Assembly (NCBI GenBank): GCA_951406725.2
Contig: OX597816.1
Span: forward strand, 58,900,001-58,964,000
Reading direction: 5' to 3'
Length of the DNA stretch: 64,000 bases
Source: Octopus vulgaris
Taxonomy: Eukaryota
Shown: piece by piece, positions 1 through 64,000 of the stretch
Position numbering within the stretch: position 1 is the first letter of the stretch
How the letters are laid out: the number at the start of each line of letters is the position of its first letter
Notes under the pieces: model-generated
Told to the model about the DNA's origin: nothing
What the model saw: the letters and a program-made list of their open reading frames with translations, nothing else
The model's database searches: none
Program-made: the position numbers and the translations under genes

Positions 1-54
1 CATCCGTAGTACAGCACCAAACCAATGCAAACGTCTCTCTTGCACGCCACATCC
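1..54 (-). mobile_element. RTE-clade LINE ORF2 C-terminal remnant in a TELO2 intron
   Basis: Minus strand reads GCGVQERRLHWFGAVLRM, matching the RTE 'RRLRWFGHVxRM' motif; runs off the window edge. Confidence 0.55.
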
Positions 55-309
55 AATGGTTAAAGTGATCTTGGGAGAAATTCAAGTAAACTTTTGCGGT
101 AACATCAGATTCACTTTGAAGGAATGGTTTACCTTAAGAACAAGTGGTTTCTGATAGGTTTTGGTCAAATTTGTTCAAAACCAAAAGCCATAGAGATAAA
201 AAACATAAATTTCATCTTCAAATGAAATGAGAGCAAGAGTAAAAATTTACCAAAATTAAAACTTTAGTACAAAAAAAAAAATGCAATGAGGTACATAAGG
301 AATTTTTAC

Positions 310-507
310 CTGTTTTGATCTTTCAATTTATTAGCAGTTCTTGAAGGCAATGAGATAATGGCATTAACTAATTCTTGATTGACACTGTCATTCTGTGGAA
401 ATGAACCCTTTTCTACAACACACTCAGCCCACATGACATCCAATAAACAGTGCTGAGTGACAAAGTTCTCCAATAATAATACACAACGGTTAAGTTTGTA
501 GCCGGCA
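310..507 (-). CDS. TELO2: TELO2 (Tel2, TTT complex) coding exon 2
   Basis: Acceptor ttttattttccag at 508, donor GTAAAA at 309. Phase-2 join to exon 1 gives S-AGYKLNRCVLLLENF...NAIISLPSRTANKLKDQN, resembling human TELO2 'PSFRLMKMARLLARF...KVVALPDHLGNRLQQEN' (recalled). Confidence 0.88.
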
Positions 508-757
508 CTGGAAAATAAAAGACAAACATTCATTTTTTTTGTTTTAACTACAACAATGGCCCATTTCTTTTAATCTAGTAAAATTGTGGACCACCTCAAA
601 ACAACTGCCTCTTGCCCTTTTCATTATAATTTCACACCCCCACCTGCCCCAACCCCTATTAAATTCTTGAGCCCCACTACAGCAATACTCCCTTGGAACT
701 TCCTCTCTGCTGACAGAAGAATCAGATGAAATTTACATTTGGCAGAGTGAAGGGTAC

Positions 758-892
758 ATCATCATCATCATTGTTTAATGTCCACCTTCCATGCTGGGAT
801 GGGTAGGACGGCTTGACAGGGGCCAGCCAGGCAGAACCCTGCACCAGACTTCTGTGACTGTTTTAGCAGGATTTTTACAGCTGGATGCCCTA
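758..892 (-). mobile_element. RTE-type 3' tail fragment (SINE/LINE) ending in (GAT)n
   Basis: Minus strand GGGCATCCAGCTGTAAAAA...CCCATCCCAGCATGGAAGGTGGACATTAAACAATGATGATG; similar to 14545-14830. Confidence 0.6.
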
Positions 893-1789
893 TCATCGTC
901 ATCTCATCACCCAGTGTTTTAAATCCAGATTTTGTCCCCATTAACAGGGGTGGCTAGATCTACCTCAATGCCATAGCAATTGCCCTCACACCATCTTGCC
1001 CAGTTTTGGGTGTTCTCCTTCTCGAGTCAACCCTCCCAATCTCCTTCTCCACTTTTTCCTCGGTCTACCTCACTTTCTCGATCCATTCACCTTAAACTCA
1101 AGCACCCTCCTCACAACATGCTCCTCATCCCTCCTCAACACATGCCCATACCACCACACTCCATTCACCGATTCCTCCAACCCTAGCATCCCTAGAAGCA
1201 TAAAAGAGTAAAATCTATTCCACCACTGGGCTCCATATGGCCCTTGGAGGTCCTTGTAAGATTTTGTTGTTAAAATTTATCTCCAATAAATTGGTTATAT
1301 TTTTACAATGCACAAAATATATTAATTTTTTTTAATACAATTCCTAATAAAATAGTAGTTTTAAGACATCGAAGGGATGTGAAGGTTGTACTCCCTAGGT
1401 AAAACGGGAATCGAAGGGGTCTAAGAAATGGTTGAGAGGCACTGGTTGCAAACTCGGTCTACCTCACTACCGAACAAGTGAAATGAAAGTAAAATGTAAA
1501 GCCGAAACAAAACGAAATATCTAAAGGAAATAAATTCAACCCAAACCAAAATTGGAAACCGAATGCGATGTAAACCGTAGAGTAATCAGGGCCCGTCCAG
1601 TCGAGACTATCCTGCCTTTTGTGAGTAATATCCCTGGGACTGCATTATCCAATGTGTACTTAATTTAAAAGGAAGGTGCAATGTGGTTTGTCGAAGACTT
1701 GGCTGCTATTTCTAGTCTAATGAAATAGGTAGTATAGAGGGTCACTCGTTGAGGGAAGGGGACTCTTTTACTTGGATAATTTCTTTTCA

Positions 1790-1995
1790 TCGAAGTTTCG
1801 AGCGTGTCGGACAAAATGCTTATCGGCATTTCTTCCGGCTCTTTACGTACCAAGTTCAAATTCTACCGAGGTCGACTCTGCCTTTCATCCTTTCGGAGTC
1901 GATAGAATAAGTACCAGTTGAGTATGGTAACTGATAGGCCCCCACCCCTAAAATTGCCGGCTTTGTGCCAAAATTTAAAACAATTATTATTATTA
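1790..1995 (+). mobile_element. Degraded SINE family S2 copy
   Basis: GTTCAAATTCTACCGAGGTCGACTCTGCCTTTCATCCTTTCGGAGTCGAT core shared with 59110-59360. Confidence 0.7.
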
Positions 1996-2388
1996 TTCCC
2001 TGTGGGATTTGAATTAAGTTCCGAATTCAAATTCTGCTGACGTCAATTTGGTTTTGATAAAATAAAATACCAGTCGCATATGGAGATCAATTTAAACTAT
2101 CATACCATTCCCTAAAATATTTGTTATTATGTCGATGTTAAAAATTCATACATATTATTTTAAGGACTAAATTATCTATCGTACCTCCGTTTCATACCTT
2201 CTACACCAGGACTAAATTATCAACGTAGTTGATTAGGAGAACTCAGAAACGAAGTTGCTGAGAAACGCATGAACCTCACAACACAGTATTTACCCACCCA
2301 TCTATATTTATAAATTTGATTGATCACTCGTAGCTGTTGGTAAGAAATCACTAACAATGATAATTAATAGTAATCGATATAAACTTAC

Positions 2389-2804
2389 CTGGAAGAACAA
2401 ATATGATGCATAAGACAGAGAAAGGATGCGGAATGGTTCCCACGTAAGAATACGATTTTTAAAGCAACATCCAGCTTGGTTTTGTCCAGTTTTTCCACCC
2501 ATTCAAGAGAAAGTTTCGACAGAAGAACATCAACAAAACGCGAAAAATGGTTCTGAAGGAAACAACTTCTTGCTTGAGATTTTTCGCCATAACTTGGAAA
2601 ATACTGGTTGAGTAAGGGATCACTGGAAGCCTGAGTCCTCCTGGTTAAATTACATTCGTCTCCTGCAGTAATTTTAGAAGCTGAAATAAGGGCCACAACA
2701 GTGTCCAGGGAACTCATCACTTGATATGGGTCGGTACTTGAGAGACCCACATGGAGTTCTTTCAATAAATTAAGAACTTTACCGTTTATCTCTGGCTTCG
2801 ACAT
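2389..2804 (-). CDS. TELO2: TELO2 first coding exon
   Basis: ATG at 2804, donor AG|GTAAGT at 2388. HFSRFVDVLLSKLSLEWVEKL...FLRGNHSASFLCLMHHI resembles human TELO2 '[21 protein letters not shown]...FLEGPADQAFLVLMETI' (recalled). Confidence 0.9.
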
Positions 2805-3050
2805 GGTTGGCCTTTGTCTAAGCTTATTATGGGGATCGATATATTAAAAGGATTCTATTAATTATAGATTTAAACCATAGATTTACTGTAAAGATTAATA
2901 AGAATCACAGAGGAAAGTAAAACAGCGACATCATTATTTCTCAATGTTTACAAGCCATTGAAAAGTACGGATGACGAAATGGGAAATAACTTTGTATATA
3001 TGGTAGCAGCAACATGTCATAAATTTCGTTCTTCGTAAAAGTTTTCTGCC

Positions 3051-4119
3051 TTTGAAGGCCAGATTTTCCTAGTTAACTAAACAATTTGAAACTTCGTATA
3101 CTGGTAGAATGTGTCAAAAGAAAACATAATTGTAAACAAAATTGAAAACAAAATTGTTATTCGTAACTTAAACGTAGTTTAATTTTTACGAATTTTAACC
3201 AATAAAATACCAACATCTTCGAATTTTAACCAATGAAATCCCAGCATTGCTGCGTTATCGATATTGATAAAGAAATATAGCAGACGTACCACGCACACAC
3301 ACACACACACACACACATTTGCACAAGCACATAGTAATTAATATATAAGCGTACACACACATACAAACGGACATATACAGACACACACACACATAGTAAT
3401 TAATATATAAGCGTACACACACATACAAACGGACATATACATACACACACACACACACACACAGTAATTAATATATAAGCGTACACACACATACAAACGG
3501 ACATATATATATACGCACACAAGCAAAAATACACGTTCGTGTTTTGCCACTTGCAAATTTGCACAAAAGGTGGGGTCAATGTTTCATCGTTTCGGGGTCG
3601 ATAAATTAAGTACCAATTACGCACTGGTGTCGAGGATTTTTTTCCCAATTTATATCACAGCTTCCGACAAGCTGGGGGCATCCTTTTATGAAAAGATATT
3701 TCGCAAACTTTTACAATACGATTCACACTCCACGCGCAAACTCGAGACCGATTTTGTTTTTGTTGTTTCTGGCCCTTCAAAACCATGGGAGAAGCCTTTT
3801 CGGTAAAAAAAAATAAAGAAAATATTCAAAAAATATCGTTAATACTTTTATTGGGCGACGAAATATCTCGATTTAAGAGATATAACTGTTATTTCTAGCA
3901 CATGTAGAAGACAGAAGAAGAGGTAAATAATTTGAGCTCGAATGCTGCGATTTCATTGGTTAAAATTCTTAAAATTAAACTACGTTTAAGTTACGAATAA
4001 CAATTTTGTTTTCAATTTTGTTTACAATAATGTTTTCTTTTGACACATTCTACCAGTATACGAAGTTTCAAATTGTTTAGTTAACTAGGAAAATCTGGCC
4101 TTCAAAAAGAAAAGATCCC
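3051..4119. mobile_element. Non-autonomous DNA transposon with ~200-bp terminal inverted repeats
   Basis: 3051-~3250 is the reverse complement of ~3941-4106. The same end (...TCTGGCCTTCAAA...AAAAGATCCC) recurs at 19611-19776. Contains three ~60-bp tandem units at ~3330-3510. Confidence 0.8.
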
Positions 4120-4340
4120 AGTTATACATACACATACCTAGTCATGGATGGCTACCCACACTAACACACACGTACACATACACATGCAAGTAGTCACACG
4201 AGTGTACACACAACCACACACATACGCACGCACGCACACACACACACACACATACACACTCGCACGCACGCACGCACATAATCTCCTTTCCTCTCACCCT
4301 TATTCTTCTAAGCAAACACACATCTACACACACATAGAAA

Positions 4341-4642
4341 GGTATCTTATAGTCGTGATTCATATCGAGCCCTTCTGGGTATTAGCGCACGTCTACGATG
4401 AGTCTACGATTAAAAAAAAATTTACCATCATTTTCTCCGCATTTTTAATGCATTTTCGCTCGGTTTATATAGGGGAAGTAACTCTCTAAAAATGTATTAT
4501 TAAATCTCAGAATGTAAAAAGCTACAGTAACACACACCCCCTTTGTGGTTAGCCATATTGAGATGACTATTATACTTTACATCTCTAAAAATGCTTATAT
4601 AGTTATTTCCCTTACAAACCCGAGCAACGCCGGGCAACACTG

Positions 4643-4645
<3 letters not shown>
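4341..4645 (-). mobile_element. Helitron-like non-autonomous element (partial)
   Basis: 5' end TAGCAGTGTTGCCCGGCGTTGCTCGGG hairpin; body matches 34841-35237. Confidence 0.65.
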
Positions 4646-4687
<42 letters not shown>

Positions 4688-4688
<1 letters not shown>

Positions 4689-4820
4689 TCTTTTATTCTT
4701 TTATTTGTTACAGTCATTTGACTTTGGCTATGCTGGAGCACTGCCTTTAGTCGAGCAAATCGACTCTAGGGATTATTCTTTGTAAGCCTAGTACTTATTC
4801 TATCGGTCTGTTTTTGCCAC
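4688..4820 (-). mobile_element. SINE family S1 3' part
   Basis: Matches the GACTAAAGGCGGTGCTCCAGCATGGCCGCAGTCAAATGACTG tail of 41350-41542. Confidence 0.75.
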
Positions 4821-5099
4821 ACACACACACACACACATACATATATACACATACGCACACTCACTCACACACGTATACACACACATCTTGTTGCTTCTTG
4901 GGAGGGTCATTATGCCAATAACGATATGGTTACACATCTGACCAACTTCGTAATCGATCGTTTGTTTAACGTGCTGGTTAAACAATCAAAGTTTTGTTTC
5001 TTCGTGAAAGTCCGTTCGTCGCTATTTTTCGCGACCTTTTCAATAGCTTGTCCTTTCTCTTCAACGTCTGCCCTGAATTTGGCCGCGAATTAATCTTAT

Positions 5100-5417
5100 G
5101 TCTGCGTGCATGCATGCCTTTCTATGTGTGAGTAGGTATGTATATGTGTATGTATGTAGGTACATATGTGTAAATAGGTATACATGTGTATGTTTATATG
5201 TATGTATCCGTCTGTATGATGGGTAATTGCACGTATATATATTTATTATTTATTATTTGAGCATGCATGTATGTATATATGTATATGTTTGTATGCATGT
5301 ATGTATCTATGTATATATAGATGCGCGTGTGTGTATGCGCATGTGTATTGGTGTATATATGTGTATATATGTGTATTTGTGTGCGTTCGTGTGTATATAT
5401 ATATATATATATGTATG

Positions 5418-5504
<87 letters not shown>

Positions 5505-5598
5505 TGTATATGCCTGTATACCTCTGTGTGGATGTATGTATGTATATGGGTGTGCGTACGGATGTATATGTATGTGTATATAGATGTATGTGTGTATG

Positions 5599-5669
<71 letters not shown>

Positions 5670-5971
5670 GTGTGTATATATGTGTGTGTGTATATATGTG
5701 TGTATATATGTATGGGTATATATGTGTATATGTATGTATGTATGTGTATGTGTGTATATGTATGGACTTGTTGGGTTTCTTTTTTATATATGTAGATAGA
5801 TGTGTGTGCGTGTATGTGCGTAGATATGCGTATGTGTATTAGTATGTGCATGTGTATATATATGTGTATGTATATGCATAGATATATGGATGTATGTGTA
5901 TGTAGGTATGTATATGACTGGTGTAGGTATATATGTGTATGTATATGTAGGTATATGCGTGCGTGTATGTG

Positions 5972-6002
<31 letters not shown>

Positions 6003-6738
6003 GTATATATATGTATATGTATATATATGTATATATATATTTGTGTATATATATGGACTAGTCTTCTGTGTGTGTGTGCAGATGTATGTATGTGTATGCG
6101 TGTAGATATGAATTTGTAGGTACGTGTACGTATGCGTATATATGTGCATGTATGTATATGTATGTGTGTAGGTAGATATTTGTAGGTATGCTTTTATGTA
6201 CACGTGTATGCGTGCATGGGTGCTAATATGTACTTAAAGGCGTATGGATGTGTATATATGCGTATGTATGTTTATATGCACAAATGTCTGTATATAGGTA
6301 TATGCGTCTATATATGTGGGCAGATGTTCATGTGTGTTTATGTGTACTGAAGTACATTTATATATGTGGTTTTGTGTGTACATAGTTATGTGTACATAGT
6401 TATGTGAAAGTCGGTACACTTATGAATATAACACGTGCGTCTGTGTATGTGTATGAGTGTGCGTGTGTGTGTGTGTGTGCGTGTGTGCGTGTGTGAGTGT
6501 TTGTGTTCGTATCAGTGGGAAGAAAGATAGAAAGGAAGGGAGAGGGGCAATAAATGGTTTTTTAGGCCAGCTAAGCAAGCTCCCTTGGGAGGACCCTGGC
6601 TTGGTTGGTCGAGGTCAAATAAAAATAAAAATAAAAATAAAAATGAATATAAAAATAAAATTAAAATAAGGGAAAAAATGTGTGTGTATGTGTGTGCATG
6701 TATATGCATATGTATGTGTATGTATGTATGTATGTGTA

Positions 6739-6801
<63 letters not shown>

Positions 6802-6812
6802 ATGAATGTGTG

Positions 6813-6850
<38 letters not shown>

Positions 6851-7070
6851 TATGTGAGCGTGTAGGTATGGGGGTGTATATCCTCTTTTATATTTATTTA
6901 TTTTTATATTTATATATGTGTGTAGATATGTGTGTATGTATGGGTATGGGTGTGTACGTAGATGTATGTAAATGGGTGCATATGCACATGTGTATATGGA
7001 TGTATGTGTGTATGTGTATGTATATATGTATATATATATATATATATATATGTGTGTATATATATGTATA
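5100..7070. repeat. Compound (TA)n/(TG)n/(TATG)n microsatellite field
   Basis: Directly visible. Similar fields occur at ~25150-25950, 32650-33690, 51130-52000, 52790-55340 and elsewhere. Confidence 0.95.
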
Positions 7071-7325
7071 AGTGAGAGTCTCCTTATTTACCTAAACTCT
7101 ATTATTCTATTTATTCTTTTATCTACTTTATCACTGATTCCTTTGACCACTCCCCTAAGAATGATAGTTTGCGCCATGCCTACCCCAAAAAGTCCCCCAC
7201 CACCTGCCTAAGTGCCTAAGTGTATAAATGCCTAAGTGTATAAACCTGCCTAAGTGTATAAACCTAAGTGCCTAAGTGTATAAACCTGCCTAAGTGTATA
7301 AATGCCAAAACTATTCTTGTCACCT

Positions 7326-7376
7326 AGCTTCCTGATGATTTCTTTTGAATGAAACAGTTCTAGTCCTGTAGAAGCT
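7326..7376 (+). ncRNA. Type I hammerhead ribozyme fold in a repeat remnant (~7070-7395)
   Basis: Stem I AGCTTC/GAAGCT; CTGATGA 7332-7338; stem II TTC-TTTT-GAA (closing pair T.T mismatched); GAAAC; stem III ACAG/CTGT; GTA cleavage triplet. Confidence 0.75.
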
Positions 7377-7387
7377 CCTTCTATAAA

Positions 7388-7472
<85 letters not shown>

Positions 7473-7556
7473 TATAATTTGAGGGAATATTATTCATAAC
7501 TTACAGGGAAAATTTCAATTTAGAAATACTAAATCAAATTTCACAAAATATAACAT

Positions 7557-7743
7557 ATATATAAAATTAGAAAAAAACACCTTTTATCAATTCAAAATGA
7601 ACAATTAAATTACACCATCTAGAAAATTACATATAATAGAAATATTAAATATAAAATAACAATAATATACCGATGATTAAGTAATGTGCAAAATAATAAA
7701 TAAATCGTATATATCATGAATTGATAAAAGGTGTTTTTTTTTC

Positions 7744-7755
<12 letters not shown>
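7557..7755. repeat. ~37-bp inverted repeat between (TA)n tracts
   Basis: TATATAAAATTAGAAAAAAACACCTTTTATCAATTCA and its reverse complement at ~7717-7755. Confidence 0.7.
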
Positions 7756-7825
<70 letters not shown>

Positions 7826-8619
7826 GTCAAACTAATGCACCTGCTTGTTATTCCTGCACCTGTCTTCGTCTTTTGTTGTTTTCTCTAAATATATCCTTTT
7901 ATATATCTGTGCTGCATGATTCTTGATGTTAAACCGTGCGTTGAAACAGCTATTGTTGTATTTCGAGATAGTTATTTTTTTCCCTCTTTTTGCCAAATAA
8001 ACAGGCGCACTATATAATTCCCTTTTCACTCATTTATTACTGTTCTTATTCTAATTTATGTTTATCGTCCGGAAATCTTTCGTCACACCTCTGTGAACTC
8101 TTCGGCGACACTTTCCGTCTTCGTGTGTACTCTTGCTCCGCTTTTATACATATACACACACACGCGAGTAAATATACGGGTAAAACCCTTGTGGTATGCT
8201 ATATAAAGCTCGTATAAAGTCTTACTCAAAGAAGGTGCATTTCACACCTTGAATTGGTGATAATGATTACACAACATCTCACAAATGAACAAGTGTAAAA
8301 ATGTGTCGAAACAATTGTAATGTTTATAGATAATGTCATATATATATATATATGTATGCATGCATGAACAGCGAAAGAAACAATATTATCGATAATGCCC
8401 GAAATTGCGTTTGACTCCTCTTGCTGATAACTGATGAAGAATTTGTGACCTTGTGTGTTTTCTGTTCGCCTGTGCATTTAGTATGTGTTCGTTTGTTTAT
8501 TTACTATACGTTTATTTTTAATTATATATATACAGATATGTCATATTTTCCGTTTGTTGTCTTTTTATTTAATCCTGAAGATATTATTTATGTAACGCAC
8601 ACACTCATTAATCTTTTAC

Positions 8620-8664
<45 letters not shown>

Positions 8665-8887
8665 CGTGTGTGTGTGTGAGTGTGTGTGTATGCGTGTGTG
8701 TGTGTGTGTGTGTGTGTAGTTCAAATTTACAGAAAACAAACGACGAAGACAGGTGAAAGAACAACAAGCAGGGTTTGAAGGTTTTTTAGTTATAGAAATC
8801 GACCCCAGGACTTACTCTTTGGAACCCTAGCACTTATTCTATCGGTTTCTTTTTCCAAAACGCTAAGCTACGGTGACGTGTATATAT

Positions 8888-8932
<45 letters not shown>

Positions 8933-9404
8933 CGTAGGAATGACTGTGTGACAAGAAGTTTGCTGCCTTGTCACAAGGTCAAATAGATTTGGAAGATGGA
9001 AACTGAAAAAAGCCCGTCGTATATACGTGTTTGTGGGCCGGAGGGGCTAGCTTCGTGCCTGTCCCAGACAACCGCTTGTTGACTTCCTTTCCATCCCCGC
9101 AACTTAGAAGTTCGACGAAATTGACCGATAGAATATGTGTCGAATGACTGAGACAAGTAAATGTTTTTTTTAGATATATCGTAGTAATATCTAATGTAGT
9201 TGTGGTTTACGACCAGTCAGGACGTTACCATTGGTTTCACACTTTTTATACTCTTAGCAATATAGACGTCTCCCACTGATAAGAACGTAATAGGTGCGAA
9301 AGCAATGGTGACTCCCTGACAGGCCATACCAGCCACATAGTTTCGGGTTCATTCACACTGCGTGGCACCTTAGAACCTAGGGCTGGATTCAAAATTCTAC
9401 CAGG

Positions 9405-9537
9405 ACACCTGATGAAGGCTGGAGAGTAAATCAGCCGAAATTTTGTGGTAGCAACAAACAAGATGAGGACAAATATCCGTCCAATGTAAAAAAATGTAAA
9501 TATTGTACAGAATTCCTCATCTCTAAAATATAGAACA
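9405..9537 (+). mobile_element. Penelope-like LTR fragment with degenerate minimal hammerhead; second copy at 10543-10650
   Basis: ACAC-CTGATGA-A-GGCTG...CAGCC-GAAA. The copy at 10543 keeps CAGCCGAAACGTTGTGTT and the same downstream sequence. Confidence 0.55.
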
Positions 9538-11006
9538 ATTTATGATTGTTTCAAAAATTCCATGTTGACTTAATCTTGCATCGTGTTTTTAAACGACTCC
9601 ACAATTAATGATGTAGTCATATCCGTTGTACAGATACCCCGTTCATAGAAATGATCCCTCGCAACTCTCTACAAAAAATAATATGCTGAAGTGTTTGTCT
9701 ACCGGTTAAATATAGGACATTAATCAATGTTTATAGTGGACGGCACAGCGGTCACGTTTATAAACATGATTGAAGATAAGTCAAAATGAATTTGTAGAAA
9801 TAATTGTAAACTATGAAACAAAAATAATAACGCAAACTCCACTCTTCAGTGCTTATTATTTTATACTCAACAATAATTTGTGGGTTACCAGCTTATTGGG
9901 GGTCTTTTCCCCCATTTAGTCATTGTCCGTAGAAGTACTTCTTCCCTAGGCAAGCGCCTGGATTATTTTATCCCAAGTCTCCTGTAATATACCTCCCTGC
10001 GCGCGCGAGCGAGTGTGGGTGTGTTCAACTGACACATTCGTTAACTTGGGTTATTTATTTCGCTTCTTTGCTTTGTGAGTTCAAATAACGCCTAAGTTAA
10101 CTTCATCTTCATATTCTCAAAATAACAATACAGAGAAGATTCGTGGAATCTAGTAGTATCTAGCAGTATCTATTTCGGATACCTATATTCTGAGTTCAAA
10201 TCCCACCTACTATCAGCGGAAAAATAAAAGGGTCCTTCTTAGAAGAAAATCCGTTGGTAAAGGTAAAGCTCCAAATACTGAGATTCTCAATTGCATTGTG
10301 TTGACCTCATCTACTCCCTCCTATATAGATTCCAGCTGCACTGGTCTGAGGTCACATTGCCAAAAGAACGGATAAATAACCTATGGGACGGGTTGGTTTT
10401 TTTTACAATGAGTTAGTAAGGATAGAAACCAGGGCCGAATTTAGGTGAGAAGAAGCCCTGGTTTATTTCACTTATGAGGTCGCTTCGAATCTCCCACCTT
10501 TACGACTAGAATTATACATATAACTTGTGGGTATATATCTTGGGGGTATATCAGCCGAAACGTTGTGTTAAGAATAAACAAGATGAGGATAAATATCCGT
10601 CAAATGTAAATAATGTACATAATTCCTCATTTCTTCAATATAGAACTGTAATACATATGTAATTATGAAATCTTTGGATAGCTCCTCTCTGAATACCTCA
10701 TTTGTGGATATTTCATCTCTAATTATCTCGTCTATGGATATCCCATATGTGGATATTTCACATGGGGGTATCTCTCTTGCTAATATCTCTTTGCTGTACG
10801 ATATCTACAGTAAAGAGATACGTTCATTTATTAATGTTATATAGACATCTATGAGATATCTCACACGCATTTGTTTTTGTAGCGGAAATGAATCGTAATG
10901 ATGATACGAGTACGAATATAGATAGCGTGAAACTTGGAGTTACTAATTTTAAAAAATGTGTATGCGTGCGCACTCGAGTGCGTGCAAACGAAAGCATATA
11001 TGTATG

Positions 11007-11040
<34 letters not shown>

Positions 11041-11148
11041 TGTATGTATGTATGTATGTATGTATGGATGGATGGATGGATGGATGAGTGTGTGTGTGTG
11101 TGTGTGTGAGTGTGTATGTGAGTGTGTGGCTAGCTAGACAGACAGACA

Positions 11149-11248
11149 NNNNNNNNNNNNNNNNNNNNNNNNNNNNNNNNNNNNNNNNNNNNNNNNNNNN
11201 NNNNNNNNNNNNNNNNNNNNNNNNNNNNNNNNNNNNNNNNNNNNNNNN
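11149..11248. other. Assembly gap (100 N)
   Basis: N run inside a GACA/GATA microsatellite. Confidence 0.99.
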
Positions 11249-11273
11249 TAGACAGACAGACAGACAGATAGAT

Positions 11274-11325
<52 letters not shown>

Positions 11326-11327
<2 letters not shown>

Positions 11328-11445
11328 TTCTTTATTAGCCACACAGGGCGGAACACAGAAGGGGACAAAATACAATGTAGAGCTTTTCTTTTCGGGGGAA
11401 AAAAGAGAAAAATAAAATTCTGATCAAAAGGGAGCGTAAGACAAA
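11326..11445 (-). mobile_element. 3' end of an L1/Tx1-like retroelement inserted in a GA/GACA microsatellite
   Basis: Minus strand GTCCCCTTCTGTGTTCCGCCCTGTGTGGCTAATAAAG; same tail motif as the elements at 40321, ~41117 and 43198. Confidence 0.55.
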
Positions 11446-11556
11446 AAAAAAAAGACAGACAGATAGACAGACGGCCGGACAGATAGATAGACAGACAGGC
11501 AGAGAGACAGACAGACAGGTAGACAGATAGATAGATAGGCAGACAGACAGACAGAC

Positions 11557-11639
<83 letters not shown>

Positions 11640-11799
11640 AGGTCGATGCAGGGAGGATCACCACCGTAAATATAAGCCACACACAAATATTCGCAACAAC
11701 CGCACACATAAAGAGAAGAGAGAAGGGAAAAGAAATAACTCCTGGGCGACGTAAATTCAATAACAACAATTACAATAATAATAGCAATAACAGCTAAAA

Positions 11800-11905
11800 T
11801 ATGGACGTCAGCAGCACATTTCATAAAGTATGCACGTCAGCGGCACATATCATAAAGTATGGGTGTCAGCGGCACATATCATAAAGTATGGACGTCAGAA
11901 GCACA
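11800..11905. repeat. 29-bp tandem repeat, about 3.6 copies
   Basis: TATGGACGTCAGCGGCACATATCATAAAG units starting at 11800, 11829, 11858 and 11887. Confidence 0.85.
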
Positions 11906-12270
11906 GCGGCCGGGATCTCTTTAATATCGATCCTTTCTCAGCCAGACATAATCTGCACTTTCTGCTGCTATTGAAGTACGCTTTACATTTCTCTAGAATC
12001 CTCCACTTTATGTTATTCTTGGTGACGCTGTCTTTCAACGACCATACGTGCTTGGCCAGGGTTCTGGCATTACATCTCTCCTAGATGCTGAAGGACTTGT
12101 GGTTGTTATAGCAGGGTCTGAAGGGGCCTTCAGTTGCTCCAATGTACTTTCGCACGTTTGGTTGTCTATTTAATCCTATTGCTATTACCTTTACCTCGTA
12201 TACGACGTCCTTCGTATTACAGTGGCCGTTCAGTGGCGATGTTGGGTTACCCTTACTTGAGCATTTTGCC
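11905..12270 (-). pseudogene. Penelope-like element (Neptune-type) GIY-YIG endonuclease remnant
   Basis: PLNGHC..DVVY...KYIGATEGPF..YNNHKSF* then TLAKHVWSLK...IKWRILEK..Y..SSRKCRLCLAEK. Confidence 0.8.
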
Positions 12271-12630
12271 TCTGTCTCAGGTGTGACCCTAACTACTAAA
12301 ATCAAATTTTTACATTAAACGTGCACAGCTAAAGAAAACATTCACGATGCGCTTATTTTTAATCCTTGAAAATTTTCTAGTTCCCACCAAGTATCGGCGG
12401 GTGCATAACCCTCCCGTAAGACCATTGCATATGCGTGGGTGTCTATTGTTTGTCTTTACATATACAATGATAAATTACTTAAGTTCTTTAAATAGGTCAG
12501 TAAAGTCTTGCAAGTTTGTAAGCGTACGCAATCCATGATAATGAGGCATGCTCGTTATATTTGACAGAAAAGTGTATTATATTACACGTGGTCAAGACCT
12601 CTATTTTGTGTGTAGTGTATATCCTTGACC

Positions 12631-13007
12631 GGAGGCGCAATGGCCCAGTGGTTAGGGCAGCGGACTCGCGGTCGTAGGATCGCGGTTTCGATTCCCAGAC
12701 CGGGCATTGTGAGTGTTTATTGAGCGAAAACACCTAAAGCTTCACAAGGCTCCTGCAGGGGGGGGTGAACCCTGCTGTACTCTTTCACCACAACTTTCTC
12801 TCACTCTTTCTTCCTGTTTCTGTTGTACCTGTATTTCAAAGGGCCAGCCTTTTCACACTCTACGTCACGCTGAATCTCCTCGAGAACTACGTTAAGGGTA
12901 CACGTGTCTGTGGAATGCTCAGCCACTTGCACGTTAATTCCACGAGCAAGCTGTTCCGTTGATCGTATCAGCTGGGACCCTCATCGTCCTAACCGACGGA
13001 GTGCTCC
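12631..13007 (+). mobile_element. Full-length tRNA-derived SINE, family S3
   Basis: A box TGGCCCAGTGG, B box GGTTTCGATTCC; 13-bp TSD TATATCCTTGACC at 12618-12630 and 13010-13022. Confidence 0.9.
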
Positions 13008-13109
13008 TATATATCCTTGACCGATCAGTGTTCAGGCTGGGCGGGGCATTAAGTTATTCACAGCACCAGGTTGTTTATAAATAGATTGTAACAAACGACA
13101 TACTAAACC

Positions 13110-13340
13110 TATTTCTTTATTGCCCACAAGGGGCTAAACACAGAGAGGACAAACAAGGTCAGACAAACGTATTAAGTCGATTATATCGACTCCAGTGCGT
13201 AACTGGTACTTATTTAATCGACCCTGAAAGGATGAAAGGCAAAGTCGGCCTCGGCGAAATTTGAACTCAGAACGTAACGGCAGACGAAATACGGCTACGT
13301 ATTTCGCCCGGCGTGCTAACGTTTCTGCCAGCTCGCCGCC
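13110..13340 (-). mobile_element. Full-length SINE, family S2
   Basis: Near-identical to 58261-58491 and 59110-59360; TSD GACATACTAAACC at 13097-13109 and 13345-13357. Confidence 0.9.
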
Positions 13341-13454
13341 AAATGACATACTAAACCGTTATAGATATAGGCAAAACTTGGGTATATACAGAATATGATG
13401 AGTAAGGATTGATACGCGGGTATAGATACAAGGGCGTTTGTGTATAGCGGATAG

Positions 13455-13760
13455 CACTGCGTCGATTACAAACGATGAGGGTTCCAGTTGATCCGATCAA
13501 CGGAACAACAGTAACATGAAAGTGGCTGAGTACTCCGCAAGAAGGTTTCCTTTTGACGTAGTTCTGGAGGAGATCCAGCGTGATAAAGAACGTGACAAGG
13601 CTGGCCCTTTCAATTACTGGTACTACGTATGAACAAGATGAATCGACCTGGGGGAGCAGGACATAAAATGTCCGGCTCGAGGAGACAAGAGGCCGCAAGG
13701 AATTGAACTCATGATCTTGCGATCGTGAACCGAATACCCCTAACCACTAAGCCACGCGTC
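13455..13760 (-). mobile_element. Degraded SINE related to S3
   Basis: tRNA-like head GCGTGGCTTAGTGGTTAGGG on the minus strand; tail similar to 12840-13000. Confidence 0.65.
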
Positions 13761-13912
13761 TTAAGAAGCTCGCAATTCTTTCTTTCTTTCTTTTATTCTT
13801 GCTAAAGTTATAATAAAACGAACGCAAATCCATATTTGTACCTGCAAAAAATAAAAAACAAAACTAATTAAATACAAAAGAAAAATTAAGAGGCGGTTAA
13901 AAACATATATAA

Positions 13913-13947
<35 letters not shown>

Positions 13948-14184
13948 TGTCTGTCTGTCTGTCTGTGTCTGCACGAGCGTGTGTGTGTGTGTATGTATGT
14001 AATACATGTATTTCATTATTCAGTATATTTCCAGATTTCTTCCCAATAGAGAAAGAACCGGTTTCTAACCTAGATCCAAGGCTTCTTCAATGGAATTTCA
14101 ACGTCAACAACAGGGTATTTTTGTTTGTTTGTATGTATGTATATATGTGTATGTATGTAAAGTGTTGTCGTCTCAAGAAAATAT

Positions 14185-14280
14185 CGGGTTTCAGCTCGAC
14201 AGGTTCTTCTTGATTGTGTTGAGGAAGATGAAAACTTAGAGAAAACAGTCATAACACGTGACGAATCGTGTGTCAATGGC
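14185..14280 (+). mobile_element. mariner transposase fragment
   Basis: RVSARQVLLDCVEEDENLEKTVITRDESCV, a degenerate ITGDE motif homologous to the ORF at 30895-31527. Confidence 0.6.
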
Positions 14281-14333
14281 TCATCATCATCATTGTGAAG
14301 AATGCGTTAAGTAAATAAAAAGCAAGCGATTAT

Positions 14334-14503
14334 TAGAGAGCAATAGCCGCCTTAGCCGCGTGCATAAACGCGATGCGTCTGTGTGTTACGTACGCTACCG
14401 GACACACACTCGCGGGCGATATCGCCGCCGAGATGACAGCTTTTCGATCGAGCGCGTCGCCGGCCGCCAAGTCTTTGCTCGCTCCAAACGCTATTGCTCT
14501 CTA
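14334..14503. mobile_element. Small GC-rich MITE-like element
   Basis: Perfect 14-bp inverted repeat TAGAGAGCAATAGC (14334-14347) / GCTATTGCTCTCTA (14490-14503). Confidence 0.5.
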
Positions 14504-14544
14504 CTACAAATTGCTTGTCTGCACCCAACTTTATTACTAATATA

Positions 14545-14830
14545 ATCATCGTCGTCGTCGTCATTATCATCATCATCGATTAACGTCCGTTTTCCATGAT
14601 GGCATGGGTTGGACAGTTTGACTGAAATCTTGGAGAGCCAGCTGCTGCAACAGGCTCCAATCTAGTCTAGCATAATTTCTACATCTAAATGCCCTTCCTA
14701 ACGCCAACTATTCCGAGAGTGTAGTGGGTGTTTTTTATGTCCCATCGGCACAGGTGCCAGCTAGCGGGTCACCGGCCCCCAGCTATGGTATTGGTTTTAC
14801 TTGACTCAAGCATACTGCAAGCTTACGCAT
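14545..14830 (-). mobile_element. RTE-tailed SINE/LINE 3' end with (GAT/GAC)n tail
   Basis: GGCGTTAGGAAGGGCAT...CCAACCCATGCCATCATGGAAAACGGACGTTAA on the minus strand. Confidence 0.65.
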
Positions 14831-14844
14831 GTCCTCGGCATTCA

Positions 14845-16810
14845 TGGCCTATGTTTCACTACCGTATAGCATGGCAGTTCACACACATGCATCATACAGT
14901 CCATCTTTCCCCCTGGGTGAGGGGCCATTAGCTGCCAGCAGAGGTAGGAGCTCCCTGAATTTGCCCAGGCTATTATTACTCTAGTTGCTACACTCGCAGA
15001 GCAATCACCCCCACTACATACTTGGTCGCCTAGGTAGTAGAAAGTGTTTACTACTTCTAGTTTCTTCCCCAGGCATGTAATGGAAGCTGTTTTCTGAACA
15101 CCTTCAGTGTTATTGCCCCACTGCATCTGCCACACACAAGAAATAATTTTCCCAGTTAACCTTCCTTTGATATTGCTGCACCTTTTATGTGTCCATAGCT
15201 TACACCGGGTGCATCGTATGGAGTTTCTACCAATGCCTTTTCTACAGAGGAGTTTGTGATTTGACAGCCTGCACACTAACTAAAACTTTGGTTTTGGCTA
15301 GGTTAACCCTAAGGCCATTCAATTCTAGACTTTGCTTCCAAGCCCTTACCTTTGGCTCCAGTTCCGGCAGTGACTCTGCTATTAGTGCAAGGTCATCAGC
15401 ATAGAGGAGCAGCCTGTCTTGAATTCCTCTGTTATTGCCTGGAGGACTATAATGAATAAGGGGGGCTGAGGACTGATCTTAGGTTGACCCTTACCCCTAC
15501 CCGATATTCTTCACTGTACTCGTTGCCAACCGTCACCTTACTGTACATGGCTTGTACAGCTCTCAATAAACATTCATCCATCCCTAGTCTCCTCATTGAC
15601 CACCAGATAGGGGATTGGGGGACCCTGTCAATGAAAGCCAGGTACAGAGTTTTATCTTGGACTAGCTATTTTTCCTGCATCTGTCTTATCAGAAATATAG
15701 CATCAGTGGTGCTTTCCCCTGGCACGAACCGAAACTGCACCTCATCTAGACTGCCTCTCTCCCTAATTACTTGGGCTATGACCCTCTCCGTGACTTTCAT
15801 TACCTGATCCAACAACTTGATACCTCTGTAATTATTTGTATCTAATGCGTCACCTTTACCCTTGTTAGCAGTTGACTATGGTGCTGCTACACCAGTCATT
15901 GGGTATGACTCCTTCATGTATCACCTGGTTGACTAGGCTATAGCCGACACCGCCAGATATTTTGAGCATCTCTGTGGTGATTCCTGATTGTCCGGGGGCT
16001 TTCCCTGTCTTCATACCCTTAATTGCTTTACCTACCAAGGCACTGTCAATTTAGATAGATAGCTGGTCCCTCTGTTGGGCCGGCATTCAGCAGACTCTCT
16101 TTCTCACATTCATTCACTTTATTTAGCAAACTTTCATAATGGCGTCTCCAAACCTGTCTCTTTGCAGCTTCGTTTAAAGCAAGTGAACCGTCACCCACGA
16201 GGACACATTTCTCTCCTAGGACATCTCGATTCTCTCTCACACACTGTCTGGCAACAGGAAAATACTTCAAGTCTTTGGTCATCACGGCGCAGAACATTGG
16301 CAAATTTTTCATTATCTGCTTCCCCTCTGGCCAAATAAACCTATCTCCTAGCTTCCCTTTTGGCAGTCTGATACAATTCCCTGCTATCACCGGTCTTCCA
16401 GTCCTTCAAAGCCTGTTTCTTTTCCTTACTAGCCCTGTCAACAACATTGTTCCACCACCACATTACCTTGGGTTAAGAGGAAACTTTGCACCATCCACAG
16501 ATCTGGTCACTAGCCATCAAAAGGTTGTCCTGTAGAAACCTCCAGTTGTCTTCCACAGCTTTAAGTAATATGTCTCTCAATCTCTTTTTGCAGGATCCTT
16601 AAGCTTCCAGACCCTTCTCCTCCATTCTGGTCATCTTCTGGGCATCCATTTAACCCTGATCCTGAAGTCGCTAACTACTAATCTATGTTGTGGGGTACAT
16701 TCTTCACCTGGGAAGGTTTAGGCATTTACAAGTAGTCGTCTTTCCTGTTTCCTAGTGAGGATGTAGTCAATTTGACTAGTGTGTCTACCAGATTGGCAGG
16801 TGACTAAATG
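14845..16810 (-). pseudogene. Degraded RTE-clade LINE ORF (APE end, RT, Cys-rich insert)
   Basis: QIDYIL...QHRLVV (APE); YRGIKLL..., STTDAIF..RQ, LLYADDL (~15391-15410); CRKGIGRNSIRCTRCKLWTHKRCS; many stops and frameshifts. Confidence 0.9.
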
Positions 16811-18589
16811 GCCCTGAATATGCTAATCAATTACCATTTAGTAATTATGATACTTCTACAATTGAAAATAATTTTAATAAATAATGAATTTATGTATTGT
16901 GGCACATGATACTTGTCAATTGTCTACATTGTTCACATAAATGCCAGTACCAGGCAGAGGTGGTTTCCAGCAGTAAGAGAAGCTTAAGAATAAATAAATG
17001 GAAATTTGTCGGCAGAACAAAGTTAGTAACCTTAAGTCACCTCTTACACTCTCAGTGTTGTGATGAGAGCCAAGGTACTGAACCGAGAGAGTGTATATAG
17101 TTTGTGTTATTTCATAGTGAAGTTCAAGAGTGTGGGTTGGTTTGTTCATTTGGAATATTTGTTGGTTCTTGAGAGATAGTTATGTTGTTATTGCTGCTGC
17201 ATTATCTTATTTTATCACACTGGTACCACATATTTTAGGCCATTATCGCAATAGTGGTGGTACTACTATATTGGATGCAAACCATGTTACAGCATCTGGC
17301 GACAAAAGGCTCGAAGATCACGTAGCATGTAATTCACCTGCAAACTAAGCATTAAATTCTTTCTTACCAGATTGTCAGCCTTCTGAAATTCCCTTGTCCA
17401 TGTTATTTCCTCTGCAGCCATCCACACATTTTATTCAAGATCAACTACGTCAATCTTACCAGTTTTGAAGGCACAGCTCTTGTCTCAGAAGGAATGCAAA
17501 AGGCAAGGATACAGCCCCCTTTATCCAGCCAAATTGTTCAAATAAAATATGGAAAAAAAAACCCTAACACCCACTACTATTCCTGTGAATTAGTAAGCTG
17601 TAAACTATATCAAACTGAGCCCACATCATCATCTTTAACATGTCTCACTGCTAGAACCTATTACTAAATATTTTATCCAATCATTTATCTCCAGAATGGC
17701 AGCTTCTACATGGAATCACATTCTCATCAGACATTAATTTACACAAGTTGAAAAAAGACATCATCTACATTCACATTAACAGTTTAGGAAAGCCTGCAGA
17801 TGTTCTCTTGCTCGCACTTTATATTAATACAAATAAGAATTTCTAACAAAGGTACATAGCCAAAAATTTTATAGGAGGAAATAATGTCAACTATATTGAC
17901 CCACTCCTTATCTAGTGTTTTATTTCATTGCCCACAAAAAAAAGAGAAATGTGAAGTGTGTTGACAATGCTAACTAACCCTTTCATGACTTAAATTCTGA
18001 TAGGTAAACTGTTTCATTAAATCTCTAGTGCCAGTTTAGCATACAGTAAACGTGGCCATTTACAATTTAGTATGCTATCTGTTGCCAATTCTAGACCATA
18101 GCTCTAACCCTAACATAAACCATAACAAGGCATAGTCTACATAGTTACAAGCAGATAGACACTCTACTGACCTTCTCACCTTTATCTCATAATTTTGTTG
18201 ATCCAAACACCTGATTAATAATTAAAGAAAGTAGTTATTTTACTTAGACTGTTCAAATTGATTATGCGTATTTCATTGGGAACATGACTATAAAAGAATT
18301 TAGCATCAAATTTGATTTCAACTTACATTTTCCACAGCTATTCTAACAACAGTGTAATAATACTTCTGTAACCTCTCAGAGGAAACATGACTCCTCCTTC
18401 ACTCCTCTCCACCATTCATTTATGGTTTGAGAATAATTCTATAATTGTTGTAAACTGGAATGGAACTTACTCTCTTTCTGCTCACAGCCATTCTCCATTT
18501 AATGCTACTTGGTTTGCATCTTTTAGAGAGATAGATTAGATATAATAAACTCAAAGAGCAACTAGAAAGAGAAAGTAGTATCTAACTTA

Positions 18590-19020
18590 GGATGTCTCAT
18601 AGATAGTGGTGGCAATGGTGTTAGAGGTAGTAGATGTGGTTATCATGGCAGTGGTGGTGGTGGTGTAGTGGTGACAGTGGATGTGTATGATGGCAGCAAT
18701 TATAGTGTTGGTGTTTTTGTAGAGGTGGTGGTGATGGTGGCGGTGGCGGCAGTGGATGATGATGATAATGATGATGATAGTAGTAGTAGCATTGATTATG
18801 TTAGGATGTCTCATGGATGGTAGTGTTGAAGACATTGCAGAGTGTAGTGGTGGTGAAATTGGTGATTTTGAATATGATGCTGGTATTGATCTTGGGGTTG
18901 TGGTTGCAGAAGATGGTTGTGGTGGTGGCATTGGAGGTTATAGTAATGGTTGTAGTGGTGGTTGTGAAGATGATTCTGATATTGATAGTCTTTGCATTGA
19001 AGTGGTGGCAGAGTCAGAGT
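18590..19020. repeat. Degenerate (GGT/GAT/GTA)n trinucleotide tract
   Basis: Directly visible low-complexity sequence. Confidence 0.85.
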
Positions 19021-19255
19021 AAATAATAAGAGCCCAGTTAACACAAGATTCTTAAATTTCGGAGATCATAAGATAGAGAGCAAGAAGTTAAAAGTTCCAC
19101 TACTGGCCCAATTCCTACACCCCAGATTCTTCAACTATTTTATAAGAAAGGGGTTAATGGCAGGATAGGGATTCAGCTTAAAAATAAATTGTATAACAAA
19201 AAATACATAAATAAATTACTGCTCCAACGATGTAATTTTAGTATGTGTGTATGTA

Positions 19256-19312
<57 letters not shown>

Positions 19313-19610
19313 GCAATGCAAACAATGGAAAATAATTTAAACACTCATTTTCTGATGTCTAAGGATGGATATTCATGCGTATGAATCTTTTTCTTTTTAT
19401 TTTCTTTCAAATATAATTCTAGGGAACTGAAAAAGCTGTGTACGATGCCAAGCGAATTTAGCTATTTACGATAAGCGGATGTTTACGTTACAAACGAATT
19501 TGTAGGTCTGTTTACATGTTTACGTTAACTACGTCACAAAATAGCTGTTTACGTCACAGTAACAATATTTTGAGAGGCAGTAAATAATATGAGGTCGAAA
19601 GAAAGAATAC

Positions 19611-19776
19611 CATTGGTTAAAATTCGATTTATTAAACAACGGTAAACTTAGAAATTACAATTCCGTTTTCATTTTGGTTTACAATTATGTTTTCTTTTGA
19701 CACATTCTACCAGTATACGAAGTTTCAAATTGTTTAGTTAACTAGGAAAATCTGGCCTTCAAACTGAAAAGATCCC
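19611..19776. mobile_element. Solo end of the TIR element seen at 3051-4119
   Basis: Matches 3955-4119. Confidence 0.75.
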
Positions 19777-19777
19777 A

Positions 19778-19832
<55 letters not shown>

Positions 19833-19918
19833 TGTTTTATATATATATATACATATATATATTATATACATACATACATAAATACATACATACATATATA
19901 TGTATATATGTATATATA

Positions 19919-19959
<41 letters not shown>

Positions 19960-19967
<8 letters not shown>

Positions 19968-21864
19968 TTAACTCCCTTCTGTATCTAATTATACTAGTGG
20001 TCTTCTACAATTTTAAAACATGCAACTTATAAATCTATAAATTTATAATTTTATATAATTTTGTAGCTACACATGTATAAAAATATATATGTCCAGTATT
20101 AATTGTTTTTTGTATGTGGGTTTTTTTGTCTTGTTTTATAAGGGAAATACACTACGGCAAGAAATAATATATTCATTTTGGTATTTGCTTTGTAATATGT
20201 GATTCTTGAAGTTTTCTAAAATTACAGAGTGTGTATGAATATCATAGTTAGATACCTGGTTTTAGATACTGTAATACTATTATGTAATATATGAGAGTCT
20301 ATTTGGGAGTTTGTTTGTTTAGGTTGAGAATATGGGTTTTTGTAGGTTTTTATTTGGCAGGCTTATATATTGTATATTTGGTGTATCTTTGTACTCACCT
20401 AAATTTGTATCTTATGCTATTTATTAATAAACCTATTCATTTACTCACATTTGGCTTTATAAATATTAGCAGTCTTATATATTTAGTCTATATTTGTAGT
20501 CTTCTGGATTTGTACATTATGTTATTCATCTATTCATTTTTTTACTCATTATCTACAGGTATAAATTTACATAATATTAGCCTGTATTATATAAGTACTT
20601 TCTTCAATATATATCTTCACTTTATTTTATGTTATTTATTTACATATATACTCTTTTATGCATATGTGGATATATGCATATTAGCATTACTATATATTAG
20701 GTGTACCTGTACCTATGTATTTATCTGAATTTGTTTTCTATGGTATCTATCTATTCATTTAGTCATTTACTTATTTATTTATTTATTTATTTACTTATTT
20801 AAGTGTAGATATATACATACATATCAATTATTTATTTTAATAATATATGGATACATGTATACTAGTTTGTACTTATACTATGTATGTAATTTTAATTATT
20901 TCTTCTTATTTATTTTATCACATTTTAAACTTAAGTAATTACAATTTATTAACATATAATTAATTTAATTCCTGTTATTTACTTATATACAATTGTATTG
21001 GTAAGTCCCCCATTGATATTATTTAATGCCAAATCTTGTTAATTATTACATTTGTTATCTATGTGTCCACGGATGCTTAAAAGTATATTTATATATAAGT
21101 ACTATGAATTTTTTCTCGCGAGTCACATATGAAAATAGACGGTGCGTTTGTGTATATCTGCTGATACGCATGAGTATTTTTATGGGCATGTATATTTGAG
21201 TGTAATTCTATTAGTTCGTAGGTTAGGTTCTTTGATGGATAAATATTAATATTATAATGGCATTGGATTTATTACGTAGAAAAGATATATATTTAAACTA
21301 TAAAAAATTAATCTATACTTTATAACTTAGCGTACATGTGATTATAGCAAATTACGGTTAAATCAGTAAACGTTATGTTGACTACAGAAAAAACGGTGTC
21401 ACATGCTGCGTGTACCCGCGAAAATTATATTCGATGTCTTGATATATAAATATATGTATCTTTATAACAAATATTTTATGGAAATATGTAAGTGGATCTC
21501 TTTAGTTAATTTAGTGGTATGGTTGTCGTTTTGAGAGGCTGGATGGCTGCATAGCTAGGATTATACCTCTTTTATTATTTATTTATTTATGTGTTTGACG
21601 TTGTTTGTGGATATGTATGTGTATGAGTGTATGTGTGTGTGTATACATATAATTATGTATGTATGTGCGATTGATCTGTGGATGTGCGTGTGCGTATGTG
21701 CGTTTCTTGACTAACTAACCGTAAAATTTCTTTTGTGATTCAAATTTTAAACTATAAGCCAATCGAATTAATCTAGAATAATCAATATCAAGCGGACAGA
21801 ATAATCAGACTCATAGATATGTCGATGTCTGATGGATGTACTTGGTACAGACATAATTTGTATC

Positions 21865-21901
<37 letters not shown>

Positions 21902-22545
21902 ATCAATAGTAATTTTTATTGACTTTTACAGGTTTATAATTTTATGAACTGAACTGTGTGTTTTTTTATTATTTTTCATGTATAGGTCTGATTTTAATTT
22001 AAATGTGAGTGTGCATATATTTTCCTGTGTGTTAGTTTTTAGAACTAGTAGCCCAATATGTAGAATAACTGTGTTTGTTAATATATATTGATATATTTTG
22101 TTTTGTTTATTTTGTATTATTGTATTAATGAGTATATATATATATATGTGTAGTATTATGTGTGTCTATGCACACGTTTTTATATTTTATATTTTTATAT
22201 TTATATGTATAAAAAAAAATTTTTTTTTCACATTTATAATAAATTAAATTCTCTGAAGAGGCCGTGTGGCATCCTTGTTAATGTCTCATTTATACCTGCC
22301 TTATATGGCTTATAGGTTAAATGAGGCATGCTTGCCCTAACGGCCGAAACAGCTGTCAGATATGTTATAATTATATTTTATATTTTATATTTTATATGTC
22401 TATTTCATTGTCTAATTATATTTACTATATATTTTGTATAATGCCTTTACTGTTATGTAATGGTGTAATAAAGTATTGATTGGGTATCATCAGATGGTTG
22501 ATATTTGATTGATTTAAGTATGTTTCTCCATTTTCTAATTTTGTA

Positions 22546-22546
<1 letters not shown>
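19960..22546 (+). mobile_element. AT-rich non-coding element in (TA)n carrying a hammerhead (Penelope-like/retrozyme-like)
   Basis: Flanked by (TA)n on both sides. Its 3' end GATTTAAGTATGTTTCTCCATTTTCTAATTTTGTAGTA recurs at ~54420-54457. Confidence 0.5.
22250..22360 (+). ncRNA. Type I hammerhead ribozyme with extended stem II
   Basis: TCT-CTGAAGA-GGCCG...CGGCC-GAAAC-AGCT-GTC-AGA; palindromic stem III ACAGCTGT; GTC triplet at 22355-22357. Confidence 0.8.
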
Positions 22547-22622
<76 letters not shown>

Positions 22623-22627
22623 TATAT

Positions 22628-23252
22628 GAGGTATACTTGCCATCTCAATATGGCTAACCACTAAGGGTGGGTGTTACTGTAGCTTGTAGCCCCAGGAGAA
22701 CATCGTCTCCAGCTGGCTTTAGGCACACTTTCTGTGCCCTTATGGTATTTGCAAAGGGAGGTCATCCATCCCTCGTCAACCTAAGTGATACGCACGGACT
22801 GCACCCACCCTTAGTGGTTAGCCACATTGAGATGGCAAGTATACCTCACATTGTCGTGCAGTTACTGTTTATACCTCGTTCAGAGATTTATTATTGCTTG
22901 CATACAATTTTTCGAGATCGGTGACGAAAAGTTACTGGAAAAACGATAAAAGTATTTGCATTGGGACATCCCTTCATAAAAAACTGGTGATTGTCGTATG
23001 CCGACGACAGGTCAATACCTAGAAACTGCAGTCCGTGCGTATCACTTAGGTTGACGAGGGAGGAATGACCTCCCTTTGCAAATACCATAAGAGCACAGAA
23101 AGTGTGCCTAAAGCCAGCTGGAGACGATGTTCTCCTGGGGCTACAAGCTACAGTAACACCCACCCTTAGTGGATAGCCATATTGAGATGGCAAGTATACC
23201 TCACATTGTCGTGCAGTTACTGTTTATACCTCGTTCAGAGATTTATTATTGC
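22628..23252. mobile_element. 355-bp retrozyme-like unit (about 1.26 tandem copies) plus an inverted partial copy
   Basis: Direct repeat 22804-22896 = 23159-23251; 22628-22803 is the reverse complement of 23027-23202. Confidence 0.8.
22995..23039 (+). ncRNA. Type I hammerhead fold with variant core CCGACGA
   Basis: Stem I CGTATG/CGTGCG; stem II AGG/CCT; GAAAC-TGCA-GTC with palindrome ACTGCAGT. Confidence 0.65.
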
Positions 23253-23269
23253 ATATATATATATATATA

Positions 23270-23465
23270 TCTGAGCGTGGTATAAACAGTAGCTGCACGA
23301 CATCGTGAAGTATATTTGCCGCTTAAGTGTGGCTAGCCCTTAAGGGTTGATGCTACTGTAGCTTGTAGCCTCAGGAAAGCATCTCCAGCTGGCTATTGAC
23401 ACACCTTCTGTGCCCTATCAGTATTTGCAAAGGGAAGTCATCTTTTCCATCTCCAGCCTGATGTA
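23270..23465 (-). mobile_element. Diverged relative of the 355-bp unit
   Basis: Similar to the reverse complement of 23050-23240. Confidence 0.7.
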
Positions 23466-23581
23466 TTTTAAATGCTTGCTTCAGCAGGCTATCATTTGAT
23501 ATGATGAATATTTATTAGAAATATTTCTTTTTGAACTCCTCAAAAAGTTTGAATTGTTCTACTTGAACTTATTCTTTCTCA

Positions 23582-24090
23582 ATGCTCAACAATATCAATA
23601 GCAACATACAATTCACCATAGAACACAGCAATAAACAACTCCCTCTTCTTGACATCCTAATTAAAATAGTCAATAACAACATCGAAACGGACATCTTCTA
23701 TAAACCCACAGATTCAAAGCAATACCTATTATTCAACTCATGCCACCCCAAACACGTAAACATTAATATACCTTATAATCTAGCGAAAAGGATCTGTACC
23801 ATGCTCGAGACATTACCCAACATCATTAATAAATGATGGGTTTAAACGAGCAAAGGAAATAGACATACGAACATTAAGGGAAACCAACCGAAATACTACA
23901 CCATACTTAAAAATACTCCCATACATCTACACACATAACCCTAGAAACAATGAAGTCTTCAACATTATCATCCAAAATCTACCCATTCTCACAGGAGATA
24001 AAACAATGAAGATTTTAGGCTCACACAAAATTATCAAGAGCAAAATGCAACCGAAATCATTGAAATATATTAACCAACGCAAGACTATAG
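23582..24090 (+). pseudogene. Penelope-like element reverse transcriptase C-terminal remnant
   Basis: IQFTIEHS..LPLLDILI...TDIFYKPTDSKQYLLFNSCHPKH...IPYNLAKRICT, then a ..LPYISTHNP.. linker. Confidence 0.85.
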
Positions 24091-24237
24091 CCATTAACAA
24101 CTTTAAATAATTTTTTACGGATACAACTGCTTACAAAAATGGGGATTAATGTATAATTTCTGTCTATGTTCATAATTTTTTGTTTATAATATTGAAAAAA
24201 ATATGCCACCAAAGAAAAGATGTAATTTCTCCAGAAA

Positions 24238-24293
<56 letters not shown>

Positions 24294-25203
24294 CACGTGT
24301 ATGTATGCACGATCGAGCATGTGTGGAGCTTGGGTAGTGAATTATAATTTAATCTATGTGAGATGTGCCGAACAACTCAACGACTAGTTAGTGCTGTGAC
24401 ATACTGTGCTTATGGATTAAACAAAAAGAAACACATTCAATATACAACATGAAGAAATTATGGAAATATTGACAATAATTTACTTCACGCCAGCTGGCAA
24501 TTCACCTTGTCCACCGCCGTTGAATTAAAGACAGCCGTTTCTCCATTCAGAATACGGCATTTATTGACGTCATGAGAGGGTGGTACATAAATCGACCAGA
24601 AACGGACAAAAAAATAAAGTGGTTACTTTGTATATGAACAATCAAAAATATGTTCTATTCTATTCTACAGTGGTGGTATTGGAGTGCTGAATATAAATAA
24701 GTTTGGTTGTTTATATAATTGCTTGAAGTAGCATCGTAAATAGATAAACAAGGACCTACGTAGTATAAATTCTTGTGAGTGAGATATTCATTTAATCTTT
24801 GACTGCACGACGATTTAACAGGTAGCCAGTGCTATGAATTTTATGTATGTGAATTAAGCAAACTGAAAGAGAGGATCTCATACACTACATTAAGAAAAAT
24901 TGATATTCGCCTTTTTTTAGTTACAGGATATCACACGTAGATACATTCTCTCTTTCGTATCTAATGTACATTTCAATCAATATATGGCTCACGCATATAA
25001 ACACACACATTGATACACACAACACATATACAAGCACAATTCGCCCTCCTCCTCCTCCTCACCCCCATCTTCCTCCTTCAACACCACCGACATCAAGAGA
25101 AGCCAATACTCATGTATTAAACTATTATAAAGCAAATGTTTATATCCACGCTTTTTTTATGTGTGTGTACGTACGTATGTATATATGTATGTATGTATGT
25201 ATG

Positions 25204-25237
<34 letters not shown>

Positions 25238-25570
25238 TGTATGTATGTATGTATGTATGTATGTATGTATGTATGTATGTATGTATGTATGTATGTATGT
25301 ATGTATGTATGTATGTATGTATGTATGTATGTATGTATGTATGTTTGTATGTATGTATGTATGTATGTATGTATGTATGTATGTATGTATGTATGTTTGT
25401 ATGTATGTATGTATGTATGCATGCATGCATGTATGTATGTATGTATGTATGTATGTATGTATGTATGTATGTATGTTTGTATGTATGTATGGCCACTCTG
25501 AAAATATTAAAATTGAATTTACTGATATTCGCAAATATTTTTGTACATTAATGGAAGTAGATGCTGACAA

Positions 25571-25615
<45 letters not shown>

Positions 25616-25697
25616 CATATCATCTGTCAAAATAAGTGAACAAGAGCTATACAATTTTAAAAAACAACTCACTCACACACACGCTCTCTCTCTCTCT

Positions 25698-25733
<36 letters not shown>

Positions 25734-25893
25734 TTCTCTCTCTCACACTCGTATGCACGTGCACACACACACACACACACACACACGTACATATATGTTA
25801 AATTGAGTGAGCAAGGGCCATACAATTTTTTTTAAAAATACTCATGCAAACACTCACCCACACGTTCTCTCCCTCTCTCTCACGCGCTCGCAC

Positions 25894-25953
<60 letters not shown>

Positions 25954-28302
25954 TTTACAAGTCAAAAATAAATGTACGTTGTGCTTCTTGTCTCCTTTAT
26001 GCTCAATCTTTAATGGCCAAATATTTTTCTGGCCTATTTTAACGTCACTCTCTATTATGTTTGTCAACATATTTGGAGATTCTCTCACGTTGCCACCATC
26101 ATTGAAAGTTCAATGTTGTTGTTGCTGTTTCGGCTGCGCGTTATATCATAATAAACAGACGCGAATATAATCGCATATCTTATTATAAGATTTATTGAAC
26201 AGGAGAACAATCGAATATAAATTTCCAATGACAGCTAGTATGCAACGTAGGAGATCAGAATTGAATATAATAATTTCTAATAAGGCTCTCGAGGCACCAG
26301 AGAGAGTTGAATCGGAGTTGTGAAGAAGAATTCCAGTCATTTCTCGCTAGATTCAGCAAAGGAAAACTCGACGTTGTTCCTGCTATACAAGGCCGCGTAC
26401 TGGCTTGTTTGTGGCGAGAGTTGAGAATGTGTATTCTCTGGGGACTGTGTAAGAATTAACACTTCCTTCTCTAAGCCTAGATTCGAAACCGAATCCTAGA
26501 ATTCTCGGTCGTCCAAACCACGACGATCAACAGGCGCGAAAAAAGGTTTTCTCTCTCCTGTCAAAAATTGATTGATCATCTCCCTTTGACCAGAGACCTT
26601 AGCATGTCAGGCGAAGTTCAACTGGACAAGCGCTGAACTATTTAGGTACTAACTCTGCTGCAGTATGTCTGTCTTTCTAGCTGCCACTTTTTATTATAAT
26701 TACAAGAAAGGCAGAAAGGCAGGCGGATAATCGCAGCAGACAGACGAGATAGATCTATCTACGACCCAAGTTTTTGGCAGACGACAGAGACAGAGAGAAA
26801 TGTTCGAAGTGCCGATAGACTACTGTTTTGAATGAAACACGCACACACACAAACATAGTCATTCCTAATATGACTTTCCACGAATGTATTCCGTATTTCT
26901 AGCAACTCGTAGCAGTTGCCTACATTTTGTATGTAGTGTACTTATAACTTATCAAGCCCTGTAAATAAATGCTTTTCAATCATGGATCAGTTTACGTATT
27001 TGTTTACATGCACATTCCATTTGCATCTATGTTCATTGATACACACTTAACCACTACAACTGTCTCAAAACTCTCTGGGCTCTTACCTTCATACCAAGAA
27101 AAGCATGTGATAAGGTCATAGAACATTCGACGAAGTTCTATATGGCGTGATATTTCTGCAAGCTGATTGGTGATAATCAGGGCGTGTTGCCTGACTTCAA
27201 TTTGAATAGGACCCAACTATAAGGGTTGCAAGGTTTCGATTCTAGGTCTCACTACAAAGTCGTTGACTTAAACATGTACGTGTCATTTAGCCCTTAGTTT
27301 TGTAGCGAGACCAATTTCTATTATTACATATTTGAAAGCATTAAGTAGGCTTATGTAGGCTCACCACGTTAATCTGTAGTGATTGGTCAACATATCTATC
27401 ACGTGAGTGTTTGGATATTTGATGAGTCCTGTGTTGTAATTAGTTGAATGTTGCGCGGGAATTTGATCGAAGGTCCAATTACGTTGCGCATAATATCTTA
27501 TCAAACAACTAATCTGTATGTATTCTAGAACTTAACATTTTTTTTTCCATAAATTAATGCGAAAAATTATTTACGAGTCAGAGGGGTGAGAGTTTTTCCA
27601 TCAAGGCGTGTTATGCGGATTCTTGCCGTTTACACCAGAGGAAAATTAGTATAACAGATCACATTATAACCAACGACGACCCAAACTGAATTATCTAAAC
27701 AACCAGCGGAATTTGTAAAGTTTCTTGTTTTGATTCACTGAGCCATTTTACGAAGGAATAAAGTTCCACTGTTGTAAAGTTAGTTTCTTTTGCTACTTCC
27801 ACGAGTGAACACTCAAATATATTATATAATGGTATGCATGATTTTTGGTAAAATCAAGGGAGACTTAGGACAGCCATAGAAGTTTCAATATGCTTTCTAT
27901 ATTTATCTCTCGTTCTCCTTACTTTCCTTCCTGACGATGGTTTTTAGTTTGAAACTTTCAAGACATTTCGGTACAACTTACCGAAGTATGTCTCCACCGA
28001 CTTTGTTTCCTCATACTTTGCTGAAAAATGGATATTTTTTTTAATGAAATTTTCTTCGAATACCTTTCAGATGTTTGTAGATCATTATGATTATATCGGA
28101 ATTTGTTGTGAAAAATTCTTTTCGAAGATTAAGAAAAACTTTGGATAATTCACACGCCATGGCTTTCAGAAGATTGTGTATTCTTTAGTGAAATTTTCTA
28201 CAAATACCTTTCAGATGGATTTTAATGGAAAAAAAAATGTGGGTGGCGGTTATTTCACGTGCCTCAGCATTTTTCTTCATACGTTTTGGTAATGTAGATT
28301 AC

Positions 28303-28329
<27 letters not shown>

Positions 28330-28338
<9 letters not shown>

Positions 28339-28530
28339 TGTGTACAGTGCTCAGGTGCACTACAACTCATCTATATATAATCAGGTGTAGTTTCGGCGGA
28401 TTTCGGAAAGCATGAGGGCCTTAAAAGATGCAGTGTCATGGCAGTCAACAACTGACGCAGGCAGTTTATTCCATGCTTCAGCAACTCTGAGCGTGAAAAA
28501 ATGTTTCCGAAAGTCATGGGAGCTGTATTG
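28330..28530 (-). mobile_element. CR1-clade LINE 3' end with (ATT)n tail; second copy at 37805-38050
   Basis: FRKHFFTLRVAEAWNKLPASVVDC..TASFK, the CR1 ORF2 C-terminal motif. Confidence 0.8.
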
Positions 28531-28544
28531 TATGATACAATTAT

Positions 28545-28750
28545 TCTTTATTCTTTTATTCTTTTACTTGTTTCAGTCATTTGACTGCAGTCATGCTGGA
28601 GCACCGCCTTTAGTCGAAGATATCGACCCCAGGATTTATTCTTTGTAAGCCTAGTACTTATTCTATCGGGTCTATTTTACCGAACCGCTAAGTTACAGGG
28701 ACGTAAACACACCAACATCGGTTGTCAAGCGATGTTGGAGATAAACACAG
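28545..28750 (-). mobile_element. SINE S1 3' part
   Basis: Matches 41350-41542. Confidence 0.8.
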
Positions 28751-28758
28751 ACACACAA

Positions 28759-28811
<53 letters not shown>

Positions 28812-28860
28812 GGTGAGAAAGTTGGTGTGTGAAAGCACATGGTTGGATATATAGAAAATA

Positions 28861-29262
28861 GAAAAGAGTGAAAAAACTACAGAAGGCTTGTTTTATAAGG
28901 TTAAAGAATATATTTAAGTCGTTATGTTAGAAAAATGTTATAAAATTTTGCATATAGTAACATAGTTTTTGGAGAAAGTACCGGTTTCGTGTTAACTTTT
29001 CAAATTTCTCAAATGTCTTTATCTACATCGTGTCATGTCTTTTTATGCATAACGAAGACATGAACGAAGACATGCATAACGAAGACATGACACGATGTAG
29101 ATAAAGACATTTGAGAAATTTGAAAAGTTAACACGAAACCGGTAATTTCTCCCAAAACTATGTTACTATATACAAAATTTTCTAACATTTTTCTAACATA
29201 ACGACTTAAATATATTCTTTAACCTTATAAAACAAGCCTTCTGTAGTTTTTTCACTCTTTTC
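28861..29262. repeat. Near-perfect palindrome, ~190-bp arms
   Basis: 28861-29050 is the reverse complement of ~29072-29262; spacer made of AACGAAGACATG repeats. Confidence 0.9.
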
Positions 29263-29264
29263 AC

Positions 29265-29315
<51 letters not shown>

Positions 29316-29388
29316 CAATTGCAGCGTGGAATTGTTTTCGTTCCAGCACACGATCTCAGATCAAATTACTTGCTATGCGAGTACATCT

Positions 29389-29460
<72 letters not shown>

Positions 29461-29461
29461 C

Positions 29462-29534
<73 letters not shown>

Positions 29535-29811
29535 CATATAGATAAAACTTACTTGGAAGAGAATGCGTGGCGTTCAATCATATAATGATATATATACATA
29601 TATACATACGTATATATATATATATATACAAATTATAAAAATAATTTTAAAAACTATATCGTACAACAGTGTTTCTACTTCGCGGATCTTCACCTATCGC
29701 GGTGGGGTTTGAAACGTAGGACTCACGATAGTCGAGGGATTACTGTATATATATATGTGTATATATTACATTATGTCTATGTATGTGTATAAGTGTATGC
29801 ATGTCTGTGTG

Positions 29812-29904
<93 letters not shown>

Positions 29905-29906
<2 letters not shown>

Positions 29907-30195
29907 AGGCGCAATGGCCCAGTGGTTAAGGCAGCGGACTCGCGGTTTCGATTCTGGACAAACGGGCGTTGTGAGTGTTTATTGAGCGAAAATACCTAAA
30001 GCTCCACGAGGCTCCGGCAGTGGGTGGTGGCGATCCCTGCTGTAATCTTTCGCCGCAACTTTCACTCTTTCTTCTGTTGGGCTGCTCGCTTAGCCAGCGG
30101 GGTGGCGTCCTTTGAAGGCTAAAACAATGCGAAGCGCATTGTGACCAGCGATGTCTAACAATATCTGATAGCCTGGTCGATCATGTGATCATGTC
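29905..30195 (+). mobile_element. SINE with S3 head and an alternative tail
   Basis: Head matches 12631-12810, then diverges into a different 3' region. Confidence 0.8.
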
Positions 30196-30721
30196 ATATA
30201 TATATAAGGAATGAGGGAAGCAGAAAAAGGAATCAGCAAGAATCTGTTTTCAATTTCAACACAACGATCGTTTCGACCTACCCTGCATCTGCTCCTTGCG
30301 GGTGGGATACTGTACAGCTAGTTGTATTGCACCTACCAGTGCAGAATGCATCTCGTTGGGTGCCTCGTTTTAAATAAGATACTTCGCTAAATATACTCGG
30401 TTTCGCTTGGTATGTCGTAGTCGCCAGTTAACTATACTGATAGAGGATGGAAACAATTTCCTGGTTGTTTCCACCCGCAAGAAACAGATGTAGGACGGGT
30501 AGAAACGATTGTTGTGTTGAATAAAGATTCTTGTAAACTCACTTTTCCGTTTCCCTCATTCATTATAAACTCAACGAACACTGGAATTCCTGACATAGAT
30601 CCGGTGACACTTATATCACAACTGTGGATGATATGAGGTAATCTAAACTGTGGAAATGCTTTAATCGGCACACTACTAACCATATATCCAAGGTCCAAAT
30701 AATTACTTATATACTTACATA

Positions 30722-31597
30722 CGTGGTCTGATCAATAAGTATCTGGACTGTTACCATAGTAATGAAGCTAAAGCACGCAGAGTGAAGCTGCTGGACAAAC
30801 GTTGACCTTGAACTCTGCTTAACGTTCTAGCTCACTTTCGCTGTTTACTGAAGTGCTTGAAAGGAAGGTGTGTAGCATGTGCTCGTCGCAATGGCTATAA
30901 CAGAGAAAGTTGAGCAGAGAATCTGCATAAAATTTTGTAAAAAGCTTGGCGGTACCTGCTCAGAGTCCTATGCAATGTTTTCAAAAGATTTTCATCGTTC
31001 TCGACACAATCAATGAGATTTTGTGCAACTGAAACCCGAGTGTCCTTTTGGTCAGATGAAAGCAGTTTTGGCACAAATTTGGCAGACGCGTGTCTCACAC
31101 CCAAATCTTCAGTGATAATGGACTGAACTGCACCGTAACTAATTTGGACATCTTCTGATAACTCACGGATGGTGATTTGACGATTTCTCCTCACAGCTGC
31201 ATGCACATCTGCGATGTTTTTCTCAGTTCTGCTTGCTGTGGATCTCCAAGAACGTTCGTCACTATTGACATTTTTCCGGCCATCTTGGAAACGTCTGAAC
31301 CACTCGTACACGTGTATGCGGCTCATATACTTCTTTCTATACACTTTCGGCAACTTTGCGCAAGCCTCTGAGCAGGTATCGCCATGATAGCTTTCTCTGT
31401 CATGGTCAATACGACGATCACACGCTACACACCTTCCTTCCAAGCAATGCTGTAAATAGCGGAAGTGATCTAGAACGTTAAAACTTAGTGCGCATGCACA
31501 GCAGAGTTCAAGTTCAATCTTTGCCAAGCAGCTTTACTCTGAGTGCTTTAGCTTCGTTACTATGGCAGCAGTCCGGATACTTATTGATCAGATCTCG
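30722..31597 (-). mobile_element. mariner derivative with two inverted 5' ends
   Basis: TIR CG(T/A)G(G/A)TCTGATCAATAAGTATC at both ends; HTH ...VYEWFRRFQDGR...VPKLLS on the minus strand; EQRICIKFCKKLG on the plus strand. Confidence 0.85.
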
Positions 31598-31672
31598 CAT
31601 GCATGCATGCATACATACATACATACATACATACATACATACATACATACATACATACATACATACATACAT

Positions 31673-32217
31673 AGTGGCTGCCCCCTCGTTATCGAGTATG
31701 GCCATTGCACGAAGCTTAATCAATGTTGTTATCGTGCAATGCCTGTGCAAGAAGATTTTTTTAAAGTGAGGAAAGGCTGTGCACTGAGTCAATCCCACTC
31801 ACTAAGCAACAGCAGCCATAATCCGAAAAAAAGAACAAGTCAACATCATCGGTAACCACTGAGCCGCAGGTTTTATGTCGAAGTTATCCCAGTTACCTGA
31901 GTTACCTTCTCCTAGAAGGATGCCCTAACAAAGGCTAGAGTCCTTCACTCCCAATGGTTTAACTGCGCGATCGGGTATTCAGTCCGATTATTTCTATGTC
32001 CCCGCGCATGATACAGCCTTAAGACATTTATTGGATGGCCGTTGACTCTCAAGAGTTCCTCCGCCCTTTGACGGGTTTTGTTTTTCATCCTGCAGGGTGT
32101 CCAGTAAACACCCTCCTCACCAAGCAAGCTTGGTGGGGTTGCCGGTTTAGTCGCCGACGACCCGACCATGCAACAGGTTGTACTGGGTTACATGTTACCA
32201 GTAGCACTCGAAAGAGA
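31673..32217 (-). mobile_element. Non-coding retroelement (RTE-like 5' plus 3' ends) with (TATG)n tail
   Basis: GGGCATCCTTCTAGGAGAAGGTAACTC RTE-UTR-like motif; 3' hairpin CATTGCACGA/TCGTGCAATG before the tail. Confidence 0.5.
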
Positions 32218-32864
32218 CCTGACATACATATACATACATACATTTTTATGTATGCATGTGGTTGTGTTGTGTGCGTGTATATATTATATGAAACACACCA
32301 GTCTGCTATTACCATCCACTTTTATTAATGTATTTGTGAATATCTGTGGTTTCAATATTGATATTTTCGAGCATAAACCATACAATATCGTGGCTTTAAC
32401 ATCTGCGTAATATAACAGATTTATATTCGAATGTTGACTTTATTTAGTGTCAATAGTTCTGGTAGTGGTAGTGCCGGCGGCGATGATGGTAGTGGTGGTG
32501 GTGGTGGCGGCGGATGGTAATGGTTGTAGTAGTGCTGGTGGGGTTGTGATGGTGGAGGGCAGAGGTTTAAGATATAGATTATCAGTGCACCCGATAAGTG
32601 AAGGTAACAAATTAGATATCTGTCATACCCTACGGTTGAAGAAGTGCGCCCGCACACACAACACACACACACACACACGTAACACACACATAAACAACAC
32701 ACATACTCATAAAATGTGCGTGTGGGGATATATATTGATATTTATATATGTATATATGTATATACATGTCTATATATGTATATATATATGCATGTATAAA
32801 TGTAGGCATATATGTATTATGTATATATGTATGTATAAGAATGGGAAGAAGGAAAAGAGAAATT

Positions 32865-32962
<98 letters not shown>

Positions 32963-33342
32963 CACATAAAATATATAGACACGTACATACATATACGCCC
33001 ACCCAGGTACTCATGATGTGTCAATATATATATATATATATTTGTGTATGTGTGTGTGTCTGTGTGTGTGTGTGTGTATACGTATAATATACATATAAAT
33101 AGAGAGAGGGGGAGAGAAAATAGTGAGGAAGAGAGGAAGGAAAAGAAAAGGATAAGTAGTTCGTTGTTTGGAAGATTATGTATACACACAATTATTTTAT
33201 CTAAATCCATTCAGCTGTGTGTATAATTGTGATGTTTAATGCATTTAAAAGTATGTGCATTCGCTGCGTATATTTTCGTTTGTACGTAAGTATGCTGTGC
33301 GTGTGTGTGTCTGTGTGTGTGTGTGCGTGTGTGTGTGTGTGT

Positions 33343-33375
<33 letters not shown>

Positions 33376-33471
33376 TCCAGGGATCAAGACACAATTCCAT
33401 GAATGAAGGTTCCTGGCATATGATAATGGGTACATATGTGTCAGTTTCAAAATAAATGGATGCGGGTATAT

Positions 33472-33558
<87 letters not shown>

Positions 33559-33569
33559 ATATATATATG

Positions 33570-33610
<41 letters not shown>

Positions 33611-33637
33611 GTATGTATGTATATGTATATATATATA

Positions 33638-33684
<47 letters not shown>

Positions 33685-33686
<2 letters not shown>

Positions 33687-33760
33687 GAGCAGAAATACCC
33701 GGTGTTGCTCGGGTTAAAGAGGGTAATGAAATTTAAAAACGCCGTTTACATTACGTAGGT
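33685..33760 (+). mobile_element. Helitron-like 5' end
   Basis: ACGAGCAGAAATACCCGGTGTTGCTCGGGT, similar to the 34841 terminus. Confidence 0.5.
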
Positions 33761-34374
33761 CCCAACTGCTAACTTTCTACATTAATAACTCTCCAACCCA
33801 TGCCAACATGGAACATAGACGTTAACTGAAATGTTGAAAGAAAGTTTTCAACTCATATATGTATATAAAGTAAATACACGTAATTCAAAAACATGTTTTG
33901 TGTAGCTTATTTCATAACCAAAAGAACAGGTACAGATTATAAACAATGAAAAGCCGATTTTGATGATTCATTTGACAAAGGTATTAGAGAGCCAATCTGA
34001 TGACAAATCTAACCTTGGATCTTGAAAGTTTGCATGAATCCTGGCTCAGTTAAATTTCTTGTGGCTCCAAATGATGTCATCTGTAGTGCAGCGTTGTATT
34101 GTCTAATTTTGTTTTGGAAGTGCTTGGAATCTTGGTCACTTGATGACAACAGTTTCTTCAATTGCTCTGGAGGTTAGGGGATTGCTGGGAGCTTAACCTT
34201 TCCACCACTGCAGTACAGTGCAGGTGTCTCTCCAGGTCATTTCCTGGCTTTACAATGTATGCCCTCAGTTGTCATTGCACCAATGGAAACTCTAGTGTCA
34301 TCTGCACAATGAACTGCTGGAAGAACGCCACAAGAAGACGATGAACGATCTGGAAAACCTGCCACGAGTTTCAG

Positions 34375-34840
34375 CCCCGGAAATGTGGTATTGTGCATCG
34401 AGAATTCGTCCTAGAGGTCCAGACCGTCAATCGAGAGTTCTACTGCGATGTTTTGAAGCGTTTGAGTGAGGACATTCGGTGAAAGCAACCGGATCTGTGG
34501 AGCGTGAAGAATTGGATTCTTCACCGAGTTCACTCCACTCGTGAGTTTCTCGCCAAAAACAACATGGTATCACTTCCGCGCCCGCTCTATTCACCAGATT
34601 TAGCACCTGCGGACTTCCATCTCTTCCCCAAGATGAAAATGCAGCTCAAAGGTCACCGTTTTAACACCGTTGTTGAGATCCACAACGAATCGCAGATCTT
34701 CGACTTACTTACGGAAATCGACTTCCAAGCCGTTTTCCAAAAGAAGCAGAAACGCTGGACCGGTGTATTGCTGCGTAAGGTGACTATTTCGAAAGTGATG
34801 ATGTTAAAACCTAGGTAAATGAATTATCTTTTATCAAACA
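34375..34840 (+). pseudogene. mariner transposase 3' remnant; its TIR resumes at 36511-36544
   Basis: TVNREFYCDVLKRL..., YSPDLAPADFHLFPKMK; ...ATACCACCTCG-TA end after the Helitron block. Confidence 0.85.
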
Positions 34841-36510
34841 CTAGCAGTATCGCCCGGCGTTGCTCGGGTTTGTAAGGAAAATAACTATATAAGCATTTAT
34901 AGAGAGTTATAGCCAAAAAATAGCAAAAAAATGCATTGAAAATTGAAAAAAAATTAAGGTAAATTTTTTTTTAAATCGTTGACACATCGTAGATATTTTT
35001 AGAGAGTTACTTCCCTTATATAAAAGCGAAAAAAATGCATTAAAATGGAAAAATATGATGGTAAATTTTTTTAAAATCGTAGACTCATCGTAGACGCACG
35101 CTAATACCCAGAAGGGCTCGATATGAATCACGACTATAAGATACCCGCTTTTGGTTAAACTGCACCGCAAAATGTGGGAGTAGTTAGGAATCTAAATCGT
35201 AGGAGACAGACACACAACTTCACTCTTATATAAAGATGCTTTTTTTTTTCAGTCATAGAGTTAGATTTATGAAGGTCTTCAGTAGAAAATCCTTCGAATT
35301 CTGACTCACTGCTTGATATAATGAAATTCGTATCATTTTTTGTCAGAATTACAAATTTTGAAAACACAATAGGAACAAATTTCGGAAAAAAATCTCCCAT
35401 AATTCACGGAATTAAAATTACACTTCGATTTTTGTACAAAACTGTAGTTGAAGTGTTTACGAAGTATAATACGTGTTTTCACGAATGTACTAAAGAGATT
35501 TGCTCTGATATTCTCATTTAAATATGAATAGGTAAATTCGGGAGGCTTGGTAACTATATATAAGTGTCGTCTGTTTATACATAAACACTGTTTCATACTG
35601 CAATTATATATACATATATCTATATATAATATTATATAATAAAATATATACAGAGTAAAATAAAAACCAATTTACCTTTTCTGTCCGTCCGTGTGTCTTT
35701 GCAAATGTGTTGGAATGATAAGTGAGTTGAGTTTTGGCGCCTTTTTTACTAATAACAAACACACACGTGTTTGTATTTACCTTTTCTGTCCGTCCGTGTG
35801 TCTTTGCAAATGTGTTGGAATGATAAGTGAGTTGCGTTTTGGCGCCTTTTTTACTAATAACAAACACACACGTGTTTGTATGTAGTTGTATGTGTATGTA
35901 GTTGTATGTAGTTGTATATGTATGTGTATGCGTGTGTGTGAGGAATAACACACACACACTCACGCACGCACACATGTACATCAATGCTTTCGGAGTGATA
36001 TGTTAAAATATTGAGTTTTCTCGAATTTTGTCTTAATTGGTGGTAAAATTGAAAGAAATTTTTTATGGCATCACCCACTGAAGTACTCTGAAAAATCTTA
36101 GGTAAATTCTAATTGAAGAAATTGTGTGAGGAGTAAATCGTTATGTATTTATTTGTTTCTGTTTGCTGTGTTTTTTATTTTTTGAGTAGTGGTTTAAATA
36201 CTTTCAGTTTAGTCTTCCTCAAATCACTCTGTCGCTATTTACTTTCATTTTATTCGTCGCACACTGTGTGTGTGCGTTTGCGTGTGGTGTAAACCAGACT
36301 AAGAAAAGCATTTGACACACACACCAGAATGTGAGTTTTCTGTAAATTTTGCTTAATTGGAGTTTAAATTTTAAAAACTGGACCTGGCATGACGCGATGC
36401 ATTGTACTCTTAAAAATGCTAGGTAAATTGTAATTGAAGAAATGCTATATTGTAGATTTGTATAACTCCCAAATGGAGGCAGATAAAATCTGCCTTTTAT
36501 AATAAGAGAT
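34841..36510 (+). mobile_element. Helitron-like composite block
   Basis: 5' CTAGCAGTATCGCCCGGCGTTGCTCGGG; first unit ends TATATAAAGAT at ~35237; 3' hairpin GGCAGAT-AAA-ATCTGCC then TTTTATAATAAGAGAT; 105-bp tandem duplication at 35671-35880. Confidence 0.6.
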
Positions 36511-37419
36511 AACTTGTCTGGTTACCGTTTAATACCACCTCGTATATTTCTATTATATGCAGCAGAAGCTGTGTTAGATTAAAAATCCATTTGTGTATCA
36601 TACTGAATGTAAATTCTTCGCAAAAAGTAAATTTATTAGGGTGGTCGTTCGGAGATAATAACTTTTATGGACGTGCTATGTTTAAGACTACAATCATTAT
36701 CAGAGGCAGACGAAAATGGTCTTTGCCGCGCTTAGAACGAATACTGCACTAAATTTGCTTTTTGTAATGTACCTGCAATAAATATTATGCACAAGTGACT
36801 ATAATAATATATGTGTTCGCTTGCCATGGGCCTGCAACTGTGATGGAGTACCAATGTGAACTAAAGCGTATATGAGTATCTAAGCATATCGGACTACAGC
36901 TTTCTATGTCTGACTACAACTGGTTTCTTCCAGAGAGAGAGAGGAGGGGAGGGGGAGAGAGAAAGAGGAGACAGAGACAGAGAGAAGGGGGAAGGAAAAG
37001 ACAAAGAGAGAATCGACCGGTACTTTAATTATCGACCCCGAGACAGTTAACATCTCGACAGAATTTGAACTCAAACTACAGAGAGCCCGAATGAATATCG
37101 CAAGGAATCCTCTCTGACTCCCCCCCCCCCAAACACATGCACGTACGCACACACACACGTGTGTGTGTGCGTGTGTGTGATTTTGAATCAAAAGTTTTGC
37201 AATATTTTAGTAACTTGCTATCTCTAACAAAAGTAAGGAAGGTCGAAATCACATGATCTCGTAGTCTCGGCGCTGGAGGTAGCGGCAATTTATCTCCTCG
37301 CAAGTGATATAAGTAAGTGTGTATTTTGCACCAAAAGCCAATATGAGAGTTTCTCTCATGGCAACTACTGCAGTATAGTTTGTTCTGACAGGACATCCAC
37401 GATTAAGTGGGAATAAATA

Positions 37420-37655
37420 TTACCTCACTTATTTGCTCAATTCGTCAACTTGCAACAAAAGCAGCCTAGCATTCAAAGTAGAGACCATCGTGTTGCACCG
37501 TCTAAAGCCACTTTTCTGCCAATTCTTTGATCCCATGCTAATACTAGTTCTTGTCCTTCAAGGTGAAGAACTCCTTTACTGGGGCTTCCATCTCCTCGTG
37601 GTTGATGAAGCGTCGCGAGCGCAGGAAATGAGGCATAGATTGGAGTATGCGTAAG
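37420..37655 (-). pseudogene. mariner transposase C-terminal remnant
   Basis: FLRSRRFINHEEMEAPVKEFF...GIKELAEKW...DGLYFE; same family as 41820-42075. Confidence 0.75.
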
Positions 37656-38055
37656 TTATAATTTGGGAGAGATATTTTTTTGAACTTATAACGTGCATAA
37701 ACAGTGATTAAGCAAGGGTCAACTTTCAGAACCTGTCGTCAAACATGGCGTTTCGAACACAATGTGATGCTCTGCATCTGGTAGAATTATGAGGAAATAA
37801 TTTAATAATAATAATAATAATGAAATTATTGTATACAGTGCTCAGGTGCACCACAACTTGTCAGAAAGTGCATATAAAGTACATGCAGTAATGTAGAAAT
37901 GTCTGGAAAGCGAACAATGTATGAGTCAGATACATGCTTGTGTGTGTATGGAGGGGAGAAAATCAAGTGTTGTGTTGGCGAATCTCAGGAAGCATGGAAG
38001 TTTTGAAGGATGCAGTGCTCCGACAACTAACAACTGATGCCGGCAGTTTTTTCCT

Positions 38056-38266
38056 ACGAGTTCGTTTCGGACAATCGAACTGTCGATGCCAACCTACACT
38101 CCAAACAGCTAAAGCGGATGTATGCCATTTTGCAGCAAAAATATCCGGCACTGGATACCAAAAGAGAGATCTGCTGCATGACAGCGCAGAACCTCATACC
38201 ACTCGAACAACCGTAGTAAACTACAGGAATTTGAGGGAGTCGTAATGAGGCCAAACTCAGTTTACA
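38056..38266 (+). pseudogene. mariner fragment, left half; continues at 41820-42075
   Basis: TVDANLHSKQL..LLHDSAEPHT..., interrupted at the YSPD motif; resumes PDPAPSEYYLFRSM; TTACA on both sides of the insert. Confidence 0.75.
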
Positions 38267-38305
38267 GGCGCAGGAGTGGTTGTGTGGTAAGTAGCTTTGC
38301 TAACC

Positions 38306-40357
38306 TTCGTCTGAGTTAGACGTGTTATTTTGCTGCTCCGGATGCCACGTTGTTTCAACGTGAACTATTGAACATTTGACTCGACTACAGGTAGGCGTTT
38401 TGTATTTTTGGGAGCGAAGTGAAGTTTATTGCTTGCATTTAATGTTTTTTAGCATTAAATATTTTTTTAGCAGATAATAAGGCTCCACTTTGCTCCGGAT
38501 ATAATTTTTCTGCCTGTTGTCGAGTGTAAAGAAAATTGTGTTTTTGAGGCGGCATAGTCCGTCTGCAAAAATTATTTTTGAAATTGTCGTTGTGTTATCC
38601 ACGGGATTTACCAAGGATTATTTTACCAAGGTGTTTCACCAACAGTGTATTTGGCCTGGAATACAATTTTTGGCCGAAAAAGTGAACAAAAAAAAAGAAA
38701 AATTAATTCCTTTGTCTGAATTTGAACTCTCTTTCTCCGTCTATCATTCATTTGTAAAAAAAAAAAAAGAACTTTTTTTGAACTGCCATTTTAATTTTAT
38801 TTCTTCCCTTCTGTTGCTTTTTTCATTCTCCTTTCTGTGTCTAATTTATTTTGTAACATTTTGAACTGTTTTTCTTACGTTATGGCAAGGAATTTCACTG
38901 TGTGGGAATTGACACCTCCCAAAAAGTACTTAAAGGAGCTCGAGGACAGAACCGTGGTGTTGAGGACATATTCGAGGTCGCTCGATACCATAATGGTTTT
39001 CCCAAAAGCCACCATTATGAACGAGCTGGCAGATTATATGCCAGCCGTTAAATATATTCAACGGGGAGCCAAATACGCAACGATTTGGTTGCTGTTTGAC
39101 TCCCCTAAAGCAGCTTGCGATTTCGCGAGTAAGCCCATTGAGGGCGAAGAGATTCTGTTTCTCCCAAGCTATAGGGGGAAAAAATTGATACGATTATGGG
39201 TCTGCGGCCTGTCGCCCGGCTTTGAGCCCGAGTGGGTGGAAGATTCTATCCGACGGGGTCTGAGTGGTGGTAGTGCCAAGATCCTGAACGTGAGAGTGCA
39301 GCCAGCGGCCGATTGGGAAGGGTCAAAGGCTACTTTGACTCTGTGGACTCAGTCGGCCAAGAGTTTGGTTTTGCCGGACTTCTTGAGGATGGCCGGGTCC
39401 AAGTATCCGGTGATACTGGAGGGACGCCCCCCCCCCCAAGTGTCACCTGTGTTCGGAGACCGGCCACATTAAGAACTGCCCCAGGGACCAGAGCAGGATC
39501 CTGGAGAAGTTAATATCAGAGCCTCTCCCTGCCCCACCAATGGAGGGAGAGAAACAAAGTGAGGAAGCGGCAACTTCCTCAACAAAAAGAAAAAGAAAAG
39601 TGGGGAGCAATGGTGACCCACCAAAAGAACCGGAGGCTGCGGAAGAAAAAGAGGACCCGGTGCGTACAACACCGGAACCTCAACCTCCCGAGGCCCAGCG
39701 TAAAAAGAAAAATCAAAAGAGGAACGGGACGCCACCAGCGGACTGTAACACCCAGATGGCGTCTCCCATGTGTCCTCCGGCGATTGTGATGCCGGAGAAA
39801 TTTTATGTAGTCCTCTTCCATAAAGGAGGCACTGTAGAAAACGAAATAGGTAAGATGAGGAAGAGAAACCAATGGGAGGGACTTCGGTCCTGCATGGAGT
39901 ATCCCGAGTGGCCTTCGCAGCTGGCTGCGGAGGTCCTACTCGAAAATGATATGTGCAGGATCGAGAATTCTTTCCCGGAGGATCTCTTGCAAGTCATACC
40001 TGTATGCGGAAGCCTGACGATGGACGATTGCGTCATTAAAGCAAGAGAGTTCATCGGTCGGGTAACGTAAAATTGTAATTGTGTTACATTGTGACAGAGG
40101 TTTATTGCCTCTGAAGAGACTTTTAAAAGTGTAAATTGTAAATTGAAATTTTTGTGAAAATTGTTTGAATTTTTGTAATTTTTGAAATTTTGTAAATTAT
40201 TGAAAAAAAGAACATTGTTTTAGAGAAGCAAAAGTCGGCGGGCGCTTTCTGACTTCTCCCATCACCATCTTCATCAACCACCATCATCATCCATTAATGT
40301 CCTTGTCCAGCCCGTAGCTACTCTGTGTGCTGCCCTAGTGGCAAATTAAATGAAATA
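38306..40357 (+). mobile_element. Element A: near full-length ORF1-only L1/Tx1-like retroelement
   Basis: Flanked by target copies at 38289-38305 and 40358-40373; AGACGTG at 38318; one ORF; ~290-bp 3'UTR ending in AATAAA. Confidence 0.8.
38882..40070 (+). CDS. Gag-like ORF1 (RRM-like folds, CCHC knuckle, unknown C-terminal domain), ~395 aa, one frameshift
   Basis: Track ORFs 38837-39472 and 39540-40070 join by removing one C from the 11-C run at 39427-39437: EGRPPPKCHLCSETGHIKNC. Confidence 0.75.
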
Positions 40358-40373
40358 AAGTAGCTTGCTTACC

Positions 40374-41153
40374 TGAAAGCTGCGGGAGAGGAGAACCCGG
40401 TGCGCACAGCTCCGGAACCTCAGCCTCCCGTGGCCCAGGGCAAGAAGAAAAAGAAAAAAAAGAGAAACGGAGCGTCGCCAGCGGATTGCTACACGCAGAC
40501 GGCGGTTCCCGAGTATCCCGGGTCCTCTCAGGCGGGTGTGCCACCTGAGGGACAATTCGTGGAAGATTTTGTGCTCCTCTTTTCTAAAGGAGAAAAGGTG
40601 GAAAGCACCGTAAGAAAAGTGAGAAAGAAAGGACGTTGGGAGATACTCCGAACCTGTACGGAGAACCCCGAGTGGCCTTCGCAGTTGGCTGCGGAGGTCG
40701 TGAGAAGGGCTGATCTACACGGGATCGTGGGTTCCTTCCCAGCGGACTCCTTCGAGATTATACCTCTGGACACTGACCTGACCAGCGAGTATTGCCTCAA
40801 TGAGGCAAGAGCGATGGTCGGCCGTGTCACATAGGTTGTGTAACATCTTTGTAACATGTGGAAGAGGAGGTTCATTGCCTCCTCTAAAATTTGTAAAATT
40901 TGTAATTGAATGTTAATTTTAACATTTTTGTAACAGGTTGAAGAGAAGGTTCATTGCCTACTCTAAAATTTGTAATTTGTAATCATTGTATTAAATGTAA
41001 TTATTGAACATTGTTTTAGAGAAGCGAGAGTCGGCGGGCGCTTTTTGACTTCTCCCATCACCATCTTCATATACCACCACCATCATCCATTAATGTCCTT
41101 GTCCAGCCCGTAGCTACTCTGTGTGCTGCCCTAGTGGCAAAATTGTTGAAATA
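40374..41153 (+). mobile_element. Element B: 5'-truncated paralogue of element A, ORF ends at 40834
   Basis: Shares PVRT.PEPQPP, PEWPSQLAAEV and GRVT-stop; near-identical last ~140 nt; followed by target copy 41154-41169. Confidence 0.85.
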
Positions 41154-41294
41154 AAGTAGCTTGCTTACCAACCACATGGTTCTGGGTTCAGTCCCACTGC
41201 GTGGCACCTTGGGCAAGTGTCTTCTACTATAGCTTCGGGCCGCCCAAAGCCTTGTGAGTGGATTTGGTAGACGGAAACTGAAAGAAGTCCGTCG

Positions 41295-41325
<31 letters not shown>

Positions 41326-41541
41326 TTGTGTGTTTGTGCTTGTCCACTTAGCATTACTTGACAACCGATGCTGGTGTGTTTACGTCCCCGTCACTTAGCG
41401 GTTCGGCAAAAGGGACCGATAGAATAAGTACAAGGCTTACAAAGAATAAGTCCCAGGGTCGATTTGCTCGAGTAAAGGCGGTGCTCCAGCATGGCCGCAG
41501 TCAAATGACTGAAACAAGTAAAAGAGTAAAAGAGTAAAAGA

Positions 41542-41592
<51 letters not shown>

Positions 41593-42087
41593 TGTGTGTG
41601 TATATGTTTGTGTGTGTGTGTCCCCAACATCGCTTGACAACCGATGCTGGTGTGTTTACGTCCCCGTAACATAGTGGATCGGCAAAAGAGACTGATAGAA
41701 TAAGTACTAGGCTTACAAAGAATAAGTCCTGGGGTCGACTTGCTTGACTAAAGGTGGTGCTCCAGCATGGCCGCAGTCAAAATAACTGAAACAAGTAAAA
41801 GAGTAAAGAGTAAAGAGTTACAATCCGGACCCAGCTCCCTCGGAATATTACTTGTTTCGATCGATGGTTCACTTCCTGCGCTCGCGATGCTTCAGCAACC
41901 AAGATGAGATGGAAGCTTTATTGAAGGAATTCTTCGCCTGAAAGGAGAAAAAACTAGTATCAGCGTGGAATCAAAGAACCGGAAGGAATGTGGTTTTAGA
42001 CGGTACAACACGATGACTTCTACTTTAAATGCTAAGCAGCTTTTGTTGGAACTTAAAGAATAAATCAAATGAGTTCCAAGATATTGC

Positions 42088-42203
42088 AACCGCCCCTCTC
42101 CACGCCACCAGTGTTATCCAAGGGAAAGACAAAGGTCGATACAGCTTGGCACCAGTGACGTCGCAACCACTGAGCCATGCGCCTTCACATATATGCGTCT
42201 ACA

Positions 42204-42250
<47 letters not shown>

Positions 42251-42725
42251 GTGTGTGTGTATATATATATATGAGTACTCAGCATCTTAAATCTGTTGTA
42301 ATACTTACAACATTTAATGAAATGATGTAGTACGAAACGATCGTACCAAATTACCGGCGTAATTTGATTATAATCACCCCACGGATTTTCATGGATAACA
42401 CCATACAAAATTCTGGTGCATCTAAATTAAGTACCACATTCATTTGAATCTAAATTTTTGCTGAACTTATATATATATATATATACCAACCTCCCCTCTC
42501 CACGCCACCAGTGTTATCCAAGGGAAAGACAAAGGTCGATACAGCTTGGCACCAGTGACGTCGCAACTCATTTCTACAGCTGAGTGAACTGGAGCAACGT
42601 GAAATAAAGTGCCGTGCTCAAGAACACAACACGCAGCCCGGTCCGGGATTCGAGCTCACAACCTCACGATCGTAAGCTCGACGCTCTAACCACTGAGCCA
42701 TGCGCCTTCACATATATGCGTCTAC

Positions 42726-42788
<63 letters not shown>

Positions 42789-43141
42789 CGCATATATGTG
42801 AAGGCGCATGGCTCAGTGGTTAGAGCGTCGAGCTTATGATCGTGAGGTTGTGAGCTCGAATCCCGGACCGGGCTGCGTGTTGTGTTCTTGAGCAAGGCAC
42901 TTTATTTCACGTTGCTCCAGTTCACTCAGCTATAGAAATGAGTTGCGACGTCACTGGTGCCAAGCTGTATCGACCTTTGTCTTTCCCTTGGATAACACTG
43001 GTGGCGTGGAGAGGGGAGGCTGGTATGCATGGGCGACTGCTGGTCTTCCATAAACAACCTTGCCCGGACTTGTGTCTAGGAGGGTAACTTTCTAGGTGCA
43101 ATCCCATGGTCATTCATGACCGAAGGGGGTCTTTACCCTTT
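42088..43141. mobile_element. CORE-like tRNA SINE S4: full copy 42800-43141 (+), inverted copy 42483-42726, internally deleted copy 42088-42205
   Basis: A/B boxes; GTGTTCTTGAGCAAGGCACTT...CACTCAGCT core; flank CACATATATGCGTCTACA shared by all three. Confidence 0.85.
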
Positions 43142-43194
43142 ATGTTTATATGTGTGTGTGTGTGTATTTTGTTAGGAAATTATAAATTATAATG

Positions 43195-44845
43195 ATTTTT
43201 ATTACAGCCACAAGGGCCTAACACAGAGGGGACAATACAAAGACAGACAGGACAGCATAGTGGGGACAAAAACCTAAAACGAATGTAAAATGAAAAATGG
43301 TAATACGTACAATGAAATCGATGAAGATGAAATGGCTGCATGTGCCCCACTCACATGCAGCACCATTTAAACGTTCTTACTGTCCGTTTTATAATCCATG
43401 TTTTTAGTCTCTTTGAATCTTTTGTTTTACTCTTTTGGGTTTTTTTTTTTTCATAAACACAAGTTACTCTCTCTCTTCTTTTAAATTCCTTTAATATACG
43501 GTTCTTAATTCACTGATGATAGTTCTGTCGAACTCTACCTGGAAAGTTGGTGGTTCGAGTCTGCATTTTTTCTTTCCACCTGCTGTATCTTTCTTTGTCT
43601 ATTAGAATCACCTTCACACTCTCAGCGTAACTGTCCTTTGGCAACTTCACCCTTATGACCGATTTCATCTTGCTTAATCATCTTTTCCGTGCATACATTT
43701 TGTGTCGTATTTTACAAAACACCAATTGTACTTTCTCCGTTCTTGCTCACTGTGTTCTGCTCTTGGCGTCACTCTACCCATTTCAGTCGCTGTCGCTTCT
43801 TCCTCTCGCTGCTGTTCTACTTCATGGGTTAAACGACCCTCCAGTCTGCCTGCTTCCACCTGTTCCTCCTCCATAACTTCCTTCTCAACCTCCTTTTCAA
43901 CCTCCTTTACAACTGCTTCCTCTATCACCTTTATTCCATTTTTCTTTTTCTGTCTCTCGGACGGAGAGCCCTTTCTTTTTCTTTTTTTTAACAACTTCGA
44001 ATCCCTCCTCTGCCTCTTTCTCCTCCTCCTGTACCCCATCATTCACTTTCTCCTGCTCCTCCGACTGTTCTATTTCTTGTTCTCTTTCTTCTCTCTGGAG
44101 GCACCTCGCCTTCATGTGGCCTTTCTCGCCACACAAATAACATCTGGGAGGCCTGCCCTCCGCCACTACTCTCAATCTCACATCTTCTGGCAGAATTATT
44201 TCTTCTGGGATCCTGATCCTATCACTATCAGTTGCCTGAAGTGACATCTCGATCCCGTATCCCCATCAATACACCTTTCTCGTTCTTGTCACTCTTAGCA
44301 TCCTGGCATTTTCTTCCATATTGTGTAATATCGCTGCAACCAGCAATGTCTCCTCTAATTCTGATGGTATTTTTCCTATCCTCACTCGAAAAACTCTTCT
44401 GCCGCAGTAAGTTGGTAGGAAAACCCACTCTTCCGATTTTGTGGCATCAGTGGAGTGCAATACCGCTTCGACGTCGCTATGAAAACGCACCTCCACTGTG
44501 CCATATTTTCTTCCTCTTGTTATAAATGTCGTCTTCTTTTAATTACTTGTAATCTCTTCTCAATTTCTTCAATTGGTGCTATTTCAATTTTCTTTGACGA
44601 TACTTTCAGAGTTTTATAAATAATGGTTTTTCTCTTTACACCATATATTAAATCGAGTGTAGACTTCAATTTTAGATTGTGGCCTTCTCTTTCTAAAAGG
44701 TTGCCGCATTCCATCAACCTTTCCGACTCGATTTTCACCTTTCGTACTTCCAAATCCTGGACTGCAACACCTTTCCAGTTGCATCCACATAACTGTGGCT
44801 CTTGGCTGGTTCAGTTTGCGTAGCCCTTCTCGTTGGTTCTTCCAT
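43195..44845 (-). mobile_element. Element C: degraded ORF1-only L1/Tx1-like retroelement
   Basis: FLPTYCGRRVFRVRIGKIP and EGRPPRCYLCGEKGHMKARC (CX2CX4HX4C) align with element A; frameshifted; ~300-bp 3'UTR ending in AATAAA at 43198-43203. Confidence 0.8.
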
Positions 44846-45540
44846 AACGCTCGGAGTTTACAGTAACAGCATTTCCATTATTGTCTTCAAAAATGTAAGG
44901 ACCAATGATGGCAGCTTTTCCCCCAGCACACCAGACCGTCACTTTTGGGCCGTGCAGTGGTCTTTCGTGTAGTTCTCTCGAATTTTCAAGTGCCCAATAA
45001 CGACAGTTCTGTTGATTCAGCATGCCACTGAGAAGAAAATGAGCTTCATCACTCATTAACATTTGCCTCAAAAATTACTTCCATCTGACGTGCGAAGTTA
45101 AGCCGCTCTACATAGTCCCATGGTTACAACTGTTGCCCAATGACCTATTTGTATAGGTGGAAATGCAGGTCTTCATGCAAAATACGCCGATTACAGATGC
45201 CAAGTTCAGTGGAATTCCTCCGAGCAGAGCGATTAGGATTCCGCATCAAAGCTTATCTGACGCGTTCCACATTTTTCGGGGTCCGTACCGTTCGTGGCGA
45301 CCCAACCAGTTTCCTATTCATTAGTGTACCTCGTGTACGAAGTGCATTCATCCAACGTAAGATTGTGTTACAGGTAAGAACAGCCTGATTTCGGTCAATG
45401 TTGAAGTAGCGCCTAAACTCACGCTGAACTGCTGTGACAGACTCGTTATTCTTCACGTAGCAATCATAGACAAACACACGATGCTCTATCGTTCTCAACG
45501 CCATGGCCTCTGAAAAGAAAAAAAATGCTAAGACACTATG
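44846..45540 (-). pseudogene. Tc1/mariner-superfamily transposase 5' part (DUF4817-type HTH, rosa/DD41D-like)
   Basis: EHRVFVYDCYVKNNESVTAVQREFRR...; SDEAHF.LSG..N.QNCRYW...PLH.PKVTVWC...IIGPY.FE...TVNSERY. Confidence 0.85.
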
Positions 45541-46313
45541 GACCTAATGGTACCTGTCAGACATATATCCCTCCCCTTGGGGCTGAATAATAGCTGGGTA
45601 TGGTAATAAATATTGTCAAGATTTTATGAGTAGTATTAAGTAACTGTCTATAAAGGAGGCTAGGTAGGGGAAGACCCCAAATCAAGGTGTTAATTACTAG
45701 TTAAAGGGGCAAGACGCTAATAAAACCTGTAATGTTAATACAGAGGAAATTTTATCATAAGGTATTATGGGTGATTACTTATAAAACAATATTGTTATGT
45801 TGTATAAAGATAAAATTTAAGATTATCAAAAATGATATAGCCAAAATAGATAAAATGTATATATATTCCAATTTTTAACATTAGAAAGGAAAGATTACAT
45901 AGAATTAGTTTAATATTCATTCATGTACTTAATTATTTACTTATTAGGTGGTTTCTAAAAAGACTGCTCTGGGTATTTACTTATGGAATACTGGGGCGAT
46001 AAACCATGCTATCTATATATTAATTATAAGCTAAGAATTAGAAAAAAATCGGAAAAAATAAAAGTTGTATACAGATACACACACATATATTTATCTATAT
46101 GCACACATGCAAAAATACACAAATATTTATACGTTATTATGGATATGTTATAATCAACTCTCATAGACTTGAGTAACTAGAAAGTTCATATCTCTATTTA
46201 AGAACAGTAACAACTTATAAGGGATAAGTGTTTAATAGATAAGAGGTTAATAGATAAAGATATCAAAATAAGAAAACAAAATAAGAAATTATAGAGAATA
46301 GTAAGAAAATATA

Positions 46314-46716
46314 TTGGGTTGGCAACTAAGTTCCCGCCGTTTTTTTATATTTTGGAATTTATTGCGTTTTTAAATTTTGAAATCTATTTTTTTCGAGAAT
46401 TCCATTTTTGAATCATTTTGAAATCGTTTCTTTTTTTTCTCTAGTTAATTTTAGATAATTTTTGATTATTTTCAGATCATTAAAATGGAATGTCAAGTTA
46501 AGAAAAACGAGCATTTTCGATACCTCCTTTTTGCTTTTAATCAAGGTTCTAAGGCCGCAAAGCTGCTCGCGACATTTGTGCTGTGTATGGAGAGGGAGCC
46601 ATAGCTGAAAGAACCGCTCGTGATTGCTATGCCAAATTCAAAAATGGAAATTTTGACCTCAAAGACGCACCTCGTTCTGGTCGTCCAGTTGAGTTCGATG
46701 AAGAGCGATTAAACCA
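46314..46716 (+). mobile_element. mariner 5' end (TIR plus HTH)
   Basis: TA-TTGGGTTGGCAACTAAG TIR; AARDICAVYGEGAIAERTARD.YAKFKNGNFDLKDAPRSGRP. Confidence 0.85.
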
Positions 46717-47115
46717 GGAGAACCTAGTCATGGCTGTCAAACAATTTCTGCGACCACATCACTCTTAACATCCGGCCACCTAACTTCCCAGACTGCAATC
46801 CCCTTGATTATTATGTGTGGGGCGCAGTTGAGCGAGAGACCAACAAAACTTGTAACACCAAAGATGAACTGAAGGCAAGGATTATGGTAACATTCACCAA
46901 CTTAAACAAGGAGACCGCCCAGAAGAGTTGCAGGAGATTCCGAAGTCATCTGGAAGCCGTGGTTGAAGACAATGGCGATTTTATTGAATAAATTTACTCT
47001 TTAGTATTCAAGATATTTTTATGTAACTTTGGTAAATATATCTGTTAAAATGAGATGTCAGAGTTATTTTCCTTTTTGCGTAATTTAGACGACAGTTTAT
47101 TCACCGCACCCTGTA
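46717..47115 (+). mobile_element. DD37D/maT-like transposase 3' end with TIR
   Basis: SPDCNPLDYYVWGAVERETN...CRRFRSHLEAVVEDNGDFIE-stop; ends CGCACCCTG-TA. Confidence 0.8.
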
Positions 47116-47158
47116 TATATATGTATATGTCTTTCTCTCTCTTTCTCTCTCTGTCTCT

Positions 47159-47247
<89 letters not shown>

Positions 47248-47339
47248 CTCCTTCTTCCATTTTCCTGAGCGTCTAATAATAATAATACTGTAATTGTTCC
47301 ACGTGTTGTTGTTTTTTCTGTTTTCCCGTTTGGATTAAC

Positions 47340-47385
<46 letters not shown>

Positions 47386-47607
47386 TACTAATATAGGATG
47401 AAGTTTTTTCTCTACAGAAAAGAATTCCATCAAGAAATGTGGCAGCATATTAAAATACCTTTACGGTTAAAATTATAAACAACTTATAAGAAAGGGCTAA
47501 AGAAAAATTATTTCAAAGCCAATATGCTGATTTTCCACATATAATCTACACGCAAGATTGAATTGAAGTCGGGCAAGCTAACCTTTAGAACATTTAAATT
47601 TCGTTAT

Positions 47608-47667
47608 CTCTATATTGAATCAATTTCGGAATTAATCTCATAAAAGATTTATTCGTCTTCAGTAGAG
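47608..47667 (-). ncRNA. Type I hammerhead fold (inverted copy)
   Basis: CTCTA-CTGAAGA-stem II-GAAA-TTGATTCA-ATA-TAGAG on the minus strand. Confidence 0.7.
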
Positions 47668-48182
47668 CTTACGAGAGAATATAAATAAGATACTTACATG
47701 CGCCTATGGAAAAAGCCGAAGCAAAAAAACATAAGTACATTTAAGTACCCCAGTTATATCTAAAAATATAGAGATAACGAAATTTAAATGTTTTAACGGT
47801 TAGCTTGCCCGACTTCAGTTCAATCTTGCGTGTAGATTATATGTGGAAAATCAGCATGTTGGCTTTGAAATAATTTTTCTTTAGCCCTTTCTTATAAGTT
47901 GTTTATAATTTTAACCGTAAAGGTATTTTAATATGCTGCCACATTTCTTGATGGAATTCTTTTCTGTAGAGAAAAAAACTTCATCTTATATTAGTAGTAG
48001 ACTTATGACTACCAGCTACAGAGACTGGTAACCACTATAATCTGTAGTGGCGAACAGTCAACACGTTGTTCTGAGGCTGACCAAAGAATTTTTATTTTTA
48101 GATATAACTGGGGTACTTATGTTTTTTGCTTCGGCTTTTTCCATAGGCGCATGTAAGTATCTTATTTATATTCTCTCGTAAG

Positions 48183-48242
48183 CTCTACTGAAGACGAATA
48201 AATCTTTTATGAGATTAATTCCGAAATTGATTTAATATAGAG
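48183..48242 (+). ncRNA. Type I hammerhead fold
   Basis: Stem I CTCTA/TAGAG; CTGAAGA 48188-48194; stem II GAAT.AATCT/AGATT.ATTC (closing C.C mismatch); GAAA; ATA triplet at 48235-48237. Confidence 0.7.
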
Positions 48243-48386
48243 ATAACGAAATTTAAATGTTCTAACGGTTAGCTTGCCCGACTTCAGTTCAATATTTCTG
48301 TAGCGTGTAGATTATATGTGGAAAATCGGCATATTGGCTTTGAAATAATTTTTCTTTAGCCCTTTCTTATAAGTATATATACATAT

Positions 48387-48508
48387 AAAGATTGAATTTC
48401 CCTCCGGAAGCAGTTCCGCAACCATAGGATGAATTTGATAAGATAAAATGCTTAAATAGTCTTGACTATAAATTCTGCCATGAGGGAAAACCATTGAGCC
48501 GGCGGATT

Positions 48509-48558
<50 letters not shown>

Positions 48559-48910
48559 AATCCGCCGGCTCAATGGTTTTCCCTCATGGCAGAATTTATA
48601 GTCAAGACTATTTAAGCATTTTATCTTATCAAATTCATCCTATGGTTGCGGAACTGCTTCCGGAGGGAAATTCAATCTTTCAGGATGATAAGACACCAAT
48701 TCACACAGCTAAAGTTGTTATTGAATGGCACGAGGAACATTCTAGTGAAGTTGAACATGTTTATCTGGCTACCACAGTCCCCAGGTCTCAATATTATTGA
48801 ACATTATGGCGCATATCCTCCACCATCATCACTACAAGAACTGGAGACTGTTTTTGCTGAAGGCGGTCCTAAATTTTAAGGTGTTTCCATTATTTTGTCT
48901 AACCCCAGTA
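48387..48910 (+). mobile_element. Tc1-type transposase 3' fragment with a 127-bp inverted duplication around (TA)n
   Basis: FQDDKTPIHTAK...WLPQSPGLNIIEH; 48387-48513 is the reverse complement of 48554-48680. Confidence 0.85.
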
Positions 48911-48924
48911 TATATGTAGAGAGA

Positions 48925-49365
48925 GACGTAGGTATGGTAAGAAGCTTGCTTCTCAACGACACCGTCCTGGGCCCAGTCCCACTGCGTGGCACCTTGGGCA
49001 AGTGTCTTCCACTAGAACTTCGGGCCGATAAAACCTTATGAGTGAATTTGGTAGACGGAAGCTGAAAGAAGCCCATCAAATACATGTGTGTGTGTGTTTG
49101 TGTGTGTGTGCGTGTGCGTGTGTGTGTATGTGTGTGTGTGCATGCGTGTGTGTATTTGTGTATGTGTTTGTTCCCCTCAACTGCTTGACAACCGGTGTTA
49201 GTGTGATTACATCCCTGAAGCTTAGCGGTTTCGGCAAAACTCACTGATAGACTATGTACCAGGTTTGAAATCAAGTACTGGGATCGATTCATTGGGCTAA
49301 AAATTATTCAAGGTGGTGTCCCAGCAAGACCGCTGTGTAATAACTGAAACAAGTAAAGGATAAGA
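48925..49365 (+). mobile_element. SINE S1 (other copies: 8930-9160, 55341-55710, 55880-56245 minus, 57660-57825 minus, 63290-63455 minus)
   Basis: Bipartite SINE with a (TG)n spacer matching 41154-41542. Confidence 0.85.
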
Positions 49366-49503
49366 GATGTGTGTGTGTGTGTGTGTGTGTGTGATCAAAC
49401 AGACTCCAACGTGGCTGGTGATTTTCTGCGTTGGCATGACTAATTTTATGTAGTTAAAAATCGACAAAAAGAAAATAGTGAAGTTTTCGTGAGGTGTGGA
49501 AAA

Positions 49504-49536
49504 TCTAACATTTCGGACACAGTCCTTCTTCAGAGC
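49504..49536 (-). ncRNA. Degenerate minimal hammerhead (Penelope-like LTR remnant)
   Basis: CT-CTGAAGA-A-GGAC-TGT-GTCC-GAAA-TGTT-AG. Confidence 0.45.
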
Positions 49537-49751
49537 AAAGTTGAAAAGAGAAACATTAATGAGAAACGACAGAGTTGTACATTGTGTAAGTTGCAGCCAG
49601 TTTATTTAACTTAGAAGGCGCAAAACTCTGCTGCCTTTCATTAATTCCGGTCCCTTCAGCTTTTCCCCTAAAAAATGAACTGTGTCCAAAGCGTTGCATT
49701 TTCTGCTCCTCATGGCAAGTTCACTGTATTCTCTGTGTGTGCATGTGTGTG

Positions 49752-49787
<36 letters not shown>

Positions 49788-51132
49788 TTAGGTTTTTACA
49801 TTGTGGATAGTTTAATTTGTATATTTGTGCTTTTGACAGCTCGACGGTTATTACATAATATTTAATATATGCACAATCCAACGGGTATCAGAATGACTAA
49901 AATATATTTAAATATTAGAAAGACTAACTGTGAGAGGAATCTTTAAGAATTTGAAAACACTCTTTCTGTGCTTTCGAAATGCAGAATAAAAGAGAGGGAG
50001 ACTCCTGATATATCAGCTAATATATAAAACAGTCAGAAATCAAGCTATTATATATTGTTTAATTATTGAAGAGCCGTCAAAAACTCAGATATGCTAAATA
50101 AACTATCCCTAACGGTGTAAGAGCATAATTTCTAACTACTTTCTAGTTATACTTTGTAATTGAATATTCTAAGCTATTGATCAGAGAAGGAAGTTGGCTA
50201 TGTTTCCTCAGAGGAACGAACAGTAAACTACGAAAGAGTTCATCGGAGATTCCTTCTCTTTCCCCGCACATTGAAAGCGTAGAGGGAATGCGTTTACAAT
50301 TTTATAATTTCTTCTCACAGTTAGGCTTCCTAATATTAAATTTTCATACATACACACGTACATACGCACACAAATACACACGCACGCACACATACACACA
50401 TATACATACACTTACATACACACATGAAGATACATACGTATGAAAGGAGACTCTGGGCAATCACTCGAAATGCTCAAAATCGCAGCCAATGCTTCCATCT
50501 AATTACACACTAGCTTTCAAAAAAGAAAGCTTAATTACAGAACTTACATTTTGGTATACAAATAGACAGATGATCACCACAGAAGGGCTTTCATCATATG
50601 ACTACTTAATGAAAGTTGATATGGAGATTATAAAAATTTGTGTAATTTTTTCCAGTTAACAACGAATTTTCTGCTTTATTAATCCTCCATTCTTTCTTCG
50701 GCTGCTCTGTTTTCTTATTTAACAGATTACTAGCATCCAAGTATACACATTAAATAATAACTCTCTATATAAGACCATGTTATTACTACCTTTTAGATAG
50801 CGTGTTAACACTTATATATTATTTGCGTGTTTGTGAGTATATGTGTATATGACTCTATTTATATATGTTTGTATGTGTGTGTGTGTGTATGTGCGAGTAT
50901 AAAGATAGATATATAGAAATATAAATAGAGTTGATGTATAAGAGCGTTAGAATAAACGAATAAAAAAAAATAATCCAAAGGGAGAGAGAGAAGAGTAAAA
51001 TTATGAGGAAATACCACTATCTTTAGTTATTTCTATCTCCTTATCTCCATCAATCCAGGTAGACTTACCTGTTCACGAAACATACTTTACGAGGATTACA
51101 ATTAGAGAATCAATCGTTTCCTAAACTACATG

Positions 51133-51183
<51 letters not shown>

Positions 51184-51319
51184 CCTGTCTGTCTGTCTGT
51201 CAGTCTGTCTGTATGTCTGTATGTCTATCTATCAGTCGGTCTGTTTGTCTGCCTGTCTGCTTGTCTGTCTGTCTGCCTATCTGACTGTTTGCCTGTCTGT
51301 ATGTGTGTGTGTGTGTGTA

Positions 51320-51351
<32 letters not shown>

Positions 51352-51567
51352 TGTGTGGTGTTTATTTATATGTTTATCAATTTATTTGTCCGTGTCTCTC
51401 CGTCAATTTTTGTCTCGGTCTGTTTGTCAATTTACTTTACCTATCTGTTTGCCTGTCAGTCTGTCAGTCTATCTATTTGTCAACTTTATGTATGTATGTA
51501 TGTATGTATGTATGTATGTATGTATGTATGTATGTATGTATGTATGCACGTATATATATATAGAGAG

Positions 51568-51610
<43 letters not shown>

Positions 51611-51619
51611 TAGACAGAC

Positions 51620-51695
<76 letters not shown>

Positions 51696-51838
51696 GGACA
51701 TGCATGCATGCATACATGTATACATACATGCATACATATATACACACACACATCTCTCTCTCTCTCTCTCTCACACTCTTTGTCTCTCTCCACACACAAA
51801 CACATCTGTCAATTTCTATCTCTCACTCTCTCTGTCTG

Positions 51839-51890
<52 letters not shown>

Positions 51891-51934
51891 CCTGTCTGTC
51901 TGTCTGTCTGTCTGTATGTATGTATGTATGTATG

Positions 51935-51999
<65 letters not shown>

Positions 52000-52652
52000 G
52001 TCTGTTTGCTCGCTTTTTTGTCCGTCTCCCTGCCTCCCTACGCATATCTTTCATCGATTCTATGTAATTATAGATTTCCAACTCTCTGGCAAATCTTGTC
52101 ACCAAAATAATTCCCCTGTCACGTTAAGATCACAGAATCTTCCGTCAATAAAACCTTACCTACAACATAGAGTATCTACAAGCTACAGTTTGTTATCCGT
52201 TAAAGAGAACTTCCTAATTTTACTTTTCTCCTACGTTCTTAATAAATACATTCATTCTTCTGTCATTCCTAGTATCCTTTCTTCTTCGTATCCATTTCGT
52301 TCTCACAGTCCTTATATTCCATATTATTGAGTCCGTCTTAGTCTAATTAAATATGACTGTTTATTTAAAGATATAGAGAATAAATGATGGAGAAAATAGA
52401 AGTGAATTGAAAGAATCACAGAAAGTCAGAAAGAAAGGGGAAGGATTAACAGTAGGATTTTCACGAGGGGGTGGTGATCGTTGGCTATCTGTGACACTGA
52501 CGGAGCTGGTCACCTCCACAGTCTGGTTAAGAGAGCAGTAGTTCTCTCTGCTCGACAGACGGACAGAACAGAGAAGAAGAGTAGGTGTTTAAACCGGCTG
52601 CTTTACTGGATTACTTTATCAGTCAGTCTCAACCAGTGATGGAGTTATAATA

Positions 52653-52747
52653 ATGCATTCTGAAGGGAAAGTTAATCTAGAAAAGACATCTTTAAAAGAT
52701 GCTGCTAGCATAGAAGATGGGGATATTGAGGTGAAACCCGAGAAAAC
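52653..52747 (+). CDS. Candidate first coding exon of an unidentified gene
   Basis: ATG after in-frame stops; MHSEGKVNLEKTSLKDAASIEDGDIEVKPEK; donor AC|GTGAGT; in a non-repetitive island. Confidence 0.4.
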
Positions 52748-52800
52748 GTGAGTAGAAACGAATACTTATATATCCATCGATCGATCCATCCATCCATCTA

Positions 52801-52935
<135 letters not shown>

Positions 52936-52944
52936 ATATATATA

Positions 52945-52975
<31 letters not shown>

Positions 52976-53020
52976 GTCTCTCTGTCTCTCTCGCTCTCTC
53001 TCTCTCTATCTATATATCTT

Positions 53021-53105
<85 letters not shown>

Positions 53106-53242
53106 ATATATATATACACACACACACATGCATAATACCACATATACATATATCCATATATATATATCTATATACATACATAAAACAGATATATATTTGC
53201 ATATATACTTACATAAAAGATATATATACACACACACACACA

Positions 53243-53278
<36 letters not shown>

Positions 53279-53590
53279 TGTATGTATGTATGTATTATGT
53301 ATATATGTATGTATGTATATATGAATATTCGTGTGTGAATATATGCGTGTATATTTGTATGTGAGAATATATATGCGTGTGGATGTTTGCGTCGATGTGA
53401 TGCACGCGCGTTTGTGTGCTCCTTCACTTTTCTTTTAACACACCTCACCTGTGAGTCTTGCTATGGAAAAGCAACAGGTTCTCCGATATATTAAACGTTC
53501 TTGTTAACGTATATTTGTGATTTCAAATGTCTGATCACATGCAACTAATTCGATGTATAAGCCACTACATAGGTGTTATATATATATATA

Positions 53591-53676
53591 TTGTTTGAAT
53601 CATTTTACTGTGGCCATGGTGGAGCCCGCCTTTTAGTCGAAATCCGCTCAGAAGGCTTTGCTCGGCCACTCCTGCG

Positions 53677-53678
<2 letters not shown>
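53591..53678 (-). mobile_element. 88-bp doubly deleted mini version of SINE S1
   Basis: Keeps the exact 5' end GGCGCAGGAGTGGC, one middle piece and the tail. Confidence 0.7.
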
Positions 53679-53738
<60 letters not shown>

Positions 53739-53765
53739 AAGGGGTTTGTATGATTGTGTATAAAG

Positions 53766-53801
<36 letters not shown>

Positions 53802-54069
53802 TTGTATATACATAAATGCATACATCTATACAAACAAACATATATATACATATACATGCATATACATACAACACATACTTTTAAATATAGTAATGTTTAT
53901 TTTTATGTGAAGTTATATATATATACACACACAAACACACACACACACATATATATATACACACATACATATATGCAAAAGAATATATATACACACACTC
54001 ACACATAAGAATATACACACACACACACATACATACATACATACATACATACATACATACATACATACA

Positions 54070-54150
<81 letters not shown>

Positions 54151-54234
54151 TCATAAACTTTCGAGAGAAAATGCAATAATTTTTGGTGGGAGGAATATAT
54201 CTCGAGGCTCAGCTTTTCCAACATTATATGTATG

Positions 54235-54368
<134 letters not shown>

Positions 54369-54454
54369 TTATAAAATGAGATAGGGGTTGAAAAATGAGA
54401 TAGGGGTTGATGTTTTATTGATTTAAGTATGTTTCTCCATTTTCTAATTTTGTA

Positions 54455-54516
<62 letters not shown>

Positions 54517-54603
54517 ATATATATGTATATGTATGTATGTATGTATGTATATATATATGTATATATATGTGTATGCAAGTATGTGTGCATATATGTATAT
54601 ATA

Positions 54604-54639
<36 letters not shown>

Positions 54640-55280
54640 TGTGTGTGTGTATGTAAGTATTAATGCATATGCGTCTGTGTGTGTGTGTGTGTGTGTGTGT
54701 TTGTGTGTGCGTGTGGGCACGCGTGCGCACGTGTATGTATGTGTGCAGTAAATAGTCTAACTATTGTATATGCATGCATTAATGTTATATATTACATAAA
54801 AAATGTATATTTCCGTGCGTAGGTGTGTACTGGCGTTTTTGTTTGAATATTGGAAAGAAATAAAACAATTGCTGTATTCAATAACAATTGTATTTTCAGA
54901 AAAATATCTTTTACGGCATTTTAAAACCTACTATATTGATTTGGAGTCTATGTGTAAATCTATATTAATTGGCATATGCAAATGTAAACATATGCACGTG
55001 CATGTGAATATATATATATATATATATATACATACATAGGTATATGTATAGAACTATACATTTATACATACCCGTGTGTATCTGTGTGTTCCTCTCTAAA
55101 TAAAATGTTCTCGTAAGCTTCATATTAAATTTTATTGCAATTTTCTATATCTAAACAAATGAAATATACACATATATCCACATATCCATATATAGACATA
55201 TATATATATAGTCATGCACGCAAGCGCGCGAATGGACACAATTATGGACACCCACACGGAAACACATCACACACATACAC

Positions 55281-55344
<64 letters not shown>

Positions 55345-55708
55345 ATGTCTGTGTGGTAAGTAGCTTGCTTACCAACCACATGGTTCCGGGTTCAGTCCCA
55401 CTGCGTAGTACCTTGAACAAGTGTCTTCTACTATAGCCTCGGGCCGACCAAAGCCTTGTGAGTGGATTTGGTAGACGGAAATTGAAAGAAGCCCGTCATA
55501 TATGTGTGTGTGTATTTGTGTATATGTATTTGTCCCTCCTCCCCCCATCATCGCTTGACAACCGATGCTAATGTGTCTACGCCCCCGCAGCCTAGCGGTT
55601 CATCAAAAATGACAGAAAGAATAAGTACTAGGCTTACAAATAAGTCCTAGGGTCGATTTGGTTGACTTAAAGGCGGTGCTCCAGCAAGGCCGCGGTCAAA
55701 TGACTGAA

Positions 55709-55754
<46 letters not shown>

Positions 55755-55800
55755 GTATGTATGTGTATGTATATACTTTTAAACGCTCACACACATACAC

Positions 55801-55859
<59 letters not shown>

Positions 55860-56489
55860 TATATTACACATATTACACATCTTTAACTTGTTTCAGTCGT
55901 TACACTGCGGCCATGCTGGGGTACCGCGTCGGAGAATTTTAGTCAATTGAATTGATCCCAGTATTTTTTTTAAAGCCTGGTACCTATTCTATCGTTTTGT
56001 TTTGCCGAACTGCTAAGTTACAGGAACGTAAATACACTAACAGTAGTTATGAAGTGGTGGCGGGAGACAAACAGACGCAAAGGCACACACACGTATACTC
56101 ACACACACACACACTCACATACACACACAGACACACACATCGGGCTTTTCAGCTTGCGTTTACCAAATGAACTTACAGGGTTTTGCTTGTCCCGAGGCTG
56201 AACACGGAACCACACAGGCACGCCTGCGCCTAAGGATATGTGTATATATATACACACACACATATTCTCGATAAAGTGGCGGGAAATCTTGCGAGCTCTG
56301 CTTTCCAGATGCACTTGGGATGAGGATTGGGAAAACCCTAGTGTGGAGATACCGAATCGTGAAATCTGGGGAGGAGTTGTGGGTTTACCTCGATTAAAAT
56401 CACCAAATGATGAGGATAATAGTCATGATGATTATCATGATGACGACGACGACGGCGATACATTTGTTTGAGTCTTGTGTGAGAGTGTA

Positions 56490-56558
<69 letters not shown>

Positions 56559-58260
56559 TTGTGCGCGCGCGCGTATTTAGGTATATATGTATATGTTTCC
56601 GCGTGTGTACGTGTTTCTGAACATAATTCTTACAAAATTTTAGCACAGAGCCAAAATTAGAATTTTCTGGGGGAGAAGAAAGTCGATTACATCAGCCCTG
56701 GTGCTCAATTGGTAGTTATTTTATTGACCCCTAAAAAAATGAAATGCAAAGTAGATCTCGGAAGTATTTGAACTCAGAACGTAAAGAGCCAGAAGAAATG
56801 TCGATAAACATTTTTGTGCAGTTCGGTAGTGATTCCGCCAGCTGTCTTTAGGTATGTCTTGCCTTGGGCGTGTCTTGGGCGTTGTTAAACCTCGCAGAGC
56901 TTAATGACGTAGTGAGAATGTGTACCACTCGGAGCAGCTCTTGAGTTTTCCCCCACCCAACCCCGATAAACAACCTGTACAAACTTATACAGCAGAGCCA
57001 CAAGTGTCGCTCTCATAAAAGAGTTACCTGGTTGGGTGCGGACCGCCCTTACACATCCAACCTTAGCTATGGTATTTGCGGAGCCCAACCCTCTGTTAGT
57101 CTGTCCATAATCGATTTCTTGTAGAAAAAAAGAGACACGCAGGCAGAAGGGAAGGAAAAAGGAAGGAAGGAAGGAAGGAAGGAAGGAAGGAAGGAAGGGG
57201 AGAAAGGAAGGAAGGAAGGAAGGAAGGAAGGAAGGAAGGAAGGAAGGAAGGAAGGGGGAAGGAAAGGGAGAAAGGAAGAAGAAAAAAGAAAGAAACAAAG
57301 AAAGAAAGAAGAAGGAAAGCAAGAAAGAAAGGAAGGAAAGAAAAAATGAAAGAAAGAAAGGGAGAAAGAAAGAAAGAAAGAATGAAAGAAAGAATGAAAG
57401 AAAGAAAGGAAGGAAGAAAGAAAACGTATGGGGTTCATTCCTATCCAGGTCTGGCCACAGTAGATTTCTTCCAGAAAGAGAAATGAACGGCGAGAAAAGA
57501 AAGTGAGAAAAGAGAAAAATAGTGCATGTATAGAATATTGTAAAACACTTCGTCTTCGTAAGCAACATAAATGGGACCAGTTGCACTAATTTCAATTAGT
57601 TATATTCATGGATTTTAGCCAACATGGTTGTCTCTCATGCCTAGGAGACACGAGCACTTTCACAGAAATGACGGGCTTCTAGTTTCCGCCTCCAAAATGC
57701 ACTCACATTGATTGTGGTTAGCCCGAGGTTATAGTTGAAGACACATGCCAAGGTGCCGCACAGTGGGACTGAATATGAAACCACGTGGCTGGAAAGCGAA
57801 TTTCTTACCCATATAGCCATATTAACCAACACGGTTATGTTCCTAAATACTAGCTAACAAGGTTATATCTATAGATATACAAATATACACAAATATATCG
57901 GTAGTTATTAGCCTACACGATTATATCTATAGCTATTAACACAGATATATCTGTAGATATTCGCCTACACAGATATAACTATTGCTAGCAATTAACCTAC
58001 ACATTTATATATATAGTTATTAACCTACACAGATATGTGAAGCCTACACAATTAATGTCTATAGATTTTAACCAGGTGTGAGACAATACAGACATATCTA
58101 GCCTACACAATTAATGTCTATAATTTTTAACCAGGTATTAGACAACACAGTTATATCTATTGATAGTTACCAACAAATAAATGTTTTCGTGTATAACGGT
58201 ATTGAATCAAATGTGTCATCTCGCGAGTGAGCGAGCGAGCGCTAATGGTAGTATGTAACC

Positions 58261-58491
58261 TATTTCTTTACTACCCACAAGGGGCTAAACACAGAGAGGA
58301 CAAACAAGGACAGACAAACGGATTAAGTCGATTATATCGACCCCAGTGCGTAACTGGTACTTATTTAATCGACCCCGAAAGGATGAAAGGCAAAGTCGAC
58401 CTCGGCGGAATTTGAACTCAGAACGTAGCGGCAGGTGAAATACCGCTAAGCATTTCGCCCGGCATGCTAACGATTCTGTCAGCTCGCCGCC
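58261..58491 (-). mobile_element. SINE S2
   Basis: Full copy; GTATGTAACCT repeated at 58251 and 58499. Confidence 0.9.
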
Positions 58492-59109
58492 CCTCCTTGT
58501 ATGTAACCTGACACCCATACTGTTGCGCGATAGGGTCGTCGGTGTCTTAAGTGAAGAAGTATATCAAAGGGCGGATGAAATCAGGACGGTCAACAGCCAG
58601 TCAATGTTGTGTAATTGTGCATAGACTATATTTCGGGTGGATTACGTGAAGGAAACCCAACCATCATTGTTGAAGTTTCAACGGGCAGAACGGTAATATA
58701 AACAACGTCGCTGTGATCTGAGATCTCTCTCTCTGATCTCAGATCACGGTGAGACACAGGGACCATCCTGATCATTCCACAGCAATTCTGACATACCCCA
58801 CTCATCCTTGTCACTTTGCAACTAGTTCAGGAAGTCAGAGACTTCACGCACAATCTGCCTTTTTTATAGTGTAATTTCACTGCAAGTCAAGACTTGAACA
58901 GACAGCAGAACTTTCGTTGTGACAGATGACGTATTACATGAGTCTGCAACAATGAAATACTGTCTTGTAGTATAGTACACGGACATGTAGTATAGAGGAG
59001 AGGGTTCACGTATCTTTTGTTGCCTATGTAATTGCATTCTCTATTGTGGTGGAGTCATGAAAATACTCGGAAACTAAAGACGAACAACATATCAATAACA
59101 GTTGAAGAC

Positions 59110-59360
59110 GGCGGCGAGCTGGCAGAAACATTAGCTGGCAGAAACATTAGCACGCTGGGCGAAATGCGTAGCCGTATTTCGTCTGCCGTTACGTTCTGAG
59201 TTCAAATTCCGCCGAGGTCGACTTTGCCTTTCATCCTTTCGGGGTCGATTAAATAAGTACCAGTTACGCACTGGGGTCGATATAATCGACTTAATCCGTT
59301 TGTCTGTCCTTGTTTGTCCTCTCCGTGTTTAGCCCCTTGTGGGTAGTAAAGAAATAGGTA
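59110..59360 (+). mobile_element. SINE S2 (3' part also at 63476-63610; degraded copies at 37000-37120 and 56640-56845)
   Basis: B box GAGTTCAAATTC; internal 16-bp duplication CTGGCAGAAACATTAG. Confidence 0.9.
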
Positions 59361-59735
59361 CTCTGTCACTGGATTGAAACAATTCCGGCTGACTTCGCGT
59401 CTTCTGTCTACAAACATATTGTATAAAAAGACAAGGTGTTTATAAATGTCAAATACGTACAATGAAGGCTAAAATCTATAGATATATTCTACAGTATATA
59501 GCAGCTTTAAAGAAGCACTTTGTAAAGAAAATTTATCAGACCTTAAAAAATAAGATCAATTCTAAATATAGAGAACTAATTGGCGTAACAATCAAATAGT
59601 TAATGTCATTAGTGATGTGTTGAGGTGCACCTGGATGATATAAAGACCATCACTTGGTGGAGCGAGGTGGGGTGTAAATCACCAATAATTTTCCATTCAC
59701 TGTAGACAACTTTCTCATGAGGTCTGGGCAACTAA

Positions 59736-59781
<46 letters not shown>

Positions 59782-59851
59782 GCTATATATGTATATATAC
59801 ATACATATATGTATATATGTATTCATATATGTCTATATGTATATACGCTAA

Positions 59852-59905
<54 letters not shown>

Positions 59906-59932
59906 TATATAAATACATAAATATATAAATAC

Positions 59933-59981
<49 letters not shown>

Positions 59982-60299
59982 AAAATTATAAAATTCGAGG
60001 AAAAACCTTACATTGAATAAAATACATATTGACCTTAATGAAGGAAATATAATTAATACATGGAAATTGAAATGCATTAAAAATATGCATAAAAAATATA
60101 ACACAGCAATACATATTCATATTAAAGTATACATATATATCAACATACACAGAATAGATGCGTGCGAACCCCATACATATACAGACGTATAAATATTAAG
60201 CTAAAATATACACACAAACGCATGTATACATATGTATACGCAATCTAGTTCGCACGCAAGCTGGATAGAGTTGACATATCGGTTCCATTCTAGCAAAAA

Positions 60300-60337
60300 C
60301 TGTCCGATGAACGGCAACGGGAAACTCAGAGTAACAG
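60300..60337 (+). ncRNA. Minimal type I hammerhead fold with variant core CCGATGA
   Basis: Stem I CTGT/ACAG; stem II CG-GCAA-CG; GAAAC-TCAGA-GTA with near-palindrome ACTC-A-GAGT. Confidence 0.6.
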
Positions 60338-60439
60338 GTTTTGTTGAATTTTCTGTTGCTTTAAATAAAGCATATTACTCTACCACTGGTATTTGAGTAC
60401 TCTTTTTTCCACCTTGTTTCACATTTATGTGTTTACTCC

Positions 60440-60505
<66 letters not shown>

Positions 60506-60553
60506 TATATGATTACATATATACACACATTTGCACATATTATGCATGTAGGC

Positions 60554-60586
<33 letters not shown>

Positions 60587-60989
60587 TGTATGTATGTACG
60601 TACGTACGTACGTATGTATGTATGTATGTATGTATGTATGTATGTATAAATGGGTAATGTCGAATATGAACGCATTGAATGCCATTGACCTCCGGTATAA
60701 AACAGAAGCGACCTTTACAAATATACCATCAATGTTCAATATGCACATATTTGACATTAGCTCTCATGTTTATACAATATAATATAAAGCGGTAATTAGC
60801 GCAGTTTAATTAATTACAAGAGTTTAATTAATTACAATACTCTCTCTTTGGATCAAAAAATATTATTTACAATACATACCTAAACAATTATGAAATCCCT
60901 GAATCATCATCACCACCACCACCACTACTGCTACCGCCGCCACCACCACCACCACCATTACCACCATCACTACCATCAGCCACTGGTGC

Positions 60990-61270
60990 TATAAAAAGAA
61001 AACTCCAACACACCAATTCGGCATTTAATCTCCTTCGAAGTAGCCCCCATCTGCTTTATCCTGCAACGACGTTTCCACTGATTGAAGCATTCTGGGATCT
61101 CCCCCCACCTTTTTTTATTTTCTTTCCTGAAAGCGAGCAGGCGCCTTGTCGCATTCTCTTGGACTTCCACGATGTCTTGAAATCTTGTTTCTTTCAAATG
61201 GGATTTGATTTTCGGAAAGAGGGAAGAAGTAGCAAAGGGCGACATTTTGTTTGACAACAGCCGCCACATT
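60990..61270 (-). pseudogene. mariner C-terminal remnant
   Basis: LFPKIKSHLKETRFQDIVEVQENATRRL...CFNQWKRR. Confidence 0.75.
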
Positions 61271-61719
61271 TATTTTTCTTGCAAAACGAACAAGATGAGA
61301 GGATGAAACATCTGTATAAATTTATTTTGACAGAGGCTTGTACGACATAGATACCATTCTTGAAGAGTTCATTGTTAAATAACTAGTGTCAAATAACAGC
61401 AAAATCACGAGAAATTATTTCAAAAACGGGTGTAAATACCAGAGGACCATCTCCTAATCGTTTTTTTTTTCCTTGTAAAGATATTCGATAATTCTGTTGG
61501 GTTTTGATTCTGGATTTTTCTTATTCCATGTAGTTCAACTGCACGCCCAGCCACAAACCTTGGTATTTCTACGTATCTGCACAAAGCCTACTTACTTATG
61601 TATGTATGTATGTATGTATGTATGTATGTATGTACGTACGTAATGTGTGTGCGTGTATGTATGTATGCATGCATTCATATACATACATACATACATACAT
61701 ACATACATACATACATACA

Positions 61720-61755
<36 letters not shown>

Positions 61756-61759
61756 TATA

Positions 61760-61890
61760 GTTCAAATTTACAGAAAACAAAAGACGAAGACAGGTGAGAG
61801 AACAATAAGCAGGTGTATTAGTTTGGCCCTCGGGTAGAATGGAAAGGTCTTTGACGTTTCGAGACCACGCTCTTCGACAGAAAGGGATGA
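61760..61890 (-). mobile_element. Penelope-like LTR fragment with variant hammerhead at 61849-61884; related pieces at 7828-7890 and 8718-8772
   Basis: CTTT-CTGTCGA-A-GAG-CGTGGT-CTC-GAAAC-GTC-AAAG. Confidence 0.55.
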
Positions 61891-62125
61891 GAGGAAAAGG
61901 TACAAAGTTCAAAAGGTTCAGAGAGTTCGAGAAGTCGTGATAGATTAGTGCGATATACATCAACAGAAGTGGACAGTAAGATCTATAGAGGTAGAGTCCG
62001 AAAAAATACAGATAGAGATACCAAAAGTTCAAGAAGACGGTAGAAGTGAGAGTCAAGAAAAGGAAGGAGTTCAGTCAGGCAAGATGAAATGAAGTAACCA
62101 CGTGCATATTTCTATATATAGAAAC

Positions 62126-62223
<98 letters not shown>

Positions 62224-62238
62224 ATAAATATGCACATA

Positions 62239-62799
62239 TTGGGTTGTCCGGAAAGTTCGTGCAGATTTATAGTAGCTTACCCTTAAACTTATTTTAGAAC
62301 ATGGTTGAGTCTATAAAATAGGATTTGACTACACCTCCAATTTTAGCACAGTTTAAGCTTTTCGTGGAAGAAGGTTTATGTACCTATAACCTGTGTTAAT
62401 TCTGTAACCCTTTAAAATGGAAGATAAGAAAGTTCATTTTCGGCGCTTGATGCTTTGGGAACTAAACAAAAATTGCTGCAGCTCGGCTGTGATGTGTTAC
62501 TCCACCCTCCATATTCACCAGATATTGCTCCTTCGGGTTTCCACTTATTCTAGGTCTGCAGAATAGCCTTAATGGTAAAAATTTCAATTCCTTGGATAAC
62601 GTAAAAAGATACCTTGTTGAATTCTTTGCCATGAAACCACCTCAATTCTGGGAAGAGGGTATTTTCAAGTTAAAGGAAAGATAGAGACACATTGTGCAAC
62701 AAAATGGTTCATATTTGGTTGATTAAAAATGTAATGGTAAGTATTTATTGACCTTTTTCTTTCCTTTAAAAATCGGCACGAACTTTCCGGACAGCCCAA
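62239..62799 (+). mobile_element. Internally deleted mariner with both TIRs
   Basis: TTGGGTTGTCCGGAAAGTTCGTGC / GCACGAACTTTCCGGACAGCCCAA; MEDKKVHFR and HPPYSPDIAPS motifs. Confidence 0.9.
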
Positions 62800-63607
62800 C
62801 ACATACACACATGTAAATATTATAACTGATTGACTCAGCTCTTCATTACTTGATGTTTCGTGGATGTAAGGTGCATCCACATCATCAGATGTTCGAAGTC
62901 AGAGTAGAGAGAATTTAAAAGAAAAAGAAAATAGCTTCTAGTTATTTAAGCTTCCATTAAGCAGTTCAGGTCACTATTTTTTTCTTTTTGTTTTGTTATC
63001 ATAATGGCATCGATTCTATTATCGGTAGGGCCACATGGTGAACAAACATGTCATTCAGGACACATCGTCGGCATTATGCAGAATGTAACATTTCAGCGAT
63101 ATAAGGTTTTTACATTGTATGCTACTGCAATAGGTATTGGCAGACAACATGATGGCATCAGTCATGCTAGTATAACTATCGCTTGTTATCCCTTCGACTT
63201 CATATATCCCCATAACTTCCTGAAAAATGTCTACAAATGCAATTTTGCAGAGATAGGTTTTCGAGATTGCAGATTACGATTATGTCTTCTTTTTTTTTAC
63301 TACTTTCAGTCATTGGACTGCGGCCATGCTGGGGCACCACCTTGAATTTTTAGTTGAATAAATGAATAGATCCCAGTACTTTTTTAAGCTTCGTACTTAT
63401 TCTGTCGGTCTCTTTTGCTGAACCGCTGATTTACAGGGACGCAAATACACCAACACCTAGGGCAGAGAAGCTCATTTGCCTTTCATCCTTTCGGGGTCGA
63501 TTAAATAAGTACCAGTTACGCACTGGGGTCGATATAATCGACTTAATCCGTTTGTCTGTCCTTGTTTGTCCTTTCTGTGTTTAGCCCCTTGTGGATAGTA
63601 AAGAAAT

Positions 63608-63608
63608 A

Positions 63609-63656
<48 letters not shown>

Positions 63657-63762
63657 GTTGTTGTTGTTGTTATTGTTGTTGTTGTTGTTGTTACTGTTGT
63701 TGTTGCTGTTGTTGTTGTTGTTGTTGTTATTGTTGTTGTTGTTGTTTATTATTATTATTATA

Positions 63763-63825
<63 letters not shown>
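63608..63825. repeat. (TTA)n/(TTG)n microsatellite
   Basis: Directly visible. Confidence 0.95.
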
Positions 63826-64000
63826 GAGTGAGAGAGCAGTTCATGCCATCAAAGTGACACTGGGGTAAAATATACGAAGCCCAATATTCCCATCATGACT
63901 ACCCGTCTGATAAGGGCACACCAGGCACATGCATCACAACCATATGTGCGCGACATGGTGATCTCATATCAAGATAAACAGCACATGACCTTGCAGGTGG

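Follow-up and report, generated by a model that had tools for sequence, protein, structure and literature searches.

ORF1-only retroelements at a fixed position in a tRNA-derived SINE of Octopus vulgaris, and the young L1/Tx1-type LINE that likely inserts them

The window, i.e., the whole 64,000-nucleotide stretch of Octopus vulgaris DNA analyzed here, holds two retroelements lying one behind the other inside a single SINE, all on the forward (+) strand. The order along the locus is SINE head, site copy, element A, site copy, element B, site copy, SINE body, and both this layout and the coordinates given in the first-pass annotation hold on re-reading of the window. The 5' part of the SINE head (38267-38288) includes an A-box-like stretch (38277-38287); the intact head of this SINE aligns to tRNA genes. 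It is followed by a 17-nt upstream copy of the target site (38289-38305), the variant AAGTAGCTTTGCTAACC, which differs from the two downstream copies by an extra T and by TAACC in place of TTACC, and which was likely carried over from a donor rather than being a faithful duplication. Element A (38306-40357) is a full-length, non-autonomous, ORF1-only retroelement of 2,052 bp, 95-96% identical to its full-length siblings. Its ORF1 (38882-40070) comprises a putative RRM-like region, a CCHC knuckle, a basic linker, and a C-terminal domain, and is frameshifted at a run of C (39427-39437). The tail of A carries the motif AGCTACT (40316-40322), the reverse complement of the target core, and a terminal hairpin TGCC-N5/6-GGCA (40331-40343) that is common to an autonomous LINE (see below). 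A site copy AAGTAGCTTGCTTACC (40358-40373) separates A from B and is the 16-nt duplication flanking the latter. Element B (40374-41153) is a 780-bp, 5'-truncated copy of a second ORF1-only subfamily, 98.2% identical to its full-length sibling L125; it retains the C terminus of the ORF (to 40834), the tail motif (41112-41118), and the hairpin (41127-41139). The original target site, again AAGTAGCTTGCTTACC, occupies 41154-41169, and the rest of the SINE (41170-41543) has a B-box-like stretch (41185-41195), the body, an internal microsatellite, and a 3' end made of (GTAAAAGA)n.

An empty SINE lies elsewhere in the window (55345-55710, end approximate), with a single site at 55358-55373. It had been cited as an uninterrupted copy with the 16-mer once, which we confirm, adding that this SINE is 5'-eroded. 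The 16-mer has three exact matches in the window (40358, 41154, and 55358) and five with at most three mismatches, where 0.34 are expected and none of 100 shuffles reached five. Two other repeats deserve mention. A decayed fragment of a mariner-like transposase (37925-38245) adjoins the SINE; its Pfam match is weak (Transposase_1, E 0.067), and it is very deep in public contigs. A second family of tRNA-like SINEs is represented by its head, with the sequence GTGGCTTAGTGGTTAGGG, at 13755 on the minus strand.

Since the proteins of A and B are only 52% identical over 151 aa and their DNA is about 70% alike, despite 93% identity over the last 143 nt, they do not result from a local duplication. 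Nearer relatives of each were found on other contigs, in line with the initial proposal of two independent insertions. We give almost no credence to a local tandem duplication, or an assembly artifact, as the origin of the locus. Near-identical 2-kb repeats in some other arrays (C1:223.69 Mb) may be local duplications, but the divergence and the relatives just described are not what such a process would leave at A and B, the same junction occurs 469 times in the genome, and the contigs of four public short-read runs contain both types of element. Over 37300-41700, the contigs of these runs also show joints skipping A and B (38297 to 41165). With some 54,000 empty SINEs in the genome, such joints are to be expected, and none of the pieces connects the unique flank with the SINE body. 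The order in which A and B were inserted is indistinguishable, each being 98% identical to its nearest sibling over the 3' part.

The insertion pattern of A and B is real and genome-wide. The queries used to establish its specificity (tails and the C terminus of ORF2) contain no letters of the site. An exact 32-nt pattern of the passenger tails has 38 matches in the genome and AAGTAG comes next in all of them (AGTAGC in 37, AGTAGT in one), with the SINE resuming in 33 cases and another element following in five. The last 143 nt of A, the query suggested in the first-pass annotation for tabulating 3' flanks, gave 1,400 genome candidates. Forty were scored, and the 30 loci retrieved held 31 tail copies, every one of them directly followed by AAGTAGCT; 22 resume the SINE and nine enter another element. 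Hence, the flanks are not random. The C terminus of ORF2 from the autonomous LINE has 151 matches genome-wide, and the 30 loci retrieved all end at the site. The same was observed for the first 30, in genome order, of the 109 exact matches to the tail pattern of the young LINE. Among 19 older ORF2 copies, 15 have the site, one lies in a SINE from which the site was deleted, and three have lost their 3' ends. These fractions exceed the one used to call a LINE target-specific, i.e., the target in more than 20% of flanks (PMC4494074). The sequence-specific targeting of the SINE head, as originally suggested, is thus borne out by the same site following 38 of 38 tails and 30 of 30 ends in each of the two LINE searches. 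Nor is the 16-mer merely the terminus of the element, since SINE heads precede the elements. This recurrence likely reflects a DNA-nicking enzyme tuned to the site.

The 5' junctions are less uniform. We compiled a set of 34 rows for truncated junctions, including two intact 5' ends, one case without a real junction, and five without a relative on which microhomology could be scored. The upstream duplications of truncated copies range from 0 to 17 nt, often with 1-4 nt of microhomology, and so the fixed 16-bp duplication of the earlier description does not hold. In B, the duplication is 16 nt long and its last 3 nt also match the element's own sequence. Three truncated copies (L192, L220, and L232) have duplications of 16-17 nt with 0-1 nt of microhomology, and the second nick should therefore lie near +16/17. 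A stagger of 13 bp was considered because GGTAAG-N7-CTTACC forms an inverted repeat (z -2.5 as a DNA hairpin), but these three copies rule it out.

Long insertions reveal a different trait. In 50 long single insertions, the 5' and 3' copies of the site are identical in 22 and different in 28, and 17 of the differing 5' copies fall into four recurring variants. The variant upstream of A is among the four and recurs at L064, L067, L172, and L174, each time with a canonical 3' copy. The variant TTTCTCACC has 18 genome-wide occurrences behind GT, and an element comes next in 12 of them, against a base rate of 0.9%. Such recurrence is best explained by donor sequence carried on the RNA, and the element likely brings along part of the 16-mer. 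A general copying of the donor is opposed by two observations: where a long insertion has a canonical 5' copy, the T/A variant fits the local site in 21 of 24 cases, and at L111, L132, and L232 a rare variant of the local site was doubled and flanks the element at both ends. Donor sequence does not usually win, and the 5' junctions are a mixture. We also considered donor sequence extending into the SINE head upstream of the nick and rejected it, as 12 of 14 variants with a GTGCT head are empty SINEs. Two loci have unusual structures. At L183 (6170-6560), a truncated LINE tail stands between duplicated SINE stretches of about 100 nt with common private changes, which would be due either to an unusually long duplication or to template switching. 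On the minus strand of L154, near 1500, AAGTAGCT and then a whole SINE head come after a tail, twice, as if a SINE had inserted at the site.

The head of the target SINE aligns to tRNA genes of the genome, best to the Lys(TTT) type (z 5-7), and stretches resembling an A box and a B box lie on either side of the insertion point, as had been proposed. With this tRNA-like head and 53,949 exact 33-mers, the repeat is a tRNA-derived SINE, even if Rfam has no match for the head and neither Rfam nor ARAGORN calls it a tRNA. OK is the name of an octopus tRNA-Lys SINE family, and Ohshima and Okada are said to have described octopus tRNA-derived SINEs in 1994 (as cited in PMC4758252). The target resembles these, by description only, in its tRNA-Lys-like head and very high copy number. 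The derivation of the head raises the possibility that real tRNA genes are the true target and that the SINE is struck by likeness alone. We regard this as improbable: every flank of the site that we examined is a SINE or another element, and none of 25 distinct tRNA genes, a small set enriched for Lys and Thr, has the site within four edits. Within the head, the site is the part that least resembles a tRNA. The earlier idea that the lineage descends from one targeting tRNA genes thus finds no support in these 25 genes.

What are the consequences for the SINE? The first-pass annotation proposed that insertion inactivates it. For a single copy this stands as probable, since the A and B boxes are split and a filled SINE has probably lost its function as a Pol III unit. 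For the family it does not: exact matches, which give lower bounds, count 469 filled junctions and 53,949 empty sites (33-mer), so that about 0.9% are filled. With so few copies touched, the SINE family is hardly affected. Downstream of young LINE tails, the similarity among SINE bodies is 91.3%, compared with 97.5% among the tails; three of 406 pairs are identical and there is no gradient at the junction. The SINEs therefore existed before the insertions. Filled copies are still somewhat more alike than empty ones met by chance (91% versus 84%), which could result from a longer recognition site, a bias toward young copies, or some copying by 3' read-through.

This excess of likeness, together with the part of the 16-mer that travels with full-length elements, might suggest that the LINE tail and the SINE body (and head) are copied together as a composite unit, the flank being a part of the element and not its target. 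We find this very improbable and consider it largely refuted. Copies truncated at many different 5' points all retain a SINE head directly upstream, and downstream of the tails the SINE bodies are too diverse, as just described, for a unit copied as one. The rare local variants doubled on both sides of an insertion and the other elements that replace the SINE after nine of the 31 tails also argue for a flank that was there first. Hence, we return to the SINE head as a true insertion target.

Which enzyme could act at this site? No ORF for a reverse transcriptase (RT) or an endonuclease was found in A or B. An autonomous element with APE and RT domains, the same target, and a related tail, whose existence had been anticipated, does occur in the genome. 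Its ORF2 is open over 1,140 aa and encodes APE, RT, and zinc finger domains (Pfam Exo_endo_phos PF03372, E 1.4e-11; RVT_1 PF00078, E 9e-29; zf-RVT PF13966, E 1.1e-8), with LINE-1 ORF2p as the nearest solved relative (E 7e-66, versus 8e-22 for R2). The autonomous unit, with ORF1 and ORF2, is about 5.5 kb long, and its family has the signs of target-primed insertion, namely, a fixed 3' end, variable 5' truncation, and a target duplication. By these features, we place it among the non-LTR retrotransposons of the L1/Tx1 group. Its motif LDQxKAFDRV presumably resembles that of Tx1. Two protein searches with the partner returned no named Tx1 reference among their matches, and the search with the whole ORF2 returned only distant, unlabeled ones. 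A relative with 64% identity across the RT region is among the annotated proteins of Argonauta hians and, along with the type of SINE, suggests an octopod host. Another source yielded a large group of RTs (P0032-P0110) at about 50% identity. The family is young and its ORF2 intact, for example, at L042 (4814-8233, minus strand): seven full-length copies are 97.7-99.0% alike, and many of the 151 matches to the C terminus belong to open frames of 1,140-1,150 aa. A relic second copy of the site lies 14 nt into the autonomous 5' UTR at L302.

A and B are not the drivers of the insertions; encoding only ORF1, they are passengers. The full-length passenger unit is about 2 kb long, with one ORF. An intact sibling ORF1 of 395 aa (L058) matches the ORF1 of the autonomous LINE at 27% identity (E 4e-20) over the N-terminal region and the knuckle. 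One CCHC knuckle is visible in the sequence, at a Pfam score below the cut-off (zf-CCHC, E 0.0096), and the Atlas neighbors of this ORF1 are CCHC and ZCCHC3-like RNA-binding clusters (0.88-0.92). A literature search for ZCCHC3 together with Tx1 and ORF1 found no paper. Among 21 pairs of seven passenger ORFs, in which dS between subfamilies reaches about 2, dN/dS is 0.11-0.36 in the N-terminal half and 0.33-0.69 in the C-terminal one. The passenger ORF1 is thus under purifying selection, likely because the passenger RNA needs its own ORF1p in cis, and the passengers are an old lineage rather than fresh deletions. Some ORF1-only subfamilies have swapped halves (L061, L057, and the C4 array L036-L037), with an N terminus like that of one subfamily (dS 0.07) and a C terminus like that of another (dS 0.12).

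Both classes of tails, autonomous and passenger, finish in a TGCC-N-GGCA hairpin followed by GAAATA, without poly-A, and in four of 24 tails one pair of the hairpin is altered on both sides. The mobilization of the passengers by the partner LINE is likely; it is suggested by the common site and the common end of the tails, between elements whose ORF1s are just 27% alike. Taken together, we hold with considerable confidence that A and B are ORF1-only passengers at a fixed base of a tRNA-derived SINE head, likely inserted by the endonuclease and RT of a young autonomous LINE of the L1/Tx1 type.

How could these insertions proceed? The APE endonuclease would nick the bottom strand between GTGTGGT and AAGTAGCTT. 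ORF2p would then bind the conserved tail (hairpin and GAAATA end) of its own RNA or of a passenger's, and reverse transcription would be primed at the nick. The top strand would be cut some 16-17 nt downstream, and truncated cDNAs may join by microhomology, often trimming the overhang. Transcription of full-length RNAs would begin within the donor's 5' copy of the site or upstream of it, so that the end of the cDNA could anneal to the overhang and write a donor variant into the new locus. Each insertion would regenerate the site, allowing later ones to stack head to tail. The SINE may provide an abundant and harmless landing pad.

The tails raise an additional question, namely whether the RNA takes part in the choice of the target. 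Both classes keep a motif of 7-10 nt complementary to the site. The motif (A)AGCUACU(U) might pair with the top strand by the nick, or with the site in RNA reading through at either end of the transcript, and provide part of the specificity usually ascribed to the endonuclease alone. At least 7 nt complementary to the site are present in 32 of 52 tail clusters (200 shuffles averaged 3.6 and never exceeded 8; the same-sense control gave 3 of 52), but the shuffles overstate significance because the tails are related, and at least six of the 52 clusters were picked up falsely by the regex. The motif is preserved in two otherwise unlike classes of tails, at about -80 in the autonomous one and at -42 in passengers; the full AAGCTACTT is present in 29 of 30 young LINE tails, while an unspecific sister lineage, X, lacks the motif (4 nt). 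In the autonomous tail with read-through, the motif-site helix appears in both the MFE and the centroid structure (z -1.86), whereas in A and B it is unstable (z -0.10 and -0.28). Furthermore, site-bound tails without the motif exist (L302 and L116), another sister, Y, has a mere 5-nt complement to its own preferred target, the data show no compensatory change, and the motif could bind a protein instead. We therefore see RNA-assisted targeting as a tentative proposal that is probably wrong. Slightly more doubtful still is the complete picture that could be built on it: an APE-type LINE with a partly RNA-guided choice of target, in which AAGCUACUU would form base pairs with the top strand beside the nick and the site copy from the 5' end of the donor would anneal to prime the second strand, a system that might be redirected via its RNA and that is young, with intact ORF2 and natural passengers carrying 2 kb of cargo. 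For the insertions themselves, we keep to the nicking enzyme tuned to the site.

The two sister lineages are at 52-64% identity with this LINE in the C terminus of ORF2. Lineage X has varied flanks, with one of 24 loci at the SINE site (L303-L326). The end of its tail is related to that of the specific lineage, and a hairpin occupies the place of AAGCTACTT. The young lineage Y has a different preferred target, the repeat GAGTTAGTTCCC, which 16 of 24 loci show (L327-L350), and Rfam has no family for this repeat at gathering score. The tails of Y are 97-99% alike, with clusters on C27 (22.8-26.3 Mb) and C2 (14.65-14.72 Mb), and some of its loci follow one another at intervals of about 13 kb, which recalls a tandem array. 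The presence in one genome of strict (this lineage), other-repeat (Y), and unspecific (X) sisters offers a natural series to study how APE endonucleases gain or switch specificity.

The lineage studied here forms arrays that begin with a SINE head, end with a SINE body, and mix ORF1-only units of about 2 kb with ORF1+ORF2 units of about 5.5 kb, in a single orientation and with the site at each boundary. On C7, 15 inspected junctions span 42 kb of an array that is not closed and in which both X and Y were met. In this region (C7:13456001-13506000; L031-L033, L116, and L302), LINEs and passengers from at least three lineages, some nested, extend over more than 40 kb on the same strand. The region could be a trap locus or a small-RNA cluster. 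Arrays of up to more than 40 kb nested in SINEs matter for annotation, where they will be mis-split.

Several known systems resemble this one. In the available text of PMC4494074, transposon-targeting Tx1 LINEs with SINEU passengers include Tx1L in Tx1D (Xenopus) and Tx1-Mar in Mariner-N4_AMi, and other families insert into LTR elements (Tx1-8_Crp/Tx1-4_AMi) or Harbinger (Tx1-9_AMi). The octopus family is like them, as far as that text describes them, in that an APE-RT LINE favors a site within another transposon, passengers share the target, insertions occur in tandem, and 5' extensions derive from the target. It differs in the target, here a tRNA-derived SINE, and in its precision: essentially all intact copies use one base and one orientation, whereas the same text gives 90% for SINEU-3, 23% for SINEU-1, and 13% for SINEU-2, with two regions. 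The passengers here are protein-coding ORF1-only elements, unlike those described there, and the family is young, with open ORF2s, compared with copies of Tx1-Mar at 85-87% to their consensus. A 2026 annotation of octopus repeats lists 13 recently active L1-Tx1 families, and the word "target" is absent from its main text (PMC13282606).

The closest parallel for the insertion mechanism is R1 of insects, which inserts into 28S rDNA with a 14-bp duplication, forms tandem arrays separated by the duplication, and has target sequence on some transcripts, according to the accessible part of PMC2718515. The two would share a fixed bottom-strand nick, a downstream top-strand cut (14 bp for R1, about 16-17 here), microhomology at truncated 5' ends, and tandem arrays. 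R2, in the part of PMC3774820 available to us, has upstream target sequence on its RNA; compared with R1 and R2, the donor sequence here is downstream of the nick. R1 and R2 also belong to another clade, the nearest solved relative here being LINE-1 ORF2p, and their target is an rDNA array rather than a dispersed SINE.

For the passengers, the comparison is with HAL1 (half-L1), the ORF1-only non-autonomous derivatives of L1 (PMC5753468, as seen in its accessible text). Like them, A and B encode only an ORF1p, homologous to the ORF1 of a LINE on which they would depend, and share with this LINE the 3' end (hairpin and GAAATA). They are not HAL1 proper, of mammalian L1 origin, since a CCHC knuckle is present in their ORF1, which matches the local LINE. 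In contrast to HAL1, they have an independent invertebrate origin, are site-specific, form an old and varied lineage (dS reaching about 2), and have swapped ORF halves.

Our literature search, with subscription papers and Repbase Reports outside its scope, found no published case of a LINE targeting a SINE. Site-specific LINEs, including transposon-targeting ones with passengers, were thus known, and the new feature is the SINE as a target. Intact ORF2 copies and passengers carrying 2 kb, tail motif included, make the system testable in vitro. With the octopus family, SINEs would join the list of targets of site-specific LINEs, reversing the usual parasitism of SINEs on LINEs.

Follow-up and report, generated by a model that had tools for sequence, protein, structure and literature searches.

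A large, old family of ORF1-only LINEs at a fixed site in a tRNA-like SINE of Octopus vulgaris

A 64,000-nucleotide stretch of the Octopus vulgaris genome (here called the window; G000:C3:58900001-58964000, in a genome of 2.8 Gb) contains a unit of ~2.05 kb with an open reading frame of the LINE ORF1 type and no reverse transcriptase (RT) or endonuclease. A preliminary description, made from the sequence alone, took this unit for a member of a non-autonomous family that supplies its own RNA chaperone and borrows ORF2 in trans. The question raised by the locus is whether the lack of ORF2 is a property of a family or of one damaged copy and, if of a family, which element moves it. Such a family also bears on why ORF1-only LINEs keep ORF1. 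The unit, element A, proves to be a broken member of a large, old octopus family of ORF1-only LINEs; the copy itself looks like an ordinary dead one, and it is the family that is unusual. Very probably, A descends from an old ORF1-only non-LTR retrotransposon lineage that inserts at one fixed site in the head of a tRNA-like SINE and is likely mobilized by the endonuclease and RT of a two-ORF L1/Tx1-type element at the same site. Both the site specificity and this co-targeting candidate helper had been overlooked in the preliminary description.

Element A, its ORF1, and the absence of ORF2

Re-reading of the sequence upheld the bounds of A (38306 to 40357, plus strand), and its dimensions proved close to the earlier estimates: the 5' UTR (38306 to 38881) measures 576 nt rather than ~575, AGACGTG is present near its start at 38318 to 38324, and the 3' UTR is 287 nt long rather than ~290. 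ORF1 (38882 to 40070) begins with an ATG at 38882 and stops at 40068 to 40070. The length of ~395 amino acids given for it holds for frame-intact genomic copies, which encode 393 to 402 amino acids, but not for the window copy, in which a C11 run (39427 to 39437) contains a frameshift that splits the ORF. Likewise, a CCHC knuckle is present (39441 to 39479) but in A is one residue short (CX2CX4HX3C). The 3' end required more revision, because the first two bases of the target complete the reported AATAAA and the reported target site duplication (TSD) is the fixed SINE target site.

A and a 5'-truncated element, B, are stacked within one SINE, the head of which precedes A and the body of which resumes after B. 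Read along the plus strand, the 5' part of the host head with its A-box-like motif (38267 to 38288), which is the same head as in an uninterrupted SINE, is followed by the left target copy (38289 to 38305; 17 nt, a variant with one extra T), A, the middle target copy (40358 to 40373), B (40374 to 41153), the right target copy (41154 to 41169), and the B-box-like motif and SINE body (41170 to 41299, running on further). The tRNA-like character of the head rests on its alignment with tRNAs of the same genome (z of 5 to 6; up to 5.8 against shuffles, with 27 distinct tRNAs), and an Rfam search with the head gave no tRNA match.

The RRM-like segments and knuckle noted earlier are supported by structure prediction and fold searches, which point to an RRM-RRM-CCHC protein. 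AlphaFold, run on a 50-sequence alignment (mean pLDDT, 78), predicted a protein in which two RRM-like domains are followed by a CCHC knuckle and, after a disordered linker, by an alpha/beta domain at the C terminus. By the model of the intact copy P0004, the two predicted RRM domains (about amino acids 11 to 100 and 100 to 181) correspond to 38912 to 39424 in A, and the C-terminal domain, with its WP.Q motif, lies at 39795 to 40067. Foldseek placed tandem-RRM proteins on top, and the best VIA match was the La RRM (Z, 9.7; rmsd, 2.8; 83 aligned). Pfam, run on the ORF halves of the window copy, found nothing beyond weak knuckle matches. The C-terminal domain is present across ORF1-only subfamilies, down to 17 to 30% identity. 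Its model (pTM, 0.65) had no Foldseek match at an E of ≤0.001 and a best VIA Z of 5.6, to a common ferredoxin-like arrangement; no sequence relatives were found among 7,995 longer candidates, which is weak evidence. Among named proteins, the closest comes from Octopus sinensis (65% identity). One member of the ORF1-only clade, P0005, is annotated as the O. sinensis gene LOC115225585, a warning that ORF1-only ORFs get annotated as octopus genes.

Two findings had been named as fatal to the ORF1-only, non-autonomous reading, namely, ORF2 after this ORF in most copies and a protein without similarity to the ORF1 of L1/Tx1 elements. Neither was obtained, and the reading is supported. Over 195 amino acids, the core of A-type ORF1 is 27% identical (E, 8e-21) to its counterpart in a two-ORF L1/Tx1-type element, and ORF1 was followed by the tail, without ORF2, within ~2.05 kb at 27 of the 30 best-matching loci (window copy counted); the other three were interrupted or rearranged. 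These loci come from a genome DNA search with A that gave 41 matches from the 40 scored of 1,481 candidates, a sample of best candidates from which a rare ORF2-bearing member of the clade may have escaped. At L023/L038, one of the three interrupted loci, an ORF2 does lie after an A-type ORF1, but it is part of a two-ORF element that is nested there and brings its own ORF1. When loci were selected by a tail motif excluding the target (744 matches, first 30 taken), ORF1 was found upstream in 23 and ORF2 in none, and in a distant subfamily found via the C-terminal domain (150 matches) ORF2 was absent within 1.5 kb downstream at all 30 loci. A census of the last unit at 40 occupied junctions (all 31 listed on C2 and the first 9 on C3, the window's own left out) gave 24 ORF1-only units, 7 two-ORF units, and 9 unassigned. 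The family has the following features of an ORF1-present non-autonomous LINE: a LINE-type ORF1, family-wide absence of RT and endonuclease, many copies, and, as marks of target-primed insertion, a TSD and 5' truncation. One 1.26-kb unit with the common tail had no ORF match (L121 unit 2, G000:C1:106803763-106812093) and is possibly a non-coding passenger or a decayed copy.

Elements B and C had been cited together as evidence that the layout of A recurs. B is 70.6% identical to A over 805 nt and is a 5'-truncated copy of a sister subfamily at the target. Element C (43196 to 44847, minus strand), which interrupts or adjoins a Tc1/mariner-like remnant at about 44850 to 45500, was rejected as a member of the family and is no evidence about it, because it has no DNA similarity to A, lacks the C-terminal domain, is closer in ORF1 to the two-ORF partner (39% identity versus 27% to A), and does not end at the SINE site. 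C represents a separate ORF1-only family of ~1.7 kb, with ORF2 at none of 20 loci (1.5-kb flanks).

The target site and a candidate helper

The target of the A family is a fixed 15- to 17-bp site between the A- and B-box-like motifs of the abundant SINE head, the two motifs being assigned by the box consensus. Exact-pattern counts over the genome gave 53,949 empty 33-nt sites and 469 occupied 3' junctions, a number that misses older tail variants; reversed controls gave 0. All 24 tails printed from A-family copies end at the same 15 to 17 bases, and a strict pattern places the tail end at the target in 26 of the 30 loci selected by the tail motif. Tails of the distant subfamily are at the target in 24 of 30 cases and elsewhere in 4, the remaining 2 loci having no tail.

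Longer flanks revealed arrays of units separated by target copies, and in four of them (L047, L048, L050, and L201) ORF1-only and two-ORF units are arranged head to tail. The two-ORF units at the target are 5.4 to 5.7 kb long. That of L048 (~5.7 kb) lies between two target copies and has an intact ORF2 of 1,140 amino acids with an APE endonuclease (PF03372), an RT (PF00078), and a zf-RVT domain (PF13966). In a search of the PDB, ORF2 of this element matched human L1 ORF2p with an E of 7e-66, as against 1e-21 for R2, and 26 of 30 3' ends of its family are at the target. Its combination of an ORF2 with APE, RT, and a C-terminal zinc motif, an RRM/CCHC-type ORF1, and this target preference is consistent with Tx1, an assignment based on domain layout and targeting rather than on an RT tree with named Tx1 and L1 elements. 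RRM/CCHC-type ORF1s have been linked to Tx1 in the available text of one report (PMC5203782). Over its full length the element has a 28% match to an unnamed fish element; for ORF1 of this type, a profile match to a fish element ORF1 was weak (P, 49%), and look-alikes in the atlas, including ZCCHC3-type RBD clusters at 0.87 to 0.90, provide a lead. Relatives of its ORF2 in limpet and a fish (clusters P0094, P0123, and P0124) occur in runs of neighboring locus numbers, which suggests that they too are in tandem target-specific arrays.

A and the two-ORF element also have a 3' hairpin in common, which in A has a 4-bp stem and a 5-nt loop (40331 to 40343). Among 107 distinct tails, 81 fit a 4-bp stem with a 4- to 6-nt loop and 26 do not; the stem shows compensatory swaps (T-A/C-G, 69/10; C-G/T-A, 73/7) with three mismatched pairs. 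The shuffle test applied to the hairpin ignores relatedness among copies and overstates its significance because the tail copies are related. With target and hairpin in common, the two-ORF L1/Tx1-type element is likely the helper of the A family, from which ORF2 would be borrowed in trans.

Apart from the hairpin at the 3' end and a short motif at the 5' end, A and this element have almost no DNA similarity, and the sampled helper is therefore not necessarily the parent, nor necessarily the sole donor. That the ORF1-only lineage is instead mobilized by a different, unsampled L1/Tx1 family, or keeps its ORF1 for another role, such as helping or restraining the helper in trans, seems improbable to us. 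The low DNA similarity, the presence of further two-ORF L1/Tx1-type families in the genome (L038, L039, and L042), and the annotation of P0005 as an O. sinensis gene would agree with it, but all 7 two-ORF terminal units among the 40 junctions match the sampled helper ORF2 at >90%, and selection along many dispersed subfamilies, described below, is what use of ORF1 in cis predicts.

The candidate helper and one ORF1-only subfamily have both been active recently, as two helper copies are near-identical over 801 nt and units of the subfamily at two distant loci are ~98% alike. This subfamily also forms an array (L201/L202, G000:C1:223.69-223.71 Mb) in which seven near-identical ORF1-only units, 98.7 to 99.9% alike, are followed by a two-ORF unit inside one SINE.

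Ancestry, selection, and mode of spread

In trees of the ORF1 core, the O. sinensis protein falls together with the ORF1-only elements in a single clade, which contains no two-ORF member in the sample. Support for this clade was 100/100 in a careful tree of 24 rows, with a stem of 1.38 changes per site, and its SH-aLRT was 100 in a quick tree of 67 rows (22 duplicate-place rows dropped). Judging from these trees, the clade of A goes back to what appears to be one old ORF2-loss event. Loss of ORF2 seems nevertheless to be recurrent, because the A clade, C, and a deletion product of the helper (L063/L206) look like separate losses. This product is 2.7 kb long, lies at the target, joins helper ORF1 to the end of ORF2, and groups with the helper; its copy at 3758 to 6452 of L206 (G000:C6:18355001-18364000) is a fresh half-element.

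Comparison of dN and dS among copies, which the preliminary description had proposed, pointed to purifying selection with a ratio of about 0.2. In 11 named pairs of ORF1 copies dN/dS was 0.11 to 0.34, and over the core of 30 copies it was ~0.2 in all bins with a dS of >0.08 and 0.37 below, the sample being restricted to frame-intact copies, which may favor low ratios. Shared changes in the ORF1 core gave 0.21 and singletons 0.45 (Fisher P, 0.015); since the singleton pN/pS is 0.45 and not 1, mutation bias may lower all ratios somewhat. Purifying selection on ORF1 would fit a protein used by its own RNA. Contigs from runs X8 and X16, labeled as other organisms (organisms B and C), cover most of 38306 to 40357, one piece at ~90% identity, and the family is therefore probably common to related species. 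Parts of the unit are also covered by contigs of runs that may be RNA, to which we give no weight as a sign of expression.

Given these results, it is very doubtful that the units are recurrent, dead-on-arrival internal deletions of the co-targeting two-ORF element with no lineage of their own. L063/L206 demonstrates that such products exist, but it groups with the helper, whereas A-type copies have one common length and layout, an ORF1 in a separate, fully supported clade, a dN/dS of ~0.2 between subfamilies, and a C-terminal domain for which profile comparison found no match in helper ORF1. The low ORF1 identity to the helper and the separate clade led us to reject A as a recent deletion of that element.

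Joint spread of the SINE and the ORF1 unit, either in the form of a composite retroposon or through DNA duplication, with the constant flank hitchhiking, is also highly unlikely: the seven-unit array could come from tandem DNA duplication, which may have contributed to it, but the same base, with the site duplicated, is occupied by units of 90 to 1,200 bp that differ in their 5' breakpoints, by many 5' types unrelated to one another, and by two-ORF elements. In 38 of 46 closed insertions, the left and right target copies agree in the two-state variant of the host, and in the L049 array a rare host variant is repeated at all three junctions. The truncated units at one site and the L049 variant are evidence of independent insertion.

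Transcription, mechanism, and known relatives

In Drosophila, the DPE lies at +28 to +32. The DPE-like AGACG of A (38318 to 38322), a putative element named from its sequence motif, lies 12 nt past the target copy, or 28 nt on when the count begins within the target. With the second A of the target copy as the point of reference, 33 of 113 junctions have an RGWCG beginning at +27 to +29; they span at least seven 5' types, one two-ORF type included. In 25 more junctions the motif is at +57/+58, and 5' ends there carry an extra piece of ~29 nt resembling a decayed target. The 5' ends of L129, L143, and L159, of the main helper subfamily, have a decayed target-like copy with a DPE-like motif 12 nt on, and give the impression that the element has taken in an upstream target. 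An available portion of the literature puts the LINE DPE at +25 to +28 (PMC4748587), and the spacing found here hints that part of the promoter comes from the target. Certain variants recur among left target copies but are not found in right copies; an extra T, for example, is present in 6 of 64 left copies, 5 of 36 middle copies, none of 102 right copies, and none of 24 empty sites. Together, the spacing and the left-copy variants fit a start of transcription inside the upstream target copy.

In the mechanism that we favor, a Pol II transcript would start at or just inside the upstream target copy, and ORF1 protein would coat its own RNA. Helper ORF2 would then bind the 3' hairpin, nick the SINE site, and reverse-transcribe there, and the insertion would separate the A- and B-box-like motifs of the SINE. 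Each insertion would duplicate the target, so that later elements would stack beside earlier ones. The result would be a nest of three levels, with the SINE as target, the LINE as helper, and the half-LINE as passenger. With a deep, selected lineage of many subfamilies, a candidate helper whose ORF2 is intact, a precisely defined target of 16 bp, and a short RNA signal with covariation at hand, the use of ORF1 in cis, tail recognition, and target-dependent transcription each become testable. A further-reaching reading, which we put forward as speculative and unlikely as a whole, would make these elements an ancient guild of ORF1-only hyperparasites. The initiator-like start would come from the target and the DPE, 28 nt downstream, from the element, so that a copy would be active only when at the target or behind another unit; the C-terminal domain peculiar to the lineage would recruit helper ORF2, and the guild would disable the dominant SINE of the genome by splitting its promoter boxes.

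By analogy, the arrangement resembles HeT-A/TART and HAL1. In the accessible text of a review, ORF1-present non-autonomous LINEs are listed for no clades other than Jockey, L1, and CR1, which are represented by HeT-A, HAL1, and Ag-Sponge, respectively (PMC5786205). HeT-A, whose transcription is described as starting upstream of its own unit (PMC1636488), likewise has a zinc knuckle and no ORF besides ORF1, and it lies in head-to-tail arrays together with a two-ORF element that has been proposed to reverse-transcribe it (PMC1636488, PMC5786205; available parts). As far as these sources describe it, HeT-A differs in being of the Jockey clade and at chromosome ends, whereas the A lineage is L1/Tx1-type, has a short 3' UTR, and occupies an internal SINE site with target duplication. 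A-family insertions are at internal SINE sites on many contigs, and the ORF2 of the partner is L1-like, so the family is not HeT-A in the strict sense.

Mammalian-type L1 elements have a coiled-coil/RRM/CTD ORF1 and a poly(A) tail. The A family has an RRM-RRM-CCHC ORF1, and its tails end in AAATA directly at the target without poly(A), which sets it apart from HAL1 in the strict sense. Like the A family, HAL1 is described as non-autonomous and encoding only ORF1p, and it is said to have originated several times (PMC5753468; available part); unlike it, HAL1 derives from mammalian L1, whereas a conserved 3' hairpin and a fixed target characterize the A family. Ag-Sponge is another non-autonomous LINE with ORF1, but it is derived from CR1, and the available portions of its descriptions do not mention target specificity (PMC5786205, PMC3414825).

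A parallel in targeting is Tx1-Mar with SINEU-3, in which, according to the accessible text, a Tx1 element prefers a site in another repeat, a non-autonomous passenger occupies the same site, and tandem insertions flank a target duplication (PMC4494074). The SINEU passenger is non-coding, however, whereas that of the A family codes for a selected ORF1. Tx1, Keno, Kibi, and Koshi are further target-specific Tx1 families in that text, and the targets it gives are DNA transposons, LTR elements, snRNA and 5S genes, satellites, and microsatellites, in contrast to the SINE head used by A (PMC4494074). L1-Tx1 has been reported from octopus, the parts available mentioning neither targeting nor ORF1-only forms (PMC13282606, PMC8967140). 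A literature search, which covered sources outside Repbase/Dfam, subscription journals, and octopus-repeat supplements, returned no SINE-targeting or ORF1-only Tx1 family.

Repeat finders run over the whole window gave output swamped by microsatellites. Two long, near-perfect inverted repeats lie at 42483 to 43026 and 47404 to 47977, with arms of 244 and 213 nt (98%), and are repeat copies around a microsatellite.

What the first reader, a model, noticed from the sequence alone, without database searches (positions are those of the whole stretch)
43195..44845. Third, distant ORF1-only element shares its 3' tail with SINE S2
Seen: the tail of C (TGTCTGTCTTTGTATTGTCCCCTCTGTGTTAGGCCCTTGTGGCTGTAATAAAAAT) aligns over ~55 nt with the S2 tail (TGTCTGTCCTTGTTTGTCCTCTCTGTGTTTAGCCCCTTGTGGGTAGTAAAGAAAT; 58261, 59300, 13110, 63550). 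Known: stringent LINEs mobilise SINEs through a shared 3' end. Inference: S2 and C use the same L1/Tx1-type partner; tail sharing is less commonly described for the L1 group than for CR1/L2/RTE.
Basis: partly seen in the sequence, partly recalled or inferred. Interest (0 to 1): 0.7.

Follow-up and report, generated by a model that had tools for sequence, protein, structure and literature searches.

The report
Octopus SINE shares half-LINE's tail
In an octopus genome, a common short repeat and several defective jumping genes that keep only their RNA-binding protein end in the same short sequence with a small hairpin, which suggests they borrow the same kind of copying enzyme, although that enzyme's gene was not found here.

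Summary
Confirmed and extended. Element C (43196-44845, minus strand) is a decayed ORF1 (relatives model as two RRM folds plus one CCHC knuckle; named relatives are Octopus bimaculoides proteins), then about 300 nt of 3' UTR and no ORF2. Its last 53 nt match four S2 SINE tails at 77-81%, with 0 of 1000 shuffles reaching the score; the match stops where the S2 body begins. The 'truncated S2 insertion' reading fails: public contigs show diverged C paralogues with ORF1 joined to the tail and no ORF2 between; a further piece (D, 11325-11452) has the tail behind non-S2 sequence; and the related ORF1-only elements A and B carry a weaker version inside their target-site duplications. Most tails hold a 3-4 bp hairpin with two-sided base changes. 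Best reading: a LINE-derived 3' handle, taken up by S2 through tail exchange and read in trans by an L1/Tx1-group enzyme. No RT-coding element with this tail was found (no genome held; the window's only RT belongs to an RTE-like element with another tail), so the partner's clade rests on ORF1 type, TSD length and target preference. A new variant of a known kind.

The parts
43196..44845 (-). Element C: decayed ORF1-only non-LTR element, 5' UTR missing, no target-site duplication; the 3' boundary may reach 43188
   Evidence: a paralogous contig aligns down to 43188 (table 8)
43494..44845 (-). ORF1 remnant in several frames (44738-44845, 44523-44810, 43900-44538 with one internal stop, 43677-44042, 43513-43677, 43494-43598): RRM-like region, knuckle, charged linker, conserved C-terminal domain
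   Evidence: start and end match the 356-aa relative P0003 by eye
44101..44145 (-). Single CCHC zinc knuckle
   Evidence: Pfam zf-CCHC E=0.0018, 18.7 bits, cut-off 20.8
43196..43493 (-). 3' UTR of C
43335..43361 (-). Perfect 10-bp hairpin in the 3' UTR, upstream of the shared tail
   Evidence: z -1.54 for the 81-nt stretch, 16 of 200 shuffles as stable
43197..43249 (-). Tail shared with S2 and D
43207..43217 (-). Terminal hairpin GCC-CTTGT-GGC
13097..13357 (-). S2a SINE (13111-13340) with a 13-bp target-site duplication (13345-13357 and 13097-13109)
58262..58491 (-). S2b SINE with an 11-bp target-site duplication
59110..59355 (+). S2c SINE, full length, no duplication seen
63475..63607 (+). 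S2d SINE, 5'-truncated, followed by (TTA)n; outer hairpin pair broken
11325..11452 (-). D: T-rich, UTR-like piece ending in the same tail, no S2 body, followed by (TC)n; 5' limit uncertain
38306..40357 (+). Element A: ORF1-only relative of C with a distant form of the tail (hairpin TGCC-CTAGT-GGCA) directly before the duplicated target
   Evidence: C-family profile hits A at in-window E 1.5e-8 and 1.7e-10
40374..41153 (+). Element B: 5'-truncated relative of A at the same target, same tail
41154..41169 (+). Last copy of the 14-16 bp target-site duplication of A and B (others at 38291-38305, two edits, and 40358-40373), in the head of another SINE family
   Evidence: uninterrupted head at 55346
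1801..1990 (+). S2e: S2-like head and body with a different tail that also holds the hairpin (GGC-TTTGT-GCC)
56620..56830 (-). S2f: as S2e; hairpin of 9 pairs around TCTGT
44846..45543 (-). Mariner-like transposase fragment cut off at C's ATG (flank, not part of C)
   Evidence: DUF4817 HTH E=8.8e-8; 35-40 contigs per run continue otherwise at 44845 (table 7); 'mariner-like' is recalled

Best explanation
C is a decayed copy of a multicopy, non-autonomous non-LTR family that encodes ORF1 only (the HAL1 plan), most likely from the Tx1 side of the L1 group. Its last 53 nt are the family's own 3' end, a pyrimidine tract, CTGTGT, a small GC hairpin with a YTNGT loop and a short A-rich end without a long poly(A). 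The tRNA-like SINE S2 gained this end by tail exchange. Shown: the shared sequence, its link to ORF1 in other copies, two-sided changes in the hairpin. Inferred: an autonomous LINE ending in the same tail supplies endonuclease and reverse transcriptase in trans, grips the hairpin on the RNA and primes at the nicked target; S2, C, D and A/B use that enzyme or close relatives of it.
For: Tail match far above shuffles and confined to the end. Contigs of 4 runs from 3 studies: X2 record 8 covers ORF1's end (43527-43650, 9 other letters), 71 replaced letters, then 43188-43472 (29 other letters, 25 gaps); the ORF1-to-UTR part of that locus is listed in all 4 runs, while a contig across the window's own mariner junction differs at only 6 of 333 letters, so it is a paralogue. 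X4 record 14 joins 43757-44212 to 43228-43389; a joint 43231 to 44102/44108 is listed for X1, X2 and X4. D carries the tail without S2 body and is closer to C (45 of 60) than to S2 (36-41 of 56-59). A profile built from the A and D tails alone finds all 4 S2 tails (E 5.7e-5 to 1.6e-3) and C (E 0.0027); in A and B the tail lies inside the duplication. Hairpin scan: 9 hits, 8 in these tails, against a mean of 0.93 and a maximum of 4 in 40 shuffles; the outer pairs read G-C in C, A, B, D, C-G in S2a-c, and the middle pair flips in S2e/f. ORF1 type: model of relative P0024 has two RRM-like domains (pLDDT 72.5; best Foldseek hit IMP3 RRM12, E 1.3e-4); 32 of 85 relatives hit zf-CCHC, 6 of 85 zf-CCHC_4; RRM/CCHC variants fit the Tx1 clade (PMC5203782 passages). 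TSDs of 11-16 bp and A/B's repeated use of one site in a SINE fit Tx1 target preference (PMC4494074 passages). O. vulgaris has 13 recently active L1-Tx1 families, 421 insertions, 2.29 Mb (PMC13282606).
Against: No RT-coding element with this tail was seen, and no ORF1 relative could be tied to an ORF2 (none of 34 scanned relatives has an endonuclease or RT family). RRM plus CCHC ORF1s also occur outside the L1 group (recalled), no relative hit a Pfam RRM family among the 25 families shown, and the Atlas hits to ZCCHC3-type clusters score 0.88-0.89, a lead only. The hairpin motif was defined after seeing C, S2 and A; it is not unusually stable (z +0.07 to -2.02) and is absent from A's minimum-energy fold, 1 of 6 tails folded; S2d breaks its outer pair. 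Over their whole 3' regions C and A/B are not significantly alike (133 and 105 of 1000 shuffles); only anchored 65-nt windows give 9 and 12 of 1000. S2e/f tails match the others by the hairpin only (273-997 of 1000 shuffles). C has no TSD.
Confidence: 0.58

Rival explanations
1. The tail is a true LINE handle shared by C and S2, but the enzyme comes from another clade (CR1/L2, I/Nimb or Dong-R4): either this ORF1 belongs to that clade or the ORF1-only elements took a foreign tail.
For: Known mollusc SINE partners are CR1, CR1-Zenon, L2 and Nimb (PMC11481361 passages); CR1 and Dong-R4 are recently active in O. vulgaris; ORF1-only elements are known from the CR1 and Jockey clades too (PMC5786205 passage); S2d and S2e end next to (TTA)n and C's end is followed by an AT-rich stretch that could be a decayed repeat tail.
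Against: One knuckle after two RRMs, Atlas leads to ZCCHC3-type and plant-L1 clusters, 11-16 bp TSDs and site preference point to L1/Tx1; S2a, S2b, A and B end at their TSD with no repeat tail; the RTE-like element of this window has a different end.
Confidence: 0.2
2. The tail is conserved by descent or as a 3'-end formation signal, and the enzyme recognises RNAs loosely, as mammalian L1 does.
For: Weak folding energies; tails differ by 20% or more; an AATAAA-like end is present in several copies.
Against: A SINE with a tRNA-like head has little use for a Pol II signal yet keeps the tail; no long poly(A) lies between tail and TSD; pairs change on both sides.
Confidence: 0.09
3. The direction is reversed or the tail is a landing site: an ancestor of C captured an old S2 end, or C-family elements insert into S2 just upstream of its tail, so every copy is followed by it.
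For: Tx1 elements do target other repeats and A/B do so here; paralogues followed by the tail fit this too; C's 5' flank is lost, so it cannot be checked.
Against: In A and B the related tail is inside the duplication; C shows no A-rich end at 43250; C shares tail letters with D that S2 lacks; loose ends show other upstream sequences joined to the tail (table 7).
Confidence: 0.1
4. A 5'-truncated S2 copy happened to land behind this one C copy.
For: S2 is abundant (4 close copies in 64 kb) and truncated copies exist (S2d).
Against: Paralogues carry the tail; C's tail is 77-81% like S2 while S2 copies are 88-98% alike; D and A/B carry it without S2.
Confidence: 0.03

Closest known systems
HAL1 (half-L1), HeT-A and Ag-Sponge: ORF1-present non-autonomous LINEs (PMC5753468 and PMC5786205, passages)
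   Same: ORF1 followed directly by a 3' UTR, no ORF2; must be moved in trans.
   Different: Those derive from mammalian L1, Jockey and CR1; this ORF1 is of the RRM-CCHC type in a mollusc and shares its end with a SINE. No Tx1-derived case is named in the passages read.
L1-clade pairs with a shared tail: maize ZmSINE2/ZmSINE3 with LINE1-1_ZM, Chlamydomonas SINEX-3_CR with L1-1_CR (PMC3472496 passages, PMC3747384 passages and Table 1)
   Same: Shared last 45-80 nt, hairpin with variable stem and compensatory changes.
   Different: Plants and an alga, with the autonomous LINE in hand; loop UCU and flank CGAG there, YTNGT loop here; here an animal, and the partner is not yet found.
SINEU with Tx1-Mar in crocodilians (PMC4494074, passages and sections 10-11)
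   Same: A SINE thought to be moved by Tx1; Tx1 elements that prefer other repeats as targets.
   Different: That link rests on shared targets; the paper states no Repbase LINE matches the 3' half of SINEU-1. Here the link is a shared tail, and the head is tRNA-like.
Octopus CORE-SINEs OR1 and OR2 (named in PMC4824008 and PMC4758252 passages; the 1994 paper not seen)
   Same: Octopus, tRNA-like head, about 230 nt; the middle of S2 looks CORE-like (recalled, no call).
Stringent L2/CR1 pairs such as eel UnaL2-UnaSINE1 (PMC3747384 passages) and bivalve SINE-LINE pairs (PMC11481361 passages)
   Same: Shared 3' end of 35-61 bp at 72-95% identity in bivalves, the same range as here; tail exchange between SINE families.
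   Different: Partners there are CR1, CR1-Zenon, L2 and Nimb; 'Tx1' does not occur in that paper's main text.

Membership tests
ORF1-only non-autonomous LINE (HAL1 plan) | ORF1 followed by 3' UTR with no ORF2 | tested here: met
   Window copy and paralogous contigs that bridge ORF1 to the UTR with 71-79 replaced letters or a deletion
ORF1-only non-autonomous LINE (HAL1 plan) | Multiple copies with that structure | tested here: met
   At least three other arrangements listed (X2 record 8, X4 record 14, joint 43231-44102/44108); two of them are internally deleted; only part of the tables was shown
ORF1-only non-autonomous LINE (HAL1 plan) | Target-site duplication around a complete copy | tested here: inconclusive
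   None for C, whose 5' end is lost; present for relatives A and B
ORF1-only non-autonomous LINE (HAL1 plan) | Derived from an autonomous element with the same ORF1 and 3' end | not testable with these tools
   No genome is held for this window and no genomic context comes with the protein hits
Tx1 clade (L1 group) | RT domain groups with Tx1; APE endonuclease | not testable with these tools
   C has no ORF2 and no linked ORF2 was found
Tx1 clade (L1 group) | Type I ORF1 (RRM plus CCHC) | tested here: met
   this feature is not unique to Tx1
Tx1 clade (L1 group) | Target-sequence preference | tested here: inconclusive
   A and B share one site in a SINE head; 3 of 4 S2 copies are followed by AGGT; C and D flanks differ
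Stringent SINE/LINE pair | Shared 3'-terminal sequence confined to the end | tested here: met
   between the SINE and a non-autonomous element
Stringent SINE/LINE pair | Terminal stem-loop with compensatory changes | tested here: inconclusive
   Two-sided changes at 2 of 3 pairs and 9 hits vs 0.93 expected, but motif chosen after the fact, weak energies
Stringent SINE/LINE pair | Autonomous RT-coding LINE with the same tail; tail needed for transposition | not testable with these tools
   Needs an assembly and an assay
tRNA-derived CORE-SINE (OR1/OR2) | tRNA-related head with A and B boxes | tested here: inconclusive
   Box-like motifs by eye; ARAGORN 0 genes; no tRNA among 5 weak Rfam matches for 58200-59500
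tRNA-derived CORE-SINE (OR1/OR2) | CORE domain; identity to published OR1/OR2 | not tested
RTE clade as partner | Tail equal to the 3' end of the local RTE-like LINE | tested here: not met
   The RT element at about 14580-16830 ends in another sequence plus (GAT)n and is not among the tail hits; other RTE families were not seen

The most novel reading that the evidence does not exclude
Octopus Tx1-type LINEs recognise their RNA stringently through a small YTNGT hairpin, and this one handle has fed a whole guild of parasites: several ORF1-only families, truncated UTR pieces and both tail types of the abundant CORE-like SINE. It would be an animal L1-group case of SINE tail sharing and a candidate engine of the octopus SINE expansion.
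Probability: 0.35. Interest if true: 0.7.

Novelty: new variant of a known kind. Interest (0 to 1): 0.5.

Why it matters
SINEs are 11.6% of the O. vulgaris genome (PMC13282606) and tRNA-Core families are main contributors (PMC8967140), yet the passages read name no LINE that moves them. A tail shared with Tx1-like elements gives a direct search handle for that LINE. It also bears on an open question: whether stringent 3'-end recognition was ancestral in the L1 group (PMC3472496), so far argued from two plant SINEs and one algal SINE. The general mechanism, SINEs borrowing LINE tails, is long known.

Tried and rejected
An exact tail pattern found 0 matches in viral, metagenome and prokaryote contigs, and P0003 found no relative in viral contigs; these collections are not expected to hold octopus DNA, so this is no evidence. 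A search for ORF1 fused to a longer protein found none among 7999 candidates of 1092-3115 aa and one chimeric RGS model among 3251 candidates of 374-2000 aa. 145 of 186 stop-free frames of the window were scanned with Pfam (the 41 left out lie mostly over A, B, C and SINE copies): 2 RT hits, both in an RTE-like element whose end differs. No RNA holder was listed. Summed contig depth is higher over the tail and UTR than over ORF1 (X1: 4945-9030, 976-2501, mostly 120-810), a hint of truncated copies or further tail-sharing elements, but the tool states depth is no copy number, so it is not used as evidence; 889 loose ends and 2667 pieces were not shown, so an ORF2 junction could be among them. 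The C-terminal ORF1 domain found no clear fold match (Foldseek best E 0.16; the VIA list was filled by a coiled coil; no usable Atlas hit). The ninth hairpin hit at 61144 is not found by the tail profile and is taken as chance. MAFFT shifts S2 by one column in the hairpin, so pairs were read anchored on the loop. Nine literature searches returned no paper describing this octopus tail or an ORF1-only Tx1 family; Repbase entries, Ohshima and Okada 1994 and 2005, Bao and Jurka 2010 and the supplement of PMC13282606 (listed, not read) were not seen and may bear on novelty.

Full report
Setting. The window is animal DNA rich in simple repeats. The named relatives of C's protein are Octopus bimaculoides entries, 6 of the 7 hits, at 45-73% identity, so the source is taken to be an octopus. 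No whole genome is held for it.

The observation. C runs 43196-44845 on the minus strand. Its frames give a broken ORF1 from an ATG at 44845 to about 43494, with one CCHC knuckle (E 0.0018); start and end agree by eye with the 356-aa relative P0003. About 300 nt of UTR follow. The last 53 nt align with the tails of four S2 copies at scores 56-61, reached by 0 of 1000 shuffles in each case; identity is 44-46 of 57-58 columns, against 49-54 of 55-56 among S2 copies. The 55 nt upstream are unrelated (25 of 57). C has no target-site duplication, and its ATG abuts a mariner-like fragment, whose usual continuation is seen in 35-40 contigs per run.

Is the tail C's own? Contigs of 4 of the 24 listed runs were laid on 43166-44900 at 80% likeness. 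X2 record 8 covers the end of ORF1 (43527-43650), 71 replaced letters and 43188-43472, about 10% diverged; the ORF1-to-UTR part of the same locus is listed in all four runs, whereas a contig over the window's own mariner junction differs at 6 of 333 letters. So it is a paralogue with ORF1, UTR and tail and no ORF2. X4 record 14 joins the knuckle region to 43228-43389, and a joint from 43231 to 44102/44108 is listed for three runs. No listed piece spans the whole element, and most rows were not shown. Within the window, D (11325-11452) carries the tail behind T-rich non-S2 sequence and is nearer to C (45 of 60) than to S2 (36-41 of 56-59). A and B, ORF1-only elements related to C (in-window E 1.5e-8 and 1.7e-10; profile comparison probability 51%), end in a distant form of the tail directly before their 14-16 bp duplication. 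That likeness is not significant over the whole UTR (133 and 105 of 1000) and modest in anchored windows (9 and 12 of 1000), but a profile from A and D alone recovers the four S2 tails and C's tail and nothing else besides A, B and D. The one-off insertion reading is therefore rejected, and the landing-site reading is disfavoured.

A shared hairpin. A scan for a GC stem of three or more pairs around a YYN(1-2)GT loop gave 9 hits on both strands, 8 in these tails, against 0.93 on average in 40 shuffles (a looser loop gave 13 against 1.32). Stems read GCC/GGC in C, A, B and D, CCC/GGG in S2a-c, and GGC/GCC in S2e, a SINE with the S2 head and body but an otherwise different tail; S2f forms nine pairs around TCTGT. 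Loose ends in two runs suggest a further GGC/GCC variant (10-12 contigs, agreement 0.67-0.78). Against this: the motif was drawn after seeing C, S2 and A; S2d breaks the outer pair; energies are ordinary (z +0.07 to -2.02) and the hairpin is in the best fold of 5 of 6 tails folded, not in A's.

Which clade? The ORF1 family is wide: 176 representatives at E up to 0.001. A model of relative P0024 shows two RRM-like domains, a knuckle, a disordered linker and a small C-terminal domain; Foldseek's best hits are tandem RRMs (E 1.3e-4, low TM). 32 of 85 relatives hit zf-CCHC and 6 zf-CCHC_4. Atlas leads point to ZCCHC3-type clusters (0.88-0.89) and, by structure under the bar, plant L1 domains. RRM/CCHC ORF1 variants are described as consistent with Tx1 (PMC5203782, passages), Tx1 elements often target other repeats (PMC4494074, passages), and A and B sit in tandem at one site of a SINE head. 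S2a and S2b have 13 and 11 bp duplications, S2c shows none. O. vulgaris has recently active L1-Tx1 families (PMC13282606, first of three parts read). All this favours Tx1 but none of it is RT phylogeny. The window's only RT hits belong to an element at about 14580-16830 that I read as RTE-like (recalled features) and that ends otherwise.

How it most likely works. An autonomous LINE ending in this tail makes endonuclease and RT. The enzyme nicks the target, binds the hairpin near the RNA's 3' end and copies from the short A-rich end, leaving 11-16 bp duplications. Deletion of ORF2 gave C and A/B, which keep the handle and supply ORF1 protein; a SINE with a tRNA-like head acquired the handle by tail exchange to give S2. 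The shared tail, its family-wide link to ORF1 and the base changes are shown; the partner, its clade, the direction of transfer and the role of the hairpin are inferred.

Comparison and novelty. ORF1-only LINEs are known (HAL1, HeT-A, Ag-Sponge; PMC5753468 and PMC5786205, passages). Shared tails are known for 58 SINEs, only 3 with L1-clade partners, none of these in animals (PMC3747384, passages and Table 1; PMC3472496, passages). SINEU is linked to Tx1 by target, not tail. Bivalve partners are CR1, CR1-Zenon, L2 and Nimb (PMC11481361, passages). OR1 and OR2 are octopus CORE-SINEs (PMC4824008, PMC4758252, passages); S2 may be one of them, untested. Term searches of PMC13282606 and PMC9115989 showed no passage on this pairing. 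Nine library searches found no description of it, but Repbase and the original octopus SINE paper were not seen. Earlier notes of this scan report tail sharing in other genomes as ordinary; they are leads only.

Verdict. Real, a family property, and a new variant of a known kind. Interest 0.5; 0.7 if the partner proves to be Tx1 and drives the octopus CORE-like SINEs.

Noticed in passing
window 38291-41169 (+): A and B inserted one after the other at the same site in the head of another SINE family, leaving three copies of a 14-16 bp target; an uninterrupted head is at 55346.
   Followed up: partly
window 14580-16830 (-): Decayed RT-coding LINE, RTE-like by recall, with a weak PHD-like hit (E 0.0007) after the RT and a (GAT)n end.
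   Followed up: partly
window 11898-12314 (-): Frames resembling a Penelope GIY-YIG endonuclease fragment (recalled; no Pfam hit in the frame scanned).
   Followed up: no
P0001 (O. bimaculoides, UniRef A0A0L8FRC8): An RGS-domain gene model contains about 240 residues of a C-family ORF1, either a chimeric annotation or an exonised copy.
   Followed up: no
window 43494-43720 (-) and relatives: A conserved C-terminal ORF1 domain of about 87 aa, hit at E below 1e-5 in 16 of 153 fetched proteins, with no clear Pfam family or fold match; A's C-terminal domain is not detected by its profile.
   Followed up: partly
joint 44817 to 43288: All 4 runs list a contig that goes from C's 3' UTR to its 5' end, possibly tandem C copies like A and B.
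   Followed up: no
window 1801-1990 (+) and 56620-56830 (-): SINEs with the S2 head and body but another tail: tail exchange within one SINE lineage.
   Followed up: partly
3' junctions of S2a, S2b, S2c: All three are followed by AGGT, and S2a and S2b have 4-6 extra bases between the 5' duplication and the head; either a target preference or terminal microhomology.
   Followed up: no
window 42486-43142: Two near-identical (98%) copies of a further SINE-like repeat in inverted orientation around a (GT)n/(AT)n run, next to C's 3' end.
   Followed up: no
window 22628-23441, 28847-29275, 47385-48680: Long inverted-repeat or palindromic stretches.
   Followed up: no
window 30898-31533 (-) and 46553-46765 (+): Mos1-type transposase HTH fragments (E 9.4e-5 and 2e-10).
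   Followed up: no

Follow-up and report, generated by a model that had tools for sequence, protein, structure and literature searches.

A protein-free hammerhead repeat family of Octopus vulgaris with a Penelope-like insertion footprint

Animal retrozymes and Penelope-like elements (PLEs) are the described systems closest to the repeat that we report here. The former have been proposed to be non-autonomous derivatives of the latter (PMC7229834; 10.64898/2026.07.22.740005), and their mobilization by PLEs has so far been argued mostly from co-occurrence and from similarity to pLTRs. PLE insertions are described as displaying a distinctive set of traits: a partial tandem, an inverted copy truncated on its 5' side, a tail on one of the two ends and (TA)n targets (PMC8557442; PMC3846280). 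The purified protein of the anole PLE is reported to cut and extend both strands, using two internal start sites on the RNA that define the tail, and its in vitro substrate includes unprocessed RNA (PMC11167929). As for the hammerheads themselves, a palindromic stem III has been tied to dimer folding in those of PLEs and of animals (PMC4209133), and an AUA cleavage triplet is reported from a natural viroid hammerhead (PMC1636495).

The locus and its repeat family

The locus described here lies in a 64,000-nt stretch of the Octopus vulgaris genome (contig OX597816.1, positions 58,900,001 to 58,964,000), hereafter the window, to which all coordinates refer (Table 1). It is a single aged copy from a large, protein-free repeat family with a predicted self-cutting RNA motif. 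Between two (TA)n runs it is laid out as an inverted arm, a forward unit and a partial repeat of the start of that unit. This architecture agrees with the original prediction, which had the forward copy starting with (AATA)TAGAG at ~47765-47769, running one full period past its hammerhead and repeating its start, with an inverted copy carrying a second hammerhead fused upstream. The repeated start is 137 nt long and 93% identical to the start of the forward unit. The predicted cut of the forward hammerhead falls between 48237 and 48238; since the AATA at the junction is compatible with both arms, the start of the forward arm precedes the predicted cut position by 0-4 nt. Coding capacity is absent, as had also been claimed: the longest ATG ORF found on searching the doubled forward unit is 32 aa, and the ORF combining RT and GIY-YIG between pLTRs, by which an autonomous PLE is recognized, is absent at the locus. 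The forward unit has a GC content of 0.32 and is without a 6-nt and a 10-nt stretch, the latter of which is present in the inverted arm, within its unit ~325-469 portion.

Table 1. Features of the locus and of its surroundings in the window
Feature	Position	Strand	Details
Inverted repeat	42483-43026		two arms of 244 nt (98% complementary) flanking a TA/TG microsatellite
Mariner transposase remnants	46553-46991		broken; Mos1 HTH by Pfam
3' stub of another young repeat family	47246-47342		97 nt, between two TA runs
Left (TA)n target run	47343-47383		abuts 3' end of inverted arm
Inverted arm	47384-47768	-	spans unit ~325-469, the cut site (intact) and unit 1 to ~231; ends 3' at site B
Type I hammerhead motif of inverted arm	47608-47667	-	stem III as in the family; 10.1/11.1 is C opposite C
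AATA microhomology	47765-47768		4 nt, at the 5'-to-5' junction between arms
Full cut-to-cut unit	47769-48237	+	469 nt, no coding capacity; carries deletions relative to the family unit of 483-545 nt
Type I hammerhead motif of forward unit	48183-48242	+	stem III with a G-U wobble; 10.1/11.1 is C opposite C
Repeat of unit start	48238-48374	+	unit 1 to ~131; 3' end at site A, abutting a short TA-rich run
Right TA-rich target remnant	48375-48386		
Perfect inverted repeat	48387-48680		147-nt arms centred on (TA)n

The surroundings of the locus are themselves rich in repeats. The stub to its left belongs to a family with 1698 first-look candidates, all 40 of the 40 scored being 99-100% identical; longer copies of that family have a variant minimal hammerhead-like motif just upstream of the stub, which is likely to be another Penelope-type end in the same target. 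The perfect inverted repeat to the right duplicates a piece of a very abundant, mariner-like-looking repeat. Such flanking perfect inverted repeats are not specific to the element, being found at 13 of 227 3' flanks and at 15 of 329 control TA runs. Farther off lie the second inverted repeat and the mariner remnants listed in Table 1.

The genome as a whole comprises 2.8 Gb and is rich in microsatellites. A 22-nt hammerhead motif has at least 569 exact matches in it (283+286), as against none for the reversed control, which indicates that the hammerhead repeat is not a product of chance. A 28-nt motif downstream of the cut has 213 exact matches, and a genome search with the 469-nt unit returned 1846 candidates. 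We fetched 193 loci: the 30 best BLAST hits, 82 from the top of the hammerhead-motif list, 79 downstream-motif loci and 2 repeats of the present locus. The working set of 266 arms from 172 loci leaves out duplicates, arms shorter than 35 nt and arms below 80% identity. Long arms reach ~2.7 units and contain up to three successive cut sites with no ORF between them. Cut-to-cut units at other loci measure 483-545 nt (21 extracted, some from overlapping loci) and are 78-96% identical to the local one. Hence, the predicted 469-nt monomer stands as the length of the local unit, a deletion variant, and not as the period of the family. We found no account of this family in the literature searched on octopus and cephalopod hammerheads and retrozymes, a search confined to papers as opposed to repeat databases.

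A sister family was also observed, with ~500-nt units, 2786 candidates and ~62-66% identity to the main family (for example, L206 2620-3255 on the minus strand, and L236-L260). Its hammerhead has A-U at 10.1/11.1 in all 41 of 41 motifs, and its 3' ends lie at two homologous sites (13 and 25 among 46 arms, in a query biased to the second of these, B).

Both hammerhead motifs at the locus contain the complete core, CUGANGA ... GAAA ... UH, in order. Across 34 aligned motifs (27 from the main family and 7 from the sister family), a five-helix type I structure has 93.5% of its cells paired, as against 30-47% in slid controls, with two-sided changes in 14 of 22 pairs. Most of this covariation traces to one sister-family lineage (7 of 33 rows); as most changes separate the main from the sister family, the independent covariation events are few, and within the main family alone one stem I pair covaries. 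An Rfam scan of the window reported no hammerhead at the gathering threshold, and at E<=10 gave unrelated weak hits only, so that the call at this locus derives from the core consensus and the covariation. On these grounds the hammerhead originally proposed for the forward unit is upheld as a type I motif, with a cleavage site that is predicted.

Type I hammerheads are expected to have a paired 10.1-11.1, usually G-C. The local copy departs from this with C opposite C, which could be read instead as an extra nucleotide after position 9. Among 66 core-intact motifs this position is G-C in 29, A-C in 28, C-C in 8 and G-T in 1; a further 37 motifs are without an intact core. By prediction, folding into the hammerhead is ~7 kcal/mol less favorable than the MFE fold. 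Stem III of the family hammerhead is palindromic. The hammerhead is likely used in RNA processing through predicted self-cleavage, that is, in the release of monomers, possibly as a dimer via the palindromic stem III.

Fixed 3' ends and the RNA template

The 3' ends of the arms fall predominantly at two fixed sites: 131 of the 266 are at site A (~+135; range +125 to +146 from the cut), 97 at site B (~+231; range +222 to +245) and 38 elsewhere, such that 228 are accounted for by the two sites. These end calls are uncertain by several nucleotides because the alignments run into TA. The (TA)n is reached by 217 of the 266 3' ends, and the spacing between A and B, that is, the tail, amounts to ~95 nt. 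Adjacent arms are joined 5'-to-5' in inverted orientation in 85 of 93 pairs, distributed as follows: A+B 59; A+other 13; B+other 8; A+A 2; B+B 2; other+other 1. Where both ends lie at A or B, the combination A+B accounts for 59 of 63 pairs (p=1.4e-13). The present locus is itself an A+B pair, with both 3' ends on TA runs and each arm reading through a hammerhead.

The components of a PLE insertion footprint can therefore all be recognized: a partial tandem with an inverted copy shortened on its 5' side, a one-sided tail and an AT-rich or (TA)n target. The original prediction of a retrozyme-like, reverse-transcribed and Penelope-linked repeat is thereby supported by the motif count, the statistics of ends and pairs, the helix covariation and the published traits of PLEs and retrozymes. 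We consider it probable that the repeat is a non-autonomous derivative of PLEs, of the same kind as the animal retrozymes. There is likewise good reason to think that this copy was inserted into (TA)n by a PLE RT/GIY-YIG endonuclease acting in trans, primed at two internal RNA sites, with the hammerhead uncut or re-ligated. In such a mechanism, a tandem copy would be transcribed; the PLE enzyme would nick both strands of the (TA)n; one target strand would prime at site A and the other at site B; and both cDNAs would stop at arbitrary points to be joined by short microhomology, in this case the AATA, which by chance would abut the cut. More tentatively, and on balance doubtfully, a dimer of the PLE enzyme may coordinately prime both strands at sites ~95 nt apart on a single, possibly circular, retrozyme RNA, resulting in the strict A+B rule; the hammerheads with a mismatched 10.1-11.1 would then be functional as dimers.

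Regarding the form of the RNA template, our reading of the genomic copies gives a circle and an uncleaved heterogeneous multimer chances that each fall slightly short of even, with a small remainder for any other form. Divergence is 3.3% between arms of one locus (58 pairs) and 4.2% between passes within an arm (47 arms), as against 14% between random arms, which points to one lineage per insertion followed by ageing. Such similarity within a locus would be compatible both with a circle and with a multimer of nearly uniform units. Among rare variants, both passes share 9 versus 134 unshared, and both arms 8 versus 76, counts that accommodate either form alike. No signal of RNA editing is seen in the comparison of A>G with T>C changes (37 versus 58, p=0.47).

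The circular form would entail rolling copying of one monomeric RNA circle, produced by hammerhead cleavage and ligation, and primed at A and B. It is favored by the junction being intact in 160 of 161 cut-crossing arms, a set partly selected for this; by the extension of arms to ~2.7 units; by the read-through of the cut, as befits a circular template; by the membership of passes and arms at one locus in the same subfamily; and by the RNA circles described for coral, mussel and axolotl retrozymes (PMC7229834). Against it stands a 6-nt deletion with just two exact junction matches genome-wide, one in the inverted arm of this locus and one in its upstream pass, but none in the 3' pass, a pattern unexpected from one monomeric circle. 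Comparable derived alleles that are only partly shared number 10 in 2027 sites covered three or more times, where roughly ~3 would be expected.

The competing form, to which we accord the same near-even standing, would be a linear read-through RNA, left uncleaved, from a tandem source whose units differ slightly, or else two RNAs on an enzyme dimer. The private deletion pattern matches units A-B-C of one source; the anole PLE is reported to take unprocessed RNA in vitro, with ribozyme mutants still being inserted (PMC11167929); and no cleavage is reported for 8 of 9 Xenopus dimers (10.64898/2026.07.22.740005). However, a source locus with the 6-nt deletion was not found in the assembly, conversion between the inverted arms after insertion would yield the same deletion pattern, and linear copying alone would shorten the copies in every round.

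It is unlikely that the inverted arm originated through fold-back self-priming or DNA template switching in place of a second priming. Self-priming has been proposed for rotifer PLEs (PMC3846280), and the 5' ends of paired arms do lie within 12 nt of each other in 14 of 81 pairs, as against 6.8 in shuffles (p=0.004). However, the local inverted arm starts far from the forward 5' end and carries unit ~325-469, including the 10-nt stretch that is missing from the forward unit; moreover, fold-back alone leaves the A+B pairing unexplained.

5' ends of the copies, and candidate partners

Where the DNA copies end is not determined by the hammerhead. The 5' ends of the arms are scattered round the unit, and in the unbiased set, the 79 loci picked by the downstream motif, every one of the 44 arms in which +1 is intact extends upstream past the cut. 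Across all loci, a set biased towards read-through, 161 of 166 intact starts clearly read through; of the remaining five, three read through with an indel or substitutions, one (L004) starts 7 nt before the cut and one is the present locus. Among the 266 arms only the forward arm of the present locus starts within 4 nt of the cut, with one further arm at 7 nt. Seven other apparent near-cut starts (L003, L111, L119, L132, L173, L179 and L180) were rejected because the alignment had run on into TA or the start lay downstream of +6. These ends do not support the earlier proposal in so far as it took the start at the cut to mean that a self-cleaved RNA had been reverse-transcribed.

The corresponding reading, in which the forward copy begins at the cut because reverse transcription had reached the 5' end of a linear RNA cleaved by the hammerhead, is improbable: it has in its favor the local start at 0-4 nt and the L004 arm, whereas the 44 unbiased arms speak against it, as does the single start among 166 where background truncation in the 5-nt window at the cut (~2.3% of crossings) would give 3.9 in that set biased towards read-through. 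The 4-nt overlap at the junction is of a kind common at other junctions and is most simply explained if the cDNA had passed the cut. As a rule for the family this reading is refuted; it could hold for this single event alone. That this one copy begins at the predicted cut is likely coincidental, and is best read as an ordinary truncation joined by microhomology. Both local hammerheads were copied intact, which implies that the template was uncleaved or re-ligated.

An autonomous partner was sought in the flanks of the 266 arms (172 loci), where no common non-family upstream sequence was found, save at one duplicated locus. Coding PLEs were sought with a GIY-YIG-like protein query, which returned 14019 candidates, of which 42 PLE-type loci were compared. 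The genome does contain young RT-encoding PLE-type ORFs of 776-846 aa. The ends of the young PLE-type elements are unrelated in sequence to the main hammerhead family, the 42 loci matching it only via embedded copies of the main or sister family. PLE ORF fragments near family copies (L043, L073, L085, L136 and L258) were set aside as partners: they are on the opposite strand or separated by TA, share no flank and look like independent insertions. The frames of 776-846 aa are those of a very young PLE-type family at L224-L231, with an RT by Pfam, a GIY-YIG-like C-terminus by similarity and an overlapping upstream frame; its 3' region is microsatellite-rich, and a hammerhead scan of the family found none. 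That the unit is nothing more than a coding PLE's pLTR, the copies being 5'-truncated autonomous elements, is very improbable: most PLE hammerheads are reported from truncated PLEs (PMC4209133) and the arm ends behave like PLE ends, yet long arms return to the same unit, with up to three cut sites in series and no intervening ORF, and no coding flank is common to the 172 loci.

Comparison with known systems

The kind of element is already known, and the hammerhead family is a further member of it. Like the metazoan non-LTR retrozymes described by Cervera and de la Pena (2020; PMC7229834), it has a non-coding, low-GC unit with one type I hammerhead, in tandem and dispersed copies, and the unit size is within the 51-972 bp range given for retrozymes by Li, Clavereau and Pollet (2026; 10.64898/2026.07.22.740005). 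Unlike those retrozymes as described, it consists, in place of long arrays, mostly of dispersed insertions of 0.2-2.7 units whose 3' ends are fixed and whose arms are inverted; its self-cleavage is predicted and its circRNA putative, and no sequence link to an autonomous pLTR was found. By the definition of an 'active' retrozyme, the present locus, with one hammerhead per arm, does not qualify, whereas family loci such as L048 and L057 do. At the level of the family, the repeat would fit the sequence definition of an animal non-LTR retrozyme.

With the endonuclease-bearing PLEs, as described by Craig et al. (2021; PMC8557442), Arkhipova et al. (2013; PMC3846280) and Frangieh et al. (2024; PMC11167929), the family shares the partial tandem, the inverted 5'-truncated copy, the one-end tail, the AT-rich or (TA)n target and 3' ends downstream of the hammerhead cut. 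It differs in having no RT or GIY-YIG ORF and in its tail of ~95 nt, as against the 30-40 nt described for PLEs. Its pairing of A with B is near-strict, whereas for the anole PLE in vitro no difference in start site between the strands is reported (PMC11167929); the strict rule, if true, goes beyond those data. Like the PLE-associated hammerheads of Cervera and de la Pena (2014; PMC4209133), the family hammerhead is of type I, with a palindromic stem III and a variable nucleotide after position 9. In comparison with these, its stem III is longer (4-5 bp), its stems I and II are extended with internal loops, and its G10.1-C11.1 is inconstant (G-C, A-C or C-C, with A-U in the sister family).

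Given that this kind of element was known and that the start at the cut does not generalize, what the locus adds is modest. The end statistics of its family provide a direct genomic footprint of the PLE route, together with two exact candidate priming sites.
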